Shown: positions 1 to 64,000 of the stretch, piece after piece
Layout: each line of letters opens with the position of its first letter
Numbering within the stretch: position 1 is the first letter of the stretch
Origin: an uncultured Bdellovibrionales bacterium
GTDB lineage: Bacteria; Myxococcota; XYA12-FULL-58-9; CAYXVF01
Assembly: GCA_964468125.1 (NCBI GenBank)
Contig: CAYXVF010000007.1
Coordinates: 16,531 to 80,530 of the forward strand
Reading direction: 5' to 3'
DNA length: 64,000 nucleotides
Notes under the pieces: model-generated
Told to the model about the DNA's origin: nothing
The model's database searches: none
What the model saw: the letters and a program-made list of their open reading frames with translations, nothing else
Position numbers and translations under genes: made by a program

Positions 1-209
1 TGCGTAGGAGCATGGTCGGTGGGCGGCTCATTCTTTCGAGGAGATCGCACTGCAGTGCCCATGCCAGCCGGGTGCCGCCCACTCCTCATTGTTTTCAGCA
101 CCTTACGCGATGTGGGAGCGCAGAGCAGCCCGCAAAGGTCGGCCCCGTGCTGTCGACTGTCGACATCACTCGCCAAGACCCCGCGCACGCTGGCATCCTC
201 GCTCGCGAA

Positions 210-1703
210 ATGCACTCGAGCACACGAACCGGAAAGACCCGGCGCTGGTTTCTCGGAAGCAGCGCGGCCCTTGCCGCTTGCGCCCGCGCCCCGGCGACGA
301 GAGCGCGGCCGCAAGTGCCTTTCGGAGCCCAAGTGGGCGACCTCAACCGCGACCGGGCGGTGTTTTGGAGCAAGTGCGACCGCCCGGCAACGCTCGTCGT
401 GGAATGGAGCACGCGCGAGAACGGTCCCCGCGAGCGCGTGGAGGCCCAGGCCACCGCGGCTCGGGATCATGTCGCCAAAGCGATGCTGAAGGATCTCCCG
501 CCCGGACAGACCGTGACCTACCGCGCCTGGTTCGATGACGGCCTCGCGAGCGAGCCCGTGGTCGGCACGTTCAATGTGCCCGCCCCCGACGCATCGACCC
601 GAATCGTCTGGGGTGGCGACGTGTGCGGCCAGGGCTACGGCATCGGACCGGACGGCTACGCGATTTTTGACACGATGGCGCGGACAGAGCCGGACCTGTT
701 CATCCACTCCGGTGACGCGATCTACGCCGACATTCCCCTCGAGCCCGAAGTCGCCCTGGCGGACGGGAGCCTCTGGCGCAACCTCGAGACAGCGGGCAAA
801 GAGAAGGTCGCCGAGACTCTCGACGAGTTTCGCGCACAGTTCGCCTATAACTTGCGCGATCGCCACTACCGAGCGTTCCTCGCCCGAACTCCGATGGTCG
901 CCCAGTGGGACGACCACGAGACTCACAACAACTGGTGGCCCGGACAGACACTCAAAGACGATCGCTACCGGGAGCGCAGCGTCGACGTGCTCTCCGCGCG
1001 CGCCCGTCGAGCATTTCACGAGTACATGCCGACCCGCGAGCGGCGAGAAGGGGTCGGGCTTCAGCGGGTGATTCACTACGGACCGGTCGACATCTATGTG
1101 GTCGATCTGCGCTCCTTTCGCTCCATGAACGACGCGAATCTTCAGCCCAATGGCGCAGCGGCATTCGGAGGCCGACAGCTTGCCTGGCTCGAGGAGCGCA
1201 TCGCCCGGTCGAAGGCGCGCTGGAAAGTCATCGCTTGCGACATGCCACTGAGTCTCTTGATTCCGGACGGCAAGAGCGCTTGGGAGGGGATCGCAAACGG
1301 CCACGGCGGTGCGCCACTCGGGCGCGAGCTCGAGCTGGCGTCGCTCCTCTCGGGACTGAAGGCACGCGAGGTCAAAAATGTGGTGTGGGTCACCGCGGAC
1401 GTGCACTACTGCGCAGCCCACCACTACGATCCGGAGCGGGCGATCTTTCGCGACTTCGACCCGTTTTGGGAGCTCGTTGCCGGGCCACTCCATGCGGGAA
1501 CCTTTGGCCCGAATCCGCTAGATCCGACCTTCGGCCCCGAGGCGGTCTTCGAGAAGGGGGCGGGCGACGCGCCCAACGCGCCCCCGAGCGCGGGACTGCA
1601 GTTCTTTGGCCAGCTCGACGTGCGCTCCAGCGGTGAGCTCGAAGTCGCGCTGCGCGACCGAGGCGGAGCGCGGCTGTGGTCACGGGTCCTCGAACCGCTC
1701 TGA
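210..1703 (+). CDS. phoD: PhoD-like alkaline phosphatase / metallophosphatase, Tat-secreted
   Basis: Twin-arginine signal 'TRRWFLGSSAALAACARA' sits directly after the ATG at 210. The listed ORF start at 12 is an in-frame upstream extension. PhoD-type metallophosphatase core 'WGGDVCGQGYG...FIHSGDAIYAD...WDDHE'. Size about 497 aa. Confidence 0.8.
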   Translation: MHSSTRTGKTRRWFLGSSAALAACARAPATRARPQVPFGAQVGDLNRDRAVFWSKCDRPATLVVEWSTRENGPRERVEAQATAARDHVAKAMLKDLPPGQTVTYRAWFDDGLASEPVVGTFNVPAPDASTRIVWGGDVCGQGYGIGPDGYAIFDTMARTEPDLFIHSGDAIYADIPLEPEVALADGSLWRNLETAGKEKVAETLDEFRAQFAYNLRDRHYRAFLARTPMVAQWDDHETHNNWWPGQTLKDDRYRERSVDVLSARARRAFHEYMPTRERREGVGLQRVIHYGPVDIYVVDLRSFRSMNDANLQPNGAAAFGGRQLAWLEERIARSKARWKVIACDMPLSLLIPDGKSAWEGIANGHGGAPLGRELELASLLSGLKAREVKNVVWVTADVHYCAAHHYDPERAIFRDFDPFWELVAGPLHAGTFGPNPLDPTFGPEAVFEKGAGDAPNAPPSAGLQFFGQLDVRSSGELEVALRDRGGARLWSRVLEPL

Positions 1704-1828
1704 GCGGACGTTCGGCGGCTCCGAGGCCTGGGGCGTCCGTAGGGTCTGGTGACAGATCTCGCCCGTCCCGGGGTTTTGGTGCCGATGCTCTGGCCTGAAC
1801 GCCTTCTTTGGTTTAGGGGGCGCCGGTG

Positions 1829-4363
1829 ATGGACGACGCTCCTTCCGGGCGCTTGCTCGCGCTCTCCCGCCGATACGTCGACTGGCTCGCGCCCCGGGCC
1901 ACGGCCGTGCTCGTCGCGAGCCTCTTGCTGACCCTCGTCGGCGGAGTTCTCGCCTCGAAGCTGCAGGTGCGCGGCAGCTTTGCGGATCTCCTTCCGCCGG
2001 ATCGCCCCTCGGTCAAAGCGCTCGACGAGGTGCAGACACGCATCGAGGTCTTGGGCTCCCTCTATGTCGCGGTGGAACACGCCGACGAAGACAAACGTCG
2101 CGACGCGATCCGGTTCATCGAACGAGCGCTCGGCGACCTCGACAGTGAGCTCATCGGCTCGGTGGAGTCGGACCCGCTCCCGACCGCCTCATACCTGTGG
2201 AACAACCGCTTCCTGTTCGTCTCCCTCGATGACCTTCAAGAAGCCCTCGCCCGACTCCCGGAGTTCATCGAGGAGCGCCGCAAGAAAGCGAACCCGCTCC
2301 TCCTCGACTTCGAGGACGAAAAAGAATCGGACGCGGAGCAGGAGGCCGAGCGGGACCGCCTCGAGCGAATGAAGGAGCGCCTCGACCGCGCCGAGTACCG
2401 CTACGAGAGCGCCAAGAATGGCTACGTCTCCGAGGACGGCGCGTTCCAGGTCATCGTCATCCGTACGAGCTTTGAGAGCTCGAAGACGAGCAGCGGTCGC
2501 AAGCTCGTGCGCGCGGTGCGCGGCGTGGTCAAAGAGGCTCGCGGCAAATTCCCCGAGGCACGCTTCGGCATTACCGGTGACGTGATCACCACGATGCAGG
2601 AGCAGGAGTCGATCATTCGAGGCATGGCGACCGCCGCGGGGATCACCGTGCTCTTGGTGATGATTTCTCTCGTCCTCTACTACCGCGCGCTCCGGGCGGT
2701 GTGGTGGATCCTCGCAGGTCTCACGGTCGGATCCGTGGTGACCTTCGGCGCCGCCGAGCTCATCATCGGCCACCTCAACGTCGCCTCCGCGTTCCTCGCA
2801 GCGATTGTCGTAGGCAACGGGATCAACCCGAACATCATCCTGATCGCCCGCTTCCGCGAGGAGTACGGTGACGGCGGCTCCGACCGGGAGGCTCTCGTGC
2901 GTGCTATCGCCGGAGCCTTCCGCGGCACCGTCGCCGCATCGCTCACCGCCGGCGTCGCCTACGCTTCGCTCATCGCCACGGAGTTTCGGGGCTTTCGCGA
3001 TTTCGGAATCATCGGCTCCCTCGGCATGGCGCTGTGCTGGGTGGCGGCGTTCACCGTAGTGCCGGCGCTCGTGTTGCGCTTTGGCGGCAAGGGAGAGACG
3101 AACTGGTCCGAGGGCGAGAGTTGGGGCGTGGCCCTCTCAAAGCTGCTCCCGCAGCGGCGCTATGGCCTGGTTCTCGCCACGGGCGCGATCCTGAGTGTCC
3201 TTTCCATTTCGCAGACCTATCGCTTCATCGCCGGTGACCCGCTCGAAGAAGACTGGCGGAAGCTGCGTTCGAGCTCCTCGGACCTGCAAGAGACGCGCTA
3301 CTGGAACGAGCGCATGAAGGCCGAGCTCGTCAACGCCCCGAACAAGTATCTTGCCGGCCGCTTTCTCATCGCCGCGGAGAGCGCGGAGGACGCCTCGGCG
3401 ATTCGCGACGCGCTCAAACCCTACGCTGGCGAAAGCGCGCCGGACGATAAACGGCTCCTCGCCTACATGCGCGGCTACGACGACGCCGTCCCGCGTGACC
3501 AGGAGAAGAAGCTCGAGGTGCTCGCCGAGATCCGAAGCACCATCGACGAGGTCATGGGCAAGGTGCCACGAAAAGACCGGCCAATGATGCGGAAGCTCAG
3601 GCCTTCGGCAGGCCTCGACGCGATCCGCCCGGAGGAAATTCCTCCGGAGCTCACGAAAGCGTTTGTCGAGACCGACGGGCAGATCGGGCGCACGTTGGTC
3701 GCCGCCCTCGATGAACGCTTCGACCACTGGAACGTCGTGCAGCTCGTCGATTTCGTCGAGCGCTTCCGAAAGATCGAGCTTCCGCGCGAAGCGGTGATCG
3801 GGGGACAAGCCTTCGTGTTCGCCGACATGGTCGCTTCGATGACTCGAGATGGTCCGATCGCCTCCGCCCTCGCGATGATCGGCTCGTTCCTGGCGGTGCT
3901 GCTGATCGTCGGCATGCGCTGGCATGGCGTCGTCACCCTCGCCTGCGCGGGCCTCGGCACCCTCGCCATGATCGCCATCGCCTCGGCCCTCGGCGTGAAA
4001 TTGAACTTCCTCGACTTCATCGCGCTTCCGCTGACGATCGGAATCGGAGTCGACTATGCCGCCAACATCGCGGCCCGCGATCAGCAAGACAATCCCTCCA
4101 ACCCACGCCACTTGCTCGCCACTACCGGCGGGGCGGTGTTTTTGTGCTCGCTCACCACGACGATCGGCTACGGTTCGCTGCTGCTGTCGGACAATTCGGG
4201 GATCCGCTCCTTTGGCCTTGCGGCGATCATCGGTGAGATCGCTTGCGGTGTCGTGGCGTTGATCGGTGCCCCGGTGGTCTTCGCCTGGTTGCGCCGTCAC
4301 GGGCGTTTGCCGGCGAGCGCACCCCTGCCTGCGGCCGCCGAGCCTACTCGCGAAAGCGCTTGA
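1829..4363 (+). CDS. MMPL/RND-superfamily membrane transporter (exporter)
   Basis: 844 aa with two blocks of about 6 hydrophobic helices each, separated by large soluble loops. This is the SSD/MMPL architecture. AGGGGG Shine-Dalgarno 9 nt upstream of the ATG at 1829, which lies 1 codon inside the GTG-initiated listed ORF. Confidence 0.7.
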   Translation: MDDAPSGRLLALSRRYVDWLAPRATAVLVASLLLTLVGGVLASKLQVRGSFADLLPPDRPSVKALDEVQTRIEVLGSLYVAVEHADEDKRRDAIRFIERALGDLDSELIGSVESDPLPTASYLWNNRFLFVSLDDLQEALARLPEFIEERRKKANPLLLDFEDEKESDAEQEAERDRLERMKERLDRAEYRYESAKNGYVSEDGAFQVIVIRTSFESSKTSSGRKLVRAVRGVVKEARGKFPEARFGITGDVITTMQEQESIIRGMATAAGITVLLVMISLVLYYRALRAVWWILAGLTVGSVVTFGAAELIIGHLNVASAFLAAIVVGNGINPNIILIARFREEYGDGGSDREALVRAIAGAFRGTVAASLTAGVAYASLIATEFRGFRDFGIIGSLGMALCWVAAFTVVPALVLRFGGKGETNWSEGESWGVALSKLLPQRRYGLVLATGAILSVLSISQTYRFIAGDPLEEDWRKLRSSSSDLQETRYWNERMKAELVNAPNKYLAGRFLIAAESAEDASAIRDALKPYAGESAPDDKRLLAYMRGYDDAVPRDQEKKLEVLAEIRSTIDEVMGKVPRKDRPMMRKLRPSAGLDAIRPEEIPPELTKAFVETDGQIGRTLVAALDERFDHWNVVQLVDFVERFRKIELPREAVIGGQAFVFADMVASMTRDGPIASALAMIGSFLAVLLIVGMRWHGVVTLACAGLGTLAMIAIASALGVKLNFLDFIALPLTIGIGVDYAANIAARDQQDNPSNPRHLLATTGGAVFLCSLTTTIGYGSLLLSDNSGIRSFGLAAIIGEIACGVVALIGAPVVFAWLRRHGRLPASAPLPAAAEPTRESA

Positions 4364-5834
4364 AGAAGGTTTCCTGGGCCGGATCGTGCCCTTTACGCTC
4401 CGTATGACCGTAGTGGCGCACGTGGTCGCCGAACCAGCTCGGAATGAAGTCGCTGTCTGCGAGCACATTCGCCACGCCTTCGTGAGTGACGCCGTCCATG
4501 ACCACGTCCACGCGATAGAGCGGCATGCCGGGGCGAATACGCCGTGCGATTTCCCAGCGAACGTCCGTGCAGAGGTAGATCGCCTTGCGCGCTTCGTCGC
4601 TCGGCCGGTCGAGGCGGAGGACCACGTCCCGACCCTCTCGTCGAACGGGCCAAGCCTCGGCGGTCGCAACGCCGCCGCCGTCCTTGCGAATGCGCACCGG
4701 AAACGGCTGCCCTGGCGGCAAATACTCCATGCCGCGCGGGAGGTGCACGCGGATCTCCTCGAGAGCGACGTCAACGACTTTGAGTGGCTCCTTCGAGCCC
4801 GGATAGGTCACCTCGATCCGGCCGTGTTTGTCTCGAATGGCTTCGCCCGACTTTCCATCGACCGCGAGGGTCTCCAGGGGGGCGAGCCAGCGCGTACTGA
4901 GCTCCGAGTTGGGGACGAGGCGAACCTCGTCGGCGACCGGTGCCGCGGCGTCGAAACGACCGCCCTGGTGATAGCGAAACATGTGATGGGCCGGACGGAC
5001 GCCACTCTCGGCGGTGAGGCCGAAGATCCAATTCAGCGCTTTAAAGCGGGTCGGCGTATGCGCGTCGGGCTCCGCGCGGGTTGAGAGAGGTTTGCCGAAG
5101 AAGTCGAAGGTGTCGGTCTGCGAGCCCGGGCCCGTGAGCATCAGTAGGTTTGCCGACTCTACCCCGTTCGCGTTCGGGCCCAGGGGAATGCCGAGGGCCG
5201 CGCCGACCACGTTCGTGTCCTGCCCAGCGCCGAGGGACATGCGAAAATCGCCGACGCCGCCGGACGCGAAGATCCCTGCGGCAACTCGCTTCGCCGGATC
5301 GCTCGACGGCACGAAGCGGATCTTTCCGGAGACCCCGCGGTCGTGCATGTTCTTCTCGCGGGGGATCAGCGCGGCTTTCTGCATCGACGGCTCGAAAGTT
5401 ACCCCCATGCCTGCGACGTCGAAGAGCACCTGAGGGTTCGAGGTGATGCCGTGTTTTCCCATGGCGGCTAGGGCACCGCTGTGGGCTGTGCGAACCGTGT
5501 AGTGCCAGAGCGCTTCGTTCTTCTCGGGACCCGAAAGCGCAGCGAAGGAATCGAAATAAGGCAGGGGCACCTCCGTCGGCCACTGATTGCCCGGCACGAC
5601 GAGGTCGTGACCGAGAGGGCCGATCGCGGGGAGTCCGAACTGCTGCCGGAGGGGCACCTGCATCTCAGGGGCGGGGCGATCGCGAAACAGGCCGCCAAGC
5701 ACCTGCCCCCAGCTCGGAACGCTCGGCGTCCCGTCGTGGGCGATGGGCATCGAAGGAAAGAATCGCGATCCGGTGACCGGGCACTTGCTCATAGACCCAG
5801 GATATCGGCGCAAGAGGCGAGGTGTTGCCCCCAC
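4344..5834 (-). CDS. conserved hypothetical protein (about 480-496 aa, no signal peptide; start ambiguous, GTG 5834 or ATG 5792)
   Basis: Long ORF with high GC3, convergent with and overlapping the MMPL gene by 20 nt. No family recognised by eye. Confidence 0.5.
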   Translation of the reverse strand: MGATPRLLRRYPGSMSKCPVTGSRFFPSMPIAHDGTPSVPSWGQVLGGLFRDRPAPEMQVPLRQQFGLPAIGPLGHDLVVPGNQWPTEVPLPYFDSFAALSGPEKNEALWHYTVRTAHSGALAAMGKHGITSNPQVLFDVAGMGVTFEPSMQKAALIPREKNMHDRGVSGKIRFVPSSDPAKRVAAGIFASGGVGDFRMSLGAGQDTNVVGAALGIPLGPNANGVESANLLMLTGPGSQTDTFDFFGKPLSTRAEPDAHTPTRFKALNWIFGLTAESGVRPAHHMFRYHQGGRFDAAAPVADEVRLVPNSELSTRWLAPLETLAVDGKSGEAIRDKHGRIEVTYPGSKEPLKVVDVALEEIRVHLPRGMEYLPPGQPFPVRIRKDGGGVATAEAWPVRREGRDVVLRLDRPSDEARKAIYLCTDVRWEIARRIRPGMPLYRVDVVMDGVTHEGVANVLADSDFIPSWFGDHVRHYGHTERKGHDPAQETFFKRFRE

Positions 5835-5851
5835 GGACCGGGCGGATGCGC

Positions 5852-6781
5852 TCAGGAAGCTCCGAGTGGCCCCATTTTCCTGCGATTGACCTGCAGCTCG
5901 AACACATCCGGCCGGGCGTAGTGGCCGACGACGTCGAAGTCGTACTTGCCCCGGGCGATCTCCGCCCCATCGAGGTCCGCAAAGAGAACGGCGTCCTGCT
6001 CAAAGACAGGCTCTGCCAGCACCTCACCGAGGGGCGAGACGATGCAGCTTCCGCCGCGAATCAACAGGATCTCCGGGTCGTCGCCCTGGATCGGTGCGTA
6101 GTCCTCCGGACCGTCGGAGCGGCGCAGGTGCTGGCACGCGCTCAGGACGAAACAACGGCCTTCGAGAGCAACCGTGCGCATGAGAGGCAGCCAGCTGTCC
6201 CGGTCGTCTACCGTCGGCGCGCAATAGAGCTCCACGCCCTGGCCATAGAGTGTCAAGCGTAGCTGGGGCATGAAGTTCTCCCAGCAAATTGCGCTGCCCA
6301 CCCGACCGATGGCGGTTTCGGCGACGTTCAGCGTGGAGCCGTCGCCAAACCCCCAGACCACCCGCTCGAGGGCGGTCGGCATGAGCTTGCGCCGGAGATT
6401 CATGAGCCGGCCCCGGTCGTCGAAGGTGAGCGCGCTGCAGTAGAGCGTACCGCCGTCTCGCTCGATCACCCCTACGACTCCGTGGAGCTGATGCTCGGCA
6501 AACGATTCGCCCACGCGCGCGAGCTCGGGGCCCTCGAGCTCCACCGCCGAGTCAAAATAGCGTCGAAACCACTCGCGCCCTTCCGATGAGCGCATGCCCA
6601 TGCGGGCACCAAAATCGATGCCTTTGGGGTAGCCACCAATGAATGCTTCCGGGAACACGACGAGCTCGGCGCCCCCTTTGGCGGCGGTGGCGAGATGCGC
6701 CGCGAATCGCTCGAGGGTCTTTGGTGTATCGAAGAGCGCGGAACCCGCCTGAACGACCGCCGCGCGGAGACTGTTCTTCAT
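5852..6781 (-). CDS. nitrilase / carbon-nitrogen hydrolase family protein
   Basis: Nitrilase-superfamily hallmarks: 'LVVFPEAFIGGYP' (catalytic Glu region), 'RKLMPT' (Lys) and 'GSAICWENFMP' (nucleophilic Cys). Confidence 0.85.
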   Translation of the reverse strand: MKNSLRAAVVQAGSALFDTPKTLERFAAHLATAAKGGAELVVFPEAFIGGYPKGIDFGARMGMRSSEGREWFRRYFDSAVELEGPELARVGESFAEHQLHGVVGVIERDGGTLYCSALTFDDRGRLMNLRRKLMPTALERVVWGFGDGSTLNVAETAIGRVGSAICWENFMPQLRLTLYGQGVELYCAPTVDDRDSWLPLMRTVALEGRCFVLSACQHLRRSDGPEDYAPIQGDDPEILLIRGGSCIVSPLGEVLAEPVFEQDAVLFADLDGAEIARGKYDFDVVGHYARPDVFELQVNRRKMGPLGAS

Positions 6782-6843
6782 GGCTCGACTCTATAGCGCA
6801 GCTCGAACGAGCGCTGCAGGATCCGAAGCGACGTCGCGAAGCC

Positions 6844-7851
6844 TCACGCCGGTTCGGCGGGCTCGGGGTCTTCGAGCGCGGCGCGGCGGCGCAGGCGACC
6901 GAGGACGTCCTCTTCCGCCCCCTTGACGAACACCAAGCCGATGAAACCAGGCAGCATATTGCTGATCAGCGACTGAATGAGCACCGCACTGACCGCGGCT
7001 CCTGGAGCAATGCCCGCGAGCGGCAAGATCTTGAGCCCGACCCACTCGCGAATGCCCACACCACCGACGGTGAGCGGCACCGCATCGGAGAGCTGGATCA
7101 AAGGAATGTAGGCGAGCGTCGCGGGGGAAACCTCGGCACCCACGGCCCACAGGAGCACGAAGAGCTGAGAGAAACGAAACACGCTGATCGCGAGGGTCAC
7201 GCCGATGGCCTTCAACCAGCCCCGCGTACCGAGCCGTCGCATCATGTCGCGGGCGGACAAGAGCTTCCGATCGAGCTTTTCGTTACCGATCAGCTGGGCG
7301 ACCGGGTGCGCGACACGATGAGGGAAACGGGTCAACACCGCGATCACGAGCACCGCGACGACCCCCACCACCACCGCTTTTGTCCCCCAGAGGACATAGA
7401 GGCCGGGGATGGCCCACAAGAGGGCCACCTGGGCTTCGACGAGAATGTCGATCAGCGTCAGACCGACGCCGGAGCTCACGCGGAGCCCGGGGATCATGAA
7501 GATCCGCGCGAATTCACCGATCTTGCTCGGCAGCACGATGCGTCCCGCCGCGGCCACGAGCAGCGACTTCAAAGCCGTGGGGTAGCGCATCTCCGGCACC
7601 GCCGCACGCACCAATACGAGCCAGCGCACGGGCTTGACCACGTTGAGCATCACGGTGAAGAGAACGGCCGAGGCCACGAGCCACAGGTTGGCATTGCGCA
7701 GAACGCGCCAGAGCTCCTCCGAGTCCACCTCGCGGAAAATCAGCCCGATGACCGCTGCGGTGATCGCCACGCGCAGGAGCGTCTTCAGGGTCTTGGCTCC
7801 CCAAGAAGGCGCCGGGTTTTCCGGCTCGCCGGTGAGCGCGTCAGCAGCCAT
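6844..7851 (-). CDS. lysylphosphatidylglycerol-synthase-TM-domain-like (UPF0104 flippase-like) membrane protein
   Basis: About 8 TM helices. N-terminal 'LLRVAITAAVIGLIFREVD...LW' is typical of the LPG_synthase_TM family. Overlaps the downstream membrane-protein gene by 11 nt. Confidence 0.6.
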   Translation of the reverse strand: MAADALTGEPENPAPSWGAKTLKTLLRVAITAAVIGLIFREVDSEELWRVLRNANLWLVASAVLFTVMLNVVKPVRWLVLVRAAVPEMRYPTALKSLLVAAAGRIVLPSKIGEFARIFMIPGLRVSSGVGLTLIDILVEAQVALLWAIPGLYVLWGTKAVVVGVVAVLVIAVLTRFPHRVAHPVAQLIGNEKLDRKLLSARDMMRRLGTRGWLKAIGVTLAISVFRFSQLFVLLWAVGAEVSPATLAYIPLIQLSDAVPLTVGGVGIREWVGLKILPLAGIAPGAAVSAVLIQSLISNMLPGFIGLVFVKGAEEDVLGRLRRRAALEDPEPAEPA

Positions 7852-9526
7852 AGAGCTCTTTCGCCTGGGTGACCATCCACTCGGGCACGTTCACGAGCTT
7901 GCCCTGAGCCCGAATGAGGACCATCGCATCGACTTCTTTCTCATCCAGCTCTGTCACTTCTTCCGAGATCGCTTCGATCGGGAAGGACAAGAGCTTCTTG
8001 TGGGTGAACTCGTGACGGACCTCTCCATCCCAGTACTGCTCGTGATACCAGACTTCAACCTCGGCCGCGGGCTCCTGGCCCCGATAGCGCGGCAAATCGC
8101 CCCAGTAGTAGAACTGGCCGCCCGGAGCCTTGAGCCATCGGAGCGCCTTCGGAAAGACGAACTTGCGCCTGCCCTCGTTGATCCGCCCGAGAAACCGCTT
8201 GAGGTACGTGATGTGCTGCTCGGTCTGCTTCGGCTCCAGAACCGAAATGGCAAAATCACGACGGATATCATCGATCACGGCCGGATTCTCGCGCACTTCA
8301 CGGATCCGGTCGCGCAGGTCACGCTTCCAGACCTCACCGAGGTGATAGGTGAAAACCGGCTCGTCGATCATGAAACAGCCGTGCACGCGGCCGTAGAGCC
8401 GCTCGTGGGGGCACATGAAGTTGTTGTGCAAGCCGTAGAGCTGGCCGCTCGCGCCGCGCACGATCCATTGCACACGCTGGGTGAGTGGCGTGTCCCACCA
8501 TCCGAGGGGTGTTGGCGCCCAGAGCCGCCCACGCAGCGGGAAGAGGCCCATCAGGAAGACGCCGCCCAGGAAGGGCCACAGGCCGAAGGCCGCGTCCACC
8601 ACCACCGGATCCATCACGTAGATCAACCAGATCGACAGGGCGTTCGTAACGATCCACTCCCAAAAGAAGATTCCCGTCGTGAGGAAGACGCCGACGTGAA
8701 AGCAGCTGAGGGTGAACAGCAACGCGAGCGCGAGCATCGGATCCAACAACACGAGCGGCACCAGGCCTTCGGCGACAAAGGTGACGACCTGCAGTGGACT
8801 CTCGACCTTCTTGCATACGGCGACAAAGCGCTTCCAAAGCGACTCAGGGAGAAAGCGCGCCCAGCCCCAGACGTAAGCCGATGCCACGACGTGATGCAGC
8901 TTGTTCTCGGTCATCCAGGAGTACCACTTGGGCCCGAGCAGGCCCTTTGCGACCGCCGTGATGACGTAGTGCGAGCCGATCATCATGAAGAGCAGGAGCA
9001 GGAAGCCGCTCGTGGTCTCCGGCCCGTAGCCAAAGGGTGTCATCGCCGTGGCCGCGACGATGAAAGCGACCGCGAGCTGCATGGCGCGCAAGGGAAGCGT
9101 GCCGTGGTGTTTCCAGCCATGAAACGGAGTGGTGATGATCTGAAGCTGAAGGGCGATCCAGAGCGGCGAGAACCAAGCGCCGACAGCCGTCGCGACCAAG
9201 AGCGCGCGCTCAGGCCAGTGGGCGCGATTCGCAGCGACGTCGATGTCTTCGGTGGCGGATTTCCAGGCGAGCATCACCGCTTGCACACAGGCGAAGATCT
9301 GCAGCGGGAAGGCTTCGTAGCTCACCTCCCAGGGAACGAAAACGGTTCCGGCGGCGACCCCGACGGTGAGTACGAGCGTCGAGGCGAGCTGCGGGATGCC
9401 GAGCGCTCCGAGCGCCTTGGACCACCACTGACGGCGAAAGAGCAGGTCGAGCAACCAGTAGGCCAGTAGGGTCGAGCCCGCGGAGAGCGGGAGGTCGAGT
9501 AACCAGTCGAGCTCTGAGACATTCAT
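7841..9526 (-). CDS. polytopic integral membrane protein (about 12 TM) with C-terminal 190-aa cytoplasmic domain, unknown function
   Basis: Hydrophobic helices throughout the first 370 aa, followed by a charged soluble tail 'ERLYGRVHGCFMIDEP...'. Translationally coupled to the LPG-synthase-like gene. Confidence 0.55.
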   Translation of the reverse strand: MNVSELDWLLDLPLSAGSTLLAYWLLDLLFRRQWWSKALGALGIPQLASTLVLTVGVAAGTVFVPWEVSYEAFPLQIFACVQAVMLAWKSATEDIDVAANRAHWPERALLVATAVGAWFSPLWIALQLQIITTPFHGWKHHGTLPLRAMQLAVAFIVAATAMTPFGYGPETTSGFLLLLFMMIGSHYVITAVAKGLLGPKWYSWMTENKLHHVVASAYVWGWARFLPESLWKRFVAVCKKVESPLQVVTFVAEGLVPLVLLDPMLALALLFTLSCFHVGVFLTTGIFFWEWIVTNALSIWLIYVMDPVVVDAAFGLWPFLGGVFLMGLFPLRGRLWAPTPLGWWDTPLTQRVQWIVRGASGQLYGLHNNFMCPHERLYGRVHGCFMIDEPVFTYHLGEVWKRDLRDRIREVRENPAVIDDIRRDFAISVLEPKQTEQHITYLKRFLGRINEGRRKFVFPKALRWLKAPGGQFYYWGDLPRYRGQEPAAEVEVWYHEQYWDGEVRHEFTHKKLLSFPIEAISEEVTELDEKEVDAMVLIRAQGKLVNVPEWMVTQAKELYGC

Positions 9527-9924
9527 CGGGAGCGCCCCCCAAGAGCAGCAAAACGGCCAGGATCCGGCCCTACAATGACCACGATGGCGCGCATTCGTAT
9601 GAAAAATCCCACTCTTAACAACCCTTTTTCCGCAAAGACGCCTTGATTTGGATCAGCTCTCGGCGGGGCTGTCAGACTCAACACCGACGGCGGCCCGTGG
9701 CGACCCAAAGGAGGTGCATTCTTTGGCCTGTGCGAACGTCACAACTCGACTTATTTGACAGGGCGAGATGCGAGGGTGGTGCGAGATCACGGACCTGGTG
9801 TTGGCCCAGGGGACGTCGTTCAACGACAACCGCTGACATTTCAAAGAGGACAAACCTTGCGCTAGCGCCGAAATTCGTGCACGTCGGGGCGCAACGCAGT
9901 GCGACAGCAGCTGGAGTAAAGAGC

Positions 9925-11022
9925 ATGGCGACCGTTTTCTATGGATTGGCCGGCGAGGGCCGAGGGCACGCGATGCGCGCCCGCACGGTGATCGAGCACC
10001 TGCGAAGAGAGGGCCACCGGGTCGTGATCTACACCTTCGGTCAGGCGCTCGAGGTCCTCGAGCCGATCTACGAGGGGACCGATGTCGAGATCAACGCGAT
10101 TCCGGGACTGCGCTGGGGCTACGTGGGCAAGAAGGTGAGCTTCTTCAAGACGACGTTCCAAGCCTTTCCCCTTCTCGCTCAGATCCCGTTCTACGCCCAC
10201 CGCATCGCAAAACGCATGCGCCAAGAGCGCGTCGACCTCGTTCTCTCGGACTTCGAGCCCATCACGATTCATGCGGCCAAGCGTGCGAAGGTGCCGCTGT
10301 GGTCCCTGGACCACCAGCGCTTCTTGCAGGTCTGTGACCTCGGCAAGCTCCCCTGGTTCGAGGCCTTCCGCGTCTGGTGCATGCGCACGGCCATCAACAT
10401 TGTCTACGGCGACCCGGATCGCATGTTCGTCTCGGGCTTCTATTTGCCGGAGCTCAAGAAGCCGAACCCCAAAGTCGAGCGCGTCGGCATCCTGATGCGC
10501 GACGTGGTGTTGAAGGCCAAGCCGACCAAGGGCGAGCATCTGCTGGCCTACATGCGACGGGATTGCCCCGAGCATTTCATCGACATGCTGGCAGGCTGCG
10601 GCCGCGAGGTCCGCCTCTACGGTCTCGGCAAGCAGGAGCCGCGCGGCAGCATCGTATACCGGGAGATCGACACGGAGCGCTTCATCGCCGATCTCGCCAG
10701 CTGCGCGGGGCTCATCTGCACCGCGGGCAATCAGCTGATCGGCGAAGCGATGTACATGTCGAAGGCGGTGCTCGCGCTTCCCGAGGCGAGCAACTCCGAG
10801 CAGCAAATGAACGCGCACCTTCTGAAAATGTCCGGCGCCGGGATGGTGGTCGATTTTGACAGCGTGAAGCCGGAGGACTTCGAGACCTTCATCGACCGCA
10901 CGGAGACGATGGGGCGTCGGATCGACCCGACATCGGTGTCTGCAAACGAAACCGTCCTGAGCGCGATCGATGCCCAGCTCGCGAGCCGGACGGTGCGAAA
11001 AGCGGCGCGCAAGGTCGGCTGA
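9925..11022 (+). CDS. glycosyltransferase (GT-B fold, GT28/MJ1255-like)
   Basis: N-terminal 'MATVFYGLAGEGRGHAMRA' matches the G-rich nucleotide-sugar loop of MurG/GT28-like enzymes. C-terminal 'CTAGNQLIGEAMYMSKAVLALP' is the donor-binding region. GGAG SD 9 nt upstream of ATG 9925. The listed ORF 9643 start is an upstream extension. Confidence 0.6.
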   Translation: MATVFYGLAGEGRGHAMRARTVIEHLRREGHRVVIYTFGQALEVLEPIYEGTDVEINAIPGLRWGYVGKKVSFFKTTFQAFPLLAQIPFYAHRIAKRMRQERVDLVLSDFEPITIHAAKRAKVPLWSLDHQRFLQVCDLGKLPWFEAFRVWCMRTAINIVYGDPDRMFVSGFYLPELKKPNPKVERVGILMRDVVLKAKPTKGEHLLAYMRRDCPEHFIDMLAGCGREVRLYGLGKQEPRGSIVYREIDTERFIADLASCAGLICTAGNQLIGEAMYMSKAVLALPEASNSEQQMNAHLLKMSGAGMVVDFDSVKPEDFETFIDRTETMGRRIDPTSVSANETVLSAIDAQLASRTVRKAARKVG

Positions 11023-11042
11023 CCTGAAGAACGGGCGCTCGC

Positions 11043-13379
11043 CTAGGCGCGCTCGTTGTCGTCTTCGTCGATTTCTTCTTCGTCGTCGACTTCTTCGTAC
11101 TCGTATTCGTATTCTTCGTCGTCGCCGGGCTCTTCGTCCTCGTCGACCTCTTCGTACTCGTATTCGTATTCGTCTTCGGCTTCGCGGACCTCTTCGCCCT
11201 CGTCGTCCCCGGCGGTTTCGTCCTCTTCCTCGTATTCCTCTTCGTCTTCGTCGCCCTCTTCCGTATCGACGGAGGGAGGATCGAAGGAGGGCGGCACGGG
11301 CATCTCGACGGTCGGTCGGCTTTCGAGCGCCGCTGTGGCGGCCCCAGGGGATTCGATCCGAAGTGCAAAGCGAAGGGACGCTTCCCCGTCGACGCGGAGC
11401 GCGAGTACGAGGGAGATCCCCTGGTCTTCCCCGCGAAAGCCATCCACGTCTTTGACCGTGGTGCGGATGCGGTCCGCCCACAGATCCACCGGTGCGGAGA
11501 AGCTCAGGTGCACGGTGGTGCCGTCGATGCCCTTCACCGCGACAGCCCTCGCCTCGTGGTACTCCGATTGGGACGGCTCGTGATTCTGGCCTTCGATCAC
11601 CAAGACCGCCTGGTCGAGCCGAATGGGGATCTCCGTGGCGTAGATCAGTCGGCTACCGTCGTTCGCGCGCACCTTGGTCTCGAACACGACCTCCGGTGCG
11701 TCGATGGGGATCCGCAAAGAGCGCTCAACATCCAGAGTCCGGCGAGCGACGCTCGCGAGGGGCAAGGATACGGTGGCATCATAGTGGTAGGTCAGGTCGT
11801 CTTCATCGACCTCATTGCGCTCCACAGACCACTCGGCGTGCTCCGGAGTCAGGTCCAGGCCCGAGCCACTGAAGAGCTCCGCAGCACTCGCCCCCGCATC
11901 GAGGATCCAGTCGCGCATCCCGGAACGATCCGAACGATCGGTGTCGAGCGGGAGGTCCTGCTCCCGGCGTGGCAGAGGGTCGAGCGGACCCCGCGGGCCC
12001 CGAGCTTCGAGCTCCTGAGCGGATGCGAAGGGTGCTTCGGAGGCGCGGGCAAAGAACACCTCGTTGCGCCGAGGAGGGACATCAAAGAGCGTCTTCGCTC
12101 CGAGTCTGTCGTCGAGCGTCCGAATCGCACCACCCTGATGCGGGTCTATCCACGCGGTCAAATAGCGGGTGTTGATGAACACTTCATCGCGAAGATCACT
12201 GTCGCGGTCGTCTTCCTCCTCGCCGATGAAATCCTCGTCTCCTTGGACGAGCGCATCGATCATGAGCTCCGCGCGCAGGAGCTTTTCGTAGGTCGACGAA
12301 CGAAGAAGTGGGTCGGTGAAACCTGCGTGACGCCCGCGCCAATAGGCGTCAGGGGACTGGGCCGCAAAGATCATGCGCTGCGCGGTAGCGAGCTCGCCGG
12401 CCCACTCCGCTTGAAGACCTTCTTCCTCCATCGTGGCGACGGTCTCGCGCAGCTTGTCGCTCGCCCGGAGCATTCGACGCGCGAGCGTGTCGACTTCACG
12501 AAAGCTCTGTAGAAAATCGTGCCAGTCCACCGGCGCTACGCCGCCCGCGTCCGGCTCGATCACGTCGCAGCAGCCATGAATGAACTTCAGAGCGGTCACC
12601 GAACGCACCTGCTCGAAGCTATCGCCCGGGCGGACGGTCTCGATCTCCGGTCGCTTCCCACCCAACGCATCGAGAAAGCTCGCAAGCCAGCCGCGTTCAA
12701 ACGCCCAGGCTCGGCTTCCGAGCTCGAAGCCGAGCCGTTCGCCTCGGACCCACACCGAGATCACCGGTCGGCTCTGCCCGCCGGCGCGGTCGACCACCGA
12801 GTCGATCCAGCGGTACACGTCGGAGCCGACGATGGAGCGCGACAGGGTGTCATCGAGAATGAAGGCGGGAAGCTTGTGGCCACCGCGCTCGAACACCCCG
12901 AGGCCGCGATGGGGATAGTCATCGCGCAAGAACTGAGAGGCGGCGCCAAAACTGTAGAGCGTATCCGTGTCGCTGAGGAAGCGCGGCACCTCGGTGGTCC
13001 AGGCCAGCTCCGGGAGCCAAATGCCGCTCGGTGCCTCGCCCACGAGCGATTCCCAGTACTCCGTGCTCATCTCGAGCTGGGCGCGAATGTCCTCTTCGGG
13101 CAGGAGCGCTGGCAAGCCGCCGTAGAACAGGCCTCCGAGGACCTCTACCTGCTCACGCAGAACGAGGGCTCGGATCCGCATGAGGAGCGGCTCGCGGAAC
13201 TTGGAGAGAAAATCCAAGAGGTGGCCGCCGAAGTGGAGGGCGACGCGGAGAGTGGGCCGAGCCTCGAGGTGTTCGATGAAAGGCTCGTAGAATCGCTCAC
13301 ATGCGGTGGAAAGCTCATCCTTTCCAACCGAAAGCGGCTGGTGAAAGGGAATGACGAGCTGGAGCTGAATCGGTTCCAT
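11043..13379 (-). CDS. glycoside hydrolase family 57-like protein with acidic low-complexity C-terminal tail
   Basis: N-terminal 'LVIPFHQPLSVGKDEL' is the GH57 region-I HQP motif. 778 aa. The last about 110 aa are D/E/Y-rich '(EYEYEYEEVDEDEE)x2'. Confidence 0.6.
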   Translation of the reverse strand: MEPIQLQLVIPFHQPLSVGKDELSTACERFYEPFIEHLEARPTLRVALHFGGHLLDFLSKFREPLLMRIRALVLREQVEVLGGLFYGGLPALLPEEDIRAQLEMSTEYWESLVGEAPSGIWLPELAWTTEVPRFLSDTDTLYSFGAASQFLRDDYPHRGLGVFERGGHKLPAFILDDTLSRSIVGSDVYRWIDSVVDRAGGQSRPVISVWVRGERLGFELGSRAWAFERGWLASFLDALGGKRPEIETVRPGDSFEQVRSVTALKFIHGCCDVIEPDAGGVAPVDWHDFLQSFREVDTLARRMLRASDKLRETVATMEEEGLQAEWAGELATAQRMIFAAQSPDAYWRGRHAGFTDPLLRSSTYEKLLRAELMIDALVQGDEDFIGEEEDDRDSDLRDEVFINTRYLTAWIDPHQGGAIRTLDDRLGAKTLFDVPPRRNEVFFARASEAPFASAQELEARGPRGPLDPLPRREQDLPLDTDRSDRSGMRDWILDAGASAAELFSGSGLDLTPEHAEWSVERNEVDEDDLTYHYDATVSLPLASVARRTLDVERSLRIPIDAPEVVFETKVRANDGSRLIYATEIPIRLDQAVLVIEGQNHEPSQSEYHEARAVAVKGIDGTTVHLSFSAPVDLWADRIRTTVKDVDGFRGEDQGISLVLALRVDGEASLRFALRIESPGAATAALESRPTVEMPVPPSFDPPSVDTEEGDEDEEEYEEEDETAGDDEGEEVREAEDEYEYEYEEVDEDEEPGDDEEYEYEYEEVDDEEEIDEDDNERA
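11083..11199. repeat. imperfect tandem direct repeat (about 57-60 nt x2) encoding the EYEYEYEEVD acidic tail
   Basis: 'gtcgacttcttcgtactcgtattcgtattc...' repeated at 11083-11139 and 11140-11199. Confidence 0.7.
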
Positions 13380-13412
13380 CGGGATGTGTATCCGGCGGAA
13401 CCAAAGGCGAAG

Positions 13413-14813
13413 TCAATCGACCCCCTGGAGCGCATCTAGGCGCGATCGGGCCTCTTCGTGGCGCGCATCTTCATCGTTGGGAATGTACTGGAGCAGCTCC
13501 TGAAGCGACTCGACGGCCCGCTGGCGCTCTCCGAAGCGAATCGCCTGCTCCGCCGCGAAGATGTACGACTCGAAGGTTTCCTGTAGCTCACGCTCGGCCT
13601 TCCGGAGACTCTTGCCGATATCGTAGTAGAGCGGCGGTCGCTCATCGATGCCCTCCAAGAAGAGACTGGCCTTCTCGAAGTACTCGATCGAGCGCGCGAG
13701 GTTCGGTCGAGCGACCGTCCGTGTATCGAAGGCTGCCTTGCCTAGGTCGAAGAGCTGCTGCGCCCGGTCCACGTCTACTTCGGGCAGTGGACTCTCGTTC
13801 ACCGAAATCCGAGCGACCCCCCACCGCGGCACCGAGCCCGCGAGGGGGTGGTGCACGAAGGCGATCAGATTGCGCCCGTTGTAGAGAAGCTCGCGCGGCA
13901 GGTCGATCGTGTGTCCCGCGGTCCAGCGCGCGGGGGAGGCCGGTGCGTGGCCAATGCGCTTGCCATTGAGCTCCACACTGACCTCGTCGTCCGTGTCGAT
14001 GCCCCCGGTTGCGAACTCGAGGGTCGCCTTGCCCCCTTCGTAGTCGAAGGCAAAGGTAGCCGAACGCGGCGTGAAGACATCCACCTTGCCCGCGCCAAAG
14101 CGCAGCTCGGCGTTGCTCTCGTTGACGACGAAGACCTCGCCGCTCCGATCGACTTTCGGGCGATGATTGAGAACGAAGTAGGCGCCCACGGTCGCGGCAC
14201 CCAAGACGAGCGCGAGGGAGAGCGCGGCAACGACTTTCGAGCGCGCGAAGCGACGGCGACGACGGCGACGACGCGACATCGATCCCGATGCCGAGGACGA
14301 ACGAGAGCCTGAGCGATCACTGCCGAGGCGTACGGGCGTGTTCGGACGACGGCCGGCGCTCATCAACTCGCGCACCGAGTCGGACTCGAACGCTTGGGTT
14401 TCCGCATTCGCCAGATGTCGCCGTTGACTGGCATTGCCTCCGTCCCAGGCGAGCCGCGAGCCACTCGGCCGGTTCCCCTGCTCCTCTTCGTCGAGCTCCA
14501 TCTTGAACTCGAAGGTCACCGGTCCCACGCCGATGCGGTCGCCGTCGTAGAGGTACGCCTCGGTGGTCAGGCTCTCGTTGAGGAAAGTTCCGTTGGCACT
14601 GCCGATGTCGCGAAGGACAAATTCTCCGTATTCGAAGGCGATCTGGCAGTGACCGCGGCTCACGTTGGTGTCGAGGAGCACGAGGTCGCAGGAGGGCATT
14701 CGGCCGATGGTGACGTGCGGCTGATCGAACTCAAACTCCCTCCCTTTGCCCTTGCCGGCGACGATGAAGAGCTTGAATCCCATACTCGCGGGAGTGTAGT
14801 GCGCCTCGCTCAC
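13413..14813 (-). CDS. FHA-domain membrane protein (cytoplasmic FHA - RS/RR-rich linker - single TM - periplasmic domain); terminal gene of the Tad-like operon
   Basis: 'MGFKLFIVAGKGKGREFEF...VTIGRMPSCDLVLLDTNVSRGHCQI...FVLRDIGSANGTFLNE' is an FHA domain. This is followed by 'RRRRRRRRFARSKVVAALSLALVLGAATVGAYFVL', a TM helix. GTG 14813 overlaps the tadC stop as TGA-G-GTG. Alternative ATG at 14783. Confidence 0.8.
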   Translation of the reverse strand: MSEAHYTPASMGFKLFIVAGKGKGREFEFDQPHVTIGRMPSCDLVLLDTNVSRGHCQIAFEYGEFVLRDIGSANGTFLNESLTTEAYLYDGDRIGVGPVTFEFKMELDEEEQGNRPSGSRLAWDGGNASQRRHLANAETQAFESDSVRELMSAGRRPNTPVRLGSDRSGSRSSSASGSMSRRRRRRRRFARSKVVAALSLALVLGAATVGAYFVLNHRPKVDRSGEVFVVNESNAELRFGAGKVDVFTPRSATFAFDYEGGKATLEFATGGIDTDDEVSVELNGKRIGHAPASPARWTAGHTIDLPRELLYNGRNLIAFVHHPLAGSVPRWGVARISVNESPLPEVDVDRAQQLFDLGKAAFDTRTVARPNLARSIEYFEKASLFLEGIDERPPLYYDIGKSLRKAERELQETFESYIFAAEQAIRFGERQRAVESLQELLQYIPNDEDARHEEARSRLDALQGVD

Positions 14814-14814
14814 C

Positions 14815-15672
14815 TCAGCCGCCTCGATACAGCCAGTCGAACACCAGGGGCCCCGCCAGAATCACCCAGATCGTCGGGAAGATGAAGACCACCAAGGGGA
14901 TCAACATCTTGACCGGAGCCTCGCCCGCGGCCTTTTCAGCCCGCTGGAAGCGCTCGCTGCGCAGCTGGTCCGCCTGGATCCGCAGGGTCTTGCCGAGACC
15001 GGTGCCGAGCCGGTCCGCCTGGATCATCGCCGAGAGAAAATTCGAGAGGGCCGGCAGACCGACCCGTGAGCTGACGGATTCCATCGCTTCTGCGCGGGTC
15101 TTGCCGACGCGGATCTCTCCGAGCATGCGCGCGAGCTCGTCGCGGAGTGGGCCGGCTTTTCCGCGATCCACCACCTTCGCGATCCCTGCGCCGAAATCGA
15201 GCCCCGCCTCCACGGAAAGCGTCAACAGATCGAGTTGGTAAGGCAGGTCACGCAGAATCAGCGCGTGCCGCTGCTTCACCTTGTCGCGCAGCCAGACGAA
15301 GGGATAGACCGCGCCCAAGACGAAGGTCGCAAGCGACAGCCAGATGGACCAACCGGTGGCGAGAGCGAACCACACGCCAAGGGCAAGCCCCCCGAGGCCC
15401 GCGAGCATCGCCCAGAGGAGCAGCTCCGCAGGGCTCAAGCCCTGGAGCCCCCCTGCCATCACGATCGCACGCTTGACCCGCGAGTCGAGCCTCTCAGGCA
15501 CCACGTGGCCAAACTGGCGCACCCACGTTTCGACGAGGGCCCCTCTGCGTGGGCGATTTCGACGATCCTGTCCCAGGCGCGCGATGGCCACCGCGGCGCG
15601 CACCCGCGAGGTCGCATAGTGGGCAAGGAGGAACGCCACCGTGGCGCAGAGGATGGGAACCAAAAGCTCCAT
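14815..15672 (-). CDS. tadC: Flp pilus assembly inner-membrane platform protein TadC-like (T2SSF domain)
   Basis: T2SSF-type sequence 'LPYQLDLLTLSVEAGLDFGAGIAK...' with 3 TM segments. ATG at 15672 overlaps the tadB stop (ATGA). Confidence 0.75.
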   Translation of the reverse strand: MELLVPILCATVAFLLAHYATSRVRAAVAIARLGQDRRNRPRRGALVETWVRQFGHVVPERLDSRVKRAIVMAGGLQGLSPAELLLWAMLAGLGGLALGVWFALATGWSIWLSLATFVLGAVYPFVWLRDKVKQRHALILRDLPYQLDLLTLSVEAGLDFGAGIAKVVDRGKAGPLRDELARMLGEIRVGKTRAEAMESVSSRVGLPALSNFLSAMIQADRLGTGLGKTLRIQADQLRSERFQRAEKAAGEAPVKMLIPLVVFIFPTIWVILAGPLVFDWLYRGG

Positions 15673-16514
15673 CACACGCGCACCGCAATGACACGCCGAA
15701 TGAACAACGCGCCACACGCCTCCATCAACACGACCAACGCGATCATCGTGTAGCCGAACCAGTGGCTCAACATCGGCCGAGTGAGGTCCGGTCGGATCGC
15801 GTCAAAGGCGAGCCATACCAGGACCGGCATCGCGCCAATCACGACCCCCTGGAGCCGGCCTTGCGCCGTGAGCGCACGGATACGTCCTTCGATCCGGAAG
15901 CGTTCCCGGATTGTGCTCGCGATCCGGTCGAACATCTCCGCTAGGTTGCCACCGAGTGACCTCGCCGTATTGACCGCGGTCACGACGAGCAACAGATCAT
16001 CGCTGCCGACCCGGCCCGCGAGATTCTCGAGCGCTTCTTCCGTGCTCGCGCCGAGGCGAATCTCCCGCACGGTGAGACCGAACTCCTGCGACAAGGGTGC
16101 GGAGGCTGTACGCCCCGTCTCCTCGAGCGCCTGCTGAAAGGTCATCCCCGCCCGGAGGGCCGCTGCGAGGCCGCCGAGCGCGTCGACGAGCTGGCGCTCG
16201 AAGAGTTTGATGCGACGGGCCCGATAGAAGCGGACGAGCAGGGTCGGGCTAGCCGCCCCAAATCCGACGAGGACGACCGTGACAACGGGGCCAAAGAGCA
16301 AGAGGCCCAGTGCCGCCCCCAAGGCCGTGATCGCCACCGTGAGGATCACGAGCTGACGCGGCCCGACGAAGAAGAACATTTCCGAGAGGTCGCTCACCCG
16401 CCGAGCCAGGTAGCGCTCCTCGTACTGGGCAAAGGCGCGCCGGAGCACGTCGATGACGACCACCGTGAGAAAGAAGACCGCGCCCGCGGTCATGAGAAGA
16501 ACGAGCACGTCCAT
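15672..16514 (-). CDS. tadB: Flp pilus assembly inner-membrane platform protein TadB-like (T2SSF domain)
   Basis: 'FERQLVDALGGLAAALRAGMTFQQALEE...' is a T2SSF/GspF-like domain with N- and C-terminal TM helices. 1-nt overlap with cpaB. Confidence 0.75.
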   Translation of the reverse strand: MDVLVLLMTAGAVFFLTVVVIDVLRRAFAQYEERYLARRVSDLSEMFFFVGPRQLVILTVAITALGAALGLLLFGPVVTVVLVGFGAASPTLLVRFYRARRIKLFERQLVDALGGLAAALRAGMTFQQALEETGRTASAPLSQEFGLTVREIRLGASTEEALENLAGRVGSDDLLLVVTAVNTARSLGGNLAEMFDRIASTIRERFRIEGRIRALTAQGRLQGVVIGAMPVLVWLAFDAIRPDLTRPMLSHWFGYTMIALVVLMEACGALFIRRVIAVRV

Positions 16515-17344
16515 CAGTTCGGCACCGTCTCGGTCTCGCGGCGGTCGCCGCGAATGATCTCGACCTTGAAGATCTTGGACTGTGTCTTCGAGATCCGTTT
16601 CGAGCGCTCACCGGTGAGCAGGGTCTGGAGAGTCGTACGACCTTCTCCGAGGTCATAGATCTCGTTGTCCTCCGGCGAACGCAGCGTGAGGTAAAGCTGG
16701 CCGAGCTCCTGCCCCAAAAGAAGCATCTCCGCCGCCTCCGGGAGCACGTGCAGGGTGACCGTGTTGTAGGCGCGCTCCGCCTCGCTCAAAAGCCTCCGGT
16801 TCGTGCGACCCCCGATCCTTCCCGTTGCGAGGACGATCACGTTCTGAAGCATCGTGACCGCGGCCATGTCCCGCCTCCCGTCGCGAAAAACGCCGAGCAC
16901 GTCGACCCGGTCGCCCGGCTCGATCCAGTGGTGCACAGAGCTTTCCGGGCTGACGCGTACGGACACGGCACGCCCCTTCTCCTGAATCGTACTCGAGAGC
17001 TTCTGATCACCGGCGAGCGTGTGAATGTGCGAGTAGAGAAGCACGTCACCCGCGAGCATGGGCGTTCCGAGCTTTCGGCCCACCACCGGCGCGCGATTGA
17101 AGTCTTCTACCGTGACCACCGACCGCGTCACTGAGCGGCGCGGCAAGGTGCCTACCGCCAATGCTTCGCGGGTCAGGGTATCGCCGACCTGCAAATCGCG
17201 GTTCGCGACGATCACCTCCACCGGGTCCCAACCGCGGGTAATCGCCTCGCGCTGCTTCTTGACGAGCAAGTAAGCCACGACACCGGCGAGAACCGCGAAG
17301 ACCGCGGCAATGATGAGGGGAGTACGTCCTTGCAGCATGGTCAT
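16514..17344 (-). CDS. cpaB: Flp pilus assembly protein CpaB/RcpC (SAF domain)
   Basis: N-terminal TM 'LIIAAVFAVLAGVVAYLL' followed by a SAF-like domain 'VIVANRDLQVGDTLTREAL...'. Typical CpaB length of 276 aa. Confidence 0.75.
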   Translation of the reverse strand: MTMLQGRTPLIIAAVFAVLAGVVAYLLVKKQREAITRGWDPVEVIVANRDLQVGDTLTREALAVGTLPRRSVTRSVVTVEDFNRAPVVGRKLGTPMLAGDVLLYSHIHTLAGDQKLSSTIQEKGRAVSVRVSPESSVHHWIEPGDRVDVLGVFRDGRRDMAAVTMLQNVIVLATGRIGGRTNRRLLSEAERAYNTVTLHVLPEAAEMLLLGQELGQLYLTLRSPEDNEIYDLGEGRTTLQTLLTGERSKRISKTQSKIFKVEIIRGDRRETETVPN

Positions 17345-17345
17345 C

Positions 17346-17549
17346 TCACGGAATGGGCAAGCTCAGGCCCGTGTGAATGGAATCGATGTAGATGTCGAAG
17401 GTGTTGACGAAGAGTCCAAAGACCGAGACGCGCCCGGCGCCGTCGGGTTCGGGCAGGTAAGGCACAAAGAGTACGACCGCCATCATCAGGAGGAGCAGGC
17501 CGTACTCCGTGGTGGCTTGGCCGCGTTCACTCTCATGGATTCGTTTCAT
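17346..17549 (-). CDS. flp: Flp/Fap-family pilin (67 aa prepilin)
   Basis: 'MKRIHESERGQATTEYGLLLLMMAVVLFV' carries the Flp G-x4-EY processing motif followed by a hydrophobic helix. GGGAGG SD 7 nt upstream. The ATG overlaps the upstream stop (ATGA). Not present as a separate entry in the ORF track; it is embedded in ORF 17346..17873. Confidence 0.75.
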   Translation of the reverse strand: MKRIHESERGQATTEYGLLLLMMAVVLFVPYLPEPDGAGRVSVFGLFVNTFDIYIDSIHTGLSLPIP

Positions 17550-18229
17550 CGTCGCGCCTCCCATCGCAGGGTGGCCGTGCTCTTCGCCTGCCCTGCTTCC
17601 TCGTCGCTGTAGACCGCGAGGTCGAGGTTCTCCTCCCCGTCGCCGAAGGAGGCGAACGCCCGCCGTCCATCTGAGAGTTGCGCGCGGGCCGGACCAAAGC
17701 GCTCTCCGTATCGCTCGATCAACGCATCGCCCTCGACCCTGCAACTCAGAGTCACAACCTCGCGCACTACCGCACCGTCGCGGCTCGCGCTGTGGTGGAG
17801 GGGCTCGCAGCTCTCGTCGATCGGAGCGCGTACGGTGTAGCCGCCCTCTCCAAAGAAACGACGACTCACCCACGCCACGGAGACCTTGCCCTGGCGAGCG
17901 ACCACGACGCTGCGACGCTCGTCACCGTCGGACGCGGTCAAGAGCTCCTCCTCTTCGTTGTAGCGGCGACTCACCACAAACCCCTCGCCGCGCCAGACCG
18001 CTTCGTAGTGCTCGACGATGGTGATCGGGTCGTCCATGCTCAGGAAGTAGGCGAGCTGTCGCTCATCACCATTGAGACGAACCCCTTCCCCGGCAGACAG
18101 GAGCCGATGCTCCGGGTAGTAGGCCCAGCGCAGATCGACCGGTGCACGACCGTCGCGGGCGGCGGCCACACCAGCGAGTGCCGCGAGCGCGCATCCGGCG
18201 AGGAGCACCATCGGAAAAGTACGGATCAT
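17546..18229 (-). CDS. secreted hypothetical protein encoded inside the Tad-like operon
   Basis: Signal peptide 'MIRTFPMVLLAGCALAALAGVAAA', then an acidic soluble domain of about 200 aa. ATGA overlaps on both sides. Confidence 0.6.
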   Translation of the reverse strand: MIRTFPMVLLAGCALAALAGVAAARDGRAPVDLRWAYYPEHRLLSAGEGVRLNGDERQLAYFLSMDDPITIVEHYEAVWRGEGFVVSRRYNEEEELLTASDGDERRSVVVARQGKVSVAWVSRRFFGEGGYTVRAPIDESCEPLHHSASRDGAVVREVVTLSCRVEGDALIERYGERFGPARAQLSDGRRAFASFGDGEENLDLAVYSDEEAGQAKSTATLRWEARR

Positions 18230-19353
18230 CGACACCTCCTGGATTGGGCATCGGCGCACCCCATGAATGCGTTGCCTCGAGCGTTCAGGGCCTCGAGCAT
18301 GTTGCTGCAGAGATCGCGGGGGTTGTCGAAAATCGGCAAGGTCTCGAACGACGTCACCGCGCCGTCCTCCTGTAGCTGCCCGCGCGAGACCCCGGTACGG
18401 CTGAAGGGATTGAACTGCCCGGCGAGCTCTTCGTAGCGTTCGCGATCAACCGCAACGCAGGAGCGGGCGTCGAGATAGGGGCGCGACACGACGTAGCGTC
18501 CCGCGTCCTTCGCCCCAACGAGGCCGAGAAGCCCACCCACCAGACCTCCGCCGGGAAGAACCTTCGGTGCCTCATCGTGAAAGCGCTCGACGACGTGCGC
18601 AAAGGCGCGCCGCGACTCGACCGACTCACTGGGCAGAACCGAGTAGCCGCTGTTGATTCGCCAGCTGTCCACGAGGAGCGTGGAGTCAACCGGCTGCCCT
18701 TCGTCGCGAAGCTCCCGTCCCTGCTGCCCCTGCACCACCGGGGTGAGGTCAAAGCGCGAAACCTCGGCGAGCGCAGCGAATCGTTCCCGGTCAGAGGCGC
18801 GCACCGGCGCAAGAATGCGAACGGAGCCGCGGCCGGTGACGAGACCGCGGTCGTTTAACCCGGCCCGTTGAAAGAAGCCCGCCGCGATGTCGTTCGTAGA
18901 GCCTCCCAATCCCAGCGCTCCGAGGATGAGAGACACGGTCGCGTTCGGCGCGGGGATCTCGAGGTTGGCCACGTCGGGAAGCACCGGCGCGCGCTCCTGG
19001 CGAGCTGCCGTCGGGAGCATCACCGCCGAGACGCTTTGCCGTGCCTGACCTGGAAGAAGCCTCGTGCGTGCCGCGTCGAGATCGAGATAAAGCGCACCGA
19101 CGCGGTCCCGCACGCGATCCCTGGCCTCGTTGAACTTCTCCGTATGCCTGGCGTTTTGACTCTCATAGTCCGAAAGGGGCTCTTGCGCGAAGGCCCAGGT
19201 ATTGAATCGCGCGATCTCCTGGGACTTGAGCTTAAAGAGGCCGACATCGATCAGGTAGACGGAGCCGTAGAACACGCCGATGAGAAGCGGCATGATCAAA
19301 GCGAACTCGGTCAACGCGGAGCCGCGCTCGTATTTCTCCGTTCGCCCTCTCAT
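18226..19353 (-). CDS. TadE/TadG-like pseudopilin (375 aa)
   Basis: N-terminal 'ERGSALTEFALIMPLLIGVFYGSVYL' is the TadE-like motif (PF07811-type). Confidence 0.7.
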   Translation of the reverse strand: MRGRTEKYERGSALTEFALIMPLLIGVFYGSVYLIDVGLFKLKSQEIARFNTWAFAQEPLSDYESQNARHTEKFNEARDRVRDRVGALYLDLDAARTRLLPGQARQSVSAVMLPTAARQERAPVLPDVANLEIPAPNATVSLILGALGLGGSTNDIAAGFFQRAGLNDRGLVTGRGSVRILAPVRASDRERFAALAEVSRFDLTPVVQGQQGRELRDEGQPVDSTLLVDSWRINSGYSVLPSESVESRRAFAHVVERFHDEAPKVLPGGGLVGGLLGLVGAKDAGRYVVSRPYLDARSCVAVDRERYEELAGQFNPFSRTGVSRGQLQEDGAVTSFETLPIFDNPRDLCSNMLEALNARGNAFMGCADAQSRRCR

Positions 19354-21005
19354 CAGAACATCATCGTGTTGTCGGCGAAGAAGTCTGCGATCACACCGCT
19401 CAATCCCAGGCTACCCAGGAGTCTGTCGGTCACGACACTCTTTGGCGCAAGGCGAGCGCCCCAGTAGGGATTGAAGAGATTCGGCGGCTCCCGCCAGGCA
19501 CCAGGGCGATGGTAGTAGACCTGCGCGCGGGCAATCGCGTTGACCCCACGAAGCGCTCCCGTCCCCAGGAGCCCGTCTTCCCCGATGCGCGCGTCGAGAC
19601 TCGCCACTTCTTCGCCGCGCCGGATCTCGAAGCTCAGATCCGACCCGGATTCCATTTCCCCCGGCGTCTTGTTCAAGAACACCCAAACGTCGGGCTGGTT
19701 GTAGTCGCGCACACCGTCAGCGGCGGCGTCGCTCTTCGACTTGAACCGAAAGTAGCGGCCGAGGCCTCGCCACTGGAGCCGCTGGCCGAACTCGTTCTCG
19801 TCGACGCATTGGAAGCCCGCCGCGTCTGGATCGCTCACCAGGGTAAAGAGCCTGGCTCCGAGAAAACCGGTGCTACCGTAGTCGTCGGGCTTCTCGTAGC
19901 GGCAGTAGCGATAGCCATCGCGGCCGGACTGCAGACTCGCAAAACCATCCCGCGCCGCGCGCGCGAGCGCAGGAATCGTCAAGATTCCGGTGCGAATGTC
20001 TTTCGAGGCCATCACCTCGCCGCGGGAGAGAAACGACGCTTCGTCCGCGCTGCGACCGGTATCCTCGAGCGTGTTCTCGTCGCCGAGACGAGTTAGGAGC
20101 TTCGAGGTCCCCTCGAATTGCAGGCCCGCAAAACCGGTCGCGAGCTCGTTGAGGCGTTCGCTGAGCCGCTTGCCCGCGCGTCGAGTGGACTTCTCCTGCG
20201 TCACCGATTCGAGCAGCTCGAGGGGCTCGGTGATCTCGTCGAGGATCCCGTTGCGCCACACGATCGTTCGCTGCCGCGCACCCGCAGCGAAGCGCGACGC
20301 ATTGATCACCTCTGCAAACGCCCGCTTTGATTCCGGAGACTTTTGGAGCGCCCCCGGGTCGAAGGCGTCGATGTAGGCGTACACGTTGTAGGCGTTGAAC
20401 GCGTAGGAGAGTGGGTGCAAACGCGCCCGCGGATCGTTTGCTTCGGCGATCTCTGGAGCTCCTTCGAGCAGGCGAGCGGTAGTGCTCGCCACCATGCCCG
20501 CCGCCATCGCGGTGTAGAGGGTGCTGAAGGCTGGCTCGCTCGCAAGTGCGGCCTCGAGGGCCGTCAGCTTCACCTCCAGCAAACCCGCCCGCACCTCGTA
20601 GACCGCTTGCAGCGATTGGCCGATGCCTTCGAGCGCCGAACCGGCGCTCGCGGTGAAGGGGATCGCGCTCAAGAAGCGACCGTAGGAGGTCGTGATGTCT
20701 CCGAGGTATCCGATGACCCCCACCGAGTAAGTCGAGCGCGAGACTTCTGCGTGCAGCTCGAGCAGCTCGAGCTGTCGAGCGGCGATCGCGCGGTTGCTGA
20801 AAGCGATGAAGTTGAAGCTCCGCGCAGACTGAGTGGCGAGCGAGTAGGCCGATGCATCGGCTGCGTTTTGCAGGGTGATCTTCTCGTAGACGGCGCGAGA
20901 GAAGTTGTAGGAAGTGTACATGCCGATCGCGAGGATCACGAGGGCTACAACCCCAAGTAGCGCCACCTGGCCGCGTTCGCGACGCGATGCTCGTCGCAAG
21001 CTCAT
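19353..21005 (-). CDS. TadG-like pseudopilin / pilus-associated protein (about 550 aa)
   Basis: N-terminal 'RRERGQVALLGVVALVILAIGMY' is Tad_N/TadG-like. Start placed at ATG 21005, which overlaps the upstream stop as ATGA. The listed ORF extends to 21029. Confidence 0.65.
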   Translation of the reverse strand: MSLRRASRRERGQVALLGVVALVILAIGMYTSYNFSRAVYEKITLQNAADASAYSLATQSARSFNFIAFSNRAIAARQLELLELHAEVSRSTYSVGVIGYLGDITTSYGRFLSAIPFTASAGSALEGIGQSLQAVYEVRAGLLEVKLTALEAALASEPAFSTLYTAMAAGMVASTTARLLEGAPEIAEANDPRARLHPLSYAFNAYNVYAYIDAFDPGALQKSPESKRAFAEVINASRFAAGARQRTIVWRNGILDEITEPLELLESVTQEKSTRRAGKRLSERLNELATGFAGLQFEGTSKLLTRLGDENTLEDTGRSADEASFLSRGEVMASKDIRTGILTIPALARAARDGFASLQSGRDGYRYCRYEKPDDYGSTGFLGARLFTLVSDPDAAGFQCVDENEFGQRLQWRGLGRYFRFKSKSDAAADGVRDYNQPDVWVFLNKTPGEMESGSDLSFEIRRGEEVASLDARIGEDGLLGTGALRGVNAIARAQVYYHRPGAWREPPNLFNPYWGARLAPKSVVTDRLLGSLGLSGVIADFFADNTMMF

Positions 21006-21982
21006 GGTGCTTCTCCGAGGCTGAACCACACGGGCTCGCGGCGGTTGTCCTCAAACAAATTCGACTGCATCTGCATGGCGTAGCTTGCGCGCAGAGGCAG
21101 GAGATAGAGGTCGTGGCGCTCGGCGAGCCATCGCAGGGTCCGCACTTCCTTGAGCCACTGGCTGGTCGTGAAGAAATCGTCGATGGGTCCGTCGCCGTCC
21201 GAAGAGCGCACCGCGTCCGACAACGTGCGCCCATCGCTCAGGCGCGTCTCGAGCTGCACCCAGTCACCCAGGTCGCTATTGAACGTCCGGCTATGCAGAA
21301 GCTCCTGCGCGAGCCAGAGCTCGAAGAGAATCCGGTTCACGAGCGGGATCCGCAGCGGATAGAGCACACGCACCTCGAGGGCGAGCGTGCCGAGCCCGTC
21401 GGGCGTGTTGGGATCGGCGAACATCGCCACGTCGTCAAAGTCGATCTCGCCGCTCGGGTAGCGCAGGGGCGCGCGCGGATCGACCGATTCGGAGAGGCGC
21501 GCCTGTCGGCTCGCCCACTCCCGAGCCGCCTCGAACTCTTCGCGGGTCGGGCGGGTCACGGCGACTTCGATGAGGGAGATGTCCTGAGCGAGCCCGGCGA
21601 TCTCGACGCCCAGCAGATCGCCGGCGAGACGCTCCACGGTGGCGGTGCCCGTGTCCACAGCCTCGGTGATCTCAGCGGCAGCTTTGACCTTGGCCCACGT
21701 TGCGAGATAGCGGCCGGCGTCATCCGTGCGATCGTAGAGGGGCAAGGTCGCCACCAGCGCGGCGTTGCGCATGACGTTCCAGTCCGCGTTGTGCACGATG
21801 CCCGCGCGGGTCGCGCAGTAGGCGGCGTATTCGGTGAGAATGCGACCGTGCTGCACGAGCATCAGCTGCAGCGCGCCGAGGGCGGCGAAGATCATCACGG
21901 GCATGATGATCGCCGTCTCGACCAGTGCTTGGCCGCGCTCGCCGCGGCGACCGCGACCCGTATGGGACCCAAGGCTCTTCAA
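21002..21982 (-). CDS. TadE-like pseudopilin (326 aa); first gene of the operon
   Basis: 'GERGQALVETAIIMPVMIFAALGALQLMLV' is the classic TadE N-terminus. A 300-nt non-coding region follows upstream (21983-22288). Confidence 0.7.
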   Translation of the reverse strand: MKSLGSHTGRGRRGERGQALVETAIIMPVMIFAALGALQLMLVQHGRILTEYAAYCATRAGIVHNADWNVMRNAALVATLPLYDRTDDAGRYLATWAKVKAAAEITEAVDTGTATVERLAGDLLGVEIAGLAQDISLIEVAVTRPTREEFEAAREWASRQARLSESVDPRAPLRYPSGEIDFDDVAMFADPNTPDGLGTLALEVRVLYPLRIPLVNRILFELWLAQELLHSRTFNSDLGDWVQLETRLSDGRTLSDAVRSSDGDGPIDDFFTTSQWLKEVRTLRWLAERHDLYLLPLRASYAMQMQSNLFEDNRREPVWFSLGEAP

Positions 21983-22288
21983 TGACCTACTTCCTGACGA
22001 GGCGCCCCGCCGGCGAAGGCGGACGCGCTCCCTTTCCTTATCGGCACCGGCAGGTGCGCTGGTGCGTGAGTCCGGCGATCGAAAACCGAGCTAAACGCCT
22101 GATTTTTGGTGGATTTCCACAGGGCTGGGCGGAGCCCAGGGCCCGCCCGGTCGAGCTGCACGCCGCGCCCGTCGCCGATCTGTGGTGGCCTGTCCACAGA
22201 TGTGTTCGACATCCTACAGGGACACACCACACTTTTTGCCGCCGATCGCGGTTTTCCGGGCCTTCTGACGTGGGTGGGTGATGGTCCG

Positions 22289-23608
22289 ATGTTTGCAGAA
22301 CCTTTCCGCGGCATGGATCGTTCCAAACTGAGAGTCTCATCATTCGCGCTCGCGCTGTCGGTGACGGTCGGCTGTGGCGTCGAATGGGTGGACGTAGAAG
22401 GAAGCGCTGTCGACTCGAGCCTCTTTGTCCCGAACGGGAGCACCGGCGGGGAGCAGAACGCGGGCGGCAACGACAACGACTCGGCGCTCGACTGTCCCGT
22501 CGACGAGCAGGCCGAATGGTCACGCTCGGGCTATCACGATTTCCTCCAGGCGAATTGCGGCCTCTGCCACCTCTTCGGTGAGCCCGCCACCGGCGCCTTC
22601 GCAGACCCGGACCTCTCTGTCGCATACTCCGAGTATTCGCTGCGCCCGGAGCAGGTCGTCGAGTTTTCGCTGAGCGCCACGCACAAGCCACCGTTCACGG
22701 GCCCGCATCTGCAGCCTGAGCTCGATGCGATCCTCGACGACTGGGAGGCGGTGCTGGGGCGCGTTGCCGCATGCGAGGCCGCGGAAGCGGAGAACACGAA
22801 CGACACGGAGTCACCCGGCGAGGAGCCTCGGGAAATCGTCACCGACCCGCTACTCGCGACCGTTGTCGAGTTCACCGCCCCGCTCGCCATGAACGCGACC
22901 GAAGAGGGGGTCACGCTGAGCTGGGAGCTCGCGAGCGCGCTGACGAGCGTCACGACGCCGGCGAGCCTCACCGACGTCGTCTTCGAGCTGACGGTTCGCA
23001 CGGTGGAGACCGCCACCGGGCAGCGCGCCTACCTGTTCTCCTCCCCCACCTTCAGCACGGGACCGCAGGCACTGAGCTTTGGCCGAATCGAAGTCCGCGT
23101 AAATGCCGCTAGGCCGAGCAGCGCGACGACCTTTCACAGCCTCGCGATCGCCGTTCCTTCAACGAGCACGATGACCGCGACCACCTCGGCGATGCCGGTC
23201 CCCTTCGACTTCAGCGCGAGCGACACCCTCGAGGTGGGCTTTGGCTTCATCAACGCCATCGACGACTTCGATCCCACCGAGCCTCCGCCGGTGGGTGGCG
23301 GAGACGACCCAGTCGGCGGCGGTGCTGATCCGGTTCCCGGCGTCACCTTCGCAACACTGAGCACCGGCGACGGGGTCTTCGCCCTCGAGTGCGTGAGTTG
23401 CCATTCAGCGGCGAATCCTGCTGGCGGACTCGATCTCACGAGCTACATGAGCACGCTCATGACGGTCACACCGAACGACCCGGATGCGAGCACGCTCGTG
23501 CAGCGCATGGAAGACCCAATGAACCCGATGCCACCAGCGGGGCTCTTGCCCCAGGCAATGATCGATAGCGTCCGCGAATGGATCGCATCAGGAGCACCTG
23601 AGGGCTGA
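22289..23608 (+). CDS. lipoprotein with two CxxCH motifs and a C-terminal planctomycete-cytochrome-C (PSCyt1)-like domain
   Basis: Lipobox 'LALSVTVGCG'. 'NCGLCHLF' and 'ECVSCHSAANPAGGLDLTSY...NPMPPAGLLPQAMIDSVREWIASGA' fit the PSCyt1 consensus C..CH...GGL.L...MPP...L...WI..GA. Alternative start at ATG 22313. The listed ORF starts at TTG 22106. Confidence 0.6.
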   Translation: MFAEPFRGMDRSKLRVSSFALALSVTVGCGVEWVDVEGSAVDSSLFVPNGSTGGEQNAGGNDNDSALDCPVDEQAEWSRSGYHDFLQANCGLCHLFGEPATGAFADPDLSVAYSEYSLRPEQVVEFSLSATHKPPFTGPHLQPELDAILDDWEAVLGRVAACEAAEAENTNDTESPGEEPREIVTDPLLATVVEFTAPLAMNATEEGVTLSWELASALTSVTTPASLTDVVFELTVRTVETATGQRAYLFSSPTFSTGPQALSFGRIEVRVNAARPSSATTFHSLAIAVPSTSTMTATTSAMPVPFDFSASDTLEVGFGFINAIDDFDPTEPPPVGGGDDPVGGGADPVPGVTFATLSTGDGVFALECVSCHSAANPAGGLDLTSYMSTLMTVTPNDPDASTLVQRMEDPMNPMPPAGLLPQAMIDSVREWIASGAPEG

Positions 23609-23644
23609 GGCCCTCCGGAGAGACGAGAGAGAGGAGTTGAGATC

Positions 23645-25237
23645 GTGAGCCATCTGCTTCTTCTAACCCTGCTGAGCCAAGCCCCTCAGGTTGAGACGGA
23701 GTTGGTCCTGAGCGAGGCCAACCCGGAGGAAACGATCACCATCGACATTCCTTCCGGCGAGGTGTCGATTCTGCAGCTGAACGTCCTCGACCCGGACTTC
23801 CCAGACGAAGGGGAGCTCTACATCAACGAGATGGGGCCGATCGCGCTCTTTCCCGGCGGAAACGGCGGCCTCGACAGCCAAACCGTCAACATCAACATCG
23901 CGCTCTCCCCGGAGCAGCAGGGTTGGTTCGTGGCCGGCCAGAATGCCCTGCGCTTCACCCGGGTCGCGACCGCGGGATACACGATTTTTAGGATCACCGC
24001 TCTCGGCGATCTCGCTCTCCTCACCTACGACGCGGTCATGCCCACCACGGACCCGGTGGACCAAGCGATGGAGAAGGCCTCCCTGCTCTATCGCCGGCTC
24101 GTCGGCCTACGCACGTCCGTGGACAACCCAACGGTCCGAGCGATGGCCGACTACATCGCCATCGACGATTGGGTCGGTGCGGCGATGGTCGCGACCGAGG
24201 AAGCGGGCTTCTACAACCACGTGGTTCGGGATTTTGCCGCGAAGATGTCAAACCAAGAGGTGAGCGTTGGAGCGCCACTCAACGACTTCGTAGCGACGAT
24301 CGTAGGCATCACCCGGGACGAGCTCGATGCGCGTGAAATGCTCACCGGCGACTTCTTCTATATGGCGACCGGCGACGCAGTGGCCGTGCCCTTGGACGTT
24401 CTTCAGGATGTGGTGACCTCGAACAATCACTACTCCGCCCTCGAGAACGAGCGCTACGACCTCGCTGCAGTTCTGAGCCGCATCGATCAGCAGTACATTC
24501 GCGACCCCTCTGCGACCGACGAGCTCGTAAGCCACCCGGAACCCGCCGGGGTGCTGACCACGCGAGGCTGGATGGAAGCGCACGCGACCGCGGGGACCAA
24601 CCGACGACTCGCGGAGTTTGCGATCAGCGAGTTCACCTGCACGGAGATGGAGCAGTGGGCGGACTCGACGAGCCCAGACGCATTCGTCTGGCGCGACGTG
24701 GACCGCTTCCCTGCCGGTGATGCCGCCCGCTACCAGACCGAGTGCAAGTCCTGCCATGCGAACCTCGATGCGTTCGCCGGCGCCTTCGCGCGCTTCGACT
24801 TCGAGAACGGGTTCACGAAGTACGCGCCGTACTACGCGGACGGCGAGGATGACCCGGACGCGATGAAGCAAGAACCCATGGGCGTCTCCGAGAAGATGAC
24901 CCACAACTCGGACGTCTTCCCGGAGGGATACTCGCTCACCGACGACCACTGGACGAACCTCGCCCGAAGCCCGGCAAACGAAGCACGCTTTGGTTGGCGC
25001 GGCGATGTGAACGAAGGGCAAGGAATCGCGAGCTTCGCGGAGGCGATCGCCAACTCGACGGCCTTCTCGCGCTGCATGGTCGAGCGGGTATTCAACGAGG
25101 TGTGCCTCCGTGCTCCAAGCGCTGCCGAGCTCGAGCTCATCAGTGGCCTCGCCTGCGACTTCGAGGCGAGCGGATACAACCTCAAGCAACTCTTTCAAAC
25201 CGTGGCTGCTCGTCCCGAGTGCCTCGGAGCGCACTAG
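23645..25237 (+). CDS. CxxCH-containing hypothetical protein (530 aa), possibly related to planctomycete DUF158x/159x families
   Basis: GTG start with a GAGAGAGGAG SD. Single 'ECKSCHANLDAF' heme-binding-type motif in the C-terminal third. Family assignment is by gestalt only. Confidence 0.5.
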   Translation: MSHLLLLTLLSQAPQVETELVLSEANPEETITIDIPSGEVSILQLNVLDPDFPDEGELYINEMGPIALFPGGNGGLDSQTVNINIALSPEQQGWFVAGQNALRFTRVATAGYTIFRITALGDLALLTYDAVMPTTDPVDQAMEKASLLYRRLVGLRTSVDNPTVRAMADYIAIDDWVGAAMVATEEAGFYNHVVRDFAAKMSNQEVSVGAPLNDFVATIVGITRDELDAREMLTGDFFYMATGDAVAVPLDVLQDVVTSNNHYSALENERYDLAAVLSRIDQQYIRDPSATDELVSHPEPAGVLTTRGWMEAHATAGTNRRLAEFAISEFTCTEMEQWADSTSPDAFVWRDVDRFPAGDAARYQTECKSCHANLDAFAGAFARFDFENGFTKYAPYYADGEDDPDAMKQEPMGVSEKMTHNSDVFPEGYSLTDDHWTNLARSPANEARFGWRGDVNEGQGIASFAEAIANSTAFSRCMVERVFNEVCLRAPSAAELELISGLACDFEASGYNLKQLFQTVAARPECLGAH

Positions 25238-25249
25238 GAGATGGGAACC

Positions 25250-25963
25250 ATGGCGAAGATTCTGCTGCGCTCACCGATTCTGCTGGCGCTCGCTCTCGCA
25301 GCCTGCTCGGCGGAAGAAGTTCAACCGACCGAGCAGGTCGCGATGAGCGGTGACGATGGGACGGGCTCCTCGAGTGGCCCGAATACACCGACCGAACCGG
25401 GCGGCGGCGCGACACCGGACGAACCGACGGACCCCATCGTGCCAACCCCCGAGCCCGTTGAGGTATGCACGGCTCCCGTGGCGACGGCCGCGGTCCCCGC
25501 CGAAGCCTCGGTGGTGCGTGCTAATCGTGCCCTCGACAATTTCGTCTCCTGCCTCGGGACCGGCACACCGAGTCGCGCTTCCGTCGACGCCTGGCGTGAA
25601 AACCGCGCGGCGCTGTCGACGACCGGAGACGCGGAGACAATCGGCGCCCCGGTGCTCCAAGCGCTCAACTCGATCGCGGCCGAAGTCTGCAACGATCTGG
25701 TCGAGCTCGAAGGCGCCCCCGAGGCGACGCCGAGGATATTTGCCGGGGTCGACCTCGACGCCGGAGCCCTGAGCGAGCGCGAGTCCGTGATGCAGCGGAT
25801 CGCCCGTTCGTGTTGGGGCCGAGAAGCGAGCAGCGCAGAGCGCGAACGCCTCGCCTCCGGCCTGGATGAAGCCTTTGCGGAAACCCCGGACCCGGGAGCG
25901 CGCATCGAGGGGTTGTTCCTGTGCACCTCGATGTTGAGCTCCCTTGCAGCGATCGAGATTTAG
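25250..25963 (+). CDS. hypothetical lipoprotein (P/T/E-rich linker then Cys-containing domain)
   Basis: 'MAKILLRSPILLALALAACSAEE' is a lipobox. AGGAG SD about 10 nt upstream of ATG 25250. The listed ORF starts at 25241. Confidence 0.55.
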   Translation: MAKILLRSPILLALALAACSAEEVQPTEQVAMSGDDGTGSSSGPNTPTEPGGGATPDEPTDPIVPTPEPVEVCTAPVATAAVPAEASVVRANRALDNFVSCLGTGTPSRASVDAWRENRAALSTTGDAETIGAPVLQALNSIAAEVCNDLVELEGAPEATPRIFAGVDLDAGALSERESVMQRIARSCWGREASSAERERLASGLDEAFAETPDPGARIEGLFLCTSMLSSLAAIEI

Positions 25964-25990
25964 AGCTCAGAACGTTTGGAGTGAGGACCC

Positions 25991-27442
25991 ATGCACGAGA
26001 AAGAAATCCAAGAACGAGAAGAAGAAAAGGCGGCGCGCGAGCTCGAGCGTCGTCGAACCTCCTACCGTGAGTTTTGTGAGGCCCATGGTCGACCCAAAAC
26101 CCGACGGGAGTTTCTCGAAGCTTGCGCCATCGGCTTTGGCGGCTATGTCATGCTGCCCACCACTTCGTCGCTTCTCTTCACCCCGGAAGCGTGGGCACAA
26201 AGCGGCGAGTGCCCTGCGCCCGTTCCTGCCAACGATCCGAACCGGCTGAGCCCGATCGTGAGCATCTCGCTCGGCGGCGGCGCAATGCTCTCGGGCAACA
26301 TGGTGCCCATGGGTCAGGACGGAAACCCTCTGCCCTCCTACGACAAGATGGGCCTCGGCCGCTCCCCGAATCTGGTCTCCCGCTTCGGAGGGGCCCGGTT
26401 CTTCGAGCGCAGCCAGCTCCTGGCCGGCATCGAGTCGGTCACGACCCAGGCCACGCGCGACAACACCGCTGCGGTCATGATTGCGGTGCGCTCCGGCGAC
26501 GACTCGCGCAACAACCGCATGAATATCGCTGGCCTCACGGCCGCCGCGGGCCTCACGGGAGAGGTGCTCCCGGATCTCGGCAGCAGCCGTCACATGGATG
26601 CCTTCGTGAGCTCCGCCTCGCCCCTCCAAGTGCGACGCTTTGGAGACCTGGCCAACGCCGCTTCCGGTGGCGGCTCCGGCGCGCTCGCGGTCCTCAGCCG
26701 CGAGCAACGTGCCTCGCTCCAGAACACGATCTTGCAGCTGAACGAAGAGCAAGCCCTCACCCTGGCTCAGCGCGGCCGGGGAGACGTGGCCGGCTTTCTT
26801 GCCCGGTGCGCTTCGCAGCAGAACTACCAGAACGCGACCGCCGAGCCGCCGCCGATCGACGTGCGTCAAACGCCCGCGCTCGCCGCGGCGTGGGGCGTGG
26901 ATGCGGGCACCGGCGACGGAGACCGCGAGGTGGTCTTCGGTTCCATGTTGCTCGCGAGTCTTCGGGGCTCTGCAGGACACGCGATGTTCGAGATCGGCGG
27001 CTACGACTACCACAACAACACCCGAACCCGTGGCGACGAGCGCGACTTCGAGGCGGGCGAGCTCATCGGTCGCACGCTCGAGACCGCGGCGCTCACGGGG
27101 CAGAAAGTGTTCATCTACGTCAGCAGCGACGGCGCATGCGTATCGCCCACGTCCGATGCAGATGATGCGCCCTGGCGGTCTGACCGGGGGAGCGCGGGCT
27201 CGATGCAGCTCTATGCCTACGACCCTGCGGGGCGCCCGAACCTCGCCAATGGTTGGCAGGTCGGCTGGTTCAACGACGCACAGGCGGCGGACACGTCGGT
27301 GATCGGCGGTGCGGAATCCGGAGCGGCTGCTGCATTCTTGAACTACATGGCCTTCAACGACAAGCTCAACATCGGCCAGAACCTGGTCTCAAACGTGTTT
27401 CAACCGTCGGACATCGAGCGGGTGGTGAAGTTCGGAGCGTAG
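25991..27442 (+). CDS. Tat-secreted DUF1501/DUF1552-like protein (sulfatase/alkaline-phosphatase-superfamily-like)
   Basis: Tat motif 'TRREFLEACAIGFGGYVMLP...AWAQ'. 'EIGGYDYHNN' resembles the GG-x-D-x-H metal-binding motif of DUF1501. Such proteins are typically encoded next to PSCyt-domain proteins. Confidence 0.55.
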   Translation: MHEKEIQEREEEKAARELERRRTSYREFCEAHGRPKTRREFLEACAIGFGGYVMLPTTSSLLFTPEAWAQSGECPAPVPANDPNRLSPIVSISLGGGAMLSGNMVPMGQDGNPLPSYDKMGLGRSPNLVSRFGGARFFERSQLLAGIESVTTQATRDNTAAVMIAVRSGDDSRNNRMNIAGLTAAAGLTGEVLPDLGSSRHMDAFVSSASPLQVRRFGDLANAASGGGSGALAVLSREQRASLQNTILQLNEEQALTLAQRGRGDVAGFLARCASQQNYQNATAEPPPIDVRQTPALAAAWGVDAGTGDGDREVVFGSMLLASLRGSAGHAMFEIGGYDYHNNTRTRGDERDFEAGELIGRTLETAALTGQKVFIYVSSDGACVSPTSDADDAPWRSDRGSAGSMQLYAYDPAGRPNLANGWQVGWFNDAQAADTSVIGGAESGAAAAFLNYMAFNDKLNIGQNLVSNVFQPSDIERVVKFGA

Positions 27443-27446
27443 GCGA

Positions 27447-29351
27447 TCACTCGTAGCGAATGGCGTCGACGGGGCGGGCGCGGGCGCCTTTGAGCGCTGG
27501 GTAGAGCGTCGCCAGATGTGAAATCACCATCGCCGAAATAGCGACCAGCGCGACCTCGAGCGGCCGGACGCGCACGGTGAGTGAATCGACCATGTAGACG
27601 TTCGCGGCGATCGAAATCCTCATCGCTTCGAGCGCGCTACAGACGAGCAGTCCGAGGGCGATCCCAACGGCCGTGCCCACGCCGCCAACGAACCAGCCTT
27701 CCATCACGAAAATCCGCATGATGCTCGTGTCGCGGGCACCCATCGACTTCAGGACGCCGATCTCCGCCGACTTCTCAACGACAGCCATGAAGAGCGTCGA
27801 TGCAATGTTGAACGCCGCCACGACGATGATGAAGCTCAGTACGAGAAAGAAGACGATCTTTTGAAGCGAGAGCGCGCGAAAGATCCCCTCGTTCAGTTTT
27901 CGCCAGTCGAGGGTACGATAGGGGTAGCGTCCGATCGCGCGCAGCACGCGATTCGCGGTGAGCTCCACCCGATCCGGCTGGGTGACGCGCAGCTCGACGC
28001 CGGTCACCGCCTTCCCCATCCCCATCAGCTTCTGCGTGGCGTCGATCGACGCATAGACCAGGCGTGAGTCGAACTCGTACATGCCCGAGCGAAAGGCGCG
28101 CCCCAGGCGAAAGCGCATCCGCTTGGGGGCATTTCCCCGCGCTCCGGCAAGCCCTACGGGTGTCGAGAGCAGGACGATCGAGCCCTCTTCGAGGTCGAGT
28201 TTTTCGAAGAGCTCCGCCCCGACCACCAGTGTTGGAACGCCATCGCGGTCCTGGACTGCATCGGTGAGCGCGGCGCTCGCCTCGTCGGCGCTCGAGTAGC
28301 GCACGCAGCCTCCCTCGACGATCTCCCGACACAGATTTCCGCCGATCCCGGTAACCTCCGCCGCGCTCGGAACTTCGATCCCTTTCAGGAGAATCGTGAA
28401 GGCTCGGTCGCCGGCGCTCATCATCGCTTCGTTGAAGGTGAAGGGGCTCGCGGCAGTGACATCGTCGAGCTGTACGACCGTATCGCGAATATCGTCGTAC
28501 TCGATGAAATCGTGGCCGTATTTCTGCACCACGAGATGGGCATTGGTGGAGAGGATTTTGTCCTGAACATCCTGCTGATAGCCGCTCATCACCGCGGTCA
28601 CCGCCACCAGCGCCGCAACGCCGAGGGCCACACCGCCGATCGCAACGACCGCGGTCAGTGACACCGCCGCACTCCGATCGCTTCCGAGGAGGTGCCGCAG
28701 GCTCACCATCAGCTCGAACCCCCGGCCGCGGCGCGCCACGTCGCTGCGAAGTGCGTCGGCCTTGTACATGAAGGCGAGCGAGCCCCCCACGATGCTCATC
28801 ACCCAGCTCGCAAAGAGGCAGAGCACGGAAGTCCGGACCCACATCTCACCAAAATAGCGGTAGCCCGGAGGTCGGGCGGCGTACATGTCAAAAAATGACT
28901 CGCCCGCGCCAGGACCGATACCGAACACGCTCTGCCAGCCGACGGCGAGGTGCACGCCGACCAAGACGCCCACCAGCATCATCAGGGCCTGGGTCTCGTA
29001 ATAGGCGATCCGTCGCCCGATCCACCCCATCACCGTGCCCGCAAGCCCGAGCACCAAGACGGCGGCGGTGAAGAGCAGCTCCGGATGAGCGCCGCCCCAC
29101 TGCTCGACGTCGAAGAAAATCGCGATCCGGGCCACAGGGAGCATCACCGCCGCAGTCAGCGCCCCGAGAGCGAAGGCGCCCCAGTGGAATTGGCGGCGCC
29201 AAACCGACAAGATGAGGCCCCAGATCAAAAAGAGCCACAGGAGCTTCACAGCGGTCCAGACCTGGCCTGCGATCCATGCGAGATAGGAGCGGCGCGGCTC
29301 TTCCGCGCGAGGTTTCGGTGGGCTATTCACAGCGTCGCAGGGGGCTAGCAT
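27447..29351 (-). CDS. FtsX/LolE-like ABC transporter permease with extra N-terminal membrane domain; no adjacent ATPase
   Basis: C-terminal 400 aa: 4 TM with a large periplasmic loop 'ILSTNAHLVVQKY...' and the FtsX signature 'EIGVLKSMGARDTSIMRIFVMEGWFVGGVG'. N-terminal about 230 aa form additional helices. Start set at ATG 29351; the listed ORF to 29738 would overlap the divergent gene. Confidence 0.7.
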   Translation of the reverse strand: MLAPCDAVNSPPKPRAEEPRRSYLAWIAGQVWTAVKLLWLFLIWGLILSVWRRQFHWGAFALGALTAAVMLPVARIAIFFDVEQWGGAHPELLFTAAVLVLGLAGTVMGWIGRRIAYYETQALMMLVGVLVGVHLAVGWQSVFGIGPGAGESFFDMYAARPPGYRYFGEMWVRTSVLCLFASWVMSIVGGSLAFMYKADALRSDVARRGRGFELMVSLRHLLGSDRSAAVSLTAVVAIGGVALGVAALVAVTAVMSGYQQDVQDKILSTNAHLVVQKYGHDFIEYDDIRDTVVQLDDVTAASPFTFNEAMMSAGDRAFTILLKGIEVPSAAEVTGIGGNLCREIVEGGCVRYSSADEASAALTDAVQDRDGVPTLVVGAELFEKLDLEEGSIVLLSTPVGLAGARGNAPKRMRFRLGRAFRSGMYEFDSRLVYASIDATQKLMGMGKAVTGVELRVTQPDRVELTANRVLRAIGRYPYRTLDWRKLNEGIFRALSLQKIVFFLVLSFIIVVAAFNIASTLFMAVVEKSAEIGVLKSMGARDTSIMRIFVMEGWFVGGVGTAVGIALGLLVCSALEAMRISIAANVYMVDSLTVRVRPLEVALVAISAMVISHLATLYPALKGARARPVDAIRYE

Positions 29352-29360
29352 AGGAACGGT

Positions 29361-30419
29361 ATGGGAACCAGAGTCTCCAAGTGGATCTCCGCGGGGGTCT
29401 TGAGCTTCGCAGTGCTCAGTCCAGCGAGTTTGCCTCTGGAAGCCACCGAAGCCCAGGCGAGCGACAGCCTCCGCGCCCGCCGCTTCGACAAGGTACAGGG
29501 GGTCACGATCTCCACCCACCGCATCGGCCTCGAATGGGGAACCGATGTGATCGGTCCCACTCTCGATCACATCGCGTCCGTCGGTGCCAACTGGGTCGCG
29601 ATTCACCCCTACGCGGGAATCGGATCGGACGGCACCGTGCGTTTCGATCGCTTCGACCCGGAGGCCTACGCGGAATCTGTGCGCCGACCGATCCGAGAAG
29701 CCCACGCCCGGGGACTGAAGATCCTGGTCAAGCCGCACCTCGCCTACTGGGGCACCGGCTTCAGCTGGCGCGGCGAGATCGACTTCGAAGGTGAGGCGCT
29801 CAAACGCTTCTTCGAGGACTATCGCCGATGGACGGTCTACCTGGCCGAGCTCGCCGCAGACGCGGATGCCTTTTCCGTCGGATGCGAGCTCGACCGTCTC
29901 CTACAACATGAAACTCAGTGGCGCTCGATCATTGCAGAGGCGCGAGGGAAGACCGATGCCCCTCTCACCTACGCGGCCAACTGGCCCACCTACGAGAAGG
30001 TGCCGTTTTGGGACGCCCTCGATGCGATCGGGATCCAGGCGTACTTTCCGCTCTCGGAGAATCCATCGCCAACGCGCACCGAGCTGAAGCAGGCCTGGGA
30101 CGGCTTGATGAAGAAGCTGCGCGTCTACTCCCGGTCGAAAAACAGGACCGTGGTCTTCACCGAGCTCGGCTACAATCATTCGACCGAGACGGCGCGCAAG
30201 CCCTGGGACTACGGCGTCGAGCACAACGCTCGCGCCGCATCGCTGCAGCGGCTCTGCTTTGAGGTCGCGCTCGAAGCGGTCGACGCTGAGCCGAGCGTCG
30301 TCGGCTCATTCCTGTGGAAATGGTTCCCCGAGCCACACCCAAACGGTCGGACCTACGCGCTCGCGACCGACGAGCTCAAAGCGTTGATCTGCGATCGCTG
30401 GTGCAAGACGGAGCCCTGA
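29361..30419 (+). CDS. secreted glycoside hydrolase, clan GH-A-like (GH5/GH26/GH113-type TIM barrel)
   Basis: Signal peptide 'ISAGVLSFAVLSPASLPLEATEA'. Candidate acid/base 'VGCELDR' and nucleophile 'VVFTELGYNHS' motifs are spaced about 100 aa apart. Confidence 0.55.
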   Translation: MGTRVSKWISAGVLSFAVLSPASLPLEATEAQASDSLRARRFDKVQGVTISTHRIGLEWGTDVIGPTLDHIASVGANWVAIHPYAGIGSDGTVRFDRFDPEAYAESVRRPIREAHARGLKILVKPHLAYWGTGFSWRGEIDFEGEALKRFFEDYRRWTVYLAELAADADAFSVGCELDRLLQHETQWRSIIAEARGKTDAPLTYAANWPTYEKVPFWDALDAIGIQAYFPLSENPSPTRTELKQAWDGLMKKLRVYSRSKNRTVVFTELGYNHSTETARKPWDYGVEHNARAASLQRLCFEVALEAVDAEPSVVGSFLWKWFPEPHPNGRTYALATDELKALICDRWCKTEP

Positions 30420-30801
30420 GAGGCTCAGCCGGTCACGAAGCGGTAGCCGATTCCCCTGACCGTGAGAAAGTGGCTCGGCTTCTGCGGGTCATCTTCGAGT
30501 TTTTGGCGCAGACGGCTCACGAAGTTATCGAGTGTACGGTCGGTACCTGCGTAGTCGTACCCCCAGACCTTGGCGACGGGATCTCGAGCTCGAGCCTGTG
30601 GATTTCGCGCAGCACCTCGAAGCCATTCATCTTTGGGAGCATCACGTCGAGGAGTACCAGATCCGGGGTGTTGTCCACCGCCGTGGTCAACCCTTCATCC
30701 CCATCCGGAGCCGCCTGGACCGAATTTCCCTCGAACTTCAGGTTTCTATACAGCCCCTGGGCAATCGATGGCTCGTCTTCGATAACCAGTATTCGCTCCA
30801 T
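30419..30801 (-). pseudogene. OmpR/PhoB-family response regulator remnant (receiver N-half fused out of frame to wHTH C-half)
   Basis: 'MERILVIEDEPSIAQGL...DLVLLDVMLPKMNGFEVLREI' is the receiver N-half with Asp pocket. It then shifts frame into 'VWGYDYAGTDRTLDNFVSRLRQKLEDDPQKPSHFLTVRGIGYRFVTG*'. About 100 aa covering receiver alpha3-alpha5, linker and first half of the wHTH are missing. The junction lies at a GGGGG run near 30575. Confidence 0.6.
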
Positions 30802-31051
30802 CCGATCCCTCAACAGCCAGCGCGCATTCACGCTGCCCCCACGATGAAGCTCGCGCCGATGGAGGACGGAAGTCAGCGGCATGGGATCCAGTTTCATCAG
30901 ACGGGCTCTAGCAGCTCTTTGTCACGGGAGTATCACCGCCCGGTCGGGGTTCCTTTTTTCGACCGTGACCAAATCATGACCTGCCGGTGGACCCCTCGAG
31001 ACTGTCCTAGGGCGATTCTTTGGGCGCCTGACCGGCCCAAGGAGGACAGAC

Positions 31052-31204
31052 ATGGTCATTCGCATCAGCCTCGTCGCGGAAATCGCCCTGACCGCGCTCC
31101 CTGCCCCGGTGAGTGCCGGGGAGACGACTGCGAAGCGACAATTGTGGTTGCGCGCACTGCAGGCCCGCGACGAAGGGAACGCGGCGGCTACATCGTCTCG
31201 ATGA
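31052..31204 (+). CDS. candidate small ORF (50 aa) with strong Shine-Dalgarno
   Basis: AAGGAGG 6 nt upstream of the ATG. 'MVIRISLVAEIALTALPAPVSAGE...' has a signal-peptide-like N-terminus. High GC3. Overlaps the 3' end of the convergent ttpD by 17 nt. Not in the ORF track (<60 aa). Confidence 0.3.
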   Translation: MVIRISLVAEIALTALPAPVSAGETTAKRQLWLRALQARDEGNAAATSSR

Positions 31205-32393
31205 GACGAAGCCACTGCTTTGCAACGTTCGAGTGGGTCGCGTTCTTCGACTTGGCCGCCCGTTCGAGCGCGCGGCGGGCCGGGACCTTGCGACCCGCGT
31301 AGTAGTTGCCGATACCCATGAGCAGGTACGCCTGGCCGCTGTCCGCCAGCTTCCCGGTCTTGATCGCGGCCTCCGCCGAATCGACGGCCTTTTGCCATTT
31401 CTCCTCCTCGAGGAGGAGCTGCGTGAGGCGGAGATAGAGATCGGGAGAGCGCGCGATCTTCGCGGCCTGCTGCAGCGGGGGTACGGCTTTTTCGACTTCT
31501 TTCGCCCGCACATATGCGTCGGCAAGAATCTTCAGGTGCTCTTCGTCGCGGGGGATCGTCTTCTTTCCGAGCTCCTTTTCGAGCACCTGCGCGCCCTTTA
31601 GCGGCACGTCTTGGTAAATAAACATCTGAGCGAGCTGCTTGATGTTGTTCGGCTTGGTGACATAGCCGCCTTCATAAGCGAGCTCGAAGACCGCAAGTGC
31701 ACGCTTTTCGTCGTTGATCTCGCTGTAGAGCCCGCCGAGCTGCAGCCAATAGGTGGCCTTGGGGTAGAGCTCGACCAAACTCTTGAGCGTAGTGATCATG
31801 TCGCGCTTCTTTTTTAGCTCATACTGCACTGCGCCCATCGATTGGAGCCAATTCTCCGGAGGCTTCGGCTTCGCGGCGATGGCGATGGCGAGCTGGTTGA
31901 GCGCTTTGTTCCAATCCTTCTTCTGGATGTAGGCCTGGGCGATGATGAAGCGCGTATCCGGTTTGGGGCTCTCGGCGTCTTTCAGCCAGATCTCGAAGTT
32001 CTTGACCGCATCGTTCCAGCGCTCGAGGGCCATGTAGAGCTGGCCGAGGTTGAAGCGCATGTCGAGGATCACGTTGTCCTCGAGCGCCTCCTGCGCCAGA
32101 GACTTCTCGAAGGCAGCGGCGGCGGGCTTGTACTTGTTCTGAATGAAGTACAGGTGACCGAAGGCCTGGTACATCATCGCGACCTCGCGCTTGTCCAGGC
32201 GACCCTCTCGGTCCTTCATGCGATTGAGCTCGGTGAGCGCGTCGTCGTACTTGTTCTCGTTCATCGCCTCGAACGCGCCGTTGAGGCGCTTGAACGCCCA
32301 CTCACTCACCTGCGCGTGAGCGTCCGTGGGTGCGAGCCACAGAAGGCTCGCGAGCACGATTCCGGGAACTATTCTACGAAGCACTCGATTCAT
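31188..32393 (-). CDS. TPR-repeat periplasmic protein, TtpD-like component of TonB2-type system
   Basis: Signal peptide 'IVLASLLWLAPTDAHA'. Multiple 34-aa TPR-like repeats (W/LG/Y/A/F/AP pattern). Last gene of the exbB-exbD-tonB cluster. Confidence 0.7.
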   Translation of the reverse strand: MNRVLRRIVPGIVLASLLWLAPTDAHAQVSEWAFKRLNGAFEAMNENKYDDALTELNRMKDREGRLDKREVAMMYQAFGHLYFIQNKYKPAAAAFEKSLAQEALEDNVILDMRFNLGQLYMALERWNDAVKNFEIWLKDAESPKPDTRFIIAQAYIQKKDWNKALNQLAIAIAAKPKPPENWLQSMGAVQYELKKKRDMITTLKSLVELYPKATYWLQLGGLYSEINDEKRALAVFELAYEGGYVTKPNNIKQLAQMFIYQDVPLKGAQVLEKELGKKTIPRDEEHLKILADAYVRAKEVEKAVPPLQQAAKIARSPDLYLRLTQLLLEEEKWQKAVDSAEAAIKTGKLADSGQAYLLMGIGNYYAGRKVPARRALERAAKSKNATHSNVAKQWLRLIETM

Positions 32394-32403
32394 CCACCCG
32401 CCC

Positions 32404-33036
32404 CTAGAGATTGAACTCGAGCCGCACCGGCGTCACGCCGTACTCGATCGCTTTTCCATCCACGACCTTCGGATTGTATTTCCATTTGCGTACCGCCTTG
32501 AGGGCGGCCTGCTCGAAGACCCCACGCGGATCTGCGTCGATCACGCTCGGGTTGAGCACCTGGCCCGCGGTTCCCACCCGAAACTTCACCGTGACGTACC
32601 CGGTGATCCCGCGTTCCGCGGCCCGTCTCGGATACATCGGCTGCACCCGAACAATCGGCGTAGCGTCTTGGTCACCGGTCGGACGCGCACCAGGATTGAA
32701 GCCACCCCGTGGTCTGAAGCCGGACCCTCCGGAGAAGCCCGTCGCTTTGAAGTTCGTTTGCGGCGCGTCGATGGTTGCAGAGGCGCTGTTGTTGTCGACA
32801 GTGGAGAGCTTTGGCGGGGGGGGTTCCTTCGGAGGCGGCGTGCGATTGGGCTTCTCGCGCACCTTTTGTTGCGTCACCGAGTCCGTGGGCACGCGGATGA
32901 AGTCGGTTACGAGACCGGCGCGCTTGTCGTCGCTTTGACGACGGGCGCCTTCGATCAGCGCACGCATCCCGAGAAAGAGCGCGAAAGTGATGATGAAGGC
33001 GATCGGCGCCGTGAGCACTACCCTTGGGATCTTCAC
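32404..33036 (-). CDS. tonB: energy transducer TonB
   Basis: N-terminal TM, Pro-rich spacer 'PPPKEPPPPK', and C-terminal TonB domain 'YPRRAAERGITGYVTVKFRVGTAGQV...'. Confidence 0.85.
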   Translation of the reverse strand: MKIPRVVLTAPIAFIITFALFLGMRALIEGARRQSDDKRAGLVTDFIRVPTDSVTQQKVREKPNRTPPPKEPPPPKLSTVDNNSASATIDAPQTNFKATGFSGGSGFRPRGGFNPGARPTGDQDATPIVRVQPMYPRRAAERGITGYVTVKFRVGTAGQVLNPSVIDADPRGVFEQAALKAVRKWKYNPKVVDGKAIEYGVTPVRLEFNL

Positions 33037-33042
33037 GTCAGA

Positions 33043-33444
33043 TCATTCCCGCACCGCGGAGATGGCCACATCCGGCACGCCCGCTTGCTTGGCCGCATCG
33101 ATCACCTTCACCAGGAGCCCGTTGCGGCTGTTTCGGTCCGCCTGAATCACCACTGTTCCTCTTGGATTCTCAGCTCGCAAGCGCTCGATGTTCGCCCGGA
33201 CAGTCGAAATGTCCACACTGCGCTTGTCGATCCACACCTCGTCCGTCTCCGTGATCGCGATCAGGATGCTCGCCGATTCCTTCGACATGGCGGTCTTGGC
33301 CGCGGGGCGCTTCACCTGGACCCCCGCCTCCTTCACGAAGGACGCGGTCACGATGAAGAAGATCAGCATGATGAAAACGACGTCGAGCATCGGTGTGATG
33401 TCGACTTCGGTTTCGTCACCGCCTCCAGTCCGCACTCGCCGCAT
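33043..33444 (-). CDS. exbD: biopolymer transport protein ExbD/TolR
   Basis: 'DITPMLDVVFIMLIFFIVTASF' TM followed by the ExbD periplasmic domain. 133 aa. Confidence 0.85.
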   Translation of the reverse strand: MRRVRTGGGDETEVDITPMLDVVFIMLIFFIVTASFVKEAGVQVKRPAAKTAMSKESASILIAITETDEVWIDKRSVDISTVRANIERLRAENPRGTVVIQADRNSRNGLLVKVIDAAKQAGVPDVAISAVRE

Positions 33445-33447
33445 CGA

Positions 33448-33978
33448 TCAATCCATGTCCTGGCGGAGACGGTCGAAAAACTGCCCCACCTTTGCTTCCG
33501 CCGTGCGGACGAACTGGTTGCTGAAGTACAGCCCTGAAAGGGCGACGACCAAACCCGCCATCGTGGGGATTGTGGCCCGCGACACGCCCGAAGCCATGGC
33601 TCGCGGATTGCCGTTCCCCGACACCGCCATGACGTCGAACACCTCGATCATGCCGGTCACCGTGCCCAAGAGGCCAAACAGTGGCGCCAGCGCCACCAGG
33701 GTCTTGATCAACTGCGTGTTTCGCCGGGCCTCTTCGGCCACCCGAGACACCAGCATCTTTCGCACCTGCTGTGCGTGCCAGGAGCGGAACTCCGCGCGCT
33801 TTTTCCAGTGCTGCAGCTCCTTCGAGATCACGTTGCGATGCTCGAAGTTGAAGTACCAGATGCGCTCGAGAATCAGGGTCCAGAGAACCATCGCCGCGAT
33901 GAAGATCGCGATCAACACGGGCCCGCCTCGGTCGATGAACGCGCCCAAGGCTTCCCAAAGGCGTACGACCGGGTTCAC
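33448..33978 (-). CDS. exbB: MotA/TolQ/ExbB proton-channel protein (short form)
   Basis: 3 TM. 'LAPLFGLLGTVTGMIEVF' is the ExbB signature. ATGA overlap with ttpC. Confidence 0.85.
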   Translation of the reverse strand: MNPVVRLWEALGAFIDRGGPVLIAIFIAAMVLWTLILERIWYFNFEHRNVISKELQHWKKRAEFRSWHAQQVRKMLVSRVAEEARRNTQLIKTLVALAPLFGLLGTVTGMIEVFDVMAVSGNGNPRAMASGVSRATIPTMAGLVVALSGLYFSNQFVRTAEAKVGQFFDRLRQDMD

Positions 33979-35333
33979 GCTGCTTCCTTCTTCTCAGCGC
34001 GCTCGGCGATGATACCGGCGCTCTGCTCGGAGAGGATGTCGATCAGGTTGCGGGTGATGCTCGACAGCCACGAGTGCATGAGTACGAGCGGAATCGCTAC
34101 CACCAGACCGAGCATCGTCGTGACGAGGGCTTCCGAAATACCGCCCGCCATCTGCTTCGGATCGCCCGTACCGAAGAGCGTCAGGGTCTGGAAGGTCTCG
34201 ATCATACCGGTGACCGTACCGAGCAGTCCCATCAACGGTGCAATACCGGCGACGACCTTGATGGCCCACAGGAAGCGTTCCAGTGACGCGGATTCGCGAA
34301 TGATCGATTCGTCGAGCTTCGCTCCTAGCACTTCCGTGTCAACATCCGGGTTCTTCTTGTGCACCATCATGATGCGGCCGAGCGGGTTGCCCTCGCTCGG
34401 CTCTTTGGCCGAGCGTTGCGAGCGGACCTTGGCCGCCACCACGAAGAGCATCGCGAGACGAATCACCGCGACCAGGAAGGTGATCGCGCCGAGCGTGAGG
34501 ATGATGTAGCCAATCAGTCCTCCGAGGGCCAAACGCTCCCGCACCGTCGGCGCCGACACCAAGAGCGAAAGCAGGCTGCCCTGGGTCGGGTCGATTGCGG
34601 CCTGAACAAAGCCATCCTTTGCGTCCAGAAGGCGTTTTGCATCGGCGAGGAAGCGGCTCGCCGGCTGACGGCCGAGCTCTTTGAGCTTCTGCAGATTCGG
34701 GTCCCAGACCATGTACTTGTCGTCCGCGACCGCGGTGAAGGGCCCGATGCGCGCGACGGTGAGGTCTTCCTGCTGACCGTCGGCCCGGATCACCGGCGCC
34801 TCGAACTTCACGATCTCACCGGACGCCACGAGCTCCTGCTGCAGCATGAACCAGAGCGTTTCGAGCTGGTCCACGGACGGCAGCTTCTTGCTCGCGGCGA
34901 GGTCCGTCAGGCGCTCGGCGCGTCCGGGGTACTGAGCGCTCGACAACGAGCCGACGAGCAGACTGTTCGTCTCACCGGCGGAGGCGCGAACCACTCCGAA
35001 GAGCTCGCCGAGCGTACCCAGGCGAATCCGAAGGGTCTCTTCGAGGTCCGCGAGCTTCTTCTCGTTCTCCTCGAATTGCGCTTCCAGCGACTCGCCACGG
35101 CGCTCCTGGCGGGCGAGCTCGGCGCGAGCCTCCTGTAGCTTGCGCGCCTGCGCGTTCTTGTCGGCGAGAAAATCCGCTTCCCGCTTCTTCAGCTCCGCCG
35201 CCTGCGCGTTCCAGCCAGCCTGGACCTTGTTCAGGAGCTCACGTGCAGTGGTAGGCTTTCCCTCTTGGGCCGCAGCCGGTGAGCTGATCAAGGCCAACGC
35301 GAGCGTTGCCGCCCAAAACTCACTTCTTGCCAT
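33975..35333 (-). CDS. large MotA/TolQ/ExbB-family protein with N-terminal periplasmic coiled-coil extension (TtpC-like)
   Basis: Signal peptide plus about 250-aa coiled-coil region. The C-terminal part carries the ExbB signature 'IAPLMGLLGTVTGMIETFQ'. 452 aa, as for Vibrio TonB2-system TtpC. Confidence 0.75.
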   Translation of the reverse strand: MARSEFWAATLALALISSPAAAQEGKPTTARELLNKVQAGWNAQAAELKKREADFLADKNAQARKLQEARAELARQERRGESLEAQFEENEKKLADLEETLRIRLGTLGELFGVVRASAGETNSLLVGSLSSAQYPGRAERLTDLAASKKLPSVDQLETLWFMLQQELVASGEIVKFEAPVIRADGQQEDLTVARIGPFTAVADDKYMVWDPNLQKLKELGRQPASRFLADAKRLLDAKDGFVQAAIDPTQGSLLSLLVSAPTVRERLALGGLIGYIILTLGAITFLVAVIRLAMLFVVAAKVRSQRSAKEPSEGNPLGRIMMVHKKNPDVDTEVLGAKLDESIIRESASLERFLWAIKVVAGIAPLMGLLGTVTGMIETFQTLTLFGTGDPKQMAGGISEALVTTMLGLVVAIPLVLMHSWLSSITRNLIDILSEQSAGIIAERAEKKEAA

Positions 35334-36231
35334 CTTTGCGACCCTTTTCGTTGCTGTCTTCGTTCTCGTCTTCGGTGGACTTCACGCGCGGCCGGGCGGC
35401 CTTCGGTGGCGGCACCGGTGCGGCTGCTTCCGTGGCCGGGGCAGCGACGGGCAGTCGCATGAGGTCCGGGGCGGCCTGCTTGCGCGCAATCCGGAAGCCC
35501 TTTCGAAGCTCGTTGAAGTAGGCGCTTTCCACCGGCTTCCAGGACCGTGCCATCTGGTCCCAGAGACCCGCCTCCTCGCCATCGGCGGTCATGTAGAGCA
35601 GAACGACACGGCCGATGCGAAGGAACTGCACGGTGCGGTCTTCGCCTTCGAGCTTCGCGTTGTAGTCCTCGATGGTGCGCCCGTAGCCGTTCTCGATGGA
35701 GTAGGCCTCCATCACCTGACGGAACTTCTCCGAATCGGTGATGTTCGGGTCGGTCATCATCTTGCGCAGCCGCTCGAGACGCTCGCGACGCTCTTCAATC
35801 AAGAAGGGCACGTCGAGGTCGATGAAGGACTCGAGGGAGTCGATCATCTTGAGCATCAGCGGCGTGATCTCCCGACCCACCAACACCGCGTCTTCGATCT
35901 GCTGCTCGAGGGAGACGATTTCGTCGTTTTGGTTGGTGACGAGGGCGCTCACCTGGTCGTTGTAGGTGCGAAGCGACTCGATGCGCCGTTGCAGCTCGCG
36001 ATACTCCTGGAGCATCTGGAACGCTTGGTCGCTCAGGCTATCGATCTTTTTCTGGCTCGTGGCCGCCAGCGCATTCGCCTTCATCGTGAGCTCGATGGCG
36101 GTATCCAGGTCCCCAGCGCTCGCGCTCAATACGGGGACAGCCACGACCGCTGCTCCGACGAGCCAAACACCTCGCGGCGCCCGGAGGCGACGTTTCTCAC
36201 AAGTCATTCGCAACACTCCTAAAAATCTCAC
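35320..36231 (-). CDS. DUF3450-like periplasmic coiled-coil protein (TtpB-like)
   Basis: Signal peptide, heptad-rich 'LQEYRELQRRIESLRTYNDQVSALV', and the conserved 'SIENGYGRTIEDY' region. First gene of the ttp/exb/tonB operon. Confidence 0.65.
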   Translation of the reverse strand: MRFLGVLRMTCEKRRLRAPRGVWLVGAAVVAVPVLSASAGDLDTAIELTMKANALAATSQKKIDSLSDQAFQMLQEYRELQRRIESLRTYNDQVSALVTNQNDEIVSLEQQIEDAVLVGREITPLMLKMIDSLESFIDLDVPFLIEERRERLERLRKMMTDPNITDSEKFRQVMEAYSIENGYGRTIEDYNAKLEGEDRTVQFLRIGRVVLLYMTADGEEAGLWDQMARSWKPVESAYFNELRKGFRIARKQAAPDLMRLPVAAPATEAAAPVPPPKAARPRVKSTEDENEDSNEKGRKDGKK

Positions 36232-36255
36232 TCCGCTACAAAAAACACCTGACGC

Positions 36256-36295
36256 GAAATGACAACCGGCGCTGTCACCTTCGTGTCATTTTTTC
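36256..36295. other. AT-rich palindromic element / possible terminator (AAATGACA-N19-TGTCATTT then T-run; nested TGACA-N8-TGTCA)
   Basis: Seen at 36257-36294 in the 190-nt low-GC gap between the photolyase stop (36424) and the ttpB start (36231). Confidence 0.3.
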
Positions 36296-36423
36296 GGCGC
36301 GGCCGACCCGCTCTGACGAAATTTAAGAGCCGTTAGTACAGAATACCGGGCGATGACGTAAAGGATCGGTATTCGAAAACTTTGCAGGAGCGTTCCCTGT
36401 TCGCCTCGCGGGCGCCACTGATT

Positions 36424-37947
36424 TCAACGCTCAGCCGCCGGAGAGGGCCGTTTGCGTGACCTCGGACGTTTTCGGCTGCCATGGCGCTGATAGACCTCCG
36501 CGGCCTCCTTTTTTGCCTCCTCACGGCGTCGGACCGCAAAAATCCGCTCCCGAGCCGTCTTGTAGGCTCTCTTGTGGTCCACGACCGGCGCCGGATAGTC
36601 GCGGCCGATCACACAGCCGCTCGTCCGCTGCAGCAGGGGCGGCATGCGGTGGGGCTCGGGCAGGTGGGCGTCGTCCACCCCTTCGAGCTCCGGGACCCAA
36701 CGCCGAATGAACACGCCGCGCGGATCCTGGTCCTGCGCCTGCTTGGCCGGAGAGTAGACCCGGACCGAGTTGATGCCCGTCACCCCGGACTGCATCTGGA
36801 ATTGCGAAAAGTGGATGCCGGGCTCGAAATCGAGAAACTGCGCCGCCAGGTATTGGGCCGGCCGGCGCCAATGAAGCCAGAGATGATAGGAAGAAAAGGA
36901 GACGAGCATCGCGCGCATTCGAAAGTTCAGCCAACCGGTCTCGTGTAGGCAACGCATGCAGGCGTCGACCATCGGGTAGCCGGTCTGGCCGGCACAGAAG
37001 GCCTCAAAGCGCGCTTCGTCGAACTCGTCCTCGCGCAGACCGTCGTAGACCCGCGCCATGTTCCGAAACTCGATCTCCGGCTCGTCCTCGAGCTTCTGAA
37101 TGAAGTGGCAGTGCCAGGAAAGCCGCGAAAAAAACGACGAGAGCGACGGCAGCCAGCGACTGTCGATCTCCATTCCGTCCGCCTTCGCGGCTTTGAGCTC
37201 CGCCTCCCTTTCCTTCGCGCGCTGGTAGACCTCACGAATCGAAAGCGAGCCCCAGGCGAAATGCGGGCTCAGGCGACTGCAGCCATCCCAGCCGGCGACG
37301 GGGGTCGACATGTCGGCTCGGTAGTTGACTCCCCGCTCGGCCAGAAAAGAGTCGAGAAGCAGGAGCCCCGCCTGCGTCCCGCCGGCCTGCACCTGCCCTT
37401 TGCGCGACGGCTCGATGCGGAGCGCGCTCTCGTCGGCTTCGCCCTGCCCCTCGAGCTCCACCCCTTCGAAGTGCTCCGGGACCGGGACACACTCCTTCTC
37501 CATCTGTCGCTTCCACTTTCGCGCCCAGCCGTCGCGTTTTTTGAGTGGACGAAAGACCCCGTGCTGCATCGGTTCCCGCCACTCGATGGCGTTTTCGCGG
37601 CACCACGCAGCAACCCGCAGGTCACGGTCATAGGTCGTGCGATTGCCGGTTTCCTGATGGGACCAGAGCGTTTCGATCGGATGGGCGCGATGGATCTCCG
37701 CCAACAGGTCGGGCATTTCCCCGATCCGCCGGGTCAGACGAGCGCCACGTTGCCGAAGCTCGCCTTCGAGCTCGGCGAGGCACTCGTTGATGAAGCGCAG
37801 GTGCGAGCCGTCCATCTCGGGCGTTTGCCATAGGGAAGGCTCGTAAACGTAGAGGACGATGGTGGGTCCGCGGCGGCTCGCCTCAAAGAGCGGTGCGTGA
37901 TCCCGAAGGCGCAGATCACGCTTAAGCCAGACGAGTTGCGTTCCCAT
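36424..37947 (-). CDS. cryptochrome/DNA-photolyase-family FAD-binding protein
   Basis: N-terminal 'LVWLKRDLRLRDHAPL' is the photolyase alpha/beta domain. 'FEPGIHFSQFQMQSGVTGIN' is the FAD-binding-7 region. C-terminal Cys cluster 'FCAG...DACMRC'. Confidence 0.7.
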   Translation of the reverse strand: MGTQLVWLKRDLRLRDHAPLFEASRRGPTIVLYVYEPSLWQTPEMDGSHLRFINECLAELEGELRQRGARLTRRIGEMPDLLAEIHRAHPIETLWSHQETGNRTTYDRDLRVAAWCRENAIEWREPMQHGVFRPLKKRDGWARKWKRQMEKECVPVPEHFEGVELEGQGEADESALRIEPSRKGQVQAGGTQAGLLLLDSFLAERGVNYRADMSTPVAGWDGCSRLSPHFAWGSLSIREVYQRAKEREAELKAAKADGMEIDSRWLPSLSSFFSRLSWHCHFIQKLEDEPEIEFRNMARVYDGLREDEFDEARFEAFCAGQTGYPMVDACMRCLHETGWLNFRMRAMLVSFSSYHLWLHWRRPAQYLAAQFLDFEPGIHFSQFQMQSGVTGINSVRVYSPAKQAQDQDPRGVFIRRWVPELEGVDDAHLPEPHRMPPLLQRTSGCVIGRDYPAPVVDHKRAYKTARERIFAVRRREEAKKEAAEVYQRHGSRKRPRSRKRPSPAAER

Positions 37948-37989
37948 GGCGCCTTAGGTGCTCATGCCCCGTCGGCGATTCAAGTCGGT

Positions 37990-38511
37990 TTAGAGCTCCC
38001 GCAGATTCTCACGATAGAGACGCCCGGCCTTGCGGTAGTGCTCGGTTCCCTGGGCGATCCGTTCTCGCTCCGCCGCGCTGGTCTCGCGGATCACCTTTCC
38101 TGGCACTCCGAGCACGAGGGAGTTGTCCGGGATCACCTTGCCCTCGGAAACGAGTGCGTTCGCTCCGATGATGCAGCCAGATCCGATTCGCGCGCCGTTC
38201 AAGATCGTCGCCCCGATCCCGACCATCGACCCCGCCCCAATGCGGCAGCCATGAACCATCGCGAGATGCCCCACGGTGACGTCGCGTTCGAGCACGCAGG
38301 GAAAACCCGCATCCGCGTGCAACACCGCTCCATCCTGAATGTTCGATCCCTCGCCGACGACGATCTCCTCGACGTCCCCTCGAACGACCGCCGAAAACCA
38401 AACGGACGCCTGGTGTCCGAGTCGAACGCGTCCGACGACCGTAGCGCTCGGCGCGACGTACCACTCGGCGCTGTCAAAGTGCGGCCTAGGCTCGCCGAGT
38501 GCGTAGATCAT
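37990..38511 (-). CDS. gamma-class carbonic anhydrase family (left-handed beta-helix, YrdA/PaaY-like)
   Basis: Hexapeptide repeats 'IGAGSMVGIGATILNGARIGSGCIIGANALV', His ligands 'VLHAD...GHLAMVHGC'. ATGA overlap with acsA. Confidence 0.8.
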   Translation of the reverse strand: MIYALGEPRPHFDSAEWYVAPSATVVGRVRLGHQASVWFSAVVRGDVEEIVVGEGSNIQDGAVLHADAGFPCVLERDVTVGHLAMVHGCRIGAGSMVGIGATILNGARIGSGCIIGANALVSEGKVIPDNSLVLGVPGKVIRETSAAERERIAQGTEHYRKAGRLYRENLREL

Positions 38512-40460
38512 GGTTTCGCCCCCGCGAGCGCGAAGAAGGGCTCGAGGGCACTCGGGTCGCTCACTGTGTCCATGTTCACTGCGCCCTCCACCGGAACTCC
38601 ATTCAAGAGCTTCTTGATCGGCACTTCCATCTTCTTGCCATTGAGGGTCCGCGGCACGACGTCGATGGCCCGCAGCTCATCCGGGACGTGACGCGGCGAG
38701 AGCTCGGAGCGAATTAGGCTCGCGATTCGTTTGCCGAGCGCCTCGTCGAGGGTCGCACCTTCCGCCAAGACCACGAAAAGCCACATCGTGCCTTCGGTCT
38801 CGAGGGAGCTCGTATCCACCACCAGGCTGTCCGCAACCTCCGGGAGGCTCTCCACCACCCGGTAGAACTCGCTCGTTCCCATTCGCACTCCGCCGCGGTT
38901 GAGAGTGGAGTCGGAGCGACCGTAGATGACGTAGGTGCCTCGCTCCGTGTGCTTCACCCAATCGCCGTGACGCCAAACCCCGGGGAACGTCGCGAAGTAG
39001 CTCTCGCGCAGGAGCGAGCCGTCTTCGTCGCCCCAGAAGAAGACCGGCATCGACGGCATCGGCTTGGCGATCACGAGCTCGCCCACCTCACCCCGGACCG
39101 GTTCCCCCGCCTCGCTCCAGGACTGGACATCGCAGCCGAGCTCCGCGCACTGGATTTCTCCGGCGTGCACGGGCAGCCATGGGCAGCAGCCGACGAAGGC
39201 GGTGCACACGTCGCTCCCGCCGCTCACGGACCCCAGGATGAGATCGGTGCTCACGTTGTCGTAGACCCACGCGAAGCCGCCAGCCGGCAGGGGCGCCCCC
39301 GTGGAGCCAAGCGCCCGCAGCTTCGAGAGGTCGTGGTGGGCCCGAGGGGAGTAGCCCTGCTTCTCGAGCGCCAGGAGAAAAGGCGCGCTCGTGCCAAAGA
39401 AATCGAGCTCGAGCTCTTCGGCCATGCGCCAAAGGCCGCCGAGATCCGGATGGCCGGGGCTTCCGTCGTAGACGACGACGGTGACCCCCAGGAGCAATCC
39501 GCCGATCAGGAAGTTCCACATCATCCAGCCGGTCGTCGTGAACCAGAAGAAGCGGTCACCTTCTCCGAGGTCGCAATGGAGCGCCAACGTCTTCAGGTGT
39601 TCGAGCACGATCCCGCCGTGACCCTGCGTGATCGCCTTCGGAAGACCGGTGGTTCCGGACGAGTAGAGGATCCACAGGGGGTGCTCAAAGGGCACGCGCT
39701 CGAACTGGATCTCCTTGGCGTTCCGGTCGATGAAATCCGACCATGCGGTCGTGCCGTTCAGTGGCGTCGACCCGGGCAAGAGCACGGTCGCTTCGAGCGA
39801 GTCGAGCCCATTCATGATCTCGGCCACTTCCTTTTGACGATCGTAGGTCTTTCCGCCGTAGACGTAGCGGTCGACGGTGAAGAGCACCTTCGGCTGAATC
39901 TGCCCGAAACGGTCGAGCACGCTCCCGACGCCGAACTCAGGGGCACAGCTCGACCAGGTCGCACCGAGGGAGGCACTCGCGAGAAACGCGACGAGCGCCT
40001 CCACGCCGTTGGTCACGTAGGCGACCACCCGGTCTCCTCGTCCAACGCCGAGCTTTCGCAAGCCCGCGGCAGCCTGGGCGGTCATTCGGTAGAGCTCGTC
40101 CCGGGTGAGCTTGCGCTCTTCGCCCGCCTCATTGCGCGCGATCACGGCGATGGCGTCACCACGGTAGCGAAGCGCATTCTCGGCGTAGTTCAGACGCAGA
40201 TTCGGAAACCACTCGGGTCCCGGCATCGTCTCGCGGCCGAGCACCGGCTCGGGCTCGCCCTCGCCAAGAACGTCGAACCAGTCGTGAATGGCGCGCCAGA
40301 AGCGGCTGACGTCCGCAACGCTCCAGGCGTGAAGCGCCGTATAGCCGGCGCCACTCGGAGCGCCGCAGTGCTCGCTCGCCCATTCGGCGAAGGCGGTGAG
40401 GCGCGTCTTCGCGATGCGCTCGGGGGAGGGTCTAAAGAGCTCGGTGCCTTCCGCAGTCAT
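38508..40460 (-). CDS. acetoacetyl-CoA synthetase (acetoacetate-CoA ligase)
   Basis: 650 aa. AMP-binding 'LYSSGTTGLPKAI' and 'GWMMWNF'. The N-terminal 'HAWSVADVSRFW' is typical of AcsA-type acetoacetyl-CoA synthetases. Confidence 0.8.
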   Translation of the reverse strand: MTAEGTELFRPSPERIAKTRLTAFAEWASEHCGAPSGAGYTALHAWSVADVSRFWRAIHDWFDVLGEGEPEPVLGRETMPGPEWFPNLRLNYAENALRYRGDAIAVIARNEAGEERKLTRDELYRMTAQAAAGLRKLGVGRGDRVVAYVTNGVEALVAFLASASLGATWSSCAPEFGVGSVLDRFGQIQPKVLFTVDRYVYGGKTYDRQKEVAEIMNGLDSLEATVLLPGSTPLNGTTAWSDFIDRNAKEIQFERVPFEHPLWILYSSGTTGLPKAITQGHGGIVLEHLKTLALHCDLGEGDRFFWFTTTGWMMWNFLIGGLLLGVTVVVYDGSPGHPDLGGLWRMAEELELDFFGTSAPFLLALEKQGYSPRAHHDLSKLRALGSTGAPLPAGGFAWVYDNVSTDLILGSVSGGSDVCTAFVGCCPWLPVHAGEIQCAELGCDVQSWSEAGEPVRGEVGELVIAKPMPSMPVFFWGDEDGSLLRESYFATFPGVWRHGDWVKHTERGTYVIYGRSDSTLNRGGVRMGTSEFYRVVESLPEVADSLVVDTSSLETEGTMWLFVVLAEGATLDEALGKRIASLIRSELSPRHVPDELRAIDVVPRTLNGKKMEVPIKKLLNGVPVEGAVNMDTVSDPSALEPFFALAGAKP

Positions 40461-40527
40461 GGCGGTCAGCTATCGAAAAAGCGCCGGCTGGTCCAACGGG
40501 CACCGAGGCCAAAAATGCCGCGACGAC

Positions 40528-40983
40528 CTACTCGATGACGAGCGTTTCGGCGAGCTGCTCGCCGGTCTCGTCACCGCGCGGCGCGCGATATTCGTTCGAA
40601 TGCTTCACGAGCACCCGGTCCGCATTGAAGGTCTCGCCATCGTAGCGCCCCTCCACGACGACCCCGATCCCCTCGCGGAACATCTGCGGCGGTGCGCCGG
40701 TCGCATTTACGGCAACCGTGGCCCCACCCTCTTCAGGCATGATCCCCACCGCAAAGCGCAGGTCGAGGCTCTTCTCGTCGAACTTCACCGAGCCGTTCTT
40801 CACGACCCCGCCGAGACGCACCGGTTTGCCGACCCCGTCGTCACCTTTGGCGAGCAGCTCCTGCGGTTCCCAGTAGTAAACGAGGTTCTCGCCAATGTCG
40901 CCGAGGGAGATGTAGGCCAGCGCACCGCCGGCGATCAGCATCGCGACCACTGCGGTGATCTGTTTCTTGGCGTTGGGACTCAT
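40528..40983 (-). CDS. ccmE: cytochrome c maturation heme chaperone CcmE
   Basis: N-terminal TM plus 'NLVYYWEPQEL...VRLGGVV' OB-fold and a C-terminal His/Tyr region 'VLVKHSNEYRAP'. Confidence 0.8.
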   Translation of the reverse strand: MSPNAKKQITAVVAMLIAGGALAYISLGDIGENLVYYWEPQELLAKGDDGVGKPVRLGGVVKNGSVKFDEKSLDLRFAVGIMPEEGGATVAVNATGAPPQMFREGIGVVVEGRYDGETFNADRVLVKHSNEYRAPRGDETGEQLAETLVIE

Positions 40984-41147
40984 GAATTGCTCTCCGGATC
41001 AGCAGGGACTTCGCCCTTTTCACGGGTGAAGAGGTAGACGCCGTAGAGCGTTAACCCCAGCCAGGTAATCGCATAAGCCGCGATGACATATTCCCAACCG
41101 CCGATGATCGGCGCGGTGCCCGCGGCAGCAAGGTTGTCCAGGATCAT
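40980..41147 (-). CDS. ccmD: heme exporter protein CcmD
   Basis: 55 aa 'MILDNL...GGWEYVIAAYAITWLGLTLYGVYLF'. ATGA overlap with ccmC. The listed ORF 40980..41369 is an upstream extension. Confidence 0.7.
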   Translation of the reverse strand: MILDNLAAAGTAPIIGGWEYVIAAYAITWLGLTLYGVYLFTREKGEVPADPESNS

Positions 41148-41839
41148 GACGCCACCGCCTCCTCCGTTGCGACGCGCGCCACCGGCGGCGGCGCGAGCGC
41201 TTTGGCTTGGTCGTGTCGAGCGATGCGATAGCGCATGCCGAGGAACCCGAGCCAGAGAAACAGGAACGCGAAGGCGTTCAAGCGCAGCACCCAGGCCATC
41301 GGCGAATCCACCGACTGCGGGTTCGACTGCGCTTGATGAATGCTGTTCCACCACTTGACCGAGAACCAAACGATTGGAACGCCAATGGCGATCAGAATCC
41401 CGACCGCCGCGGACCAGGTCGCGCGTTTATCGGGGTCGTCCACGAACTTACGTAGGGTCAAATAGCCGAGATAGCTCATCCACACGACCGCCATGCTGGT
41501 GAGGCGTGGGTCCCAGGTCCAGTAGGTGCCCCAGGTAGGGCGCGCCCAAATGCTGCCGGTCAAGAGCAGGAGCGTCGCGAGCAAGACCCCGGTCTCCGCC
41601 GAGGCCTCGGCGAGCGCATCGGCTTTGAGGCTCGAGCTGAACAGAAACGCGACGCAGCAGCCAGCGTTCAGCGTGAACGCGAGCAGAGAGATCCATCCGG
41701 CGGGCACGTGGGTGTAGAGAATGCGGTACACGTCGCCCATCATCGAATCGCGCGGCGCGAGCACCAGGCCCGAATAGGCTCCCGTGACGAGGAGCAGCAC
41801 CCCGAATGCGACGAGCGCGACATCAATCTTCTTCCCCAT
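41144..41839 (-). CDS. ccmC: heme exporter protein CcmC
   Basis: WWD domain 'VWFSVKWWNSIHQ', 6 TM. Confidence 0.85.
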   Translation of the reverse strand: MGKKIDVALVAFGVLLLVTGAYSGLVLAPRDSMMGDVYRILYTHVPAGWISLLAFTLNAGCCVAFLFSSSLKADALAEASAETGVLLATLLLLTGSIWARPTWGTYWTWDPRLTSMAVVWMSYLGYLTLRKFVDDPDKRATWSAAVGILIAIGVPIVWFSVKWWNSIHQAQSNPQSVDSPMAWVLRLNAFAFLFLWLGFLGMRYRIARHDQAKALAPPPVARVATEEAVAS

Positions 41840-41868
41840 GGCGATCTTCCCTCCCCGTTAGATGCCTT

Positions 41869-42603
41869 TCACTCTTCAATGACGCGCGAGAAGAGCAGGG
41901 TGCACATGATCCAATACAAAACGTTGAATACGAGCAAGAGGGTGGTCCATGACGAAAGTTGGTTCATCGCGTCACCCTCTAAGCACAGCTGCGTCGCGCG
42001 CACGGCCGCGATCAAGCTCGGCACCAGAATCGGAAAGAGCAGAAGAGGCAGCAGAACGTCTCTCGCGCGGATTTGCGAGGCGATCGCCGCATAGAAGGTG
42101 CCCGGCGCCGCGATCGCGAAGCAACCTAAACCCATTACGTAAGCAAGCTGCAGCGGAGAAGCGATGCTCACTCCATAAAGGCCCACGGAAAGCGGCACGA
42201 TGAGCAGGCAGAGCAAGCATAGGAACAACGCGTTGACGAGGGACTTACTCAGAAACAAGCCGCGAGCATCGACGGGCACGAGGCGCAGTCCCTCCATCGC
42301 ATCGTTGTCCGCCTCCACGCGCATCGACTCGCCGAGCGCGAACGTGCTCGCGAGCAACAACGCGAGCCAGAGATAGCCCGGAGCATTTTCGGCCAGCAGC
42401 TTTGGCCGGGGGCCCGCCGCGAAAGAGAAGAGCAGCAGGGTCATGACGGAAAAGAAAATCGTCGCGTTGATGCGAGCGCGACTTCGCCACTCGAGGCGAA
42501 TATCCTTGCCAATCAACGTCAGCATGGATCCGAAGGTTCCAACCGCAGGTTGCGGCTGAACCTCGGGGCGGGCGGGGCTGTCGGTCATGCTGTGCGAGCT
42601 CAT
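41869..42603 (-). CDS. ccmB: heme exporter permease CcmB
   Basis: 6 TM, 'FSFAAGP...' CcmB-type. 4-nt overlap with ccmA. Confidence 0.8.
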   Translation of the reverse strand: MSSHSMTDSPARPEVQPQPAVGTFGSMLTLIGKDIRLEWRSRARINATIFFSVMTLLLFSFAAGPRPKLLAENAPGYLWLALLLASTFALGESMRVEADNDAMEGLRLVPVDARGLFLSKSLVNALFLCLLCLLIVPLSVGLYGVSIASPLQLAYVMGLGCFAIAAPGTFYAAIASQIRARDVLLPLLLFPILVPSLIAAVRATQLCLEGDAMNQLSSWTTLLLVFNVLYWIMCTLLFSRVIEE

Positions 42604-43262
42604 GCCGCTTTCTCCACCGGTCGAATCGGCCCTTTGGGCTGCCCGGTGATCATCTCGAGATGCACGTCTCCGATGCGCTTGCCACGGGGAATGTCGTGGG
42701 TAGAGATGAAGAGGGTCGCCCCTTCCGCTTTGAGCTCGGCGATTACTTCTTCCATCAACGCGACGCCCTCCGGGTCCAACTGTCCAAAGGGCTCATCTAG
42801 GAGCACCAGCTCCGGCCTTGCGATCAGCACTCGCGCGAGCCCCAGGCGGCGCTTCATCCCCGCAGAATAGGTCCGGACCGTGCGTTCGCAGGCTTCGCCA
42901 CTCAGTCCAACGCGTTCGATCGCGTCGCCGATCGTCGATCCGGGTCGCTGCACCAGCCGATGCAGCAGCGCGAGGTTTTCGCGTCCACTCAGATCCGAGT
43001 AGAGGTGGCTGTGGTGCGTGAGCAAACACAATCGCGAACGCACCTCATCGTGCTCACGAATTCCGTCCTTGCCGAAGAGCGTGAGGGAGCCGAGCGTTGG
43101 CCGCAGAGCGGTTGCGAGCACACGCAAGAGCGTCGTCTTGCCCGCCCCATTGGAGCCCGTCAGCAAGACCGTCTTGCCTGCTTCGACCTCAAACGACACG
43201 TGCGAGAGCGCCCAGTGCCGTCCAAAGCGCTTTCCTACGCCTTCGAGTTTGACCCATGACAT
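42600..43262 (-). CDS. ccmA: heme exporter ATP-binding protein CcmA
   Basis: Walker A 'GSNGAGKTT', signature 'YSAGMKRRL', Walker B 'VLLDEP'. Confidence 0.85.
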   Translation of the reverse strand: MSWVKLEGVGKRFGRHWALSHVSFEVEAGKTVLLTGSNGAGKTTLLRVLATALRPTLGSLTLFGKDGIREHDEVRSRLCLLTHHSHLYSDLSGRENLALLHRLVQRPGSTIGDAIERVGLSGEACERTVRTYSAGMKRRLGLARVLIARPELVLLDEPFGQLDPEGVALMEEVIAELKAEGATLFISTHDIPRGKRIGDVHLEMITGQPKGPIRPVEKAA

Positions 43263-43288
43263 CGCGACCCCTTATTAGATATCCCACG

Positions 43289-44992
43289 ATGAACGAAGAG
43301 CAAATCAAGGCGTGGCTTTCGCGGGACCCGGATCATGAAACCCGTGAAGAGGTAAGCGCGCTTCTGGAAAGCGGTGATCACGACGCGCTCGTCGATCGCT
43401 TCCTCGGTCGTCTCGAATTCGGCACTGCCGGCCTGCGCGGAGTGCTCGGCGGCGGTCCCAATCGCATGAATCGCCTGGTCGTGATCGAGAGCTCTCTGGG
43501 CTTTGCACGCTATGTGAAAGACTCGGTCGACGACGCTGCTGAGCGTGGCATTGCGATCGCTTACGATGGACGTAGGAAGTCGGACGTCTTCGCGCGCGAC
43601 GCGGCCGCTGCCTTCGCCCACCACGGCCTCAAGGTGCATCTGTTCTCGCGCATGATGCCGACGCCCGCGGGCGCCTTTGCGGTGAAGCACCTGGGTGCGG
43701 CTGCAGGGGTGATCATCACGGCGAGCCACAATCCCCCCGAATACAATGGCTACAAGGCCTACTGGGAAAACGGTGCCCAGATCATTTCACCGGTAGACAA
43801 AGGCGTCGCCGCGGCCATCGACGAGGTGGCGAAGGCGCCCCTTCCGGAGCTCGACTTCGAGGCGGCGCGCGCAGCCGGCTCGATCGTCGAGATTCCCGAA
43901 TCGGTCATCGAAGCCTATCTCGACGGCGTAGAAGCTCAGCTCATCCATCGCGGCGAAGGGGACCGATCCATTGGCGTCGCGTATACCCCGCTGCACGGCG
44001 TCGGCGCGGAGCTCGTGAAGAAATCCATGGCGCGCGCCGGTTTTGAGCATCTTCGGGTCGTCCCGTCGCAGGAGCAGCCCGACGGTGAGTTCCCGACCGT
44101 TCGCTTCCCCAACCCGGAGGAGCCCGGGGCGATGGACGCAGTGCTGAAACTCGCGCGCGAGATCGACGCAGAGCTCGCTGTCGCCAACGATCCGGACGCG
44201 GATCGCCTCGCAGTCGCCGTCAAGGAGGGCGAAAGCTATCGTATGCTGACCGGCGACGAGATCGGCACGCTCCTCGCACACGATTTGCTCTCTCGCGCCT
44301 CCGACGATGCGGCGGTGGCGACGACCATCGTCTCCTCTTCTTTGCTGCGCTACATGGCGGAGGCGCGCGGCGTCGAGTACTTCGAGACGCTCACTGGCTT
44401 CAAGTGGATCGCAAACGGGAACATCGCGCGTCAGGCGGCGGGAAAACGCTTCCTCTTCGGCTACGAAGAAGCGCTCGGCTACACCATCGGCGACAACGTG
44501 CGCGACAAGGACGGCGTGGTGGCGATGGTCGCGTTCGCGGAGATGGCCGCCGTAGCCAGAAGTGCCGGCCGTAGCGTGCTCGACGACCTCTACGACATCT
44601 ACCGCGAGCACGGGGTCGTGCTCACCAAGCAAAAGAGCCTGAAACTTCCTCCGGGCCCGCCCGTCGGGCGCACGCTGCGCGCGAAGCCACCGGAGACCAT
44701 CGCCGGCCGCGCGGTCACGGCGATGGAAGATCTCGCGAGCTCGACCCGGCGCTTCATGGACGGTCGTGAAGAGTCGATCGACCTGCCGAGCAGTGACGTC
44801 CTGATTTACCGGCTCGAGGGCGACGCGCGCGTGGTGATCCGGCCCTCTGGGACCGAGCCCAAGCTCAAGTGCTACTACCTCGTGCGACGAGCGGTGGGTG
44901 ACGGAGACCCACGCGCCGTGGAGCAGGAAGCGCGCGATGAGCTCGATGCGCTCCTGGATACGCACCAACGAGAGCTCGAGGCCATTCTCTGA
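43289..44992 (+). CDS. phosphoglucomutase/phosphomannomutase (alpha-D-phosphohexomutase family)
   Basis: Active-site 'ITASHNPPEYNGYK', Mg loop 'AYDGRRKSD', sugar-binding 'GYEEALGY'. The ATG at 43289 avoids overlap with the divergent ccmA. The listed ORF starts at 43256. Confidence 0.85.
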   Translation: MNEEQIKAWLSRDPDHETREEVSALLESGDHDALVDRFLGRLEFGTAGLRGVLGGGPNRMNRLVVIESSLGFARYVKDSVDDAAERGIAIAYDGRRKSDVFARDAAAAFAHHGLKVHLFSRMMPTPAGAFAVKHLGAAAGVIITASHNPPEYNGYKAYWENGAQIISPVDKGVAAAIDEVAKAPLPELDFEAARAAGSIVEIPESVIEAYLDGVEAQLIHRGEGDRSIGVAYTPLHGVGAELVKKSMARAGFEHLRVVPSQEQPDGEFPTVRFPNPEEPGAMDAVLKLAREIDAELAVANDPDADRLAVAVKEGESYRMLTGDEIGTLLAHDLLSRASDDAAVATTIVSSSLLRYMAEARGVEYFETLTGFKWIANGNIARQAAGKRFLFGYEEALGYTIGDNVRDKDGVVAMVAFAEMAAVARSAGRSVLDDLYDIYREHGVVLTKQKSLKLPPGPPVGRTLRAKPPETIAGRAVTAMEDLASSTRRFMDGREESIDLPSSDVLIYRLEGDARVVIRPSGTEPKLKCYYLVRRAVGDGDPRAVEQEARDELDALLDTHQRELEAIL

Positions 44993-45172
44993 GCCACCGG
45001 TGTGGCCATACTTCGGCTGTGGTTTCGCCTCTCGGGCTCACCACGATTTGACGGATGCGGGAGCGAGCCATTTCGCATTTCGGGCTTGGCCGTGTCAGTA
45101 TGGACGCGCGGCGGGCCCGCCGCGACGCAAGGATGGGAGCCAGACGCGGGAGGAGCCCGCGGAGGCCTGGAG

Positions 45173-48100
45173 ATGAAATTGGACCGATTGAGCCTCCTGA
45201 CGCTCGCAGGCCTCTGTTCGTGCGTGGCGGATCCTCTTTCGAATGGGCAGCCTCTCCTCTGCAGCGAAGACACCGAGTGTGAAGAGCGCTTTGGCGAGGG
45301 GTGGCGCTGCCTGAGTGGCGGTTGTGTGCTGAACGCCCCGCCTCAGATCGATGGCTTCGCGCTCGCCGATGATGAATCCTTCGAGGCGGGCCCGTTCTTC
45401 GTCCGCCAGCCCATGACCGTGACCGTTCGGGTGGCCGGAACGGACTCGGACGGCGATACGGTCAGCTTCACCTGGATCGAGGAAGAAGAGAGCCGCCCCC
45501 TGCCCGACCGGAGACCGGCGCAAAGCTTCACGGGTAATTCGATCACCATCGAGAGCACGACCCCCGGCCAACCGCTCTCCCTCGGAAGCTACCGCTATCG
45601 TGTGGTGCCGAATGACGACCGCGTCGACGGCGCGGCGCGCACCGTCGTGGTGACGATCGTAGCGGCCGGGGACGTGATTTTCGTTTCGCAACTCACGGGC
45701 GAGGATTCAGACTCCTGCGGCACGATCGAGCGTCCATGCCGGAGCTTGGGTCAGGCGCTGAGCCGCTCCCCCGGTTCGACCATTCAATTGGCCGCCGCCG
45801 CGTCGCCGTACTTCTACTGCCTCGGACGAGACGCGCCGGGTACCTTTGCAGAGCCCGTGCCCATCGCGATGGAGGGGTGCTTCGACCCGCTGAGCTGGGA
45901 GCCAGTCTCGAGTCGGCGCCGCGAGTGCGAGATCCAGTGCGAGCCCGATTCCATCACCGTCGACGCCGACGAATTCGGTGTCGGACACGTGTTGGTCGGC
46001 CCGAGTAGACTGTACGACGTGACCCTCACCCTGAACCCACAGACCGTCCTCCCCGCCGAAATCGTCGCCGGCACCGCGTTGCTCCAGCCGAACGTAGATG
46101 TGAATGTGCCTGAATTCGACCGAATCGAGCTCACAAACGTCGATGTCGTCGCGCCCGGATGCGGCGATAGCTGCGTCTCCGTCGGGGTCGGAGCCCAGGA
46201 CGTCGAGGTCGCGATCGATCGCGTCGACGTCGTCGCCGACGCTCGCGAGTTCAGCCCGGTGTTCTCGTTTATCGGGATCTCCCTCGAGCGCAGCCGCGGC
46301 ACGGTTGTCGGGGGCTTGCTGGGTGCAACCATTCCCAGCGCACCGGACGCGCGCAAGGACTTGGTGGCGCGCTCCCGGGGCCGGATTTCGCTCAACGCTC
46401 CGGCGAGCTCGGACGCGGTCGGGGTGAGCGCCATCGATTTTAGCGGGACCCTTCGAGGACTCGCCGTCACCGGCGGTATCGGGCTTGGAATATCGGGGTT
46501 CAACCTCGAAGGCGGAAGCCCCGTCCTAGAGGACAACCTCGTAGACGTGCTGGGCTTCAGCACGCGCGCGGTTTCTGGCTTCACCCTGCATGACTGCAGC
46601 GCTGATGGCGGGTGCGCAATCTCGGGGGCGACTCCCGCAGACCGGCCACTGAACGCGATCGTGCGCAACAACACGGTCTACCTCGCGGGCGCGAGCGAGC
46701 TCGAAACCAGCTCCCCGTGCGTCGGCCTCGGGGTTCAGCTCGACTCGAGGAGCGCCAACCAGGTGATCGAGTCGAACACGGTCGTGTTGGGCAGCGAGTT
46801 CACCCTCGGGATCGGCGCCTCGATCGCTCTCGACGATCAAGGATCGAATACGTCTTTCGCTTCCGTGAGCTCGAACCACATCGCGGTGCGTGGCGCCAAT
46901 CGCGATGAGCTGTGCGTGCTCATCAACGGAGAGCTCGGTCTACCTTTCAACGCGGGACTTCTCGGCGTGCGCGTATCGGGCTCGACGCGGGCACGCGTGG
47001 ACCGGAACCGCATCGAGATCGGTCACTTGAGCTCGAGCGAGGATCCCTACAGCGTCGGCCCAGAGCTCATTTCCACGGGGATCTCCGTCACTAGCGCGCA
47101 GGATTCGACCGATCCCATGCGGGTGACTCAAAACGAAGTGTTGGTGGGACAGGGTCCTTCGCAGAGCTTCGCCCTCTCAACCGACACCTCACGGATCGAA
47201 ATCGTCAACAACCTGCTCTACGGTGGCGATACGCCCCGCTCCGGCGGACTCCTGATTCTCGCGACGGACAACGATGTCGACACGAACGGGCAATCTTCGA
47301 CCCCTTTTCCGATCCTACGACACAATACGATCCACGGCGGCGGGGTACTGGGTCGCACCGCATCGAGCCGAGGATTGCAGCTCAGCCTGGCTCCGGTGTC
47401 GCTCGAGCTAGACAAACTGCGACGCATCGGAACACTCACGGGCAACCTCATCGACGGCGGCTGGGGCCAGGGTCGGCGACACATCGTAGACAATGAGATG
47501 AACCAAGGTGAGCCGCTCCTTCCAGGCGTCACCTTCGCCCCGAGCAGTGACTACGGCCAACTCGTCGGTGCTGCGAGCGAAGAACGTCCCGTGGCCGCGA
47601 CGGCGAGCCTGAACGGCCGCGGCGAGCGTTGGAGGGTGTTCACGGCGGCCGGCGAGGTGCTCTCCCTCTCCGAAGAAGAGAGCCCGAGTCGCCTGGAGCT
47701 CGTCGACGAGGCGCCGGTGCGCCTCGACAGGCCGGTCTACGACGTCGAAGAATTTGACGCCGGCACGGGCCGCGTCGTGGCTGCGAGCACGGCGGGGATC
47801 GGAATCGCATCGATCGTCTCCGACAGTTCGGCGAGTGATGGCGCATTTGACGTCTATCCGCTGGGTGATGTGGAGCTCATCGATGTCCTCGATGTCACCA
47901 CGAGAGCCACCCGAGAGGATCTGCAGGTGCTCGTTCTCGCGGAGACCGCCGACGGGCCCTCTCTCTTCGCCACCGCCTCCTCGAACGGCTTCACTCCGCT
48001 CACGCCATTCCCGGTGATTCCTGCCGGTCGACCGTTTCTCCTGCTCGCACGTAGTCCCGCCGGCACGGTGCTGGGGCTCAGAGCCGGGACGGCCGCAGGC

Positions 48101-48973
48101 TACGAGCTCGTTCAGATCGCACCCACCGGCGAGCTCAAGAATGTCGCTACCCTCCTCGGCACGGGCGTGCCCCGGGAGCTCGTCCCTCTCAGGAGAGGTC
48201 TTTCCATCGACAGCTCGGGGCTCGATTTCGCGTTGGTCCACGACGGAGGCCTGGAGATCTTCTTGGACGTACAAGGAGGAACCCCCAGGCTCTGTGCTGC
48301 GGGTGCCTCCTTTCCCGACTGCGACGACTTCGCGGTGACGGCCACGGACGTGTGTGTGGGAGGCGTAGCCAGCGGCGTACTCGAGCTCCCGAGCAGCGAC
48401 GCCGAGCAGCTCTTCCTCGTCGGCTGCAGCACCGGCGAGGTCGAAATCCAAAGTCGGGTCGGCGATACGTTGAGCTTTGTGAGTCGGGCTTCCGTATCAG
48501 AGCCCAGCGCGGGCGACATCGACTCACCGATCACGGCGCTCGCGGCGAGGCCGGGGCTCACAATGCGTCGTGCACGCGTTCTGGCGCTTTTGCCAGACGC
48601 GGGCGTGCTTGCCGTGTTCGAGCTCGACGAAAACTCGCTCGCGCTCACTCCGGGGCCGATCTACGGCGACTTCGCAAATGTCGCTCTGCGCACGACGAAT
48701 GGCGTACCGCTGCAGAGCCTGACGCAGGTGAGCGACCTCACTCTCGTCGCCCCATCCGTGAGTTGTGAGGTGATCGCACCCGCACCGATGTCCGAAACAC
48801 CCGAGGAAGAGCGCGACCGTATTCGCAACCTTCGCCTCCTCGGCGGCTCGTGTGTGAACTCGACGGAGCTCACCCTCGAGCCACTGGATGTCGATGTCGA
48901 TGGAGTAATGCGAGACTGCGAGCCAGACGTGGGGGCTTCGGAGCTCACGTCGAGCCCGGGGGCCTGCCCATGA
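45173..48973 (+). CDS. large (1266 aa) lipoprotein with Myxococcus-type Cys-rich disulfide repeat and right-handed parallel beta-helix repeats
   Basis: GGAGG SD 7 nt upstream. Lipobox 'LTLAGLCSC'. 'CSEDTECEERFGEGWRCLSGGC' is a C-x5-C-x9-C-x4-C Myxo-disulfide-repeat pattern. The long central region has periodic 'N/T-x-V-x-G' beta-helix-like turns. Confidence 0.6.
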   Translation: MKLDRLSLLTLAGLCSCVADPLSNGQPLLCSEDTECEERFGEGWRCLSGGCVLNAPPQIDGFALADDESFEAGPFFVRQPMTVTVRVAGTDSDGDTVSFTWIEEEESRPLPDRRPAQSFTGNSITIESTTPGQPLSLGSYRYRVVPNDDRVDGAARTVVVTIVAAGDVIFVSQLTGEDSDSCGTIERPCRSLGQALSRSPGSTIQLAAAASPYFYCLGRDAPGTFAEPVPIAMEGCFDPLSWEPVSSRRRECEIQCEPDSITVDADEFGVGHVLVGPSRLYDVTLTLNPQTVLPAEIVAGTALLQPNVDVNVPEFDRIELTNVDVVAPGCGDSCVSVGVGAQDVEVAIDRVDVVADAREFSPVFSFIGISLERSRGTVVGGLLGATIPSAPDARKDLVARSRGRISLNAPASSDAVGVSAIDFSGTLRGLAVTGGIGLGISGFNLEGGSPVLEDNLVDVLGFSTRAVSGFTLHDCSADGGCAISGATPADRPLNAIVRNNTVYLAGASELETSSPCVGLGVQLDSRSANQVIESNTVVLGSEFTLGIGASIALDDQGSNTSFASVSSNHIAVRGANRDELCVLINGELGLPFNAGLLGVRVSGSTRARVDRNRIEIGHLSSSEDPYSVGPELISTGISVTSAQDSTDPMRVTQNEVLVGQGPSQSFALSTDTSRIEIVNNLLYGGDTPRSGGLLILATDNDVDTNGQSSTPFPILRHNTIHGGGVLGRTASSRGLQLSLAPVSLELDKLRRIGTLTGNLIDGGWGQGRRHIVDNEMNQGEPLLPGVTFAPSSDYGQLVGAASEERPVAATASLNGRGERWRVFTAAGEVLSLSEEESPSRLELVDEAPVRLDRPVYDVEEFDAGTGRVVAASTAGIGIASIVSDSSASDGAFDVYPLGDVELIDVLDVTTRATREDLQVLVLAETADGPSLFATASSNGFTPLTPFPVIPAGRPFLLLARSPAGTVLGLRAGTAAGYELVQIAPTGELKNVATLLGTGVPRELVPLRRGLSIDSSGLDFALVHDGGLEIFLDVQGGTPRLCAAGASFPDCDDFAVTATDVCVGGVASGVLELPSSDAEQLFLVGCSTGEVEIQSRVGDTLSFVSRASVSEPSAGDIDSPITALAARPGLTMRRARVLALLPDAGVLAVFELDENSLALTPGPIYGDFANVALRTTNGVPLQSLTQVSDLTLVAPSVSCEVIAPAPMSETPEEERDRIRNLRLLGGSCVNSTELTLEPLDVDVDGVMRDCEPDVGASELTSSPGACP

Positions 48974-49980
48974 CGGTCGCGCTCATTCTCTTCACGCTCG
49001 CAGCAACAGGCGCGGGTACGGACGGCACGGACGCTGCGGCACCGACGGTCGAACGGATTCGCCCCCTCGACGACGGGCGAGTGATCCTGCTCGGCCCCCT
49101 GGGCAGCTTCGGTTCCACCGGTGAAGCAGTCGAAGCGATCCAGCGGGTCTACATTTCAGAATTTGAGAAGCTCCTCGGCGAACAGCTACGCACCCCCGCA
49201 GACCTCGCGGCGATCGATGGGACGGTCGCCGAAGCGGTCGACGGCTGCGGCTCGACGCCGCCCTGCTTGCTCGAGGTGGCAGCAGCGTTCGGTTTGGACA
49301 GCGTGATCACGGGAAACCTCACCGGCCTCGGCGACGATCGAGTCATCGATCTTCGTCACCTGAGCGCGGTGAACGGTAAGGAGCTCGGCCGTCAATCGGT
49401 GCAAGCCAGTGGCAACGAACGGGAGCTGATCATCAAGATCCGCGGCGCGGCAGTTCAGCTCCTCGCGCCGGAGCGCTACATCGGCACGGTCGCCTTTGAC
49501 GTGAAGCAAACCGGGGTCCGGGTGGTCGTGGACGGACAGCTCGTGGGGACGACCCCCTTGCCGCGCGGAGAGCTCGACTTGCGCGTGGGCCGCCACGCGA
49601 TCGAGGCGAGCGGCGAAGGCCTCGTGCCCTTCTCAGAGATGGTCGACGTGCGCTACGGCGAGCTTCGCTCCGTGACCATCGACCTGCCGCCGAATACGGT
49701 GTTCGTCGGCGGAGACACCCCCTACTATGCGCGCTGGTGGACCTGGGCGATCGCCGGAGCTGGGGCCACGAGTCTCGGTCTAGGCGGCTACTTCAGCTAC
49801 CTACAAAACGATACGGTGAGCGAGATCGAAAACCGCGTCGACGCAGGCTCGCTCACCGGCGAGGACGCCTTTCTCTACCAGGACCAGGACGAACAACGAC
49901 AACGGGCGCTGATTTTCTACGGGATCGGCGGCGCCTTGACCCTCACGACGGCCACCCTGCTGAGCCTCGACCTATTCTGA
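48970..49980 (+). CDS. PEGA-domain membrane protein
   Basis: N-terminal signal/TM 'MTVALILFTLAATGAG'. PEGA motif 'VAFDVKQTGVRVVVDGQLVGTTPLPRGELDLRVGRHAIEASGEG'. C-terminal TM 'WWTWAIAGAGATSLGLGGYF'. ATGA overlap with the upstream stop. Confidence 0.7.
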   Translation: MTVALILFTLAATGAGTDGTDAAAPTVERIRPLDDGRVILLGPLGSFGSTGEAVEAIQRVYISEFEKLLGEQLRTPADLAAIDGTVAEAVDGCGSTPPCLLEVAAAFGLDSVITGNLTGLGDDRVIDLRHLSAVNGKELGRQSVQASGNERELIIKIRGAAVQLLAPERYIGTVAFDVKQTGVRVVVDGQLVGTTPLPRGELDLRVGRHAIEASGEGLVPFSEMVDVRYGELRSVTIDLPPNTVFVGGDTPYYARWWTWAIAGAGATSLGLGGYFSYLQNDTVSEIENRVDAGSLTGEDAFLYQDQDEQRQRALIFYGIGGALTLTTATLLSLDLF

Positions 49981-50184
49981 GCACTGTCCAGGCGCGTCCT
50001 GCCGAGGGAGCGGGACAAAAAGTAAATCAGGTACGTGTCTCACCGCTTGCCAACGCGAACACCGGTGGATATGACGCCGCCCATTCGGGGGGACACTGAA
50101 ATCACGCGCGTGTTTTCGTGATCCCTTCGAGACAATGAATGGGCGGGGTTACCCGCAATGGCAATTGGAATGAGGAATAGCGGT

Positions 50185-50406
50185 ATGGCAGCAGAAGAGC
50201 CTCAAAAAGGCACCGTCAAGTGGTTTAACGACGCCAAGGGCTTCGGATTCATCACCCCCGAGGGCGGTGGTGAAGACATTTTCGTCCACTTCTCGGCGAT
50301 CAACGTCGATGGGTTCAAGTCTCTCGCCGAGGGCGAGCGCGTGCAGTTCATCTGCGTACGCGGTGACAAGGGCCTCCAGGCTCGGGACGTCAGCCGCGCA
50401 AACTGA
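50185..50406 (+). CDS. cold-shock protein (CspA family)
   Basis: '[32 protein letters not shown]' carries RNP1/RNP2. GAGGAA SD. Long 5' leader of about 200 nt. Confidence 0.9.
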
Positions 50407-50444
50407 GTGGCTCACTCTCAGATCGTTTCGTTCTGAGGCGCGAC

Positions 50445-52010
50445 TCAACTGACCCGCAAAGAAGTTTCCACCTCCGCGGTCGCGTCCCGATCGAGTACTC
50501 GATAGGACAGCGCCTCGCGGAGGTGTTCCACCCCGATCGACTCGATCCCCTCCAGATCCGCAATTGTTCGAGCCACCCGTTGCACGCGTGTCAACGCACG
50601 GGACGTGAGCCCGTGCACGTCGACTGCCTCCTCCAGAAGTGCGAGCGAGGGCTCGTCGAGCTCGAGGGTTCGCAGATCCCTCGGCCCCGCACTCGCGTTG
50701 GTTCGGTAGCTCCCCAATCTCCGGTGCTGCCTCTCGCGGGCCTGAACTACGCGGGCTCGGATCACCGCCGAGCTCTCCGCCGACCCACGCCTTCGGGTCT
50801 CGCGAAATCGAACCGCGTCGACACGTACGTGCATGTCGATGCGATCCAGTACGGGCCCAGAGACGCGGCTGCGGTAGCGCGCGATCGACTGAAAGTTGCA
50901 GGTACACACGCGCCCACTGCCCGCCCCGTCGAAGTCCCCGCGATAGAAGCCGCAGGGGCAGGGGTTCATGGCGGCAACAACCAGTGTCTGTGCGGGAAAG
51001 GTAGCCCGCTCGGAGGCTCGAGCAACATGCACGACTCCGCTCTCGAGCGGCTCACGAAGCGACTCGATCGCCCGACGCGAAAACTCCGGGAGCTCGTCGA
51101 GGAAGAGCACACCGTGGTGCGCCAAGGTGACTTCTCCTGGACGCAGGGGCGATCCTCCGCCGCACAGAGCCGTGTAGCTCGACGTGTGGTGCGGAGCCCG
51201 AAAGGGGCGGTTCTGAATCCAGGCGCGGCCACGCAACAGTCCGGCCGCCGAATAGATCCGGGTGAGCTCTGTTGATGCCTCCGTGTCGAGGGGCGGCATC
51301 ACCGTCGGCAGCCGATGGGCGAGCATCGTCTTACCGCTGCCGGGCGGACCGATCAGCAGAAGGTTGTGGTGGCCGGCGGCGGCGATTTCGAGCGCTCGCT
51401 TTGCGACGGACTGCCCCGCTACCTCCGACATGTCGACGCTCGCCGCGCGCGGCGGTGGCGAGACCTCGCTGCGCAGAAGCGGCTCGATCTCCACCGCGCC
51501 GTTCAAATGATCGACCACCTGCTGAAGCGTGTCGACCGGGTACACGTCGATGCCAGGGATCAACGCCGCTTCTTCGGCGTTTTCCCGCGGCACGAAGAGC
51601 TTGCTTTCGCCGCGACGGCGGACGAGGTCCGCCACCAGCACCGCCCCCCGACATCCCTCTAGCCGACCGGAAAGGGAGAGCTCGCCGAAGAAACGCCGTC
51701 CCGTCAGGGCCTCGCGCGGAATGCGGTCATGAGCGGCGAGCATCGCCACCGCGAGGGCGAGGTCGAGCGAGCTCGCGTCCTTGGGGATCTCCGCCGGAAG
51801 CAGGTTGCACACGATCTTCGTGCTGGACAGCTCGATCCCGCTCGCGGCGATCGCAGAGCGCACCCGCACCAATGCTTCGCGGACGGCGCCGCGAGCGAGC
51901 CCGACGAGTGCGGCCTGGGGCAGGCCTTTTCCGCGGTAACACTCCACGGTGACCGGCAGTGCTTCCACACCCCGGACGGTTCCTGTTCCAACGCGTGAAA
52001 ACCCGGTCAT
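50445..52010 (-). CDS. comM: YifB/ComM-family Mg-chelatase-like AAA+ ATPase
   Basis: 'LLLIGPPGSGKTMLA' Walker A, 'HHGVLFLDELPEF' Walker B, C-terminal 'CPCG' zinc motif. Start at ATG 52010. The listed ORF extends to 52229. Confidence 0.85.
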   Translation of the reverse strand: MTGFSRVGTGTVRGVEALPVTVECYRGKGLPQAALVGLARGAVREALVRVRSAIAASGIELSSTKIVCNLLPAEIPKDASSLDLALAVAMLAAHDRIPREALTGRRFFGELSLSGRLEGCRGAVLVADLVRRRGESKLFVPRENAEEAALIPGIDVYPVDTLQQVVDHLNGAVEIEPLLRSEVSPPPRAASVDMSEVAGQSVAKRALEIAAAGHHNLLLIGPPGSGKTMLAHRLPTVMPPLDTEASTELTRIYSAAGLLRGRAWIQNRPFRAPHHTSSYTALCGGGSPLRPGEVTLAHHGVLFLDELPEFSRRAIESLREPLESGVVHVARASERATFPAQTLVVAAMNPCPCGFYRGDFDGAGSGRVCTCNFQSIARYRSRVSGPVLDRIDMHVRVDAVRFRETRRRGSAESSAVIRARVVQARERQHRRLGSYRTNASAGPRDLRTLELDEPSLALLEEAVDVHGLTSRALTRVQRVARTIADLEGIESIGVEHLREALSYRVLDRDATAEVETSLRVS

Positions 52011-52230
52011 GTTGGTCAATCCTCTCGTCGAGCCGCTCGCGGCAACCGCGGCCGTAGAGAGCGAGGATCGTGCCAAATCAGACTTGGCTGAGGCGTGTGG
52101 AATTGGGCGAGCGAACCGATCGGAAATCTCGCTGGGGGTCCAAAATTTTCGGGCGTCGCAGGGGCCCGTTGGCGCCCCGCTAGCGACGAGCAGGTCGCGC
52201 GAACGGACCCGCCCGGGGTAGAGTCTCATC

Positions 52231-54285
52231 GTGCCAAGTGATCCCCGCTACGACGTCCTCTTCGAGGCGGTGCCGATCGGCCCCGTCACCGCAAAGAACC
52301 GCTTCTACCAAGTACCCCACTGCAACGGCATGGGGCATCGGGCACCCAAAGCCCACGCGGCGATGCGAGGGATGAAGGCGGAAGGCGGATGGGCGGTGGT
52401 GAGCACGGAGGAAGTGGAGATCCATCCCTCCGGCGACATCACGCCGTACATCGAAGGTCGGATATGGGACGATCGCGACATCCCCTATCTGCAATTGATG
52501 ACCGACGCGGTCCACGCGCACGGCTCCCTCGCCGCGATCGAGCTCGTCCACAACGGCCCGTCTTGCGCAAACCTCAACACCCGCATTCCGCCGATCGCCC
52601 CGTCCCACATGCCCGTGTTCTGGCACACGCCGACCCAGGCCCGTGCGATGAGCAAACGCGATATCAGCGACTATCGCCGCTGGCACCGCGAAGCCGCGCT
52701 CCGCGCAAAGCGTGCGGGCTTCGACATCGTCTACGTTTACGCGGGGCACAACCTTTCGCTGCCCATGCATTTTCTGTCGCGGCGCCGTAATCACCGCGCG
52801 GATGAGTATGGCGGATCCCTGGAAAACCGAGCACGCCTCCTCAAAGAGCTCCTCCAGGAAACGAAAGAAGCAGTAGGCGACACGTGCGCCGTCGCAATTC
52901 GCTTCGCGGTCGACGAGCTCGCGGGACCGGACGGTATTCGTGCGGACGCGGAGGGTCGAGACGTCGTGGAAATGCTGGCGGAGCTTCCGGACCTCTGGGA
53001 CGTGAACGTCGCCGATTGGGTGAACGACTCACAAACCGCTCGCTTCGCAGAAGAGGGGTACCAAGAGCCCTACACCGCCTTCGTCAAGCGCGTGACCTCG
53101 AAGCCCGTCGTGGGCGTCGGTCGCTTCACGTCGCCGGACACGATGGTCTCGCAAATCAAGCGCGGGGTGCTCGACTTCATCGGCGCTGCCCGGCCGTCCA
53201 TTGCCGATCCCTTTCTCCCGAAGAAAATCGAAGACGGCGAGCTCCAGCGCATTCGTGAGTGCATTGGCTGCAATATCTGCGTCAGCGGGGACATGACCAT
53301 CTCGCCGATCCGCTGCACGCAAAACCCCGCGATGGGTGAAGAATGGCGGCGAGGTTGGCACCCGGAACACGCGCCCAGGGCTGCTCGGCAGCGGCACATC
53401 TTGGTCGTCGGTGGAGGTCCTGCCGGGCTCGAAGCCGCTCGCGTAGCCGCGCTCCGCGGACACCGCGTGACCGTGGCTGAGGCCAAGAGGGTGCTCGGCG
53501 GACGCCTCGTGGCGGAAGCAAAGCTGCCGGGACTCGCGAGCTGGATCCGAGTGCGAGACTACCGCGAATGGGAGCTCAAACGCTTCGAGCAGGCGGAGAT
53601 CTATCTCGAGAGCGCCCTCGGCGTGGATGACATTCTCGAGCTCGCCCCCGATACGGTCGTGCTCGCCACCGGCGCCCGTTGGCGCAAGGACGGCGTAGGT
53701 CGCGCGCACCACAAGGCGATCCCGGGCTTCGAGCGCGCCTTGACCCCAGACGAGGTCATGGCAGGTCCTCTACCCGAAGGCCGAATCGTGATCTTTGACG
53801 ACGACCACTATGTGATGGGCGGGGTGCTCGCCGAGCTCTTGACCCGCGCCGGAAGAGAGGTCGTTCTCGTGACCCCCGCAGCGTCGGTCTCCGCCTGGAC
53901 CAGCCACACCCTCGAGCACGGACCGATTCAAAAACGCATGCGCGAGCTCGGCGTCCGGATCGAGCGCGAGCGCGACGCGGTCGAATGGCGCATCGACGGG
54001 CTCGTGACCCGGGACGTTTACAGCGACGAGCGCAGCCTCATCGAGGCAAGCGCCTTGGTGTCGGTTACCGCACGGCTTCCAAACGACGAGCTCCTGCAAG
54101 CGATGGAGGTGCGCCGCGACGAGCTGACCGCCGCGGGAATCGAGCATTTCGAGGCGATCGGCGACGCTCATTGTCCGGCGACCGTTGCCGCCGCGGTCTG
54201 GAGCGGCTACCGCTTCTCCTTCGAGCTCGACCAGGACGCAGGAGCAGTCGCGATGAAGCGACAGATTCACGGCGAGGCGTATTGA
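52231..54285 (+). CDS. NADH:flavin oxidoreductase (OYE-like TIM barrel) fused to FAD/NAD(P)-binding domain; 2,4-dienoyl-CoA reductase / TMADH-like
   Basis: 'LFEAVPIGPVTAKNRFYQVPHCNGM' is the OYE N-terminus. The 4Fe-4S Cys cluster is 'CIGCNICVSGDMTISPIRC'. 'ILVVGGGPAGLEAA' is the dinucleotide fold. GTG start. Confidence 0.8.
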   Translation: MPSDPRYDVLFEAVPIGPVTAKNRFYQVPHCNGMGHRAPKAHAAMRGMKAEGGWAVVSTEEVEIHPSGDITPYIEGRIWDDRDIPYLQLMTDAVHAHGSLAAIELVHNGPSCANLNTRIPPIAPSHMPVFWHTPTQARAMSKRDISDYRRWHREAALRAKRAGFDIVYVYAGHNLSLPMHFLSRRRNHRADEYGGSLENRARLLKELLQETKEAVGDTCAVAIRFAVDELAGPDGIRADAEGRDVVEMLAELPDLWDVNVADWVNDSQTARFAEEGYQEPYTAFVKRVTSKPVVGVGRFTSPDTMVSQIKRGVLDFIGAARPSIADPFLPKKIEDGELQRIRECIGCNICVSGDMTISPIRCTQNPAMGEEWRRGWHPEHAPRAARQRHILVVGGGPAGLEAARVAALRGHRVTVAEAKRVLGGRLVAEAKLPGLASWIRVRDYREWELKRFEQAEIYLESALGVDDILELAPDTVVLATGARWRKDGVGRAHHKAIPGFERALTPDEVMAGPLPEGRIVIFDDDHYVMGGVLAELLTRAGREVVLVTPAASVSAWTSHTLEHGPIQKRMRELGVRIERERDAVEWRIDGLVTRDVYSDERSLIEASALVSVTARLPNDELLQAMEVRRDELTAAGIEHFEAIGDAHCPATVAAAVWSGYRFSFELDQDAGAVAMKRQIHGEAY

Positions 54286-54598
54286 GTCGCCACGGCCGGT
54301 CGTTTGTGTCAGTCGTCCTCTTTGAGCGTCGACGACAGCTCGCCGTCGAGGCCCACCACTGAGCGCGCCCCGTTCTCCGCCATGCGTCCGAGAGACTCGA
54401 GCTGTCGAAGCTTGAGCTACGCGCGGGAAAGAGTGCGTATTCGGGTAATGAGTCCTGATTTCTTGGAAAGATTCAACACGCGCACCTTCCGCTTCTGCCG
54501 GGCGGCCGACGGGTCGGAGGGTCGCAGGGAACCACAGTCTCGAAAAGCGGCCCCGACCGAATCGAAAAGAAGTGCTCTCTGCGCTAGGCTCTTCTCCC

Positions 54599-55642
54599 AT
54601 GCGGCGCTCACTCGGCTTTTTCGTGCTCTTCGTGTCCGCCTGTGGAGGTGGCCCGTACCAGCAGAGCTGATGCCTGCGCCCGAGCTCTATCAGGACGGCA
54701 CGATCGACCCCTTCATCGAGTCTGAGGAGTCGCTGAGTGAGATCCCCGGAATTCTTTACGCCACTGATCGACACCCCGCGGGACCGGATGACGATGAGCC
54801 GTTCTATCTGAACGACCGTGGTGGGGTCGTCCGACTCGGCGTCGCCAACATCGGTGTAGACGGCGACCTCGACTGGGAGGACGTTCGAGACGTCTCTATG
54901 ATGAGAGAGCGCAGCAAGAAGCTGAAGCTTCGGGTGACTCGCGTGGACGAGCTCGGAGTGCTCGACCGCACGGTGACCGACTTCACCCGAGACCTCGCCT
55001 CGGACCTCGACCCCAAAGGGCCATCCAGCCTCTTCGCGCGCTTGGTCAACCAGAAGCTCGCGCGCTCGAAGCACAACGACGTCTACATCTACGTGAACGG
55101 CTACAAGGTGCCTTTCGAGAGCGGCGTGCTGATCGCAAGCGAGCTCTGGCATTTCCTCGGCTATCAGGGCGTTTTCATGGCCTACCCCTGGCCCACCTCG
55201 CCGGCCACCTTCGCCCACGCGGGCGATATCGAGACCGCGGCGGGTTACGCCCGTAACCTGCGCGAATTACTGCGTTTCCCTGAGTGAAGAGACCGAGACG
55301 GAACGGATGATCCACATCGTCGCCTATAGCGCCGGGAACCGGGGTATGCCTGAGCGCACACGAGAGTATCTGCGGCGCCTGAAGGAGCGCGCGCACGTCA
55401 TCAACGTCACCGAGGCACGGGATGCGACGTCCGGTAACGGCCACGGCTATTTCTTGGCAAGCCTGTCGGTGAGCAGCGACATTCTGATGACACTGATGTA
55501 CAGACTCGACCCGGAGGGGCGCGGCCTCACCCGTGGTGGAGACGGTGTCTGGTTCTTTCCCGACGACTACGTCGACCGGCTTCGCGTTGCGCTGCGGTCA
55601 GCTGCCGAGAAAGAGGCGCGGAGCACGAACGACAGCGAGTGA
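54599..55642 (+). pseudogene. DUF900-type alpha/beta-hydrolase lipoprotein split into three frames (signal peptide / body / catalytic C-terminus)
   Basis: Frame 2, 54599-54670: 'MRRSLGFFVLFVSACGGGPYQQS*' is a lipoprotein signal. Frame 1, 54670-55287: '...IYVNGYKVPFESG...AYPWPTS...'. Frame 2, 55307-55642: 'MIHIVAYSAGNRG', a GxSxG-like nucleophile elbow. Junctions are TGATG (54668-54672) and a 19-nt gap. Alternative reading: three translationally coupled ORFs. Confidence 0.5.
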
Positions 55643-55649
55643 GCTTGCC

Positions 55650-56369
55650 TCAAACGGTCTGCTGAGCGTGTTCTTGCTGCACGGCGCTCAACATCCAGTG
55701 GCAGGCATGTCGCGCTCGTGCTTTCGCATCGTCTTCGAGTACCTCGCCGTGGGCCATGACCACGCGCTCGAAGGGCCACTCTAGGGCGCGCGCAACGGAG
55801 GCACCGGCGCGTGCTCGGTCTTTGGTCACAGTTCGGATGAGCTTGCTCTGCATCGGCCGGGCCCAGGCTCCGGCCAATCGCAGCATCAGCGGGGTCAGGA
55901 AACCGCGGGCGAGCGAGGGCTGGACGTTGAAGAAGAGGTCCGCGCAGATCAAGGTCTTGCTCGCCGCGTGAAAGAAGACGGTTTCGCCCCAGGCGGGTGC
56001 CCCTTCGATGAAGACCTTCTCAATGCCGGGCCAGCTCACCTCCTCGTCGAGGGTGGCCGCAAAGGACAAGTCCGGACGTTTCTTGCGCAGGCCGCGCGCT
56101 CCGGCCATCACTGCGTTCGGCCAACGCTCCTTCCAGGCGCCGATGTAAAGGTGATGCAGGTTGTTGGGCGCCACCAGATGCGCGACCGGTCCGAGTGCAT
56201 CGACCGCCCCTGCGATTTCCTCCTCGAGTGCCACCGGGGAGTGGACCCAGAGCGCTCCGTCGCCCAATCGAACGATCGTAGCGCGGACCGGCAAGTATGC
56301 ACCGGGCAAGACCTTCACGTGGCCGCCGTCGAGGGTCCAAAGATCGTCTGCGAGTTGCGCGAGTGCCAT
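55650..56369 (-). CDS. DUF4336-like metallo-beta-lactamase-fold protein
   Basis: 'LADDLWTLDGGHV...LVAPNNLHHLY' resembles an MBL-fold His motif. Divergent from the MarR gene. Confidence 0.55.
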   Translation of the reverse strand: MALAQLADDLWTLDGGHVKVLPGAYLPVRATIVRLGDGALWVHSPVALEEEIAGAVDALGPVAHLVAPNNLHHLYIGAWKERWPNAVMAGARGLRKKRPDLSFAATLDEEVSWPGIEKVFIEGAPAWGETVFFHAASKTLICADLFFNVQPSLARGFLTPLMLRLAGAWARPMQSKLIRTVTKDRARAGASVARALEWPFERVVMAHGEVLEDDAKARARHACHWMLSAVQQEHAQQTV

Positions 56370-56380
56370 CGGCTCTCTCC

Positions 56381-56443
56381 CTTGGTCAAGTGTGCTTGAC
56401 TAAATAGAAGCGCTCGGCTAATTAGTCAAGTATGCCTGACCAA
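56381..56443. promoter_or_regulatory. pair of near-identical 22-bp palindromic operator-like sites in the marR/DUF4336 divergent promoter
   Basis: 'TTGGTCAAGtgtgCTTGACTAA' at 56382-56403 and 'TTAGTCAAGtatgCCTGACCAA' at 56422-56443, 40 bp apart. The second overlaps the marR ATG (56432). Confidence 0.55.
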
Positions 56444-56908
56444 AAATTTCGGGCCGAGCTCGAGGCCGCCAAGGCGGCGAGCGTGCCGCAGCTGCTGTTC
56501 AAGGCGGCGCGGCTGCTCAACGACTACGCGATCACGGAAATGCGAGAACAGGCCGGGCTACCGGGCCTGCGTGCGAGCCACACGAGCGTGTTTCCCCACA
56601 TCGCGCTCGAGGGATCGAGGCTCACGGATCTGGCCAGGAGCATGGGGGTGAGCAAGCAGGCGGTGGCCCAGCTCGTCGACGAATTGGTCGAGATGGGGGT
56701 GCTCGTGCGCTTGCCGGATCCGGACGATGGGCGGGCCAAGCGCATCGCCTTCGCGCGTGGGGGCCGGGGGCTCCTCTACGGACTCACGGTGCTCGACCAG
56801 GTGCAGGAGGTGATCGGTGACGCGATCGGCCGGGGGCGGCTCGACGCCCTGCACGATGGATTGAGCGCCCTGCTCGCCTTCCTGGAATCCTCGCCTCGAG
56901 CGGATTGA
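56432..56908 (+). CDS. MarR-family transcriptional regulator
   Basis: Winged HTH 'LTDLARSMGVSKQAVAQLVDELVEMGVLVRLPDPDDGRAKRIAF'. 158 aa. Confidence 0.85.
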   Translation: MPDQKFRAELEAAKAASVPQLLFKAARLLNDYAITEMREQAGLPGLRASHTSVFPHIALEGSRLTDLARSMGVSKQAVAQLVDELVEMGVLVRLPDPDDGRAKRIAFARGGRGLLYGLTVLDQVQEVIGDAIGRGRLDALHDGLSALLAFLESSPRAD

Positions 56909-56939
56909 GCCCTCCCCCTCCCCGCACTAGAGTGCGAGC

Positions 56940-58418
56940 GTGATCACACTCGCCCTCGCGTTTTCCTGCGGACTGTCACTGGCCGCCCCGGAGCTCTACG
57001 ACCGAGACACGGTCGTCGCCGTGCCGTTCTCCACCACCGCTTCGGAACACCTGTGGATCGGCAGCGGTCTTGCCCACGCGTTGAACCTGCGCATCTACGC
57101 GCAGCCGGGACTGAACGCGATGTCCCTGCGTCAGGTCCGCGCGGCGGCCCGCAACGACGGACTCGACCTCGCGAATGCCGCTGACCCGGCGGTCGCCTCG
57201 GCGTTGGGGCGACAGCTCGGAGCGGACACGATGGTGGTCGGCGCCTATGAGGTGAAAGGCCAATCGGTGATCCTCGACCTGATGGTGCTGCAACCGGGCG
57301 GCGGCCAGATCCTTCTTGAAGGTGTCATCCGCGGTACACTCGACGGCTTGGTGAAGCTTGAGGCAGAGGTCGCGAAGAAGGTGGCCCAGGCGTTGGGAGC
57401 CAAACAGCCGGACGTGAGTCTCGGCGCGTTCGGTACGACTTCGGTCGAGGCCTGGAAGGAAGTGACCTCAGGCCTCGGCGGCACGAGCTGGCAATCGCTG
57501 AGCCCGAGGAACGCGAGTGCGAGAAAGCCGCGGGTATTGGACGACGAAACGCTGAAACGGGTGGAGGAGCATTTCCGACGCGCCACCGAGCTCGACGAAG
57601 ACTACGGCGAAGCCTGGGCGGGCCTCGGCCTCGTCGCTGCCCTCCGCGACGACTTCGAGGCCGCGCGCCAGCACCTCACCCAGGCCACCGCGGTGTCCGG
57701 CGCCCATCAACCCACCGCCGTGTTAGCCACCCATTATTCCTTGCTGCGGCAGGGTCGAGCCGAGGACGCGGCGAAAGTGTTGGAGCATGCGCTCGCGATC
57801 CACCCCGGTTTCCTCCACGCCCGTGGCTATCTCGCCGAGCTCTACGTACAGCTCGGTCGCTACGACGATGCGGTCAAAGCCTACGACGACTACCTCGCGG
57901 TCGCGCCCCGTCAGCCCTGGGCGTTGGCTCAACGCGGCTACGTGCGCGCCAAGCTCGGAGACACCACCGAGGCCATCGCCGACACCATCAAGGCGGTCGA
58001 TCTCTTGCCCGGCTCACCCACGCTGCTCATCGAGCTTGCGAGCCGCTACATCGACGCCGGCAAGTTGATCGGCGCGGAAGACACGCTCCGCCATGCGCTG
58101 GAGCTCCACCCGAACGAGGGACGCATCTACGTTCGTCTGTGCTACGTGTACCTGCTCCAAGAAAACGATGAGGTCGCGATTCCTTTGTGCGAGAAGTCGC
58201 TGACGCTCAATGGCTCAGCGGAGCGCCGTCGGGATCGCGGCTACGCCCACCTCAATCTCGCGCAGGCATACGGGCGCAAGGGACAGCTCGACCTCGCCTT
58301 CGACCACCTCGCCAAGGCCGAGGCTGAAGGTATGCGTCGATTCGGCGCCCTCGAGCGAGATCCCGCCCTCGCGAAGATGCGGTCGGACCGTCGGTTCTCG
58401 AAGATCGTCGGGAAGTAG
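56940..58418 (+). CDS. TPR-repeat protein with N-terminal signal/lipobox-like segment
   Basis: GTG start, 'ITLALAFSCGLSLAA'. C-terminal half contains tandem TPRs 'AWAGLGLV...', 'ARGYLAELYVQLGRYDDAVKAYD', 'YAHLNLAQAYGRKGQLDLA'. Confidence 0.65.
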   Translation: MITLALAFSCGLSLAAPELYDRDTVVAVPFSTTASEHLWIGSGLAHALNLRIYAQPGLNAMSLRQVRAAARNDGLDLANAADPAVASALGRQLGADTMVVGAYEVKGQSVILDLMVLQPGGGQILLEGVIRGTLDGLVKLEAEVAKKVAQALGAKQPDVSLGAFGTTSVEAWKEVTSGLGGTSWQSLSPRNASARKPRVLDDETLKRVEEHFRRATELDEDYGEAWAGLGLVAALRDDFEAARQHLTQATAVSGAHQPTAVLATHYSLLRQGRAEDAAKVLEHALAIHPGFLHARGYLAELYVQLGRYDDAVKAYDDYLAVAPRQPWALAQRGYVRAKLGDTTEAIADTIKAVDLLPGSPTLLIELASRYIDAGKLIGAEDTLRHALELHPNEGRIYVRLCYVYLLQENDEVAIPLCEKSLTLNGSAERRRDRGYAHLNLAQAYGRKGQLDLAFDHLAKAEAEGMRRFGALERDPALAKMRSDRRFSKIVGK

Positions 58419-58678
58419 CGTGGCGTGAAAATCGGTGGCCGGAGCCTGCGCCACGGGGGTGAGGTCAGCCGAGGCGCCGCCCCCCGAGAGCTAGACGAGA
58501 GGCGACAGGCTTACGGTGACGCAGGCTCCGACGAAAAAACGTATCGGTCTCGGTGGGGTCGGGTTGCGCGTTCTAGACGCAGCTCGCGCATTTTTCGTTC
58601 AGGTTTTCGGATCGTCTCGAAAAAAGTTGCGTAGGTCTCAATCTTGCGGCCGGGCGAGCTGCGCCACGGAGCGTCTTT

Positions 58679-58777
58679 TCAGCTCATGCCGACCACTTGG
58701 AAGATGAAAGTGGTGACCGCCCACTTGGCGACGAGCAACAAACCGAGGCCCGCGACGATGAGCACGAGGCGCTTCAC
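58679..58777 (-). CDS. candidate 32-aa hydrophobic peptide coupled (GTGA) to the upstream secreted-protein gene
   Basis: '(V/M)KRLVLIVAGLGLLLVAKWAVTTFIFQVVGMS*'. The GTG overlaps the TGA of gene 58774-59328. Single predicted TM helix. Not in the ORF track (<60 aa). Confidence 0.3.
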   Translation of the reverse strand: MKRLVLIVAGLGLLLVAKWAVTTFIFQVVGMS

Positions 58778-59328
58778 CGGTCGCTATACTGAGCGATGAC
58801 CGCCTTCGCCGCGGGGTCCCCGTGCAGGGATGCGAGAGCCCGAAGCGCATGGGTGTTGCGGTCGAGCATTCGCGGCAGGTCGTGATTCACCATCCGGAGA
58901 AACGCATCGTAGCTGTCTCCGCCCAGCATGGGTCGGTCCGGTAGGGTGATGGAGACCCTGGAGCCGGTGACCGCAATGCGTATCGTGACGTCTCTGCTCA
59001 GAAGGCCCGAACCCATCTGCGTGCTCAAGGTGGCCACGTTGCCGTTCCAGGTGACGGAACCCTCGCGCATCGGCGCGTTGCCGTGGGGTTCGCGCCGCAG
59101 GTAGGCGATGTACACGTTCATTCGCGCCCTCGCTTCCGCCACGGACACGTTGTGCGGAAAGCGGAGGGTTCGACCGCTCGCCGCGTGAGCGATTCGTTCA
59201 ACCGAGTCCACGTCACCGATTCGCGTCATGGAGCCACTGTATCCGATTTGCGCTCGGCGAGCAGCCCTCGCTGGCTGGGCGACCGCGCTGAGCACGAGAC
59301 ACATGAGAATGAAGCGCGTCATTGGCAT
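58774..59328 (-). CDS. secreted hypothetical protein (184 aa)
   Basis: Signal peptide 'MPMTRFILMCLVLSAVAQPARA'. No recognisable domain. Confidence 0.5.
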   Translation of the reverse strand: MPMTRFILMCLVLSAVAQPARAARRAQIGYSGSMTRIGDVDSVERIAHAASGRTLRFPHNVSVAEARARMNVYIAYLRREPHGNAPMREGSVTWNGNVATLSTQMGSGLLSRDVTIRIAVTGSRVSITLPDRPMLGGDSYDAFLRMVNHDLPRMLDRNTHALRALASLHGDPAAKAVIAQYSDR

Positions 59329-59331
59329 GAC

Positions 59332-61005
59332 TCAATCCGTGACCGCGCCCCGGTCCGCGGAGCTGACGAGGGCCGCGTACTTGGCGAGCACGCCGCGCGT
59401 GTACTTCGGCGTTGGCGGGTTCCATTGGGCCCGGCGCTGCTCCAGCTCTGCGTCGTCGAGCTCGACACTCAAAGACCGGCTGTCCGCGTCGAGGGTGATC
59501 GTGTCACCGTCGCGCACGAGGCCGATCGGCCCGCCGACCGCCGCCTCCGGCACCACGTGCCCCACCACCATGCCGTAGGTGCCGCCGGAGAAGCGGCCGT
59601 CGGTGATGAGCGCCACGTCGTCGCCGAGTCCCGCGCCGATGATAGCAGAAGTGGGCGCGAGCATTTCGCGCATGCCGGGCCCCCCCTTCGGCCCCTCGCC
59701 ACGGATCACGACCACGTCGCCCTTGACGATCTTTCCGGTGAGGATCGCCTGGAGCGCCGCCTCCTCGCCCTCGAAGACCTTGGCCGGCCCGGTGTGTCTG
59801 CGTTTCTTCACTCCGCTGAGCTTCGCGACACTTCCGCTCGGTGCGAGGTTGCCGCGCAGGACCGCGAGGTGCCCCTCGGGATAGAGGGGAGCATCGAACG
59901 GTCGGATCACCTCCTGGTCCGCGGGCGGCTCGCTCGGAATGCCCTCGAGGGTCTCGGCGACGGTCTTGCCGCTGATGGTCGGTCGCGTGCCGTCGATCAG
60001 GCCGCGTTCGAGGAGCATCTTCATCACCTGGGGCACGCCGCCGGCGCGGTGAAAATCCGTGGTGACGAAACGACCGGAGGGCTTGAGGTCCACAAAGACC
60101 GGCACCTTTTTTCCGACCGCCTCGAAATCGTCGAGGGTGAGCTCGACGCCCGCCGCGTGGGCGATCGCCGGCAGGTGGAGCGAAGCGTTGGTGGAGCCCC
60201 CCACCGCCATGATCACCGCGATCGCATCGAGAAAGCTCTGTTTGGTCAGAAACTGGCGGGCGTTGCGGCCGGCGCGGATCGCCTCCACCAGGACGCGAGC
60301 GGACTCCGCCGCGCTCTCCGCTTTCTCCGCGTCCACCGCAGCCATCGTGCTCGATCCGGGGAGTGAGAGCCCCATCGCCTCGATCGCCGAGGACATGGTG
60401 TTGGCGGTGAACATTCCGCCGCAGGAGCCGGCCCCCGGACAGGCATTGCGCTCGACCGCGAGCAACTGAGCGTCATCGATGGCGCCAGCGGCGTGTTTGC
60501 CCACCGCCTCGAACGCGCTCACCACGGTCAAGTCTTCCCCGTCGAGGTGTCCCGGCTTGATCGTTCCGCCGTAGACGAAGATCGCCGGAATATCGAGGCG
60601 ACCGATCGCGATCATCGCGCCGGGCATGTTCTTGTCGCAGCCGCCGATGGCGAGCACCCCGTCCATGCTCTGACCATTGCACACGGTTTCGATCGAGTCG
60701 GCGATCACCTCGCGCGACACGAGCGAGTACTTCATGCCCTCGGTCCCCATCGAGATCCCGTCGGAGATGGTGATCGTGCCAAAGAGCTGCCCCTTCGCCC
60801 CAGCCTCGGCGAGGGCGGTGTCGGCGCGTTCGGCGAGCGCGCCGATCCCAATGTTACAGGGCGTGATCGTCGAGTGGGCGTTGGCAATGCCGACGATGGG
60901 CTTCTGAAAATCGTCGTCGTTGAAGCCTACTGCCCGGAGCATGGCGCGGTTGGGGGCCCGGGCGGGTCCTGCGGTCACGGTCTTGCTGCGTCGGTTGTCG
61001 GTCAT
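59332..61005 (-). CDS. ilvD: dihydroxy-acid dehydratase
   Basis: '[11 protein letters not shown]', '[18 protein letters not shown]' Fe-S Cys ligands. '[19 protein letters not shown]' is the C-terminal IlvD/EDD signature. Confidence 0.9.
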
Positions 61006-61050
61006 GGTTTCGTCCTAACCGCTGTCGGAAGAGAGGTGAACCTTTTTGCG

Positions 61051-62374
61051 CTACGGCAAACGATAGCGCACCCGCACCTCGATGTAGTCGGTCTCGAGGT
61101 TGGCCATGCTCGGGAAGCGGTTGGTGCCCGCGGGTTGCACCGCGACGTAGAGGGTCTGACGTTCTCCGGTGATGAGCTCCGATGGCATTCGATCGCGAAG
61201 GTCCAGGCGCGCGACGAGCTGAGTCACCCCTTCCGTGAGGCGGACGAAGCGGGCGCCTTCCCACAGCTCGGGGGTCGCGTCGTTTCCCCGAGGTCGAGCA
61301 GGTCGCTGTCGAGCAACGCGACATCGAGCGCTCCGCCTGAGACGAAAAAGACGCCTACCTCTTCCGTGGGCGCCATCGTGTGACCGGAGCGGGCGAACTC
61401 GAAATCGCCGCGCGGCTTCGCGACCGTCCAAATCTCGAAGCGCGGCGGGCTCTCCGACCGGGACCGCGACGCCGCTGATCACCTCGATGGGGGGACATCA
61501 CATCCCGAGATGCAAGTGCTGCCGACCGGCACGGAGCCGAGAGCCGCATCGAACGCGAAGAGGTCGGTCGGTTCGTCGGTCACCTCGTCGAGGGTGTAGA
61601 ACGAACCGGCCAGACCAGCATTCGGGCCGAGGGTTGCGCCAAACCCACCGTGCGTGCCTCGGGGTGGAGCACAGGCGTTACAGCAGGGTCCAGCGCGATC
61701 CCGGAACTGAGGACGGATCAAACGAGTAGGCATCAATGCTCGACCCGCCGCCCACGGTGATGAGACGGCCGGTCGGATCAGGACCGAAGGGTGTAGAGTT
61801 GAGGTCGGGATGGGGGTCGCGTCCGAGCAAGGTCCAGGCGCGGTCCGCAAAGAACCAGGTCGCGCTTGCCCCTCCCTCGAGGAGATAGGTTTGGCCCGTG
61901 TTCGGGTCAAACTCGGCGCTCGAATCGACGTGAGCGCCCGGCTCGGAAGCGAACTCGTCGAAAGGCTCGGACTCCCGGGTGCAATTCGCGACGCATCGCC
62001 AATGGTCGCCTTGCCACTCAAAGATGCCCGTGACGTCGCCGATCTCCGCGCGCCGACCCCCGAAGAGAAGAAGGCCTTCGGGTGTGGTCGCCACTGAACG
62101 CGTCGACCCACGTCTCGTTCTCCGAATCGAGAGAGTGGAGAGTGAGTCCTTCCAGGGTCGAGCCCACGGCACAAAGGGCTCGGAGCGACTCGTGAAAAGC
62201 AATGCCGTCGGTCCCCGGGTCACCCTCGGCGTCGACAAAGACCCAGGTCTCGTCACGCAAATACCAGTAGTCGCCGTCCAGAACTGGAGCGGTTACGAGC
62301 GTCGCCCGGTTCAGGTCAAAGGCGCTCAAGAAGCCATCGGGGATTGGATCACCGAAATCGTCGCTCACTTCCAC
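61051..62374 (-). pseudogene. Kelch-repeat beta-propeller protein disrupted by at least three frameshifts
   Basis: Kelch-like segments 'DGDYWYLRDETWVFVDAEGDP', 'TTPEGLLLFGGRRAEIGDV', 'AEFDPNTGQTYLLEGG', 'GRLITVGGGSSIDAYSFDPSS' lie in three different frames. These correspond to listed ORFs 62018..62374, 61678..62256, 61479..62174 and 61051..61482. A plausible C-terminal domain follows in 61051-61482. Confidence 0.4.
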
Positions 62375-62790
62375 CCGTTCCCTGCGTCGTCGTTGGGGCC
62401 GGGTGCAGCGAGCAGACCTGTGACGGGTTCACCGCGACGGGCTGCGCCTACGTCACGCCGGGTTGCCTTCAAACGGCGGCTCGATGTGTCGACGACCGAT
62501 GCGCCGCGGTGCCCGTGGAGTAGCACTCGAGCTTTCTGGCTCCGGTCGGACAGCTCCATCCGCATTGGAGAAAAACACCATCGTGCCGACCGGTAGTGCG
62601 TTGAAACGTACGTACCAAAAGAGCGGGCATCCCGGGCGCCGAAGCACGCAACTCGCTGCCCCGAACACCGAAGATGAACGGGAGTCGGTCCCTCGGCTCA
62701 TCTCCCAAAGCCTCATCGCTCGCCACGTCGGCGGGTGTTTCAAACCGAATCTTCACGCCGCGTGAACCACGCGGGGAGTCATGAATTGCC

Positions 62791-64000
62791 ATGGTCGCGA
62801 TCGCCACGCGGGCCACCGTCCGCCTATCCCCCCAGTCCGCCGCGCAACCCGTCTCGCCGGTCGCCGGGACGGTGCGGCTCGCCTCCGCCTCGGCGGTCTT
62901 GCCCGAGCACGCATCGCTGCGGATCTGCGACGCCGGGTCCGCCTCCTCGCTCCTCGAGCTCGAAGACGTGCAGGCCCCCTGCCGCACGCATGTCCCGAGC
63001 CTGACCCGCTACGGCCGAAACGGCGCGATCCTGCGCGAAACGGTCACCCTCGCCGCGGATTCGGGAGTGAGCTGGGCGGATGAGGCGGAAGAGGTCGGCG
63101 TCGAGCTGCGCGTCGCGCGCCCGGGGATCGCCCGCTTGAAGATGACCCGCGCGAATGGCTCCGCGTTGCTCTGGGAGCCGGGCGACGGACCCTCAGCGGC
63201 AGCGCTTGCGGTCCTCGATCGCCTCGGCGAGGTCTACGGTGAAAACGACACCTTGAATGCGCTGCGCGCCGCGGCTCGGCGCCTCGAGCCCGGGGAGATC
63301 CGCTGGATCGAGCGCGACGGCACTCCGGTCGCCCTCCTCGAAGACGAAGGCCTTCTCGTTGAAGCGTCCATCTCGCAGTATGATGAGGGGCTCACCCTCG
63401 AAGTACCGCTCTACCGCAACGAGGAGAGCACCTACCAAGACCTGAACGGCGACGGGCGGATCGGAGGGCAGCTCGGCGGCGACGACCCCACCGCGCGAAT
63501 GCTGGTGAGCGAGCGCATTCGCACACGCGTGCTCGCCCAACAGCAGCTCCCGGAGGTGGAAGAGCTGCTGGCTCGACTGCAAGACTTTCCCGACACCTTT
63601 GGCTTCTACAGCCACGCGATACGCGTGCCCTTCGAGGCGAACGTCGTGCTCGAAGACGGCCAGCCCCGCATCGTGGCCGCGGGCGAGGCAACGCTCCCGA
63701 TCGTCGCCATTCAGTATTCGCGTTACGGCAACGATGACGCACGGCTCGTGACCCCCACCGGCCAGAGCTTGCGGCTTCCGCTCTTCGACCACGCGATCGC
63801 CGGCGTCACCCGGGAGGTGCTGGCAGGCCTCGACCCGAACCAGCACTGGTTCGCGAACGATTGGCAGCGCGAGCTCGATGCGCTCGCACGCACGCCGACG
63901 GAGCCGGAGCTCGACTACTATCGCGCCACCCTTCCCCTCGACGGCGCCGCTCTCGCCGAGCGTCTCCCCGGCATCGCGAGCGACGCCCTGCGCGATGCCA
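62791..64000 (+). CDS. hypothetical protein, 3'-truncated by window end (at least 403 aa)
   Basis: Open + frame from ATG 62791 to the window end with no stop codon. Very high GC3 (about 85%) over a manually translated stretch at 63001-63190. Absent from the ORF track, presumably because it lacks a stop. Antisense ORFs 63193..63846 and 63392..63742 are judged spurious. Confidence 0.5.
   Translation, partial: MVAIATRATVRLSPQSAAQPVSPVAGTVRLASASAVLPEHASLRICDAGSASSLLELEDVQAPCRTHVPSLTRYGRNGAILRETVTLAADSGVSWADEAEEVGVELRVARPGIARLKMTRANGSALLWEPGDGPSAAALAVLDRLGEVYGENDTLNALRAAARRLEPGEIRWIERDGTPVALLEDEGLLVEASISQYDEGLTLEVPLYRNEESTYQDLNGDGRIGGQLGGDDPTARMLVSERIRTRVLAQQQLPEVEELLARLQDFPDTFGFYSHAIRVPFEANVVLEDGQPRIVAAGEATLPIVAIQYSRYGNDDARLVTPTGQSLRLPLFDHAIAGVTREVLAGLDPNQHWFANDWQRELDALARTPTEPELDYYRATLPLDGAALAERLPGIASDALRDA

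Follow-up and report, generated by a model that had tools for sequence, protein, structure and literature searches.

The closest described relative of the locus considered here is the Kil machine of Myxococcus xanthus, a Tad-like pilus for contact-dependent killing of prey, which is split over two loci and includes an FHA-domain component (PMC8460266), much as a preliminary description of this DNA had stated. Kil has been studied by genetics and imaging in M. xanthus, and tip and adapter roles are described for its pilins (PMC8460266; PMC12075869). Cluster II of the system comprises the 14 ORFs MXAN_4648-4661 (Seef et al., 2021; PMC8460266, with MXAN numbering from its Supplementary file 1). 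Its Flp protein KilK serves as an adapter minor pilin; the gene for the major pilin, KilP (mxan_5121), lies elsewhere (PMC12075869). Only for M. xanthus has it been established that the machine assembles where prey is contacted and that it kills on contact (PMC8460266; PMC12075869). Other Tad-derived machines are found in the predatory "delta-proteobacteria" Bradymonas sediminis (DN745_00680-00700) and Bdellovibrio bacteriovorus (Bd0110-0114), at loci that hold CpaB, TadB/TadC, TadE/G-like pilins and neighbouring FHA proteins, as does the locus described below.

Within the window, the whole 64-kb stretch of DNA that was analysed, ORF calls place nine co-directional genes on the minus strand, running from 21982 to 13413 (g1 to g9; all coordinates below refer to this strand). 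Ten genes had been announced previously in a heading, above a list that itself held nine, and the same nine are observed: tadE-, tadG- and tadE-like genes followed by those for a secreted protein, an Flp pilin, CpaB, TadB, TadC and an FHA transmembrane protein. Six of the eight junctions overlap, either as ATGA (g1/g2, g3/g4 and g4/g5) or as TGATG (g2/g3, g6/g7 and g7/g8), and the remaining two (g5/g6 and g8/g9) have spacers of a single nucleotide; the earlier claim of translational coupling is therefore correct. Starts were corrected to ATG codons at 21005 (g2), 18229 (g4), 17549 (g5) and 15672 (g8), and g1 begins with TTG, 7 nt downstream of the Shine-Dalgarno sequence GGAAG.

The order of these genes is collinear with cluster II in Myxococcus landrumensis (L005) and M. 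xanthus AM003 (L062): KilM, KilN, KilL, MXAN_4657, KilK, KilB, KilG, KilH and MXAN_4649. The best blastp matches in M. landrumensis are the positional counterparts, and homology to the M. xanthus proteins spans the full length of all nine, by blastp for g7 and by hhalign for g1-g6, g8 and g9 (probability 99-100%, E 1e-18 to 1e-85). Like cluster II of M. xanthus, the locus lacks ATPase, secretin and peptidase genes, has matching prepilin motifs, down to a KilN without Glu at +5, shows the C-terminal motif of KilK, and places a bitopic FHA protein directly after KilH. With a probability of roughly 0.8, we take the operon for a compact orthologue, with nine genes, of kil cluster II from M. xanthus. 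Judged from its sequence, it would encode the tip and the inner-membrane platform, one half of a split Tad-like type IV filament machine, in an uncultured Myxococcota clade. The proposal that it is the pilin and platform half of a Kil-type system thus gains support from collinearity and full-length homology; the locus is a compact new member of the known Kil system and not a new kind of machine. That the pseudopilins come first was noted correctly, but the gene order is no peculiar inversion relative to classic loci, being the normal one for Kil cluster II.

The differences from Myxococcus are several. We call the operon compact because four cluster II genes are absent: MXAN_4648 (encoding an FHA-TPR protein), 4653, 4654 and 4656 have no counterparts in it or in the related loci of the clade (L003 and L007-L013). 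None of the four has an assigned function in PMC8460266 or PMC12075869. Divergence is strong in the tip proteins (23-39% identity), whose cysteines are few (1, 2 and 4), the downstream neighbour is a GH57 gene instead of xseA, and the host belongs to an uncultured lineage outside the Myxococcaceae. With canonical Tad/Cpa loci (Aggregatibacter tad, Caulobacter cpa, Pseudomonas) the operon shares an Flp-type pilin with a G/XXXXEY site, minor pilins of the TadE/TadF/TadG type, CpaB/RcpC and two T2SSF platform proteins. It differs from them in that tadV/cpaA, rcpA/cpaC, tadZ/cpaE and tadA/cpaF are missing, an FHA membrane protein is included, the minor pilins come first and the Flp protein matches no Pfam model. 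A canonical one-locus Tad/Cpa system was rejected, only Flp-like, CpaB, TadB, TadC and TadE/G-like genes being present.

Four of the products carry a prepilin-peptidase site followed by a hydrophobic helix, with the Glu missing in g2 only (a slash marks the cleavage position). The TadE-type minor pilin g1 (21002..21982, 326 aa) is KilM-like, with the site RG/QALVET and an alignment of 285 columns to the M. xanthus KilM4 family (hhalign, 100%, E 4e-55). Its large TadG-type neighbour g2 (19353..21005, 550 aa) is KilN-like and predicted to make up the backbone of the tip and the distal domain. When N-terminal sequences are compared, its site, G/QVALL, resembles the G/QALVL of M. xanthus KilN4; blastp aligns the two proteins only at the N- and C-terminal ends (37-39%), and hhalign extends over 501 columns (E 2.7e-57). 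The third, g3 (18226..19353, 375 aa), a KilL-like minor pilin of the TadE/TadF type with the site RG/SALTEF, matches the KilL4 counterpart in Myxococcus over its full length at 28% (blastp, E 5e-20; hhalign, 99.9%, E 1e-33). In Pfam, TadE in g1 (1.9e-6) and Tad (PF13400) in g2 (2e-5) are above cut-off, g3 stays under the TadE threshold of 22.9 bits (18.8 bits, 1.8e-3), and g5 reaches no model. The secreted protein g4 (17546..18229, 227 aa), without a match in Pfam or NCBIfam, aligns over 193 columns with the family at the MXAN_4657 position in Myxococcus (hhalign, 99%, E 4e-18). Its signal peptide is probably cleaved by signal peptidase I (MIRTFPMVLLAGCALAALAGVAAA/RDG), and it is doubtful that the LAGC sequence is a lipobox-like motif. 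The Flp-type pilin g5 (17346..17549, 67 aa) has the site ERG/QATTEY, of the G/XXXXEY form, and a conserved, KilK-like C-terminal motif, DIYxDS...LPxP; it matches the Myxococcus KilK counterpart by blastp (34%, E 7e-11) and hhalign (99.1%, E 1.4e-18). It had been taken for the major pilin, a role that has to be given up in favour of a KilK-like adapter minor pilin (PMC12075869).

In KilB (g6, 16514..17344, 276 aa), SAF and RcpC domains come after a membrane anchor at the N terminus; Pfam RcpC/CpaB (8e-22) and SAF match, the NCBIfam CpaB model TIGR03177 scores 160 bits (cut-off 71), and Myxococcus KilB is 42% identical (blastp; hhalign E 1.8e-77). KilG, a TadB-type protein (g7, 15672..16514, 280 aa; Pfam T2SSF 1.4e-17), is 50% identical to Myxococcus KilG over its full length (blastp, 277 aa), and the titles of the best 80 of its 203 relatives are nearly all Myxococcota or Deltaproteobacteria. 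TadC-type KilH (g8, 14815..15672, 285 aa; Pfam T2SSF 7.7e-18) is 43% identical to its Myxococcus counterpart (blastp; hhalign E 8e-85). Bradymonas and Bdellovibrio have CpaB, secretin, ATPase and TadB side by side, whereas here CpaB adjoins TadB, with motor and secretin absent, so the adjacency of CpaB and TadB is the arrangement of the Myxococcus type.

The operon ends, as first described, in an FHA-domain membrane protein (g9, 13413..14813, 466 aa; Pfam FHA 9e-17), the counterpart of MXAN_4649, which is left uncharacterised in PMC8460266 and PMC12075869. Its FHA domain (residues 13-105) is predicted to be cytoplasmic, conserves the canonical pThr-binding residues in an alignment and is 49% identical to that of its Myxococcus counterpart (blastp). 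A disordered linker, poly-Arg and a transmembrane helix (191-217) are predicted to follow, then a beta-sandwich (227-341), periplasmic by predicted topology, and a C-terminal TPR-like helical domain (348-463); the AlphaFold2 model of the periplasmic part has a pLDDT of 91. The transmembrane and periplasmic parts align with the family at the 4649 position in Myxococcus (hhalign, 100%, E 1e-50, 277 columns), and the cytoplasmic linker is much shorter than there (466 aa in total, compared with 480-1100 aa for the Myxococcus protein). GltG of Myxococcus gliding, SctD/YscD/PrgH of type III and TagH of type VI secretion share the layout of an FHA domain, a single transmembrane helix and a periplasmic part with the g9 model, a likeness of architecture alone. 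Pfam Yop-YscD_cpl (PF16697, 2e-17) covers only the cytoplasmic FHA domain, NCBIfam matches from FHA to the transmembrane helix are weak and far below their cut-offs (GltG 4.5e-11, SctD 6e-5), and fold searches returned generic FHA and TPR matches and nothing more specific. Identity with the type III inner-ring protein SctD/PrgH was rejected: TIGR02500 reaches 22 bits where 86 are required, and the predicted periplasmic beta-sandwich and TPR-like helices show no ring-building domain repeat.

Roles can be proposed by homology to the M. xanthus Kil machine, whose parts were genetically tested there. KilG and KilH would form the inner-membrane platform, and KilB would link it to the secretin. After cleavage at G/XXXXE-type sites, g1, g2 and g3 may come together through their N-terminal helices as a heterotrimer at the tip, priming and capping the fibre, with g5 as the adapter between this tip and a major Flp pilin encoded elsewhere. 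A second, unlinked cluster would provide the FHA-fused ATPase KilF, a short secretin without N0 (KilC), the prepilin peptidase KilA, and KilD. We propose that g9 may act as a core subunit for scaffolding or signalling, the predicted periplasmic beta-sandwich and TPR domain touching envelope parts of the machine and the pThr-binding FHA domain tying the platform to a phospho-dependent recruitment network of KilF, KilD and Ser/Thr kinases. By analogy with M. xanthus, the machine is likely to attach to other bacteria on contact and kill them. The same kind of split pilus could instead serve adhesion, surface sensing or cell-cell contact without prey killing, and we regard this as unlikely. Adhesion is the role of most Tad pili (PMC8460266), the window genes have no predation-related content, the accessory genes missing from the clade include the one for the FHA-TPR protein, and the centre of g2 has diverged from KilN4 beyond what blastp can align. 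On the other hand, Kil-type systems are known from Myxococcales, Bradymonadales and Bdellovibrionales, predators in every case, and all nine genes match Kil cluster II at full length.

The absence of an ATPase, a secretin, CpaE/TadZ and a prepilin peptidase, reported earlier, was confirmed by a Pfam scan of about 50 predicted proteins beyond the operon, nearly all called ORFs of the window, in which no T2SSE ATPase, secretin, ParA/CpaE/TadZ or A24 peptidase appeared. A motif scan of the 64 kb detected no further Flp-like ORF, and no ORF with a T2SSE-type Walker A motif lies in the 10 kb to either side of any of 86 related loci. As judged within the window, CpaB and the platform genes thus lie apart from secretin and ATPase, in a split arrangement. 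In the searchable collections, which do not include the genome of this organism, KilF searches gave matches from other lineages only, and neither cluster I, with its motor, secretin and peptidase, nor a major pilin was found for this organism or for any metagenome-assembled genome (MAG) of the clade. These absences would fit an orphan remnant, half of a tad locus left non-functional after loss of motor and secretin, but such an origin is very improbable. The nine ORFs are all intact and translationally coupled, and split loci are the functional state in M. xanthus. The identical nine-gene order occurs in L003, L007, L008, L010, L011 and L013, and in the truncated L009; it is kept across at least 5-6 related MAGs whose protein sequences differ by 30-60%. 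The genes also appear, from their sequences, to be under purifying selection, with dN/dS against L003 of 0.04-0.31 (0.63 for g5, 64 codons), values that are rough, dS being nearly saturated.

An ordinary single-locus tad operon cut by the window edge or by mis-assembly can be dismissed, since the operon lies 13 kb and 42 kb from the two ends of the window, its neighbours on both sides are unrelated (downstream, a GH57 gene that begins after 33 nt on the same strand, and a glycosyltransferase gene; upstream, a divergent PSCyt1 gene), TadB directly follows CpaB with an overlap of 1 nt, and the operon boundaries are identical in independent assemblies. Cluster I is seen as a separate module of secretin, FHA-ATPase and KilD in other Myxococcota (L087, L088, L089, L090 and L094), three of these five loci also holding an A24 peptidase. 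The chromosome of Cystobacter fuscus Cbf 10 holds both clusters about 260 kb from each other, with cluster II at 7.27 Mb and cluster I at 7.54 Mb, and at L094 a canonical Flp of 79 aa adjoins cluster I.

The nine Tad/Flp-like genes g1-g9, which lie in that order of transcription on the minus strand from 21982 to 13413, match cluster II of the Kil system in gene order and in all nine genes, in support of the suggestion in the preliminary description that this is the pilin and platform half of a Kil-type system. In Myxococcus xanthus the Kil machine is encoded in two gene clusters (PMC8460266), and the preliminary description of it as a Tad-like system split over two loci and including an FHA component is accurate. 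Cluster I (MXAN_3102-3108) holds the FHA protein 3104, the KilA peptidase, the KilC secretin, the FHA-fused ATPase KilF and KilD, and cluster II is MXAN_4648-4661 (PMC8460266). The order of the latter is 4660 KilM, 4659 TadG-like, 4658 KilL, 4657, 4656, 4655 KilK, 4654, 4653, 4652 KilB, 4651 KilG, 4650 KilH, 4649 and 4648, with 4649 an FHA protein that is PrgH-like by HHpred and 4648 an FHA-TPR protein (PMC8460266, Supplementary file 1). The tip is a heterotrimer of KilM4, KilN4 and KilL4, KilK serves as an adapter minor pilin, and the major pilin KilP (mxan_5121) is encoded elsewhere (PMC12075869).

With g9 as the query we reached the cluster II locus of Myxococcus landrumensis (L005), the gene order of which is exactly that of M. 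xanthus, and blastp paired every window protein with its positional counterpart there. Identities were 42% for g6 and the CpaB protein KilB, 50% and 43% for g7 and g8 with the T2SSF platform proteins KilG and KilH, 28% over the full length for g3 and KilL, 34% for g5 and KilK, 37-39% at both ends only for g2 and KilN, 28% over 83 aa for g4 and the protein in the 4657 position, and 49% in the FHA domain for g9 and the protein in the 4649 position. Profile-profile comparison (hhalign) with the families of M. xanthus AM003 (L062) revealed full-length homology, with E values of 4e-55 for g1 (285 columns), 2.7e-57 for g2 (501), 1e-33 for g3 (339), 4e-18 for g4 (193), 1.4e-18 for g5 (64), 1.8e-77 for g6 (265) and 8e-85 for g8 (277); the transmembrane and periplasmic part of g9 aligned at 1e-50 with the Myxococcus FHA protein over the last ~290 residues of the latter. 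By these two comparisons all nine genes have cluster II counterparts, and the locus is collinear with MXAN_4648-4661. An order with pseudopilins first, previously described as inverted, is instead the ordinary one of Kil cluster II. The sequence comparisons thus support assignment of the locus as a compact cluster II member of the already known Kil-type system, and not as a new kind of system.

The operon stands in DNA of ~65% G+C and consists of nine ORFs with coding-type GC3; the ten genes announced earlier are nine on the map and nine in the accompanying list. Re-examination of start codons placed ATG starts at 21005 (g2), 18229 (g4), 17549 (g5, 67 aa) and 15672 (g8), and g1 has a TTG start with GGAAG upstream. 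Of the eight junctions, three are ATGA overlaps (g1/g2, g3/g4, g4/g5), three are TGATG overlaps (g2/g3, g6/g7, g7/g8) and two have a 1-nt spacer (g5/g6, g8/g9). With overlaps or 1-nt spacers throughout, g1-g9 form a tightly coupled unit, which bears out the earlier claim of a single translationally coupled operon. A scan for sigma-70 promoters gave no hit, and terminator-like sites were close to the shuffle expectation.

The proposed family checks by HMM gave matches for g1, g2 and g6-g9. In Pfam, g1 matches TadE (1.9e-6), g2 Tad (PF13400, 2e-5), g6 RcpC (8e-22) and SAF, g7 and g8 T2SSF (about 1e-17 each) and g9 FHA (9e-17) and Yop-YscD_cpl (2e-17); g6 also scores 160 bits against a cut-off of 71 for the NCBIfam CpaB equivalog. 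The TadE match of g3 (1.8e-3) is under the gathering score, and g4 and the Flp-like g5 have no family match in Pfam or NCBIfam. Prepilin sites are present in g1 (G|QALVE), g3 (G|SALTE) and g5 (ERG|QATTEY, ahead of a hydrophobic helix), while the site in g2 (G|QVALL) lacks Glu at +5. We reject g5 as the major pilin, as which the mid-operon Flp had been presented, because it is of the adapter type represented by KilK. A lipoprotein reading of g4 was also rejected; cleavage of its signal by signal peptidase I is more likely, because LAGC lies a mere 13 residues into the protein, ahead of both an AAA|R site and a longer hydrophobic stretch.

The flanking genes rule out that the window edge has truncated an ordinary tad locus: on one side lie genes for GH57 and a glycosyltransferase, on the other lies a divergent gene of PSCyt1 type, with no cpaF, cpaC or cpaE adjoining. 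A Pfam scan of ~50 further predicted proteins, nearly all called ORFs of the 64-kb window, detected no T2SSE ATPase, secretin, ParA/CpaE or A24 peptidase, and a motif scan detected no second Flp-like ORF in the window. The GH57/4-alpha-glucanotransferase-like gene (11043-13379, minus strand) runs in the direction of the operon, begins 33 nt beyond the stop codon of g9, and has GH57 and AmyA middle and C-terminal domains in Pfam; it may be co-transcribed with the operon or may be just a conserved neighbour. A GH57 gene also lies directly 3´ of the FHA gene in L001 (= L010), L003, L007, L008 and L011. The C-terminal tail of the protein is long, acidic and repetitive (EEYEYEYEEVDE...), and the DNA that codes for this tail also reads as long ORFs rich in Arg or Ser in alternative frames and on the complementary strand (10889-11583), which we regard as composition artefacts and not genes. 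The divergent cluster (22106-27442, plus strand) has four genes, with PSCyt1 (Planctomycete-type cytochrome c) and weak PSD2/DUF1585 signatures and two products without a Pfam match; it is missing from the equivalent position in L003, a locus from a metagenome-assembled genome (MAG) of the same clade.

A one-genome-per-species scan with a KilG alignment returned 203 relatives, and the best 80 of these were almost all titled Myxococcota or Deltaproteobacteria, with three other labels (two Bdellovibrio-type, one Comamonas) and the nearest relative 71% identical. The synteny table separates two layouts, a 13-gene one in Myxococcaceae, including M. xanthus, and the nine-gene one of the window. The latter is complete in L003, L007, L008, L010, L011 and L013 and partial in L009 (cut after g8) and L012 (only g5-g9); its carriers are MAGs labelled Myxococcota or Deltaproteobacteria, and L013 is labelled uncultured Bdellovibrionales. 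In L001 (2986-9932, plus strand, GCA_016218825.1), KilH and the FHA gene are separated by an insertion with two ORFs, of 117 and 2159 aa, neither of which has a Pfam match.

No T2SSE-type Walker A ORF was found within 10 kb on either side of any of 86 related loci. KilD (P0025) led to a cluster I in L087 (FHA-239, A24 peptidase, secretin, FHA-T2SSE and KilD), and four more such modules (L088, L089, L090, L094) all lack T2SSF genes. Cystobacter fuscus Cbf 10 has both clusters on one chromosome, cluster I at ~7.54 Mb and cluster II at ~7.27 Mb. Since relatives keep this conserved split, we infer that the motor, secretin and peptidase are probably encoded elsewhere in this genome. Neither cluster I nor a major pilin was found for this organism or for any clade MAG: a KilF query from L087 returned only Myxococcaceae-type sequences; 50%-identity representatives and two cluster look-ups gave no match to a clade MAG; and a profile of two non-Myxococcaceae KilFs, together with look-ups of P0165, P0345 and P0424, found clear cluster I modules in other assemblies only. 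Amino-acid composition did not tell candidates for the clade's cluster I apart, and FHA-domain similarity cannot assign the paralogues. In L094, from another Myxococcota lineage, a canonical 79-aa Flp pilin (RRGQGMTEYIIIVALIAIAAIG..., 7506-7745, plus strand) opens cluster I ahead of an A24 peptidase, a secretin, an FHA-T2SSE ATPase and a KilD-like protein with two FHA domains, so the major pilin can travel with the motor half. In Bradymonas and Bdellovibrio, CpaB, secretin, ATPase and TadB are contiguous, whereas CpaB directly abuts TadB in the window; the junction is therefore the derived state of the Myxococcus type.

Compared with L003, identity is 93%, 85% and 76% for g6, g7 and g8, and 69%, 64%, 60%, 44%, 55% and 64% for g1, g2, g3, g4, g5 and g9. 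Tip and adapter proteins (44-69%) have diverged much faster within the clade than the platform (76-93%), and the FHA protein is likewise far less conserved than the platform. The pattern agrees with the published proposal that tips diversify while the machine stays conserved. The dN/dS ratio against L003 is 0.04-0.31 in eight genes and 0.63 in the 64-codon g5, rough values with dS near saturation.

AlphaFold2 models of g9, built with 13 homologues, have an FHA domain (residues 13-105), a disordered linker and then a poly-Arg stretch, a single transmembrane helix (191-217), a beta-sandwich (227-341) that is periplasmic by topology prediction, and a five-helix TPR-like domain (348-463), with a pLDDT of 91 in the periplasmic part. 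Residues canonical for pThr binding (G37 R38, S52 R53 H55, N74) are invariant across the family. Structure searches returned generic matches only, to TPR folds and to FHA domains that bind pThr, GarA and OdhI among them. NCBIfam matches to GltG, TagH and SctD are sub-threshold, and membership of the SctD family was rejected on a score far under the cut-off. In relatives, genes for Ser/Thr kinases, a PP2C phosphatase and an FHA-sigma54 activator stand in the neighbourhood of cluster I. In L090 (900-22000), two Ser/Thr kinase genes and genes for a divergent FHA-sigma54 activator, a further FHA/zinc-ribbon protein and a PP2C phosphatase stand on the flanks of the secretin, FHA-ATPase and KilD-like genes, which suggests a phospho-signalling neighbourhood. 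From the model layout, the pThr residues and these neighbourhoods we infer that g9 probably belongs to the platform as a bitopic subunit with a scaffold or signalling role. Its periplasmic beta-sandwich/TPR domain might sense envelope contact, and its cytoplasmic pThr-binding FHA domain might recruit the FHA-ATPase KilF and KilD to the platform.

What positions Kil assembly at prey contacts is stated as unknown in a 2026 preprint, and MXAN_4649, the M. xanthus homologue of g9, is uncharacterised in PMC8460266 and PMC12075869; g9 could be this missing spatial or signalling determinant. The nine-gene operon may be the minimal conserved core of cluster II, in which case g4 (MXAN_4657-like) and g9 (MXAN_4649-like) would be core parts and not accessories. 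By homology, the locus would have a predatory function. That all three hold together, a minimal core, g9 as the determinant and a predatory clade, is a tentative reading to which we give a probability of about 0.3. If true, the presence of the core in marine and groundwater MAG lineages would imply that a widespread Myxococcota clade without cultured members consists of contact-dependent predators. The main value of the locus is comparative. It extends the split Kil architecture, until now documented mainly in Myxococcales, to an uncultured clade of Myxococcota represented by MAGs alone, and as a natural minimised cluster II it separates nine always-present from four dispensable genes by comparison with Myxococcus, with the FHA membrane protein MXAN_4649 and the secreted protein MXAN_4657 as priority targets.

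Elsewhere in the window, a complete cluster for TonB-type energy transduction forms an operon on the minus strand (31188-36231), with genes for a TPR protein, TonB, ExbD, ExbB, a long ExbB and DUF3450, and a 1323-aa ORF of coding-type composition (45002-48973, plus strand) has no Pfam match.

Follow-up and report, generated by a model that had tools for sequence, protein, structure and literature searches.

The window, a stretch of 64,000 nucleotides, contains a nine-gene Tad operon whose members are all oriented on the minus strand and whose last gene (13413..14813) encodes an FHA-domain membrane protein, the subject of this analysis. Read in the direction of transcription, the operon begins with a TadE-like minor pilin of 326 aa (21002..21982), followed by a TadG-like large minor pilin of 558 aa that carries the Pfam Tad N-terminal domain and is comparable to KilN (19353..21029), and by a TadE-like minor pilin of 375 aa that sequence matches make comparable to KilL (18226..19353). 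Next comes a 237-aa gene whose product carries a lipobox-like 'LLAGC' close to its N-terminus (17546..18259; a 250-aa gene occupies the same position in locus L009), then a Flp-type pilin of 67 aa with the motif GQATTEYGLLLL (17346..17549), which has no Pfam match and is 45% identical to a small gene upstream of cpaB in locus L002. The three genes that precede the FHA gene are a cpaB/kilB-like gene (16514..17344; TIGR03177 at 160 bits, Pfam RcpC), a tadB/kilG-like platform gene of the T2SSF family (15672..16514; Pfam and tblastn) and a tadC/kilH-like T2SSF platform gene (14815..15717), the likely start of which is the ATG at 15672, sharing 1 nt with the tadB stop (TGATG).

No terminators were seen between tadB, tadC and the FHA gene; the sole terminator-like structure is a weak hairpin that overlaps the stop codon of the last of these. 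A scan for sigma-70 promoters returned 0 sites, which is uninformative since other kinds of promoter may be at work in these organisms. For M. xanthus, a transcriptome-based predictor assigns MXAN_RS22530-22635 to one operon of 20 genes. The downstream neighbour of the FHA gene in the window is a GH57 gene. Pfam scans of approximately 40 ORFs of the window revealed neither a kinase or phosphatase gene nor genes for an ATPase, a secretin or a second FHA protein; the original prediction had suggested looking for a neighbouring or partner Ser/Thr kinase (STPK). KilD, like the ATPase and the secretin a part of the Kil system, is not encoded in the window either.

The ORF at 13413..14813 (466 aa) has a GTG start and a GC3 of 0.79, which is coding-type, and it is a real gene, with a product of predicted FHA-TM-periplasmic topology. 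The original prediction, in which no strand was stated for this minus-strand ORF, had the GTG overlapping the tadC stop; this is incorrect, as the junction reads TGA-G-GTG and leaves a gap of 1 nt. An ATG at 14783, 30 nt downstream of the GTG, matches the start position in most homologues, and the gene is packed tightly behind tadC with either start codon. Its placement as a tightly spaced, co-oriented operon member behind tadC was otherwise borne out, and is reinforced by the conserved synteny described below.

Five parts follow one another in the protein: an FHA domain, a linker, a transmembrane (TM) helix, a beta-sandwich and a helical bundle. The cytoplasmic FHA domain (aa 13-105; 14499..14777, minus strand) was delimited using Pfam, the family alignment and the nearest solved structures, those of GarA and OdhI. 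It is followed by a disordered, Arg/Ser-rich cytoplasmic linker (aa 106-190; 14244..14498, minus strand), for which AlphaFold2 gives a pLDDT below 50 over aa 109-189; the Arg/Ser-rich string SRRRRRRRRFARSK is found at aa 180-193, and a run of eight arginines (14250-14273) lies immediately ahead of the membrane helix. The single TM helix (aa 191-216; 14166..14243, minus strand) was identified from the AlphaFold2 helix, hydropathy and a positive-inside bias. Across 174 family members, the mean number of K+R residues in the 15-aa flanks of this helix is 3.3 before and 1.8 after it, a bias that supports an N-in/C-out topology. The remaining 250 residues (aa 217-466) form a folded module with a pLDDT of 92. 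The layout originally described, that is a cytoplasmic FHA domain, a disordered Arg/Ser-rich linker, one TM helix and a 250-aa domain that this topology would place in the periplasm, is thus correct.

The FHA domain is detected by Pfam at aa 17-104 (PF00498, E 9e-17; PF16697, E 2e-17). The residues of a canonical phosphothreonine (pThr) pocket are all present, namely the beta3-4 Arg, the beta4-5 Ser-Arg-x-His and the beta6-7 Asn-Gly-Thr; in a 16-sequence alignment that includes Myxococcus and has 41 invariant columns, G37, R38, S52, R53, H55, N74 and G75 are invariant and T76 is nearly so. The pocket aligns residue for residue with that of GarA, and GarA/OdhI and FhaA (Rv0020c) are the nearest FHA domains both by sequence and by predicted fold (33-38% identity, phmmer E 1e-15, Foldseek E 2e-11). 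The domain is therefore a plausible phosphothreonine reader, as predicted from the conservation of its pocket. The likeness to GarA and OdhI extends to a Thr motif in the disordered segment beside the FHA domain, which makes a phospho-switch in cis or in trans conceivable. These proteins are soluble (GarA and OdhI) or act in cell-wall synthesis; unlike the window protein, they have neither a TM helix, nor a periplasmic module, nor a pilus context.

In the linker, T139 (codon 14397-14399) is invariant in alignment A3, which comprises nine sequences of the clade of the window protein, and it is the only clade-invariant Thr of that protein; the 'T.TGS[FY]' of its relatives is lost and replaced by SASGSM. 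At the scale of the family, the motif TR[IV][STG] occurs in the linkers of 64 of the 174 members, 52 of which carry it twice, compared with a mean of 1.4 members when linkers were shuffled. A subclade devoid of the FHA domain retains the Thr motif at the N-terminus in 17 of 19 members (two copies in 16), and this persistence suggests that FHA domains dock in trans. The pT+3 residue of the motif differs between clades, so the motif may have a role other than that of an FHA ligand.

The C-terminal module is all-beta and then all-alpha. It consists of a jelly-roll beta-sandwich resembling carbohydrate-binding modules (CBM; aa 225-342, 13788..14141, minus strand) and a five-helix TPR-like bundle (aa 347-464; 13422..13775, minus strand). 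Structural matches of the sandwich to CBM-like folds were obtained with Foldseek at E 1e-5 to 1e-3 and with low TM scores, the neighbours being the carbohydrate-binding domain of BcsB and the jelly rolls of CBM35, CBM36 and CBM6 (10-18% identity). The predicted fold suggests glycan binding; CBM-like folds are generic, and neither a ligand site nor conserved sugar- or Ca-binding residues were found in the module. Its invariant residues include W331, E277 and N283. When the module was used as a profile against PDB sequences, no significant match emerged (the best, to TPR regions, had E 0.1); on 11 C-terminal sequences, none of the Pfam and NCBIfam models reached its cut-off, and matches to CHASE-type and similar sensor-domain families were at chance level.

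When compared with curated families, the whole protein matches FHA models only. It matches none of the curated Tad models (TadZ/CpaE, TadA/CpaF, RcpA/CpaC, TadD, TadV), in line with the initial view that it is not a canonical Tad component. The T6SS family TagH/Fha was rejected (TIGR03354 at 49.9 bits, over the FHA region only, for a cut-off of 120.25), as was GltG (NF033760 at 42 bits for a cut-off of 650, the match being confined to the FHA domain, linker and TM helix). In Fha1/TagH, which works with the threonine-phosphorylation pathway PpkA-PppA, an FHA protein (Fha1) makes the assembly of an envelope machine depend on Ser/Thr phosphorylation; the gliding machinery of Myxococcus, also an envelope machine, has in GltG an inner-membrane protein of FHA-TM-periplasmic layout. 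At most the FHA, linker and TM regions align with these proteins, and the C-terminal domains differ.

A shared topology is found in SctD (YscD/PrgH/EscD/PscD), the inner-membrane ring subunit of type III secretion, which combines an FHA-fold domain, one TM helix and a periplasmic domain in the operon of a trans-envelope machine; in the window protein, too, the cytoplasmic FHA fold is N-terminal and a single TM helix comes after it. In line with the original prediction, the periplasmic domain might be thought to oligomerise into an inner-membrane ring that bridges the platform to a secretin, a reading that could also draw on the Pfam model Yop-YscD_cpl (PF16697, 63.5 bits for a cut-off of 33.2, overlapping the generic PF00498), on the periplasmic crowns formed by its structural neighbour BcsB, and on the entry "FHA; HHpred PrgH" given for the M. 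xanthus protein MXAN_4649, with a hit at 4.1e-10 (Seef et al. 2021, Supplementary file 1). We consider such a ring scaffold very unlikely. The SctD model TIGR02500 reaches only 22.2 bits (E 5.9e-5) for a cut-off of 86, which largely refutes family membership; the ring-building alpha-beta-beta-alpha-beta motifs, three in SctD, were not found in the C-terminal module, where a CBM-like jelly roll and a TPR-like bundle stand instead; and the gene stands among Tad genes, with no T3SS families found in the window. SctD-type FHA domains rank 43rd to 49th, behind GarA/OdhI, at approximately 20% identity. The SctD FHA domains in YscD/PrgH structures are not known to carry the pThr-pocket residues, which that of the window protein retains. 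The structural check proposed with the original prediction thus gave a fold other than a ring-building one, and of the resemblance to YscD/PrgH only the topology stands; the SctD model, the periplasmic fold and the relatedness of the FHA domain speak against anything more. The protein is not an SctD-type ring builder, and the label 'PrgH/YscD-like' is corrected here: the FHA domain alone accounts for that signal.

Gene order was compared across Myxococcota. A member of the family stands right after cpaB-tadB-tadC in 8 of 9 independent loci, the window counted; it lies directly behind tadC in L001, L004, L005, L006, L007, L008 and L009, and in L002/L003 genes of 117 aa and 2159 aa come between the two. 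Across the loci with direct adjacency, tadC and the gene behind it overlap by 4 nt at one extreme and are 85 nt apart at the other. Locus L001 is Kil cluster II of Myxococcus landrumensis, which proved collinear with the window by tblastn (identities of 43% for CpaB, 50% for TadB and 50% for TadC, then the FHA gene) and has a gene layout in agreement with the table of MXAN_4648-4661 (Seef et al. 2021, Supplementary file 1). In BLASTP, its FHA protein, P0017, matches the window protein in two regions, with 49% identity in the FHA domain (E 1e-22) and 28% across 194 aa of the C-terminal module (E 8e-15). Through P0017, its M. landrumensis counterpart, MXAN_4649 (MXAN_RS22570) is found to share the same place after kilB-kilG-kilH and the same five-part architecture. 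Judging from this homology and gene order, the window gene is the counterpart, from an uncultured Myxococcota lineage, of MXAN_4649, the gene beside kilH in Kil cluster II of M. xanthus, which belongs to the prey-killing Tad-like machine of that species. It is a conserved gene and not a new kind of thing, the family having been listed previously by Seef et al. (2021). Two differences were noted. The linker of the Myxococcus protein is approximately 300 aa long with a repeated 'E(E/R)TE(V/L)', compared with 85-92 aa, one clade-invariant Thr and the Arg8 run in the window; and the next gene in Myxococcus is of the FHA-TPR type of MXAN_4648, which is absent from the window, where the GH57 gene takes its place.

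An exhaustive profile search with the C-terminal module retrieved 1420 cluster representatives at a threshold of E <= 1e-3, of which 311 remain at E <= 1e-30, and at least 174 retrieved sequences possess the full FHA-TM-beta-helical architecture. The source names of family members are all Myxococcota, Myxococcales or 'Deltaproteobacteria', and the narrower alignment A3 matched 3 GTDB loci, all of them Myxococcota MAGs. Full-text literature searches yielded no experiment on MXAN_4649/MXAN_RS22570 or on family members, and searches with neighbouring locus tags led only to a review, to the Kil papers themselves and to a porin/lipoprotein paper of 2011 that has no bearing on them. Reviews of 2023 and 2025 refer to the remaining kil-cluster proteins as being of unknown function. 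The Kil-cluster-II gene family had not been recognised in the original prediction.

From the domain anatomy, the homology of both the FHA domain and the C-terminal module to the Myxococcus protein, and the conserved placement behind cpaB-tadB-tadC, we infer that the protein may be a lineage-specific bitopic inner-membrane accessory subunit of the Kil Tad-like machine, coupled to phosphorylation; this is the best explanation at hand, and we give it an even chance of being right. A Ser/Thr kinase encoded elsewhere would phosphorylate the conserved Thr motifs of the linker, T139 being the candidate site in the window protein. FHA domains would then bind these phospho-sites, whether the GarA-like FHA domain of the protein itself or those of the KilF ATPase, KilD and the MXAN_4648-type FHA-TPR protein, and the resulting phosphorylation-dependent multivalent scaffold would recruit or activate cytoplasmic parts at the TadB/TadC platform. 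On the other side of the membrane, the CBM-like and TPR-like module could position the platform by binding either a glycan, most obviously peptidoglycan, or another periplasmic component, for which CpaB and the secretin come to mind. The coupling to Ser/Thr-kinase signalling, already proposed in the original prediction, gains support as a plausible feature from the intact pThr pocket and the conserved linker Thr motifs. Several findings weigh against this explanation: the lack of a kinase, ATPase, secretin or further FHA gene in the window, the single clade-invariant Thr of the window protein, the variable pT+3 residue, the generic nature of CBM-like folds and the genes that intervene after tadC in L002/L003.

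The association with the Tad genes could also be fortuitous, the protein being a generic FHA membrane protein unrelated to Tad, for instance of cell-envelope or glycogen metabolism, that rides along with the operon. The GH57 gene that comes next in the window and in L002/L003, the database gene call P0038 in which the FHA and GH57 genes are fused, and the two genes that intervene after tadC in L002/L003 all go in this direction. However, the adjacency to tadC is kept across Myxococcota down to 25-30% identity, Myxococcus and the FHA-less subclade included, with the spacing of translational coupling, and L001, L004, L006, L007, L008 and L009 have no GH57 neighbour. We regard such a passenger as the least probable of the readings considered, with a slim chance at best. 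A functional link to the GH57 gene was itself rejected, the adjacency being limited to the subclade of the window.

A different role at the same machine would be that of a transmembrane sensor, a receptor and not a structural subunit, whose periplasmic module detects a prey-derived or envelope-stress signal (released peptidoglycan, polysaccharide, membrane perturbation) that is relayed inward by the phospho-tail and the FHA domain to trigger Tad/Kil assembly. The glycan binding suggested by the CBM-like fold would suit such a role, as would the conservation of the cytoplasmic Thr motifs even where the FHA domain is missing. According to the Kil papers, NG-KilD clusters still form upon prey contact in Kil mutants, from which their authors conclude that a signalling cascade may act upstream; they suggest that the clusters themselves could encode it and name the FHA proteins. 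Against a sensor, neither a ligand-binding site nor a sensor-domain family emerged from the module (CHASE-type matches staying at chance level), the protein has no enzymatic output domain, and the gene order of the family is fixed to the platform genes, as is usual for structural subunits. A sensor is in our view unlikely, and the accessory-subunit reading is retained.

Kil assembly is site-specific at prey contact, and how it is triggered is an open question for which the authors of the Kil papers name the FHA proteins of the clusters as candidates. Of the FHA proteins that the locus comparison covered, it is the one described here that has a TM helix and a periplasmic module, and in those loci it lies beside the platform genes. 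It offers several experimental handles: an intact pThr pocket, Thr motifs that outlive the loss of the FHA domain, and a confidently predicted CBM-like/TPR periplasmic module without a curated family model. Speculatively, and with a rather low probability of being correct, the family may link prey contact to Kil/Tad assembly, the module sensing a glycan or envelope change and the phospho-Thr tail nucleating a multivalent FHA network (its own FHA domain, FHA-TPR, KilD, FHA-KilF) on the TadB/TadC platform. If true, this would be a transmembrane trigger of a kind undescribed for any type IV filament system.

The FHA gene (13413-14813, minus strand, GTG start, 466 aa; Pfam FHA) closes a co-oriented and tightly packed unit of nine minus-strand genes, and its predicted status as an integral Tad operon member is borne out by this arrangement. 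The unit begins with genes for TadE-like (21002-21982), TadG-like (19353-21029, 558 aa) and second TadE-like (18226-19353, 375 aa) proteins, followed by a 237-aa ORF (17546-18259), a Flp-type pilin (about 17346-17549), CpaB (16514-17344; TIGR03177, 160 bits), TadB (15672-16514) and TadC (14815-15717). The tadB stop overlaps the likely tadC start (TGATG). The overlap of the GTG with the tadC stop described in the original prediction is absent, the junction being TGA-G-GTG, and an ATG 30 nt downstream of the GTG is the start position in most homologues. No convincing terminator was found between tadC and the FHA gene, whose GC3 (0.79) matches the bias of the adjacent genes. Pfam searches of about 40 further ORFs detected no CpaF/TadA ATPase, secretin or prepilin peptidase in the 64-kb window, and no partner Ser/Thr kinase or PP2C phosphatase.

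The pilin-like trio (18226-21982, minus strand; 326, 558 and 375 aa) matches the KilM/KilN/KilL 'Tip' minor-pilin sets in order and sizes (Herrou et al. 2025, PMC12075869). The 237-aa ORF, located between a TadE-like gene and the Flp pilin, carries a lipobox-like 'LLAGC' near its N-terminus ('MVLLAGC') and has no Pfam or NCBIfam match; the same slot is occupied by a 250-aa gene in comparison locus L009, and the ORF may encode a conserved lipoprotein of this Tad/Kil-type operon.

Kil is a Tad-like apparatus of Myxococcus xanthus needed to kill prey in a contact-dependent way (Seef et al. 2021, PMC8460266; Herrou et al. 2025, PMC12075869). The split locus of the window (pilins, CpaB and platform genes, without ATPase or secretin) matches Kil cluster II, for which Seef et al. 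(PMC8460266, Supplementary file 1) give the order MXAN_4648 (FHA plus TPR), MXAN_4649, MXAN_4650 (KilH), MXAN_4651 (KilG), MXAN_4652 (KilB), with pilins after it. Homology searching retrieved P0017 of Myxococcus landrumensis, whose locus (L001) reads TadE, Tad (TadG-like), TadE, ..., 75-aa Flp, ..., CpaB, T2SSF, T2SSF, P0017, FHA-TPR, which is exactly the arrangement of that list. Window CpaB, TadB and TadC share 43%, 50% and 50% identity with their L001 equivalents, in conserved order; for the 558-aa and 375-aa proteins, similarity to the L001 counterparts is only weak. The window protein and P0017 are 49% identical in the FHA domain (E 1e-22) and 28% identical over 194 aa of the C-terminal module (E 8e-15), and an alignment of 16 sequences contains 41 invariant columns, including 17 within this module. 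Gene order, homology to P0017 in both regions and these invariant columns identify the window gene as the counterpart of MXAN_4649; there is little doubt that its product belongs to the MXAN_4649 family, as an accessory protein of a Kil-type Tad system.

The predicted domain anatomy was largely recovered. Pfam places the FHA domain at aa 17-104 (PF00498, E 9e-17; PF16697 Yop-YscD_cpl, E 2e-17), and the announced Arg/Ser-rich linker string SRRRRRRRRFARSK is present in the translation immediately before the hydrophobic stretch. In an AlphaFold2 model (input of 16 homologues), the FHA sandwich spans aa 13-105 and is followed by a stretch with pLDDT <50 (aa 109-189), a single long helix (aa 191-216) at the place of the proposed TM helix, a beta-sandwich (aa 227-341) and five helices (aa 348-463); the C-terminal 247 aa reach pLDDT 92 when modelled in isolation. 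A putative N-in/C-out topology is consistent with the mean K+R content, 3.3 in the 15 residues preceding the TM helix vs 1.8 past it (n=174 family members). By sequence and predicted fold, the FHA domain is nearest to GarA/OdhI (33-38% identity, phmmer E 1e-15, Foldseek E 2e-11), followed by FhaA and EmbR; T3SS structures (YscD, PscD and a further one, 4d9v) occupy ranks 43 to 49, with identities of about 20%. Within the family, G37-R38, S52-R53-x-H55 and N74-G75 of the pocket do not vary and T76 hardly does; all align residue for residue with those of GarA. Judged from its sequence, the domain is a predicted canonical phosphothreonine reader.

The linker varies from 9 to 655 aa across the family and is unconserved apart from short motifs. 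TR[IV][STG] occurs in 64 of 174 members (typically as '(D/E)ETRIT...ETRISAMP'), with two copies in 52 of these 64, against a mean of 1.4 members for shuffled linkers. 'E(E/R)TE(V/L)' motifs are repeated in Myxococcus linkers, and T139 in 'AETQAF' is the single invariant Thr of the window's clade (n=9 sequences). The FHA domain has been lost in a subclade of 313-322-aa members (P0256-P0279); in locus L008 (3191-4147) the gene begins at the tadC stop, without room for this domain. Their N-terminus retains 'REIAPRxG' and both TR[ILV] motifs: 17 of 19 start with 'xRTRLLPAP..QQTRIGA..REIAPRxG' (two copies in 16 of 19), and the FHA-TPR gene still comes next. Conservation of the linker motifs is therefore independent of an FHA domain in the same protein. 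We infer that they serve in trans, probably once phosphorylated, to dock FHA domains.

With the C-terminal module by itself as profile, an exhaustive search returned 1420 cluster representatives at E <= 1e-3, 311 of them at E <= 1e-30. Among the best 150 of the 1420 matches together with 17 close homologues, the FHA/TM/beta/helical architecture is present in 101, a further 20 or so are fragments or variants without FHA domain, and 41 are large, probably secreted proteins with only the beta-sandwich, in 3 to 13 repeats. A second homologue search brought the full architecture to 174 sequences. Source-supplied names are all Myxococcota, Myxococcales or 'Deltaproteobacteria', and GTDB species representatives of the window's own clade number only three, each of them a MAG. 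The tandem repeats occur in P0041, P0042, P0051, P0062, P0066 and others (up to about 2500 aa), and of the four large proteins scanned, at least one (P0041) also carries subtilase and RTX domains. Since no Pfam model reaches cut-off on the repeat, an extracellular domain family that has yet to be curated seems likely.

L004/L005, L006 and L007 read CpaB, T2SSF, T2SSF, family protein, FHA-TPR, the family gene lying 2 to 85 nt after tadC, and L009 shares the nine-gene layout of the window with a 4-nt tadC/FHA gene overlap. L002/L003 are an exception, with two genes inserted behind tadC. There, as in the window, a GH57 alpha-amylase/4-alpha-glucanotransferase-like gene (window 11043-13379, minus strand, 33 nt downstream) adjoins the family gene; this adjacency is restricted to the window's subclade, and both genes are fused in P0038 (one database gene call). 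The GH57 protein ends in an extremely acidic tail of roughly 90 aa (DEDEEEYEEEDE...). Upstream of cpaB, Myxococcales-type loci (L004 1-7253; L006 1-5208; L007 1-5110) encode, in a conserved block, MshEN-domain proteins, an HD_5 protein, an ECF sigma factor and a zf-HC2 anti-sigma factor, with an additional PP2C phosphatase with cNMP-binding domain in L004; they may regulate the cluster, and none of them occurs in the window. In L009, whose layout is most similar to that of the window, a PilZ-domain gene directly follows the FHA-TM gene on the opposite strand (11307-11663), and a second FHA protein (437 aa, 13220-14533) is encoded 2 kb further on.

The YscD/PrgH resemblance put forward in the original prediction holds for the FHA-TM-C-terminal layout and fails for the periplasmic fold. 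Foldseek matched the C-terminal module to CBM35, CBM36, CBM6, the BcsB carbohydrate-binding domain and rhamnogalacturonan lyase domain III (E 1e-5 to 1e-3, probability about 1), and to the TPR domains of FKBP51/52; SctD/PrgH, SctJ (ring-building-motif proteins), GspL/M, PilO/N and PilP were absent from both fold-match lists. No Pfam or NCBIfam model reached cut-off on the module, and sub-threshold matches (CBM-like, BcsB, TPR) concur with the fold search. Scores were also below cut-off for SctD (TIGR02500, 22 bits vs 86), T6SS TagH (50 vs 120) and GltG (42 vs 650). With a periplasmic fold that is not SctD-like and a sub-threshold TIGR02500 score, the PrgH/YscD label can therefore be traced to the FHA domain alone, and an SctD-like ring formed by the window protein, for which the layout speaks, is very unlikely. 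That the gene is an unrelated passenger is still less credible, given its recurrent place behind tadC.

The reading tentatively preferred, at somewhat less than even chances when taken as a whole, is a kinase-driven, FHA-based phospho-scaffold at the Tad platform with periplasmic anchoring. The protein would be a bitopic inner-membrane subunit located with TadB/TadC, and its linker Thr motifs would be phosphorylated by a Ser/Thr kinase encoded elsewhere. FHA domains (candidates being its own, the FHA-TPR neighbour, KilD and the FHA-fused KilF ATPase) would bind these sites, giving a multivalent, phosphorylation-dependent scaffold, and the CBM-like/TPR module may anchor or position the complex via peptidoglycan, other glycan, CpaB or secretin. 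Published observations consistent with this scaffold are the over-representation of FHA proteins in kil clusters, the placing of MXAN_RS22530-22635 in one operon by a transcriptome-based predictor, and the recruitment of KilD without need of a functional Tad machine, because of which an upstream signalling step has been postulated. A true sensor role for the protein itself, to which such a step might also be assigned, is improbable.

Elsewhere in the window, a four-gene run divergent from the Tad operon (22106-27442, plus strand) opens with the gene of a PSCyt1 (planctomycete cytochrome c) domain protein; proteins of 530 aa (no Pfam match), 240 aa and 483 aa (no Pfam match) come next. A 1323-aa ORF without any Pfam match precedes a PEGA-domain protein (45002-49980, plus strand). 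The region 32404-36231 (minus strand) looks like a TonB/Exb-type energy-transduction cluster, with a TonB-C protein, small ExbD-sized ORFs, a MotA/ExbB-family protein with a long DUF3450-like N-terminal extension, and a separate DUF3450 protein.

The MXAN_4649 family was already noticed in the 2021 supplementary table of Seef et al., with the same FHA/PrgH idea, and the window gene is thus a further member of a known, uncharacterised family; a literature search found no paper characterising MXAN_4649, and reviews have flagged kil-cluster FHA proteins as signalling candidates. New here are the fold assigned to the periplasmic module, the dismissal of SctD membership, the GarA-type pocket, the Thr motifs that outlast FHA loss, and the family's size and taxonomic restriction. 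Unsurprising to a specialist, the MXAN_4649-family protein is a well-defined candidate in the question of how prey contact triggers Kil assembly.

Follow-up and report, generated by a model that had tools for sequence, protein, structure and literature searches.

Contact killing in myxobacterial predation depends centrally on the Kil pilus, and in Myxococcus xanthus Kil cluster II comprises mxan_4648-4661 (Seef 2021, PMC8460266; Herrou 2025, PMC12075869). Within this cluster, mxan_4660 encodes KilM, mxan_4659 encodes KilN, which has a TadG-like N-terminus, and mxan_4658 encodes KilL. There follow mxan_4657 and mxan_4656, both described as of 'unknown function' (Seef 2021, PMC8460266), then mxan_4655 encoding the Flp protein KilK, two uncharacterised ORFs (mxan_4654 and mxan_4653), mxan_4652 encoding KilB (CpaB), and mxan_4651 and mxan_4650 encoding KilG and KilH, respectively, followed by FHA proteins. 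KilL, KilM and KilN form a heterotrimeric tip (Seef 2021, PMC8460266; Herrou 2025, PMC12075869), and KilK serves as an adapter joining the tips to the KilP filament rather than as the major pilin; transcription of kilK is reported to be very low (Herrou et al. 2025, PMC12075869). As published, the tip cassette consists of three minor pilins and an adapter Flp (PMC8460266, PMC12075869). Killing by Tip4, whose genes are part of kil cluster II, is reported not to need the T3SS*, and an associated toxin or an intrinsic toxicity has been inferred for it (Herrou 2025, PMC12075869). The ORFs that occupy the slot between the tip pilins and the adapter have been left aside by the published Kil work. 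No mention of mxan_4656 or mxan_4657 was found in the searchable literature, and neither they nor mxan_1149, which by gene numbering alone lies between the Tip3 genes (mxan_1146-1148) and kilO (mxan_1150), are present in the supplementary files of Herrou 2025 (PMC12075869). The Kil system itself is known; what is new here is a protein family, designated family X, which adds to the tip cassette a fifth gene, for a putative exported protein, placed after the tip trio and before the adapter.

The window, which is the whole 64 kb stretch of DNA analysed, contains an operon with this additional gene, gene X (Table 1). Judged by its sequence, the operon corresponds to Kil cluster II, which encodes the Tip4 cassette and the platform for the predation pilus of Myxococcus. 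The identification rests on a gene order equal to that in M. xanthus (KilM, KilN, KilL, uncharacterised ORF or ORFs, KilK, KilB, KilG/KilH, FHA) and on the lack of an ATPase or secretin gene in the window. A search of the window's large ORFs found no T2SSE ATPase, secretin or peptidase_A24; in M. xanthus, too, genes for the ATPase, secretin and prepilin peptidase are absent from the surroundings of cluster II, which is split from the ATPase/secretin cluster. The 558-aa gene in the window has the same annotation as mxan_4659. Among the three minor pilins, the prepilin motifs G/QALVE and G/SALTEF are complete, whereas that of the TadG-like protein, G/QVALL, is without a Glu at +5, so that two of the three are full motifs. 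An earlier, sequence-only reading of this DNA had described a Tad-like system, with gene X between pseudopilin genes and an Flp pilin gene. The Pfam matches and motifs, with TadE, TadG-like and TadE-like proteins encoded upstream and an Flp protein downstream, agree with those neighbours and the Tad genes are indeed present, but they have the order of Kil cluster II rather than that of a generic Tad locus. Similarly, the statement that canonical loci have nothing at this position is correct for classical tad loci but not for the Kil loci of Myxococcus, which hold mxan_4657/4656 and mxan_1149. The two slots are not identical, as M. xanthus has two ORFs in the slot (mxan_4657 and mxan_4656), with another two separating kilK from kilB, whereas the slot in the window has one. 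The Flp protein of the window terminates with LSLPIP and M. xanthus KilK, based on primer sequences, with LNLPFP, a terminus also present in the Flps of two of the loci described below (L009 and L022). Given this correspondence with Kil cluster II, the window Flp is probably a KilK-like adapter minor pilin and not a major pilin.

Table 1. Genes of the Kil-type operon and features of gene X, with positions in the window.
Feature	Position	Strand	Remarks
TadE-like minor pilin, 326 aa, KilM-like position	21002..21982	-	PF07811 E 1.9e-6; first gene of the operon
TadG-like large minor pilin, 558 aa, KilN-like position	19353..21029	-	PF13400 E 2e-5
TadE-like minor pilin, 375 aa, KilL-like position	18226..19353	-	G/SALTEF; PF07811 match (E 0.0018) does not reach the curated cut-off
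Shine-Dalgarno AGGAGG of gene X	18235..18240	-	within the 3′-end of the preceding KilL-like gene; read from the sequence
Gene X	17546..18229	-	227 aa, ATG start; putative exported protein of the Kil-type tip-cassette family
N-terminal export signal (putative), residues 1-24	18158..18229	-	R3, 21 uncharged residues, A22-A23-A24/R25; by inspection
N-terminal alpha+beta module (predicted), ~residues 36-128	17846..18124	-	AF2 model and conservation
C-terminal alpha+beta module (predicted), ~residues 134-227	17549..17830	-	diverged duplicate of the N-terminal module
Shine-Dalgarno GGGAGG of the Flp gene	17557..17562	-	supplied by gene X codons for W223-E224-A225
Flp-type pilin, 67 aa, KilK-like	17346..17549	-	ERG/QATTEYGLL motif; ends LSLPIP
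RcpC/CpaB homologue (KilB-like)	16514..17344	-	PF16976 E 8e-22
TadB-type platform protein (KilG-like)	15672..16514	-	PF00482; 52% identical to a Myxococcaceae orthologue
TadC-type platform protein (KilH-like)	14815..15717	-	PF00482
FHA / YscD-cytoplasmic-domain protein	13413..14813	-	PF16697 and PF00498; last gene of the operon

Both borders of gene X are ATGA start/stop overlaps in the raw sequence, as had been reported for this 227-aa ORF. The ATG (18229-18227) overlaps the TGA (18228-18226) of the preceding 375-aa TadE-like gene, and the TGA of gene X (17548-17546) shares bases with the start codon of the Flp gene (ATG, 17549-17547), which encodes 67 aa. An alternative GTG start is located ten codons earlier, at 18259, but the ATG is favoured because it has a perfect AGGAGG, spaced 5 nt upstream. 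Gene X is a real protein-coding gene, as it is kept in about 15 independent loci and has a dN/dS of 0.18 relative to its 77%-identical orthologue in locus L001, a value that reflects purifying and not diversifying selection.

The protein had been presented as one with no detectable family, and for the curated libraries this holds. Searches of Pfam, NCBIfam and PDB sequence profiles with the 227-aa protein returned no match, and a Pfam scan of 41 family members found no family matched consistently and, specifically, no DUF1795/DcrB profile at E<=1. Protein X also has no Pfam or PDB profile match to the PilY1, TcpF or CofJ families. However, when 1.84 billion cluster representatives (50% clustering) were searched exhaustively with phmmer, 44 of them matched protein X at E<=1e-3, as compared with three close relatives found by a word-indexed search and four hits from a word-filtered profile search of a 5.8-billion-protein database. 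Three of the 44 are spurious or doubtful: P0007 (1893 aa) is a spurious repeat match, P0032 (1422 aa, ankyrin) is a spurious, repeat-driven match, and P0041 (509 aa), whose four PxYPG modules are only weakly similar, is doubtful. Most members of the family are 220-270 aa in length and share a signature composed of an export signal, two duplicated modules, PxYPG, a Cys pair and a C-terminal W-Q-E, together with the motifs R-x-[ML]-A-Y-x-x-T-x-D and Y-E-x-x-W-x-x-x-G. In the alignment of 41 sequences, G83, C141 and C163 are invariant and about a dozen further positions near-invariant; the Cys pair is absent from the distant members in L013 and L021 and from P0047. By sequence comparison, protein X is therefore a member of a conserved, unannotated protein family, and the Pfam searches, including those with the 41 members, NCBIfam and the PDB profiles argue against an enzyme or known family.

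Some of the loci were recovered with a 12-sequence subset of the alignment, and most of the contexts are from metagenome-assembled genomes (MAGs) of uncultured Myxococcota. X occupies the slot in the window and in L001, L002, L004-L008, L013, L015-L017, L019 and L021, at least this many loci; L018, a chimeric contig, and L003, L014 and L023, duplicates of the window, L006 and L022, respectively, were set aside. The family HMM matches exactly one ORF per locus and, wherever the flanks are present, this ORF is directly after the KilL-like gene and directly before the Flp gene, giving a cassette with the order KilM-like, KilN-like, KilL-like, X, KilK-like Flp adapter. Over the X-bearing loci TadB identity ranges from 95% down to 51%, and the X proteins in L013 and L021 are detectable by the family HMM alone (E about 1e-18). 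Across a broad set of uncultured Myxococcota, one putative exported family therefore fills the slot.

The contents of three further loci separate the tip from the machine. L022, from a member of the Polyangia, has a stand-alone cassette that encodes a KilN-like protein (599 aa), a KilL-like protein (417 aa, PF07811), X (P0047) and Flp, without CpaB, TadB or TadC and with unrelated genes coming next. As in L022, mxan_1149 is a single ORF between a tip trio and an adapter Flp, away from machine genes. In contrast, L009 and L020 have CpaB-TadB-TadC-FHA with no adjoining tip pilins and have no member of family X. As L022 has the tip and X only and L009 and L020 have the machine without X, X travels with the tip genes rather than with the machine. 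A distribution unrelated to tad loci had been named as an outcome that would speak against a role in this system, and in every locus recovered the homologues are confined to Tad/Kil tip cassettes. L012, from a Myxococcaceae MAG, has a full cassette but its slot is filled by two other putative exported proteins, of 119 and 221 aa, for which hhalign against X gave probabilities of <=2.6%. As these look unrelated, family X is not universal among Kil loci. A 236-aa polytopic protein that adjoins Flp in L009 was also considered as a homologue of X and rejected, with hhalign probability again <=2.6%.

Codons near the 3′-end of gene X supply the Shine-Dalgarno sequence of the Flp gene, as TGG CAG GAG (W-Q-E) in most loci and as TGG GAG G in the window. 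In eight loci (the window, L001, L005, L008, L015, L016, L017 and L019) the stop codon of X overlaps the Flp start as ATGA, an arrangement nearly retained in L004 and L013. With the Flp Shine-Dalgarno sequence within the conserved W-(Q)-E codons of X, the sequences indicate that X and Flp are translationally coupled and made together, the exported family being in effect locked to the adapter pilin. For the same reason, part of the C-terminal conservation of X may serve Flp translation. Comparison of the window with L001 gave the highest dN/dS values of the operon for X and Flp (0.18 each); the tip pilins had 0.08-0.10, and CpaB, TadB and TadC 0.03-0.04. Over longer range, X proteins are 23-30% identical where CpaB proteins are 61-67% and TadB proteins 68-71% identical. 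Gene adjacency and coupling show co-expression; a function for X does not follow from them.

An AlphaFold2 monomer model of protein X (m66caf23cfd55), built with the 41-sequence alignment, has a pLDDT of 93.9 and a pTM of 0.73 and predicts that a helix at the N-terminus (residues 4-26) leads through a short linker into two tandem modules, each composed of two strands, one helix and four strands. Conserved residues in the N-terminal module are P39, G47, G54, R57, Y61, D66, Y75, G83, V86, A99 and S122. When aligned profile-to-profile by hhalign, the two halves match in register over 60 columns (E 1.6e-4), with R-x-M-A-Y-x-x-T-x-D...Y-E paired with T-E-x-x-x-L-x-C...Y-D, consistent with an internal duplication. 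C141 (17807-17809) is predicted to start the strand of residues 141-151 and C163 (17741-17743) to end that of residues 154-163; as these invariant residues are then at opposite ends of one beta-hairpin, a C141-C163 disulfide is likely and would fit an extracytoplasmic location. The sequence-only reading had proposed a structural check of the protein, and this revealed no catalytic motif and no known enzyme fold, with no significant match to the PDB for the whole chain in Foldseek. Together with the profile searches, the fold searches argue against a known periplasmic enzyme, an identity that had been raised as one that would displace a pilus role. A single module does have fold matches, with Z no higher than 10, to DcrB (9-10) and SciW (8-9) and further matches to MTC28, Mog1, EagT6, LpqN and PsbP (6-8), each over ~90-116 residues at 4-11% sequence identity. 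These belong to the Mog1p/PsbP-like group of non-enzymatic binders, often associated with membrane complexes; the structures compared were the PA1624 N-domain (6td9), DcrB/DUF1795 (6e8a), SciW (6xrb), EagT6 (1tu1), MTC28 and LpqN. The resemblance is limited to one module of X and has no counterpart in profile matches. The Eag T6SS effector chaperones SciW and EagT6 are cytoplasmic, whereas X carries a putative export signal; DcrB, PA1624, MTC28 and LpqN are envelope proteins with diverse or unassigned roles. Given that the fold matches cover only ~99 residues, have Z<=10 and do not extend to the whole chain, 'binding protein' is a label for X by weak analogy.

The N-terminus of the window protein has the sequence MIR, 21 uncharged residues and then A-A-A/R, and the mature part has a pI of 5.1, so the earlier description of an acidic, exported protein agrees with what is seen by inspection. 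Across the family, basic residues at positions 3-4 precede a median of 20 uncharged residues, in a hydrophobic stretch that ends with A-G-V-L-T/S-A (G20 in 97%, V21 in 85%), and a conserved [AVL]-x-A is present about seven residues further on (A31 in 84%). The linker is six residues shorter in the subclade to which the window protein belongs, where A22-A23-A24/R25 is a canonical site. The mature proteins have a median pI of 5.3 and two Cys residues. Inspection of these features makes it fairly likely that the N-terminus is a cleaved Sec signal. X is not a pilin or pseudopilin, as it is without the G/xxxxE class III signal and the conserved G20 comes where the hydrophobic stretch ends. It is also not a lipoprotein; L10-A11-G12-C13 is present in the window protein but no more than 6 of 40 members have Cys in column 13. 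Nor is it a Tat substrate, as only about half of the members carry RR and the window protein has a single Arg. The lipoboxes in close relatives of the window protein are non-canonical.

As the hydrophobic stretch is unusually conserved, the N-terminal helix could instead be retained as a membrane anchor. X would then be a bitopic inner-membrane assembly protein that places tip pilins on the platform of TadB and TadC, with a function like that of PilN/PilO or GspL/GspM in the machines of other type IV filaments. The length of the uncharged stretch after the basic residues, the G-x-x-x-A spacing within the motif [AS]-A-x-A-G-V-L-T/S-A, the prediction of residues 4-26 as a single confident helix and, to our knowledge, the lack of known PilN/O equivalents in Tad systems would all suit this reading. 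This reading is nevertheless unlikely, as the [AVL]-x-A that follows the stretch is well conserved, the site at residue 24 in the window protein is canonical and, in L022, X accompanies the tip cassette with no platform genes nearby.

The reading we favour, with moderate confidence, is that X is a Sec-exported, disulfide-stabilised, non-enzymatic binding protein and the fixed fifth gene product of a Kil-type Tip cassette. X would be produced in step with the adapter Flp through the conserved translational coupling and exported, and its signal peptide then removed. In the periplasm, the putative double Mog1p/PsbP-like sandwich would bind the minor-pilin tip complex and/or the adapter. It might then aid assembly of the tip and its loading on the platform before polymerisation or, alternatively, stay bound and be carried out on the tip, as do PilY1 or TcpF/CofJ. 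PilY1 (type IVa) and TcpF and CofJ (type IVb) are non-pilin, Sec-exported proteins, encoded in or beside minor-pilin genes, that associate with the tip complex; in type IVb pili TcpF docks on TcpB. They have no sequence or fold relation to X, and PilY1 is 5-7 times larger, with a beta-propeller, so that the analogy is one of gene context alone. An accessory factor or a tip or cargo protein, as the sequence-only reading had suggested, is still the best class for a protein that is putatively exported, encoded in the tip cassette and without an enzyme match, and within this class we infer the role. X is thus a concrete candidate for a fifth component of the tip cassette, as loader, passenger or effector, and this gives grounds for interest in the equivalent slot genes of Myxococcus.

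As an effector, X would be the Tip4-associated, T3SS*-independent killing factor or its carrier, loaded on the tip or expelled in a T2SS-like manner. Gene X is within a cassette that resembles that of Tip4, itself reported to kill without the T3SS*, and its product is putatively exported, acidic and likely disulfide-bonded and, like Flp, evolves faster than the other proteins of the operon. We regard this as rather improbable, as Pfam, NCBIfam, PDB profile and fold searches of X found no toxin, enzyme or pore-forming signature, the rate of evolution reflects purifying rather than diversifying selection, and there is no immunity-like partner gene. Furthermore, the slot proteins in the Myxococcaceae (L012) are not detectably homologous to X, and the phenotype of M. 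xanthus Tip4 is therefore not transferable to X. Also quite improbable is that X, mxan_4656/4657 and mxan_1149 are all the missing non-pilin tip subunit, docked on KilLMN and presented to or injected into prey; if true, such a docked subunit would account for the T3SS*-independent killing attributed to Tip4.

A periplasmic immunity-like protein for self-protection, or a co-transcribed general envelope protein with no pilus role, would fit the small size, putative export and fast evolution of X and the place of its gene next to a contact-dependent killing device, a pattern expected of immunity genes, and the closest folds are those of envelope proteins (DcrB, PA1624, MTC28, LpqN). This reading is very unlikely, as there is no adjacent cognate toxin gene, the slot between the KilL-like and Flp genes is strictly kept while X diverges to 23-30% identity with the order unchanged, and the start/stop overlap and the Flp Shine-Dalgarno sequence in X codons argue for a stoichiometric partnership and not a passenger gene.

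Elsewhere in the operon, the true start of the TadC-type gene is probably near 15672, as the gene call in L001 gives a protein of 285 aa, and the FHA protein is kept in all of the long loci compared. By eye only, the 119-aa slot protein of L012 resembles one module of protein X.

The Flp gene overlaps gene X, which encodes the exported protein located between the KilL-like minor pilin and Flp, and the Flp Shine-Dalgarno sequence is formed by the codons for the conserved C-terminal W-Q/E-E of X. The same arrangement is present at the equivalent site in the related loci L001, L005, L008, L015-L017 and L019. These codons are under double constraint, as protein-coding sequence and as a translation signal.

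A tip cassette with a family X member (an unannotated homologue of gene X) also stands alone, on a Polyangia contig (L022), with KilN-like, KilL-like, X and Flp genes; the Flp C-terminus is LNLPFP. NADH dehydrogenase genes adjoin this cassette and no CpaB, TadB or TadC gene is present near it on the contig. The layout resembles that of the Tip3/kilO cluster of Myxococcus xanthus. Tip3 is mxan_1146-1148 and kilO is mxan_1150 (Herrou 2025, PMC12075869), and one unmentioned ORF, mxan_1149, therefore lies between them, in a position that, by gene numbering, mirrors that of gene X. In a Myxococcaceae MAG (L012), the site between the KilL-like and Flp genes is filled by two exported proteins instead of X, the probable counterparts of mxan_4657/4656 in M. 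xanthus kil cluster II. The smaller is loosely similar to one X module, at a level that is not significant (hhalign E 0.02-0.05). Four tandem PxYPG...Y-x-x-x-[LW]-x-x-x-G-[FW] modules, weakly similar to those of X, are present in P0041, a metagenomic family search representative of 509 aa, and so, judged from sequence, the X-type module may also exist outside tip cassettes.

Several Kil-like operons have additional genes within or beside them. Those between Flp and CpaB in L021 and L009 probably correspond to mxan_4654/4653; neither the 236-aa protein common to both loci nor the 262-aa protein of L021 has a Pfam family. The patatin phospholipase of L019 and the Lipase_3 protein of L013 could possibly be predation effectors attached to such operons. 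A GH57 gene follows the FHA gene in the window and also in L001, L004, L006, L008, L014 and L019, a conserved linkage to the pilus operon. The window GH57 protein has an Asp/Glu/Tyr-rich tail of ~75 residues (EYEYEYEEVDEDEE...).

As listed, the window TadC ORF overlaps TadB by 46 nt. The true start is probably near 15672, because the gene call for the orthologue in L001 begins at the TadB stop and gives 285 aa. Elsewhere in the window lies an ORF of 1323 aa without a Pfam family. Of the two proteins encoded by the divergently transcribed gene pair upstream of the operon, one contains a Planctomycete cytochrome c domain (PSCyt1). For the other, the sole match is to PSD2/DUF1585 and falls below threshold (E 0.005; 17.0 bits versus a 25.8-bit cut-off). 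This pair also adjoins the operon in L001.

Features of the window and of the related loci
Sequence	Position	Strand	Feature	Details
Window	11043-13379	-	GH57	alpha-amylase/4-alpha-glucanotransferase
Window	14815-15717	-	TadC ORF as listed	GTG start, 300 aa
Window	17555-17563	-	C-terminal W-Q/E-E codons of X	Flp Shine-Dalgarno
Window	22106-23608	+	Upstream gene pair	first gene
Window	23645-25237	+	Upstream gene pair	second gene
Window	45002-48973	+	1323-aa ORF	
L009	8337-9047		Flp-CpaB interval	236-aa polytopic membrane protein
L012	7886-8907		KilL-like/Flp interval	119 aa, signal peptide; 221 aa, LLLGC lipobox
L013	14198-15703		Lipase_3 gene	two genes downstream of FHA, after 245-aa ORF
L019	9664-10500		Patatin phospholipase gene	between TadC and FHA
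L021	5573-7129		Flp-CpaB interval	236-aa polytopic membrane protein; 262-aa exported protein
L022	308-4573		Stand-alone tip cassette
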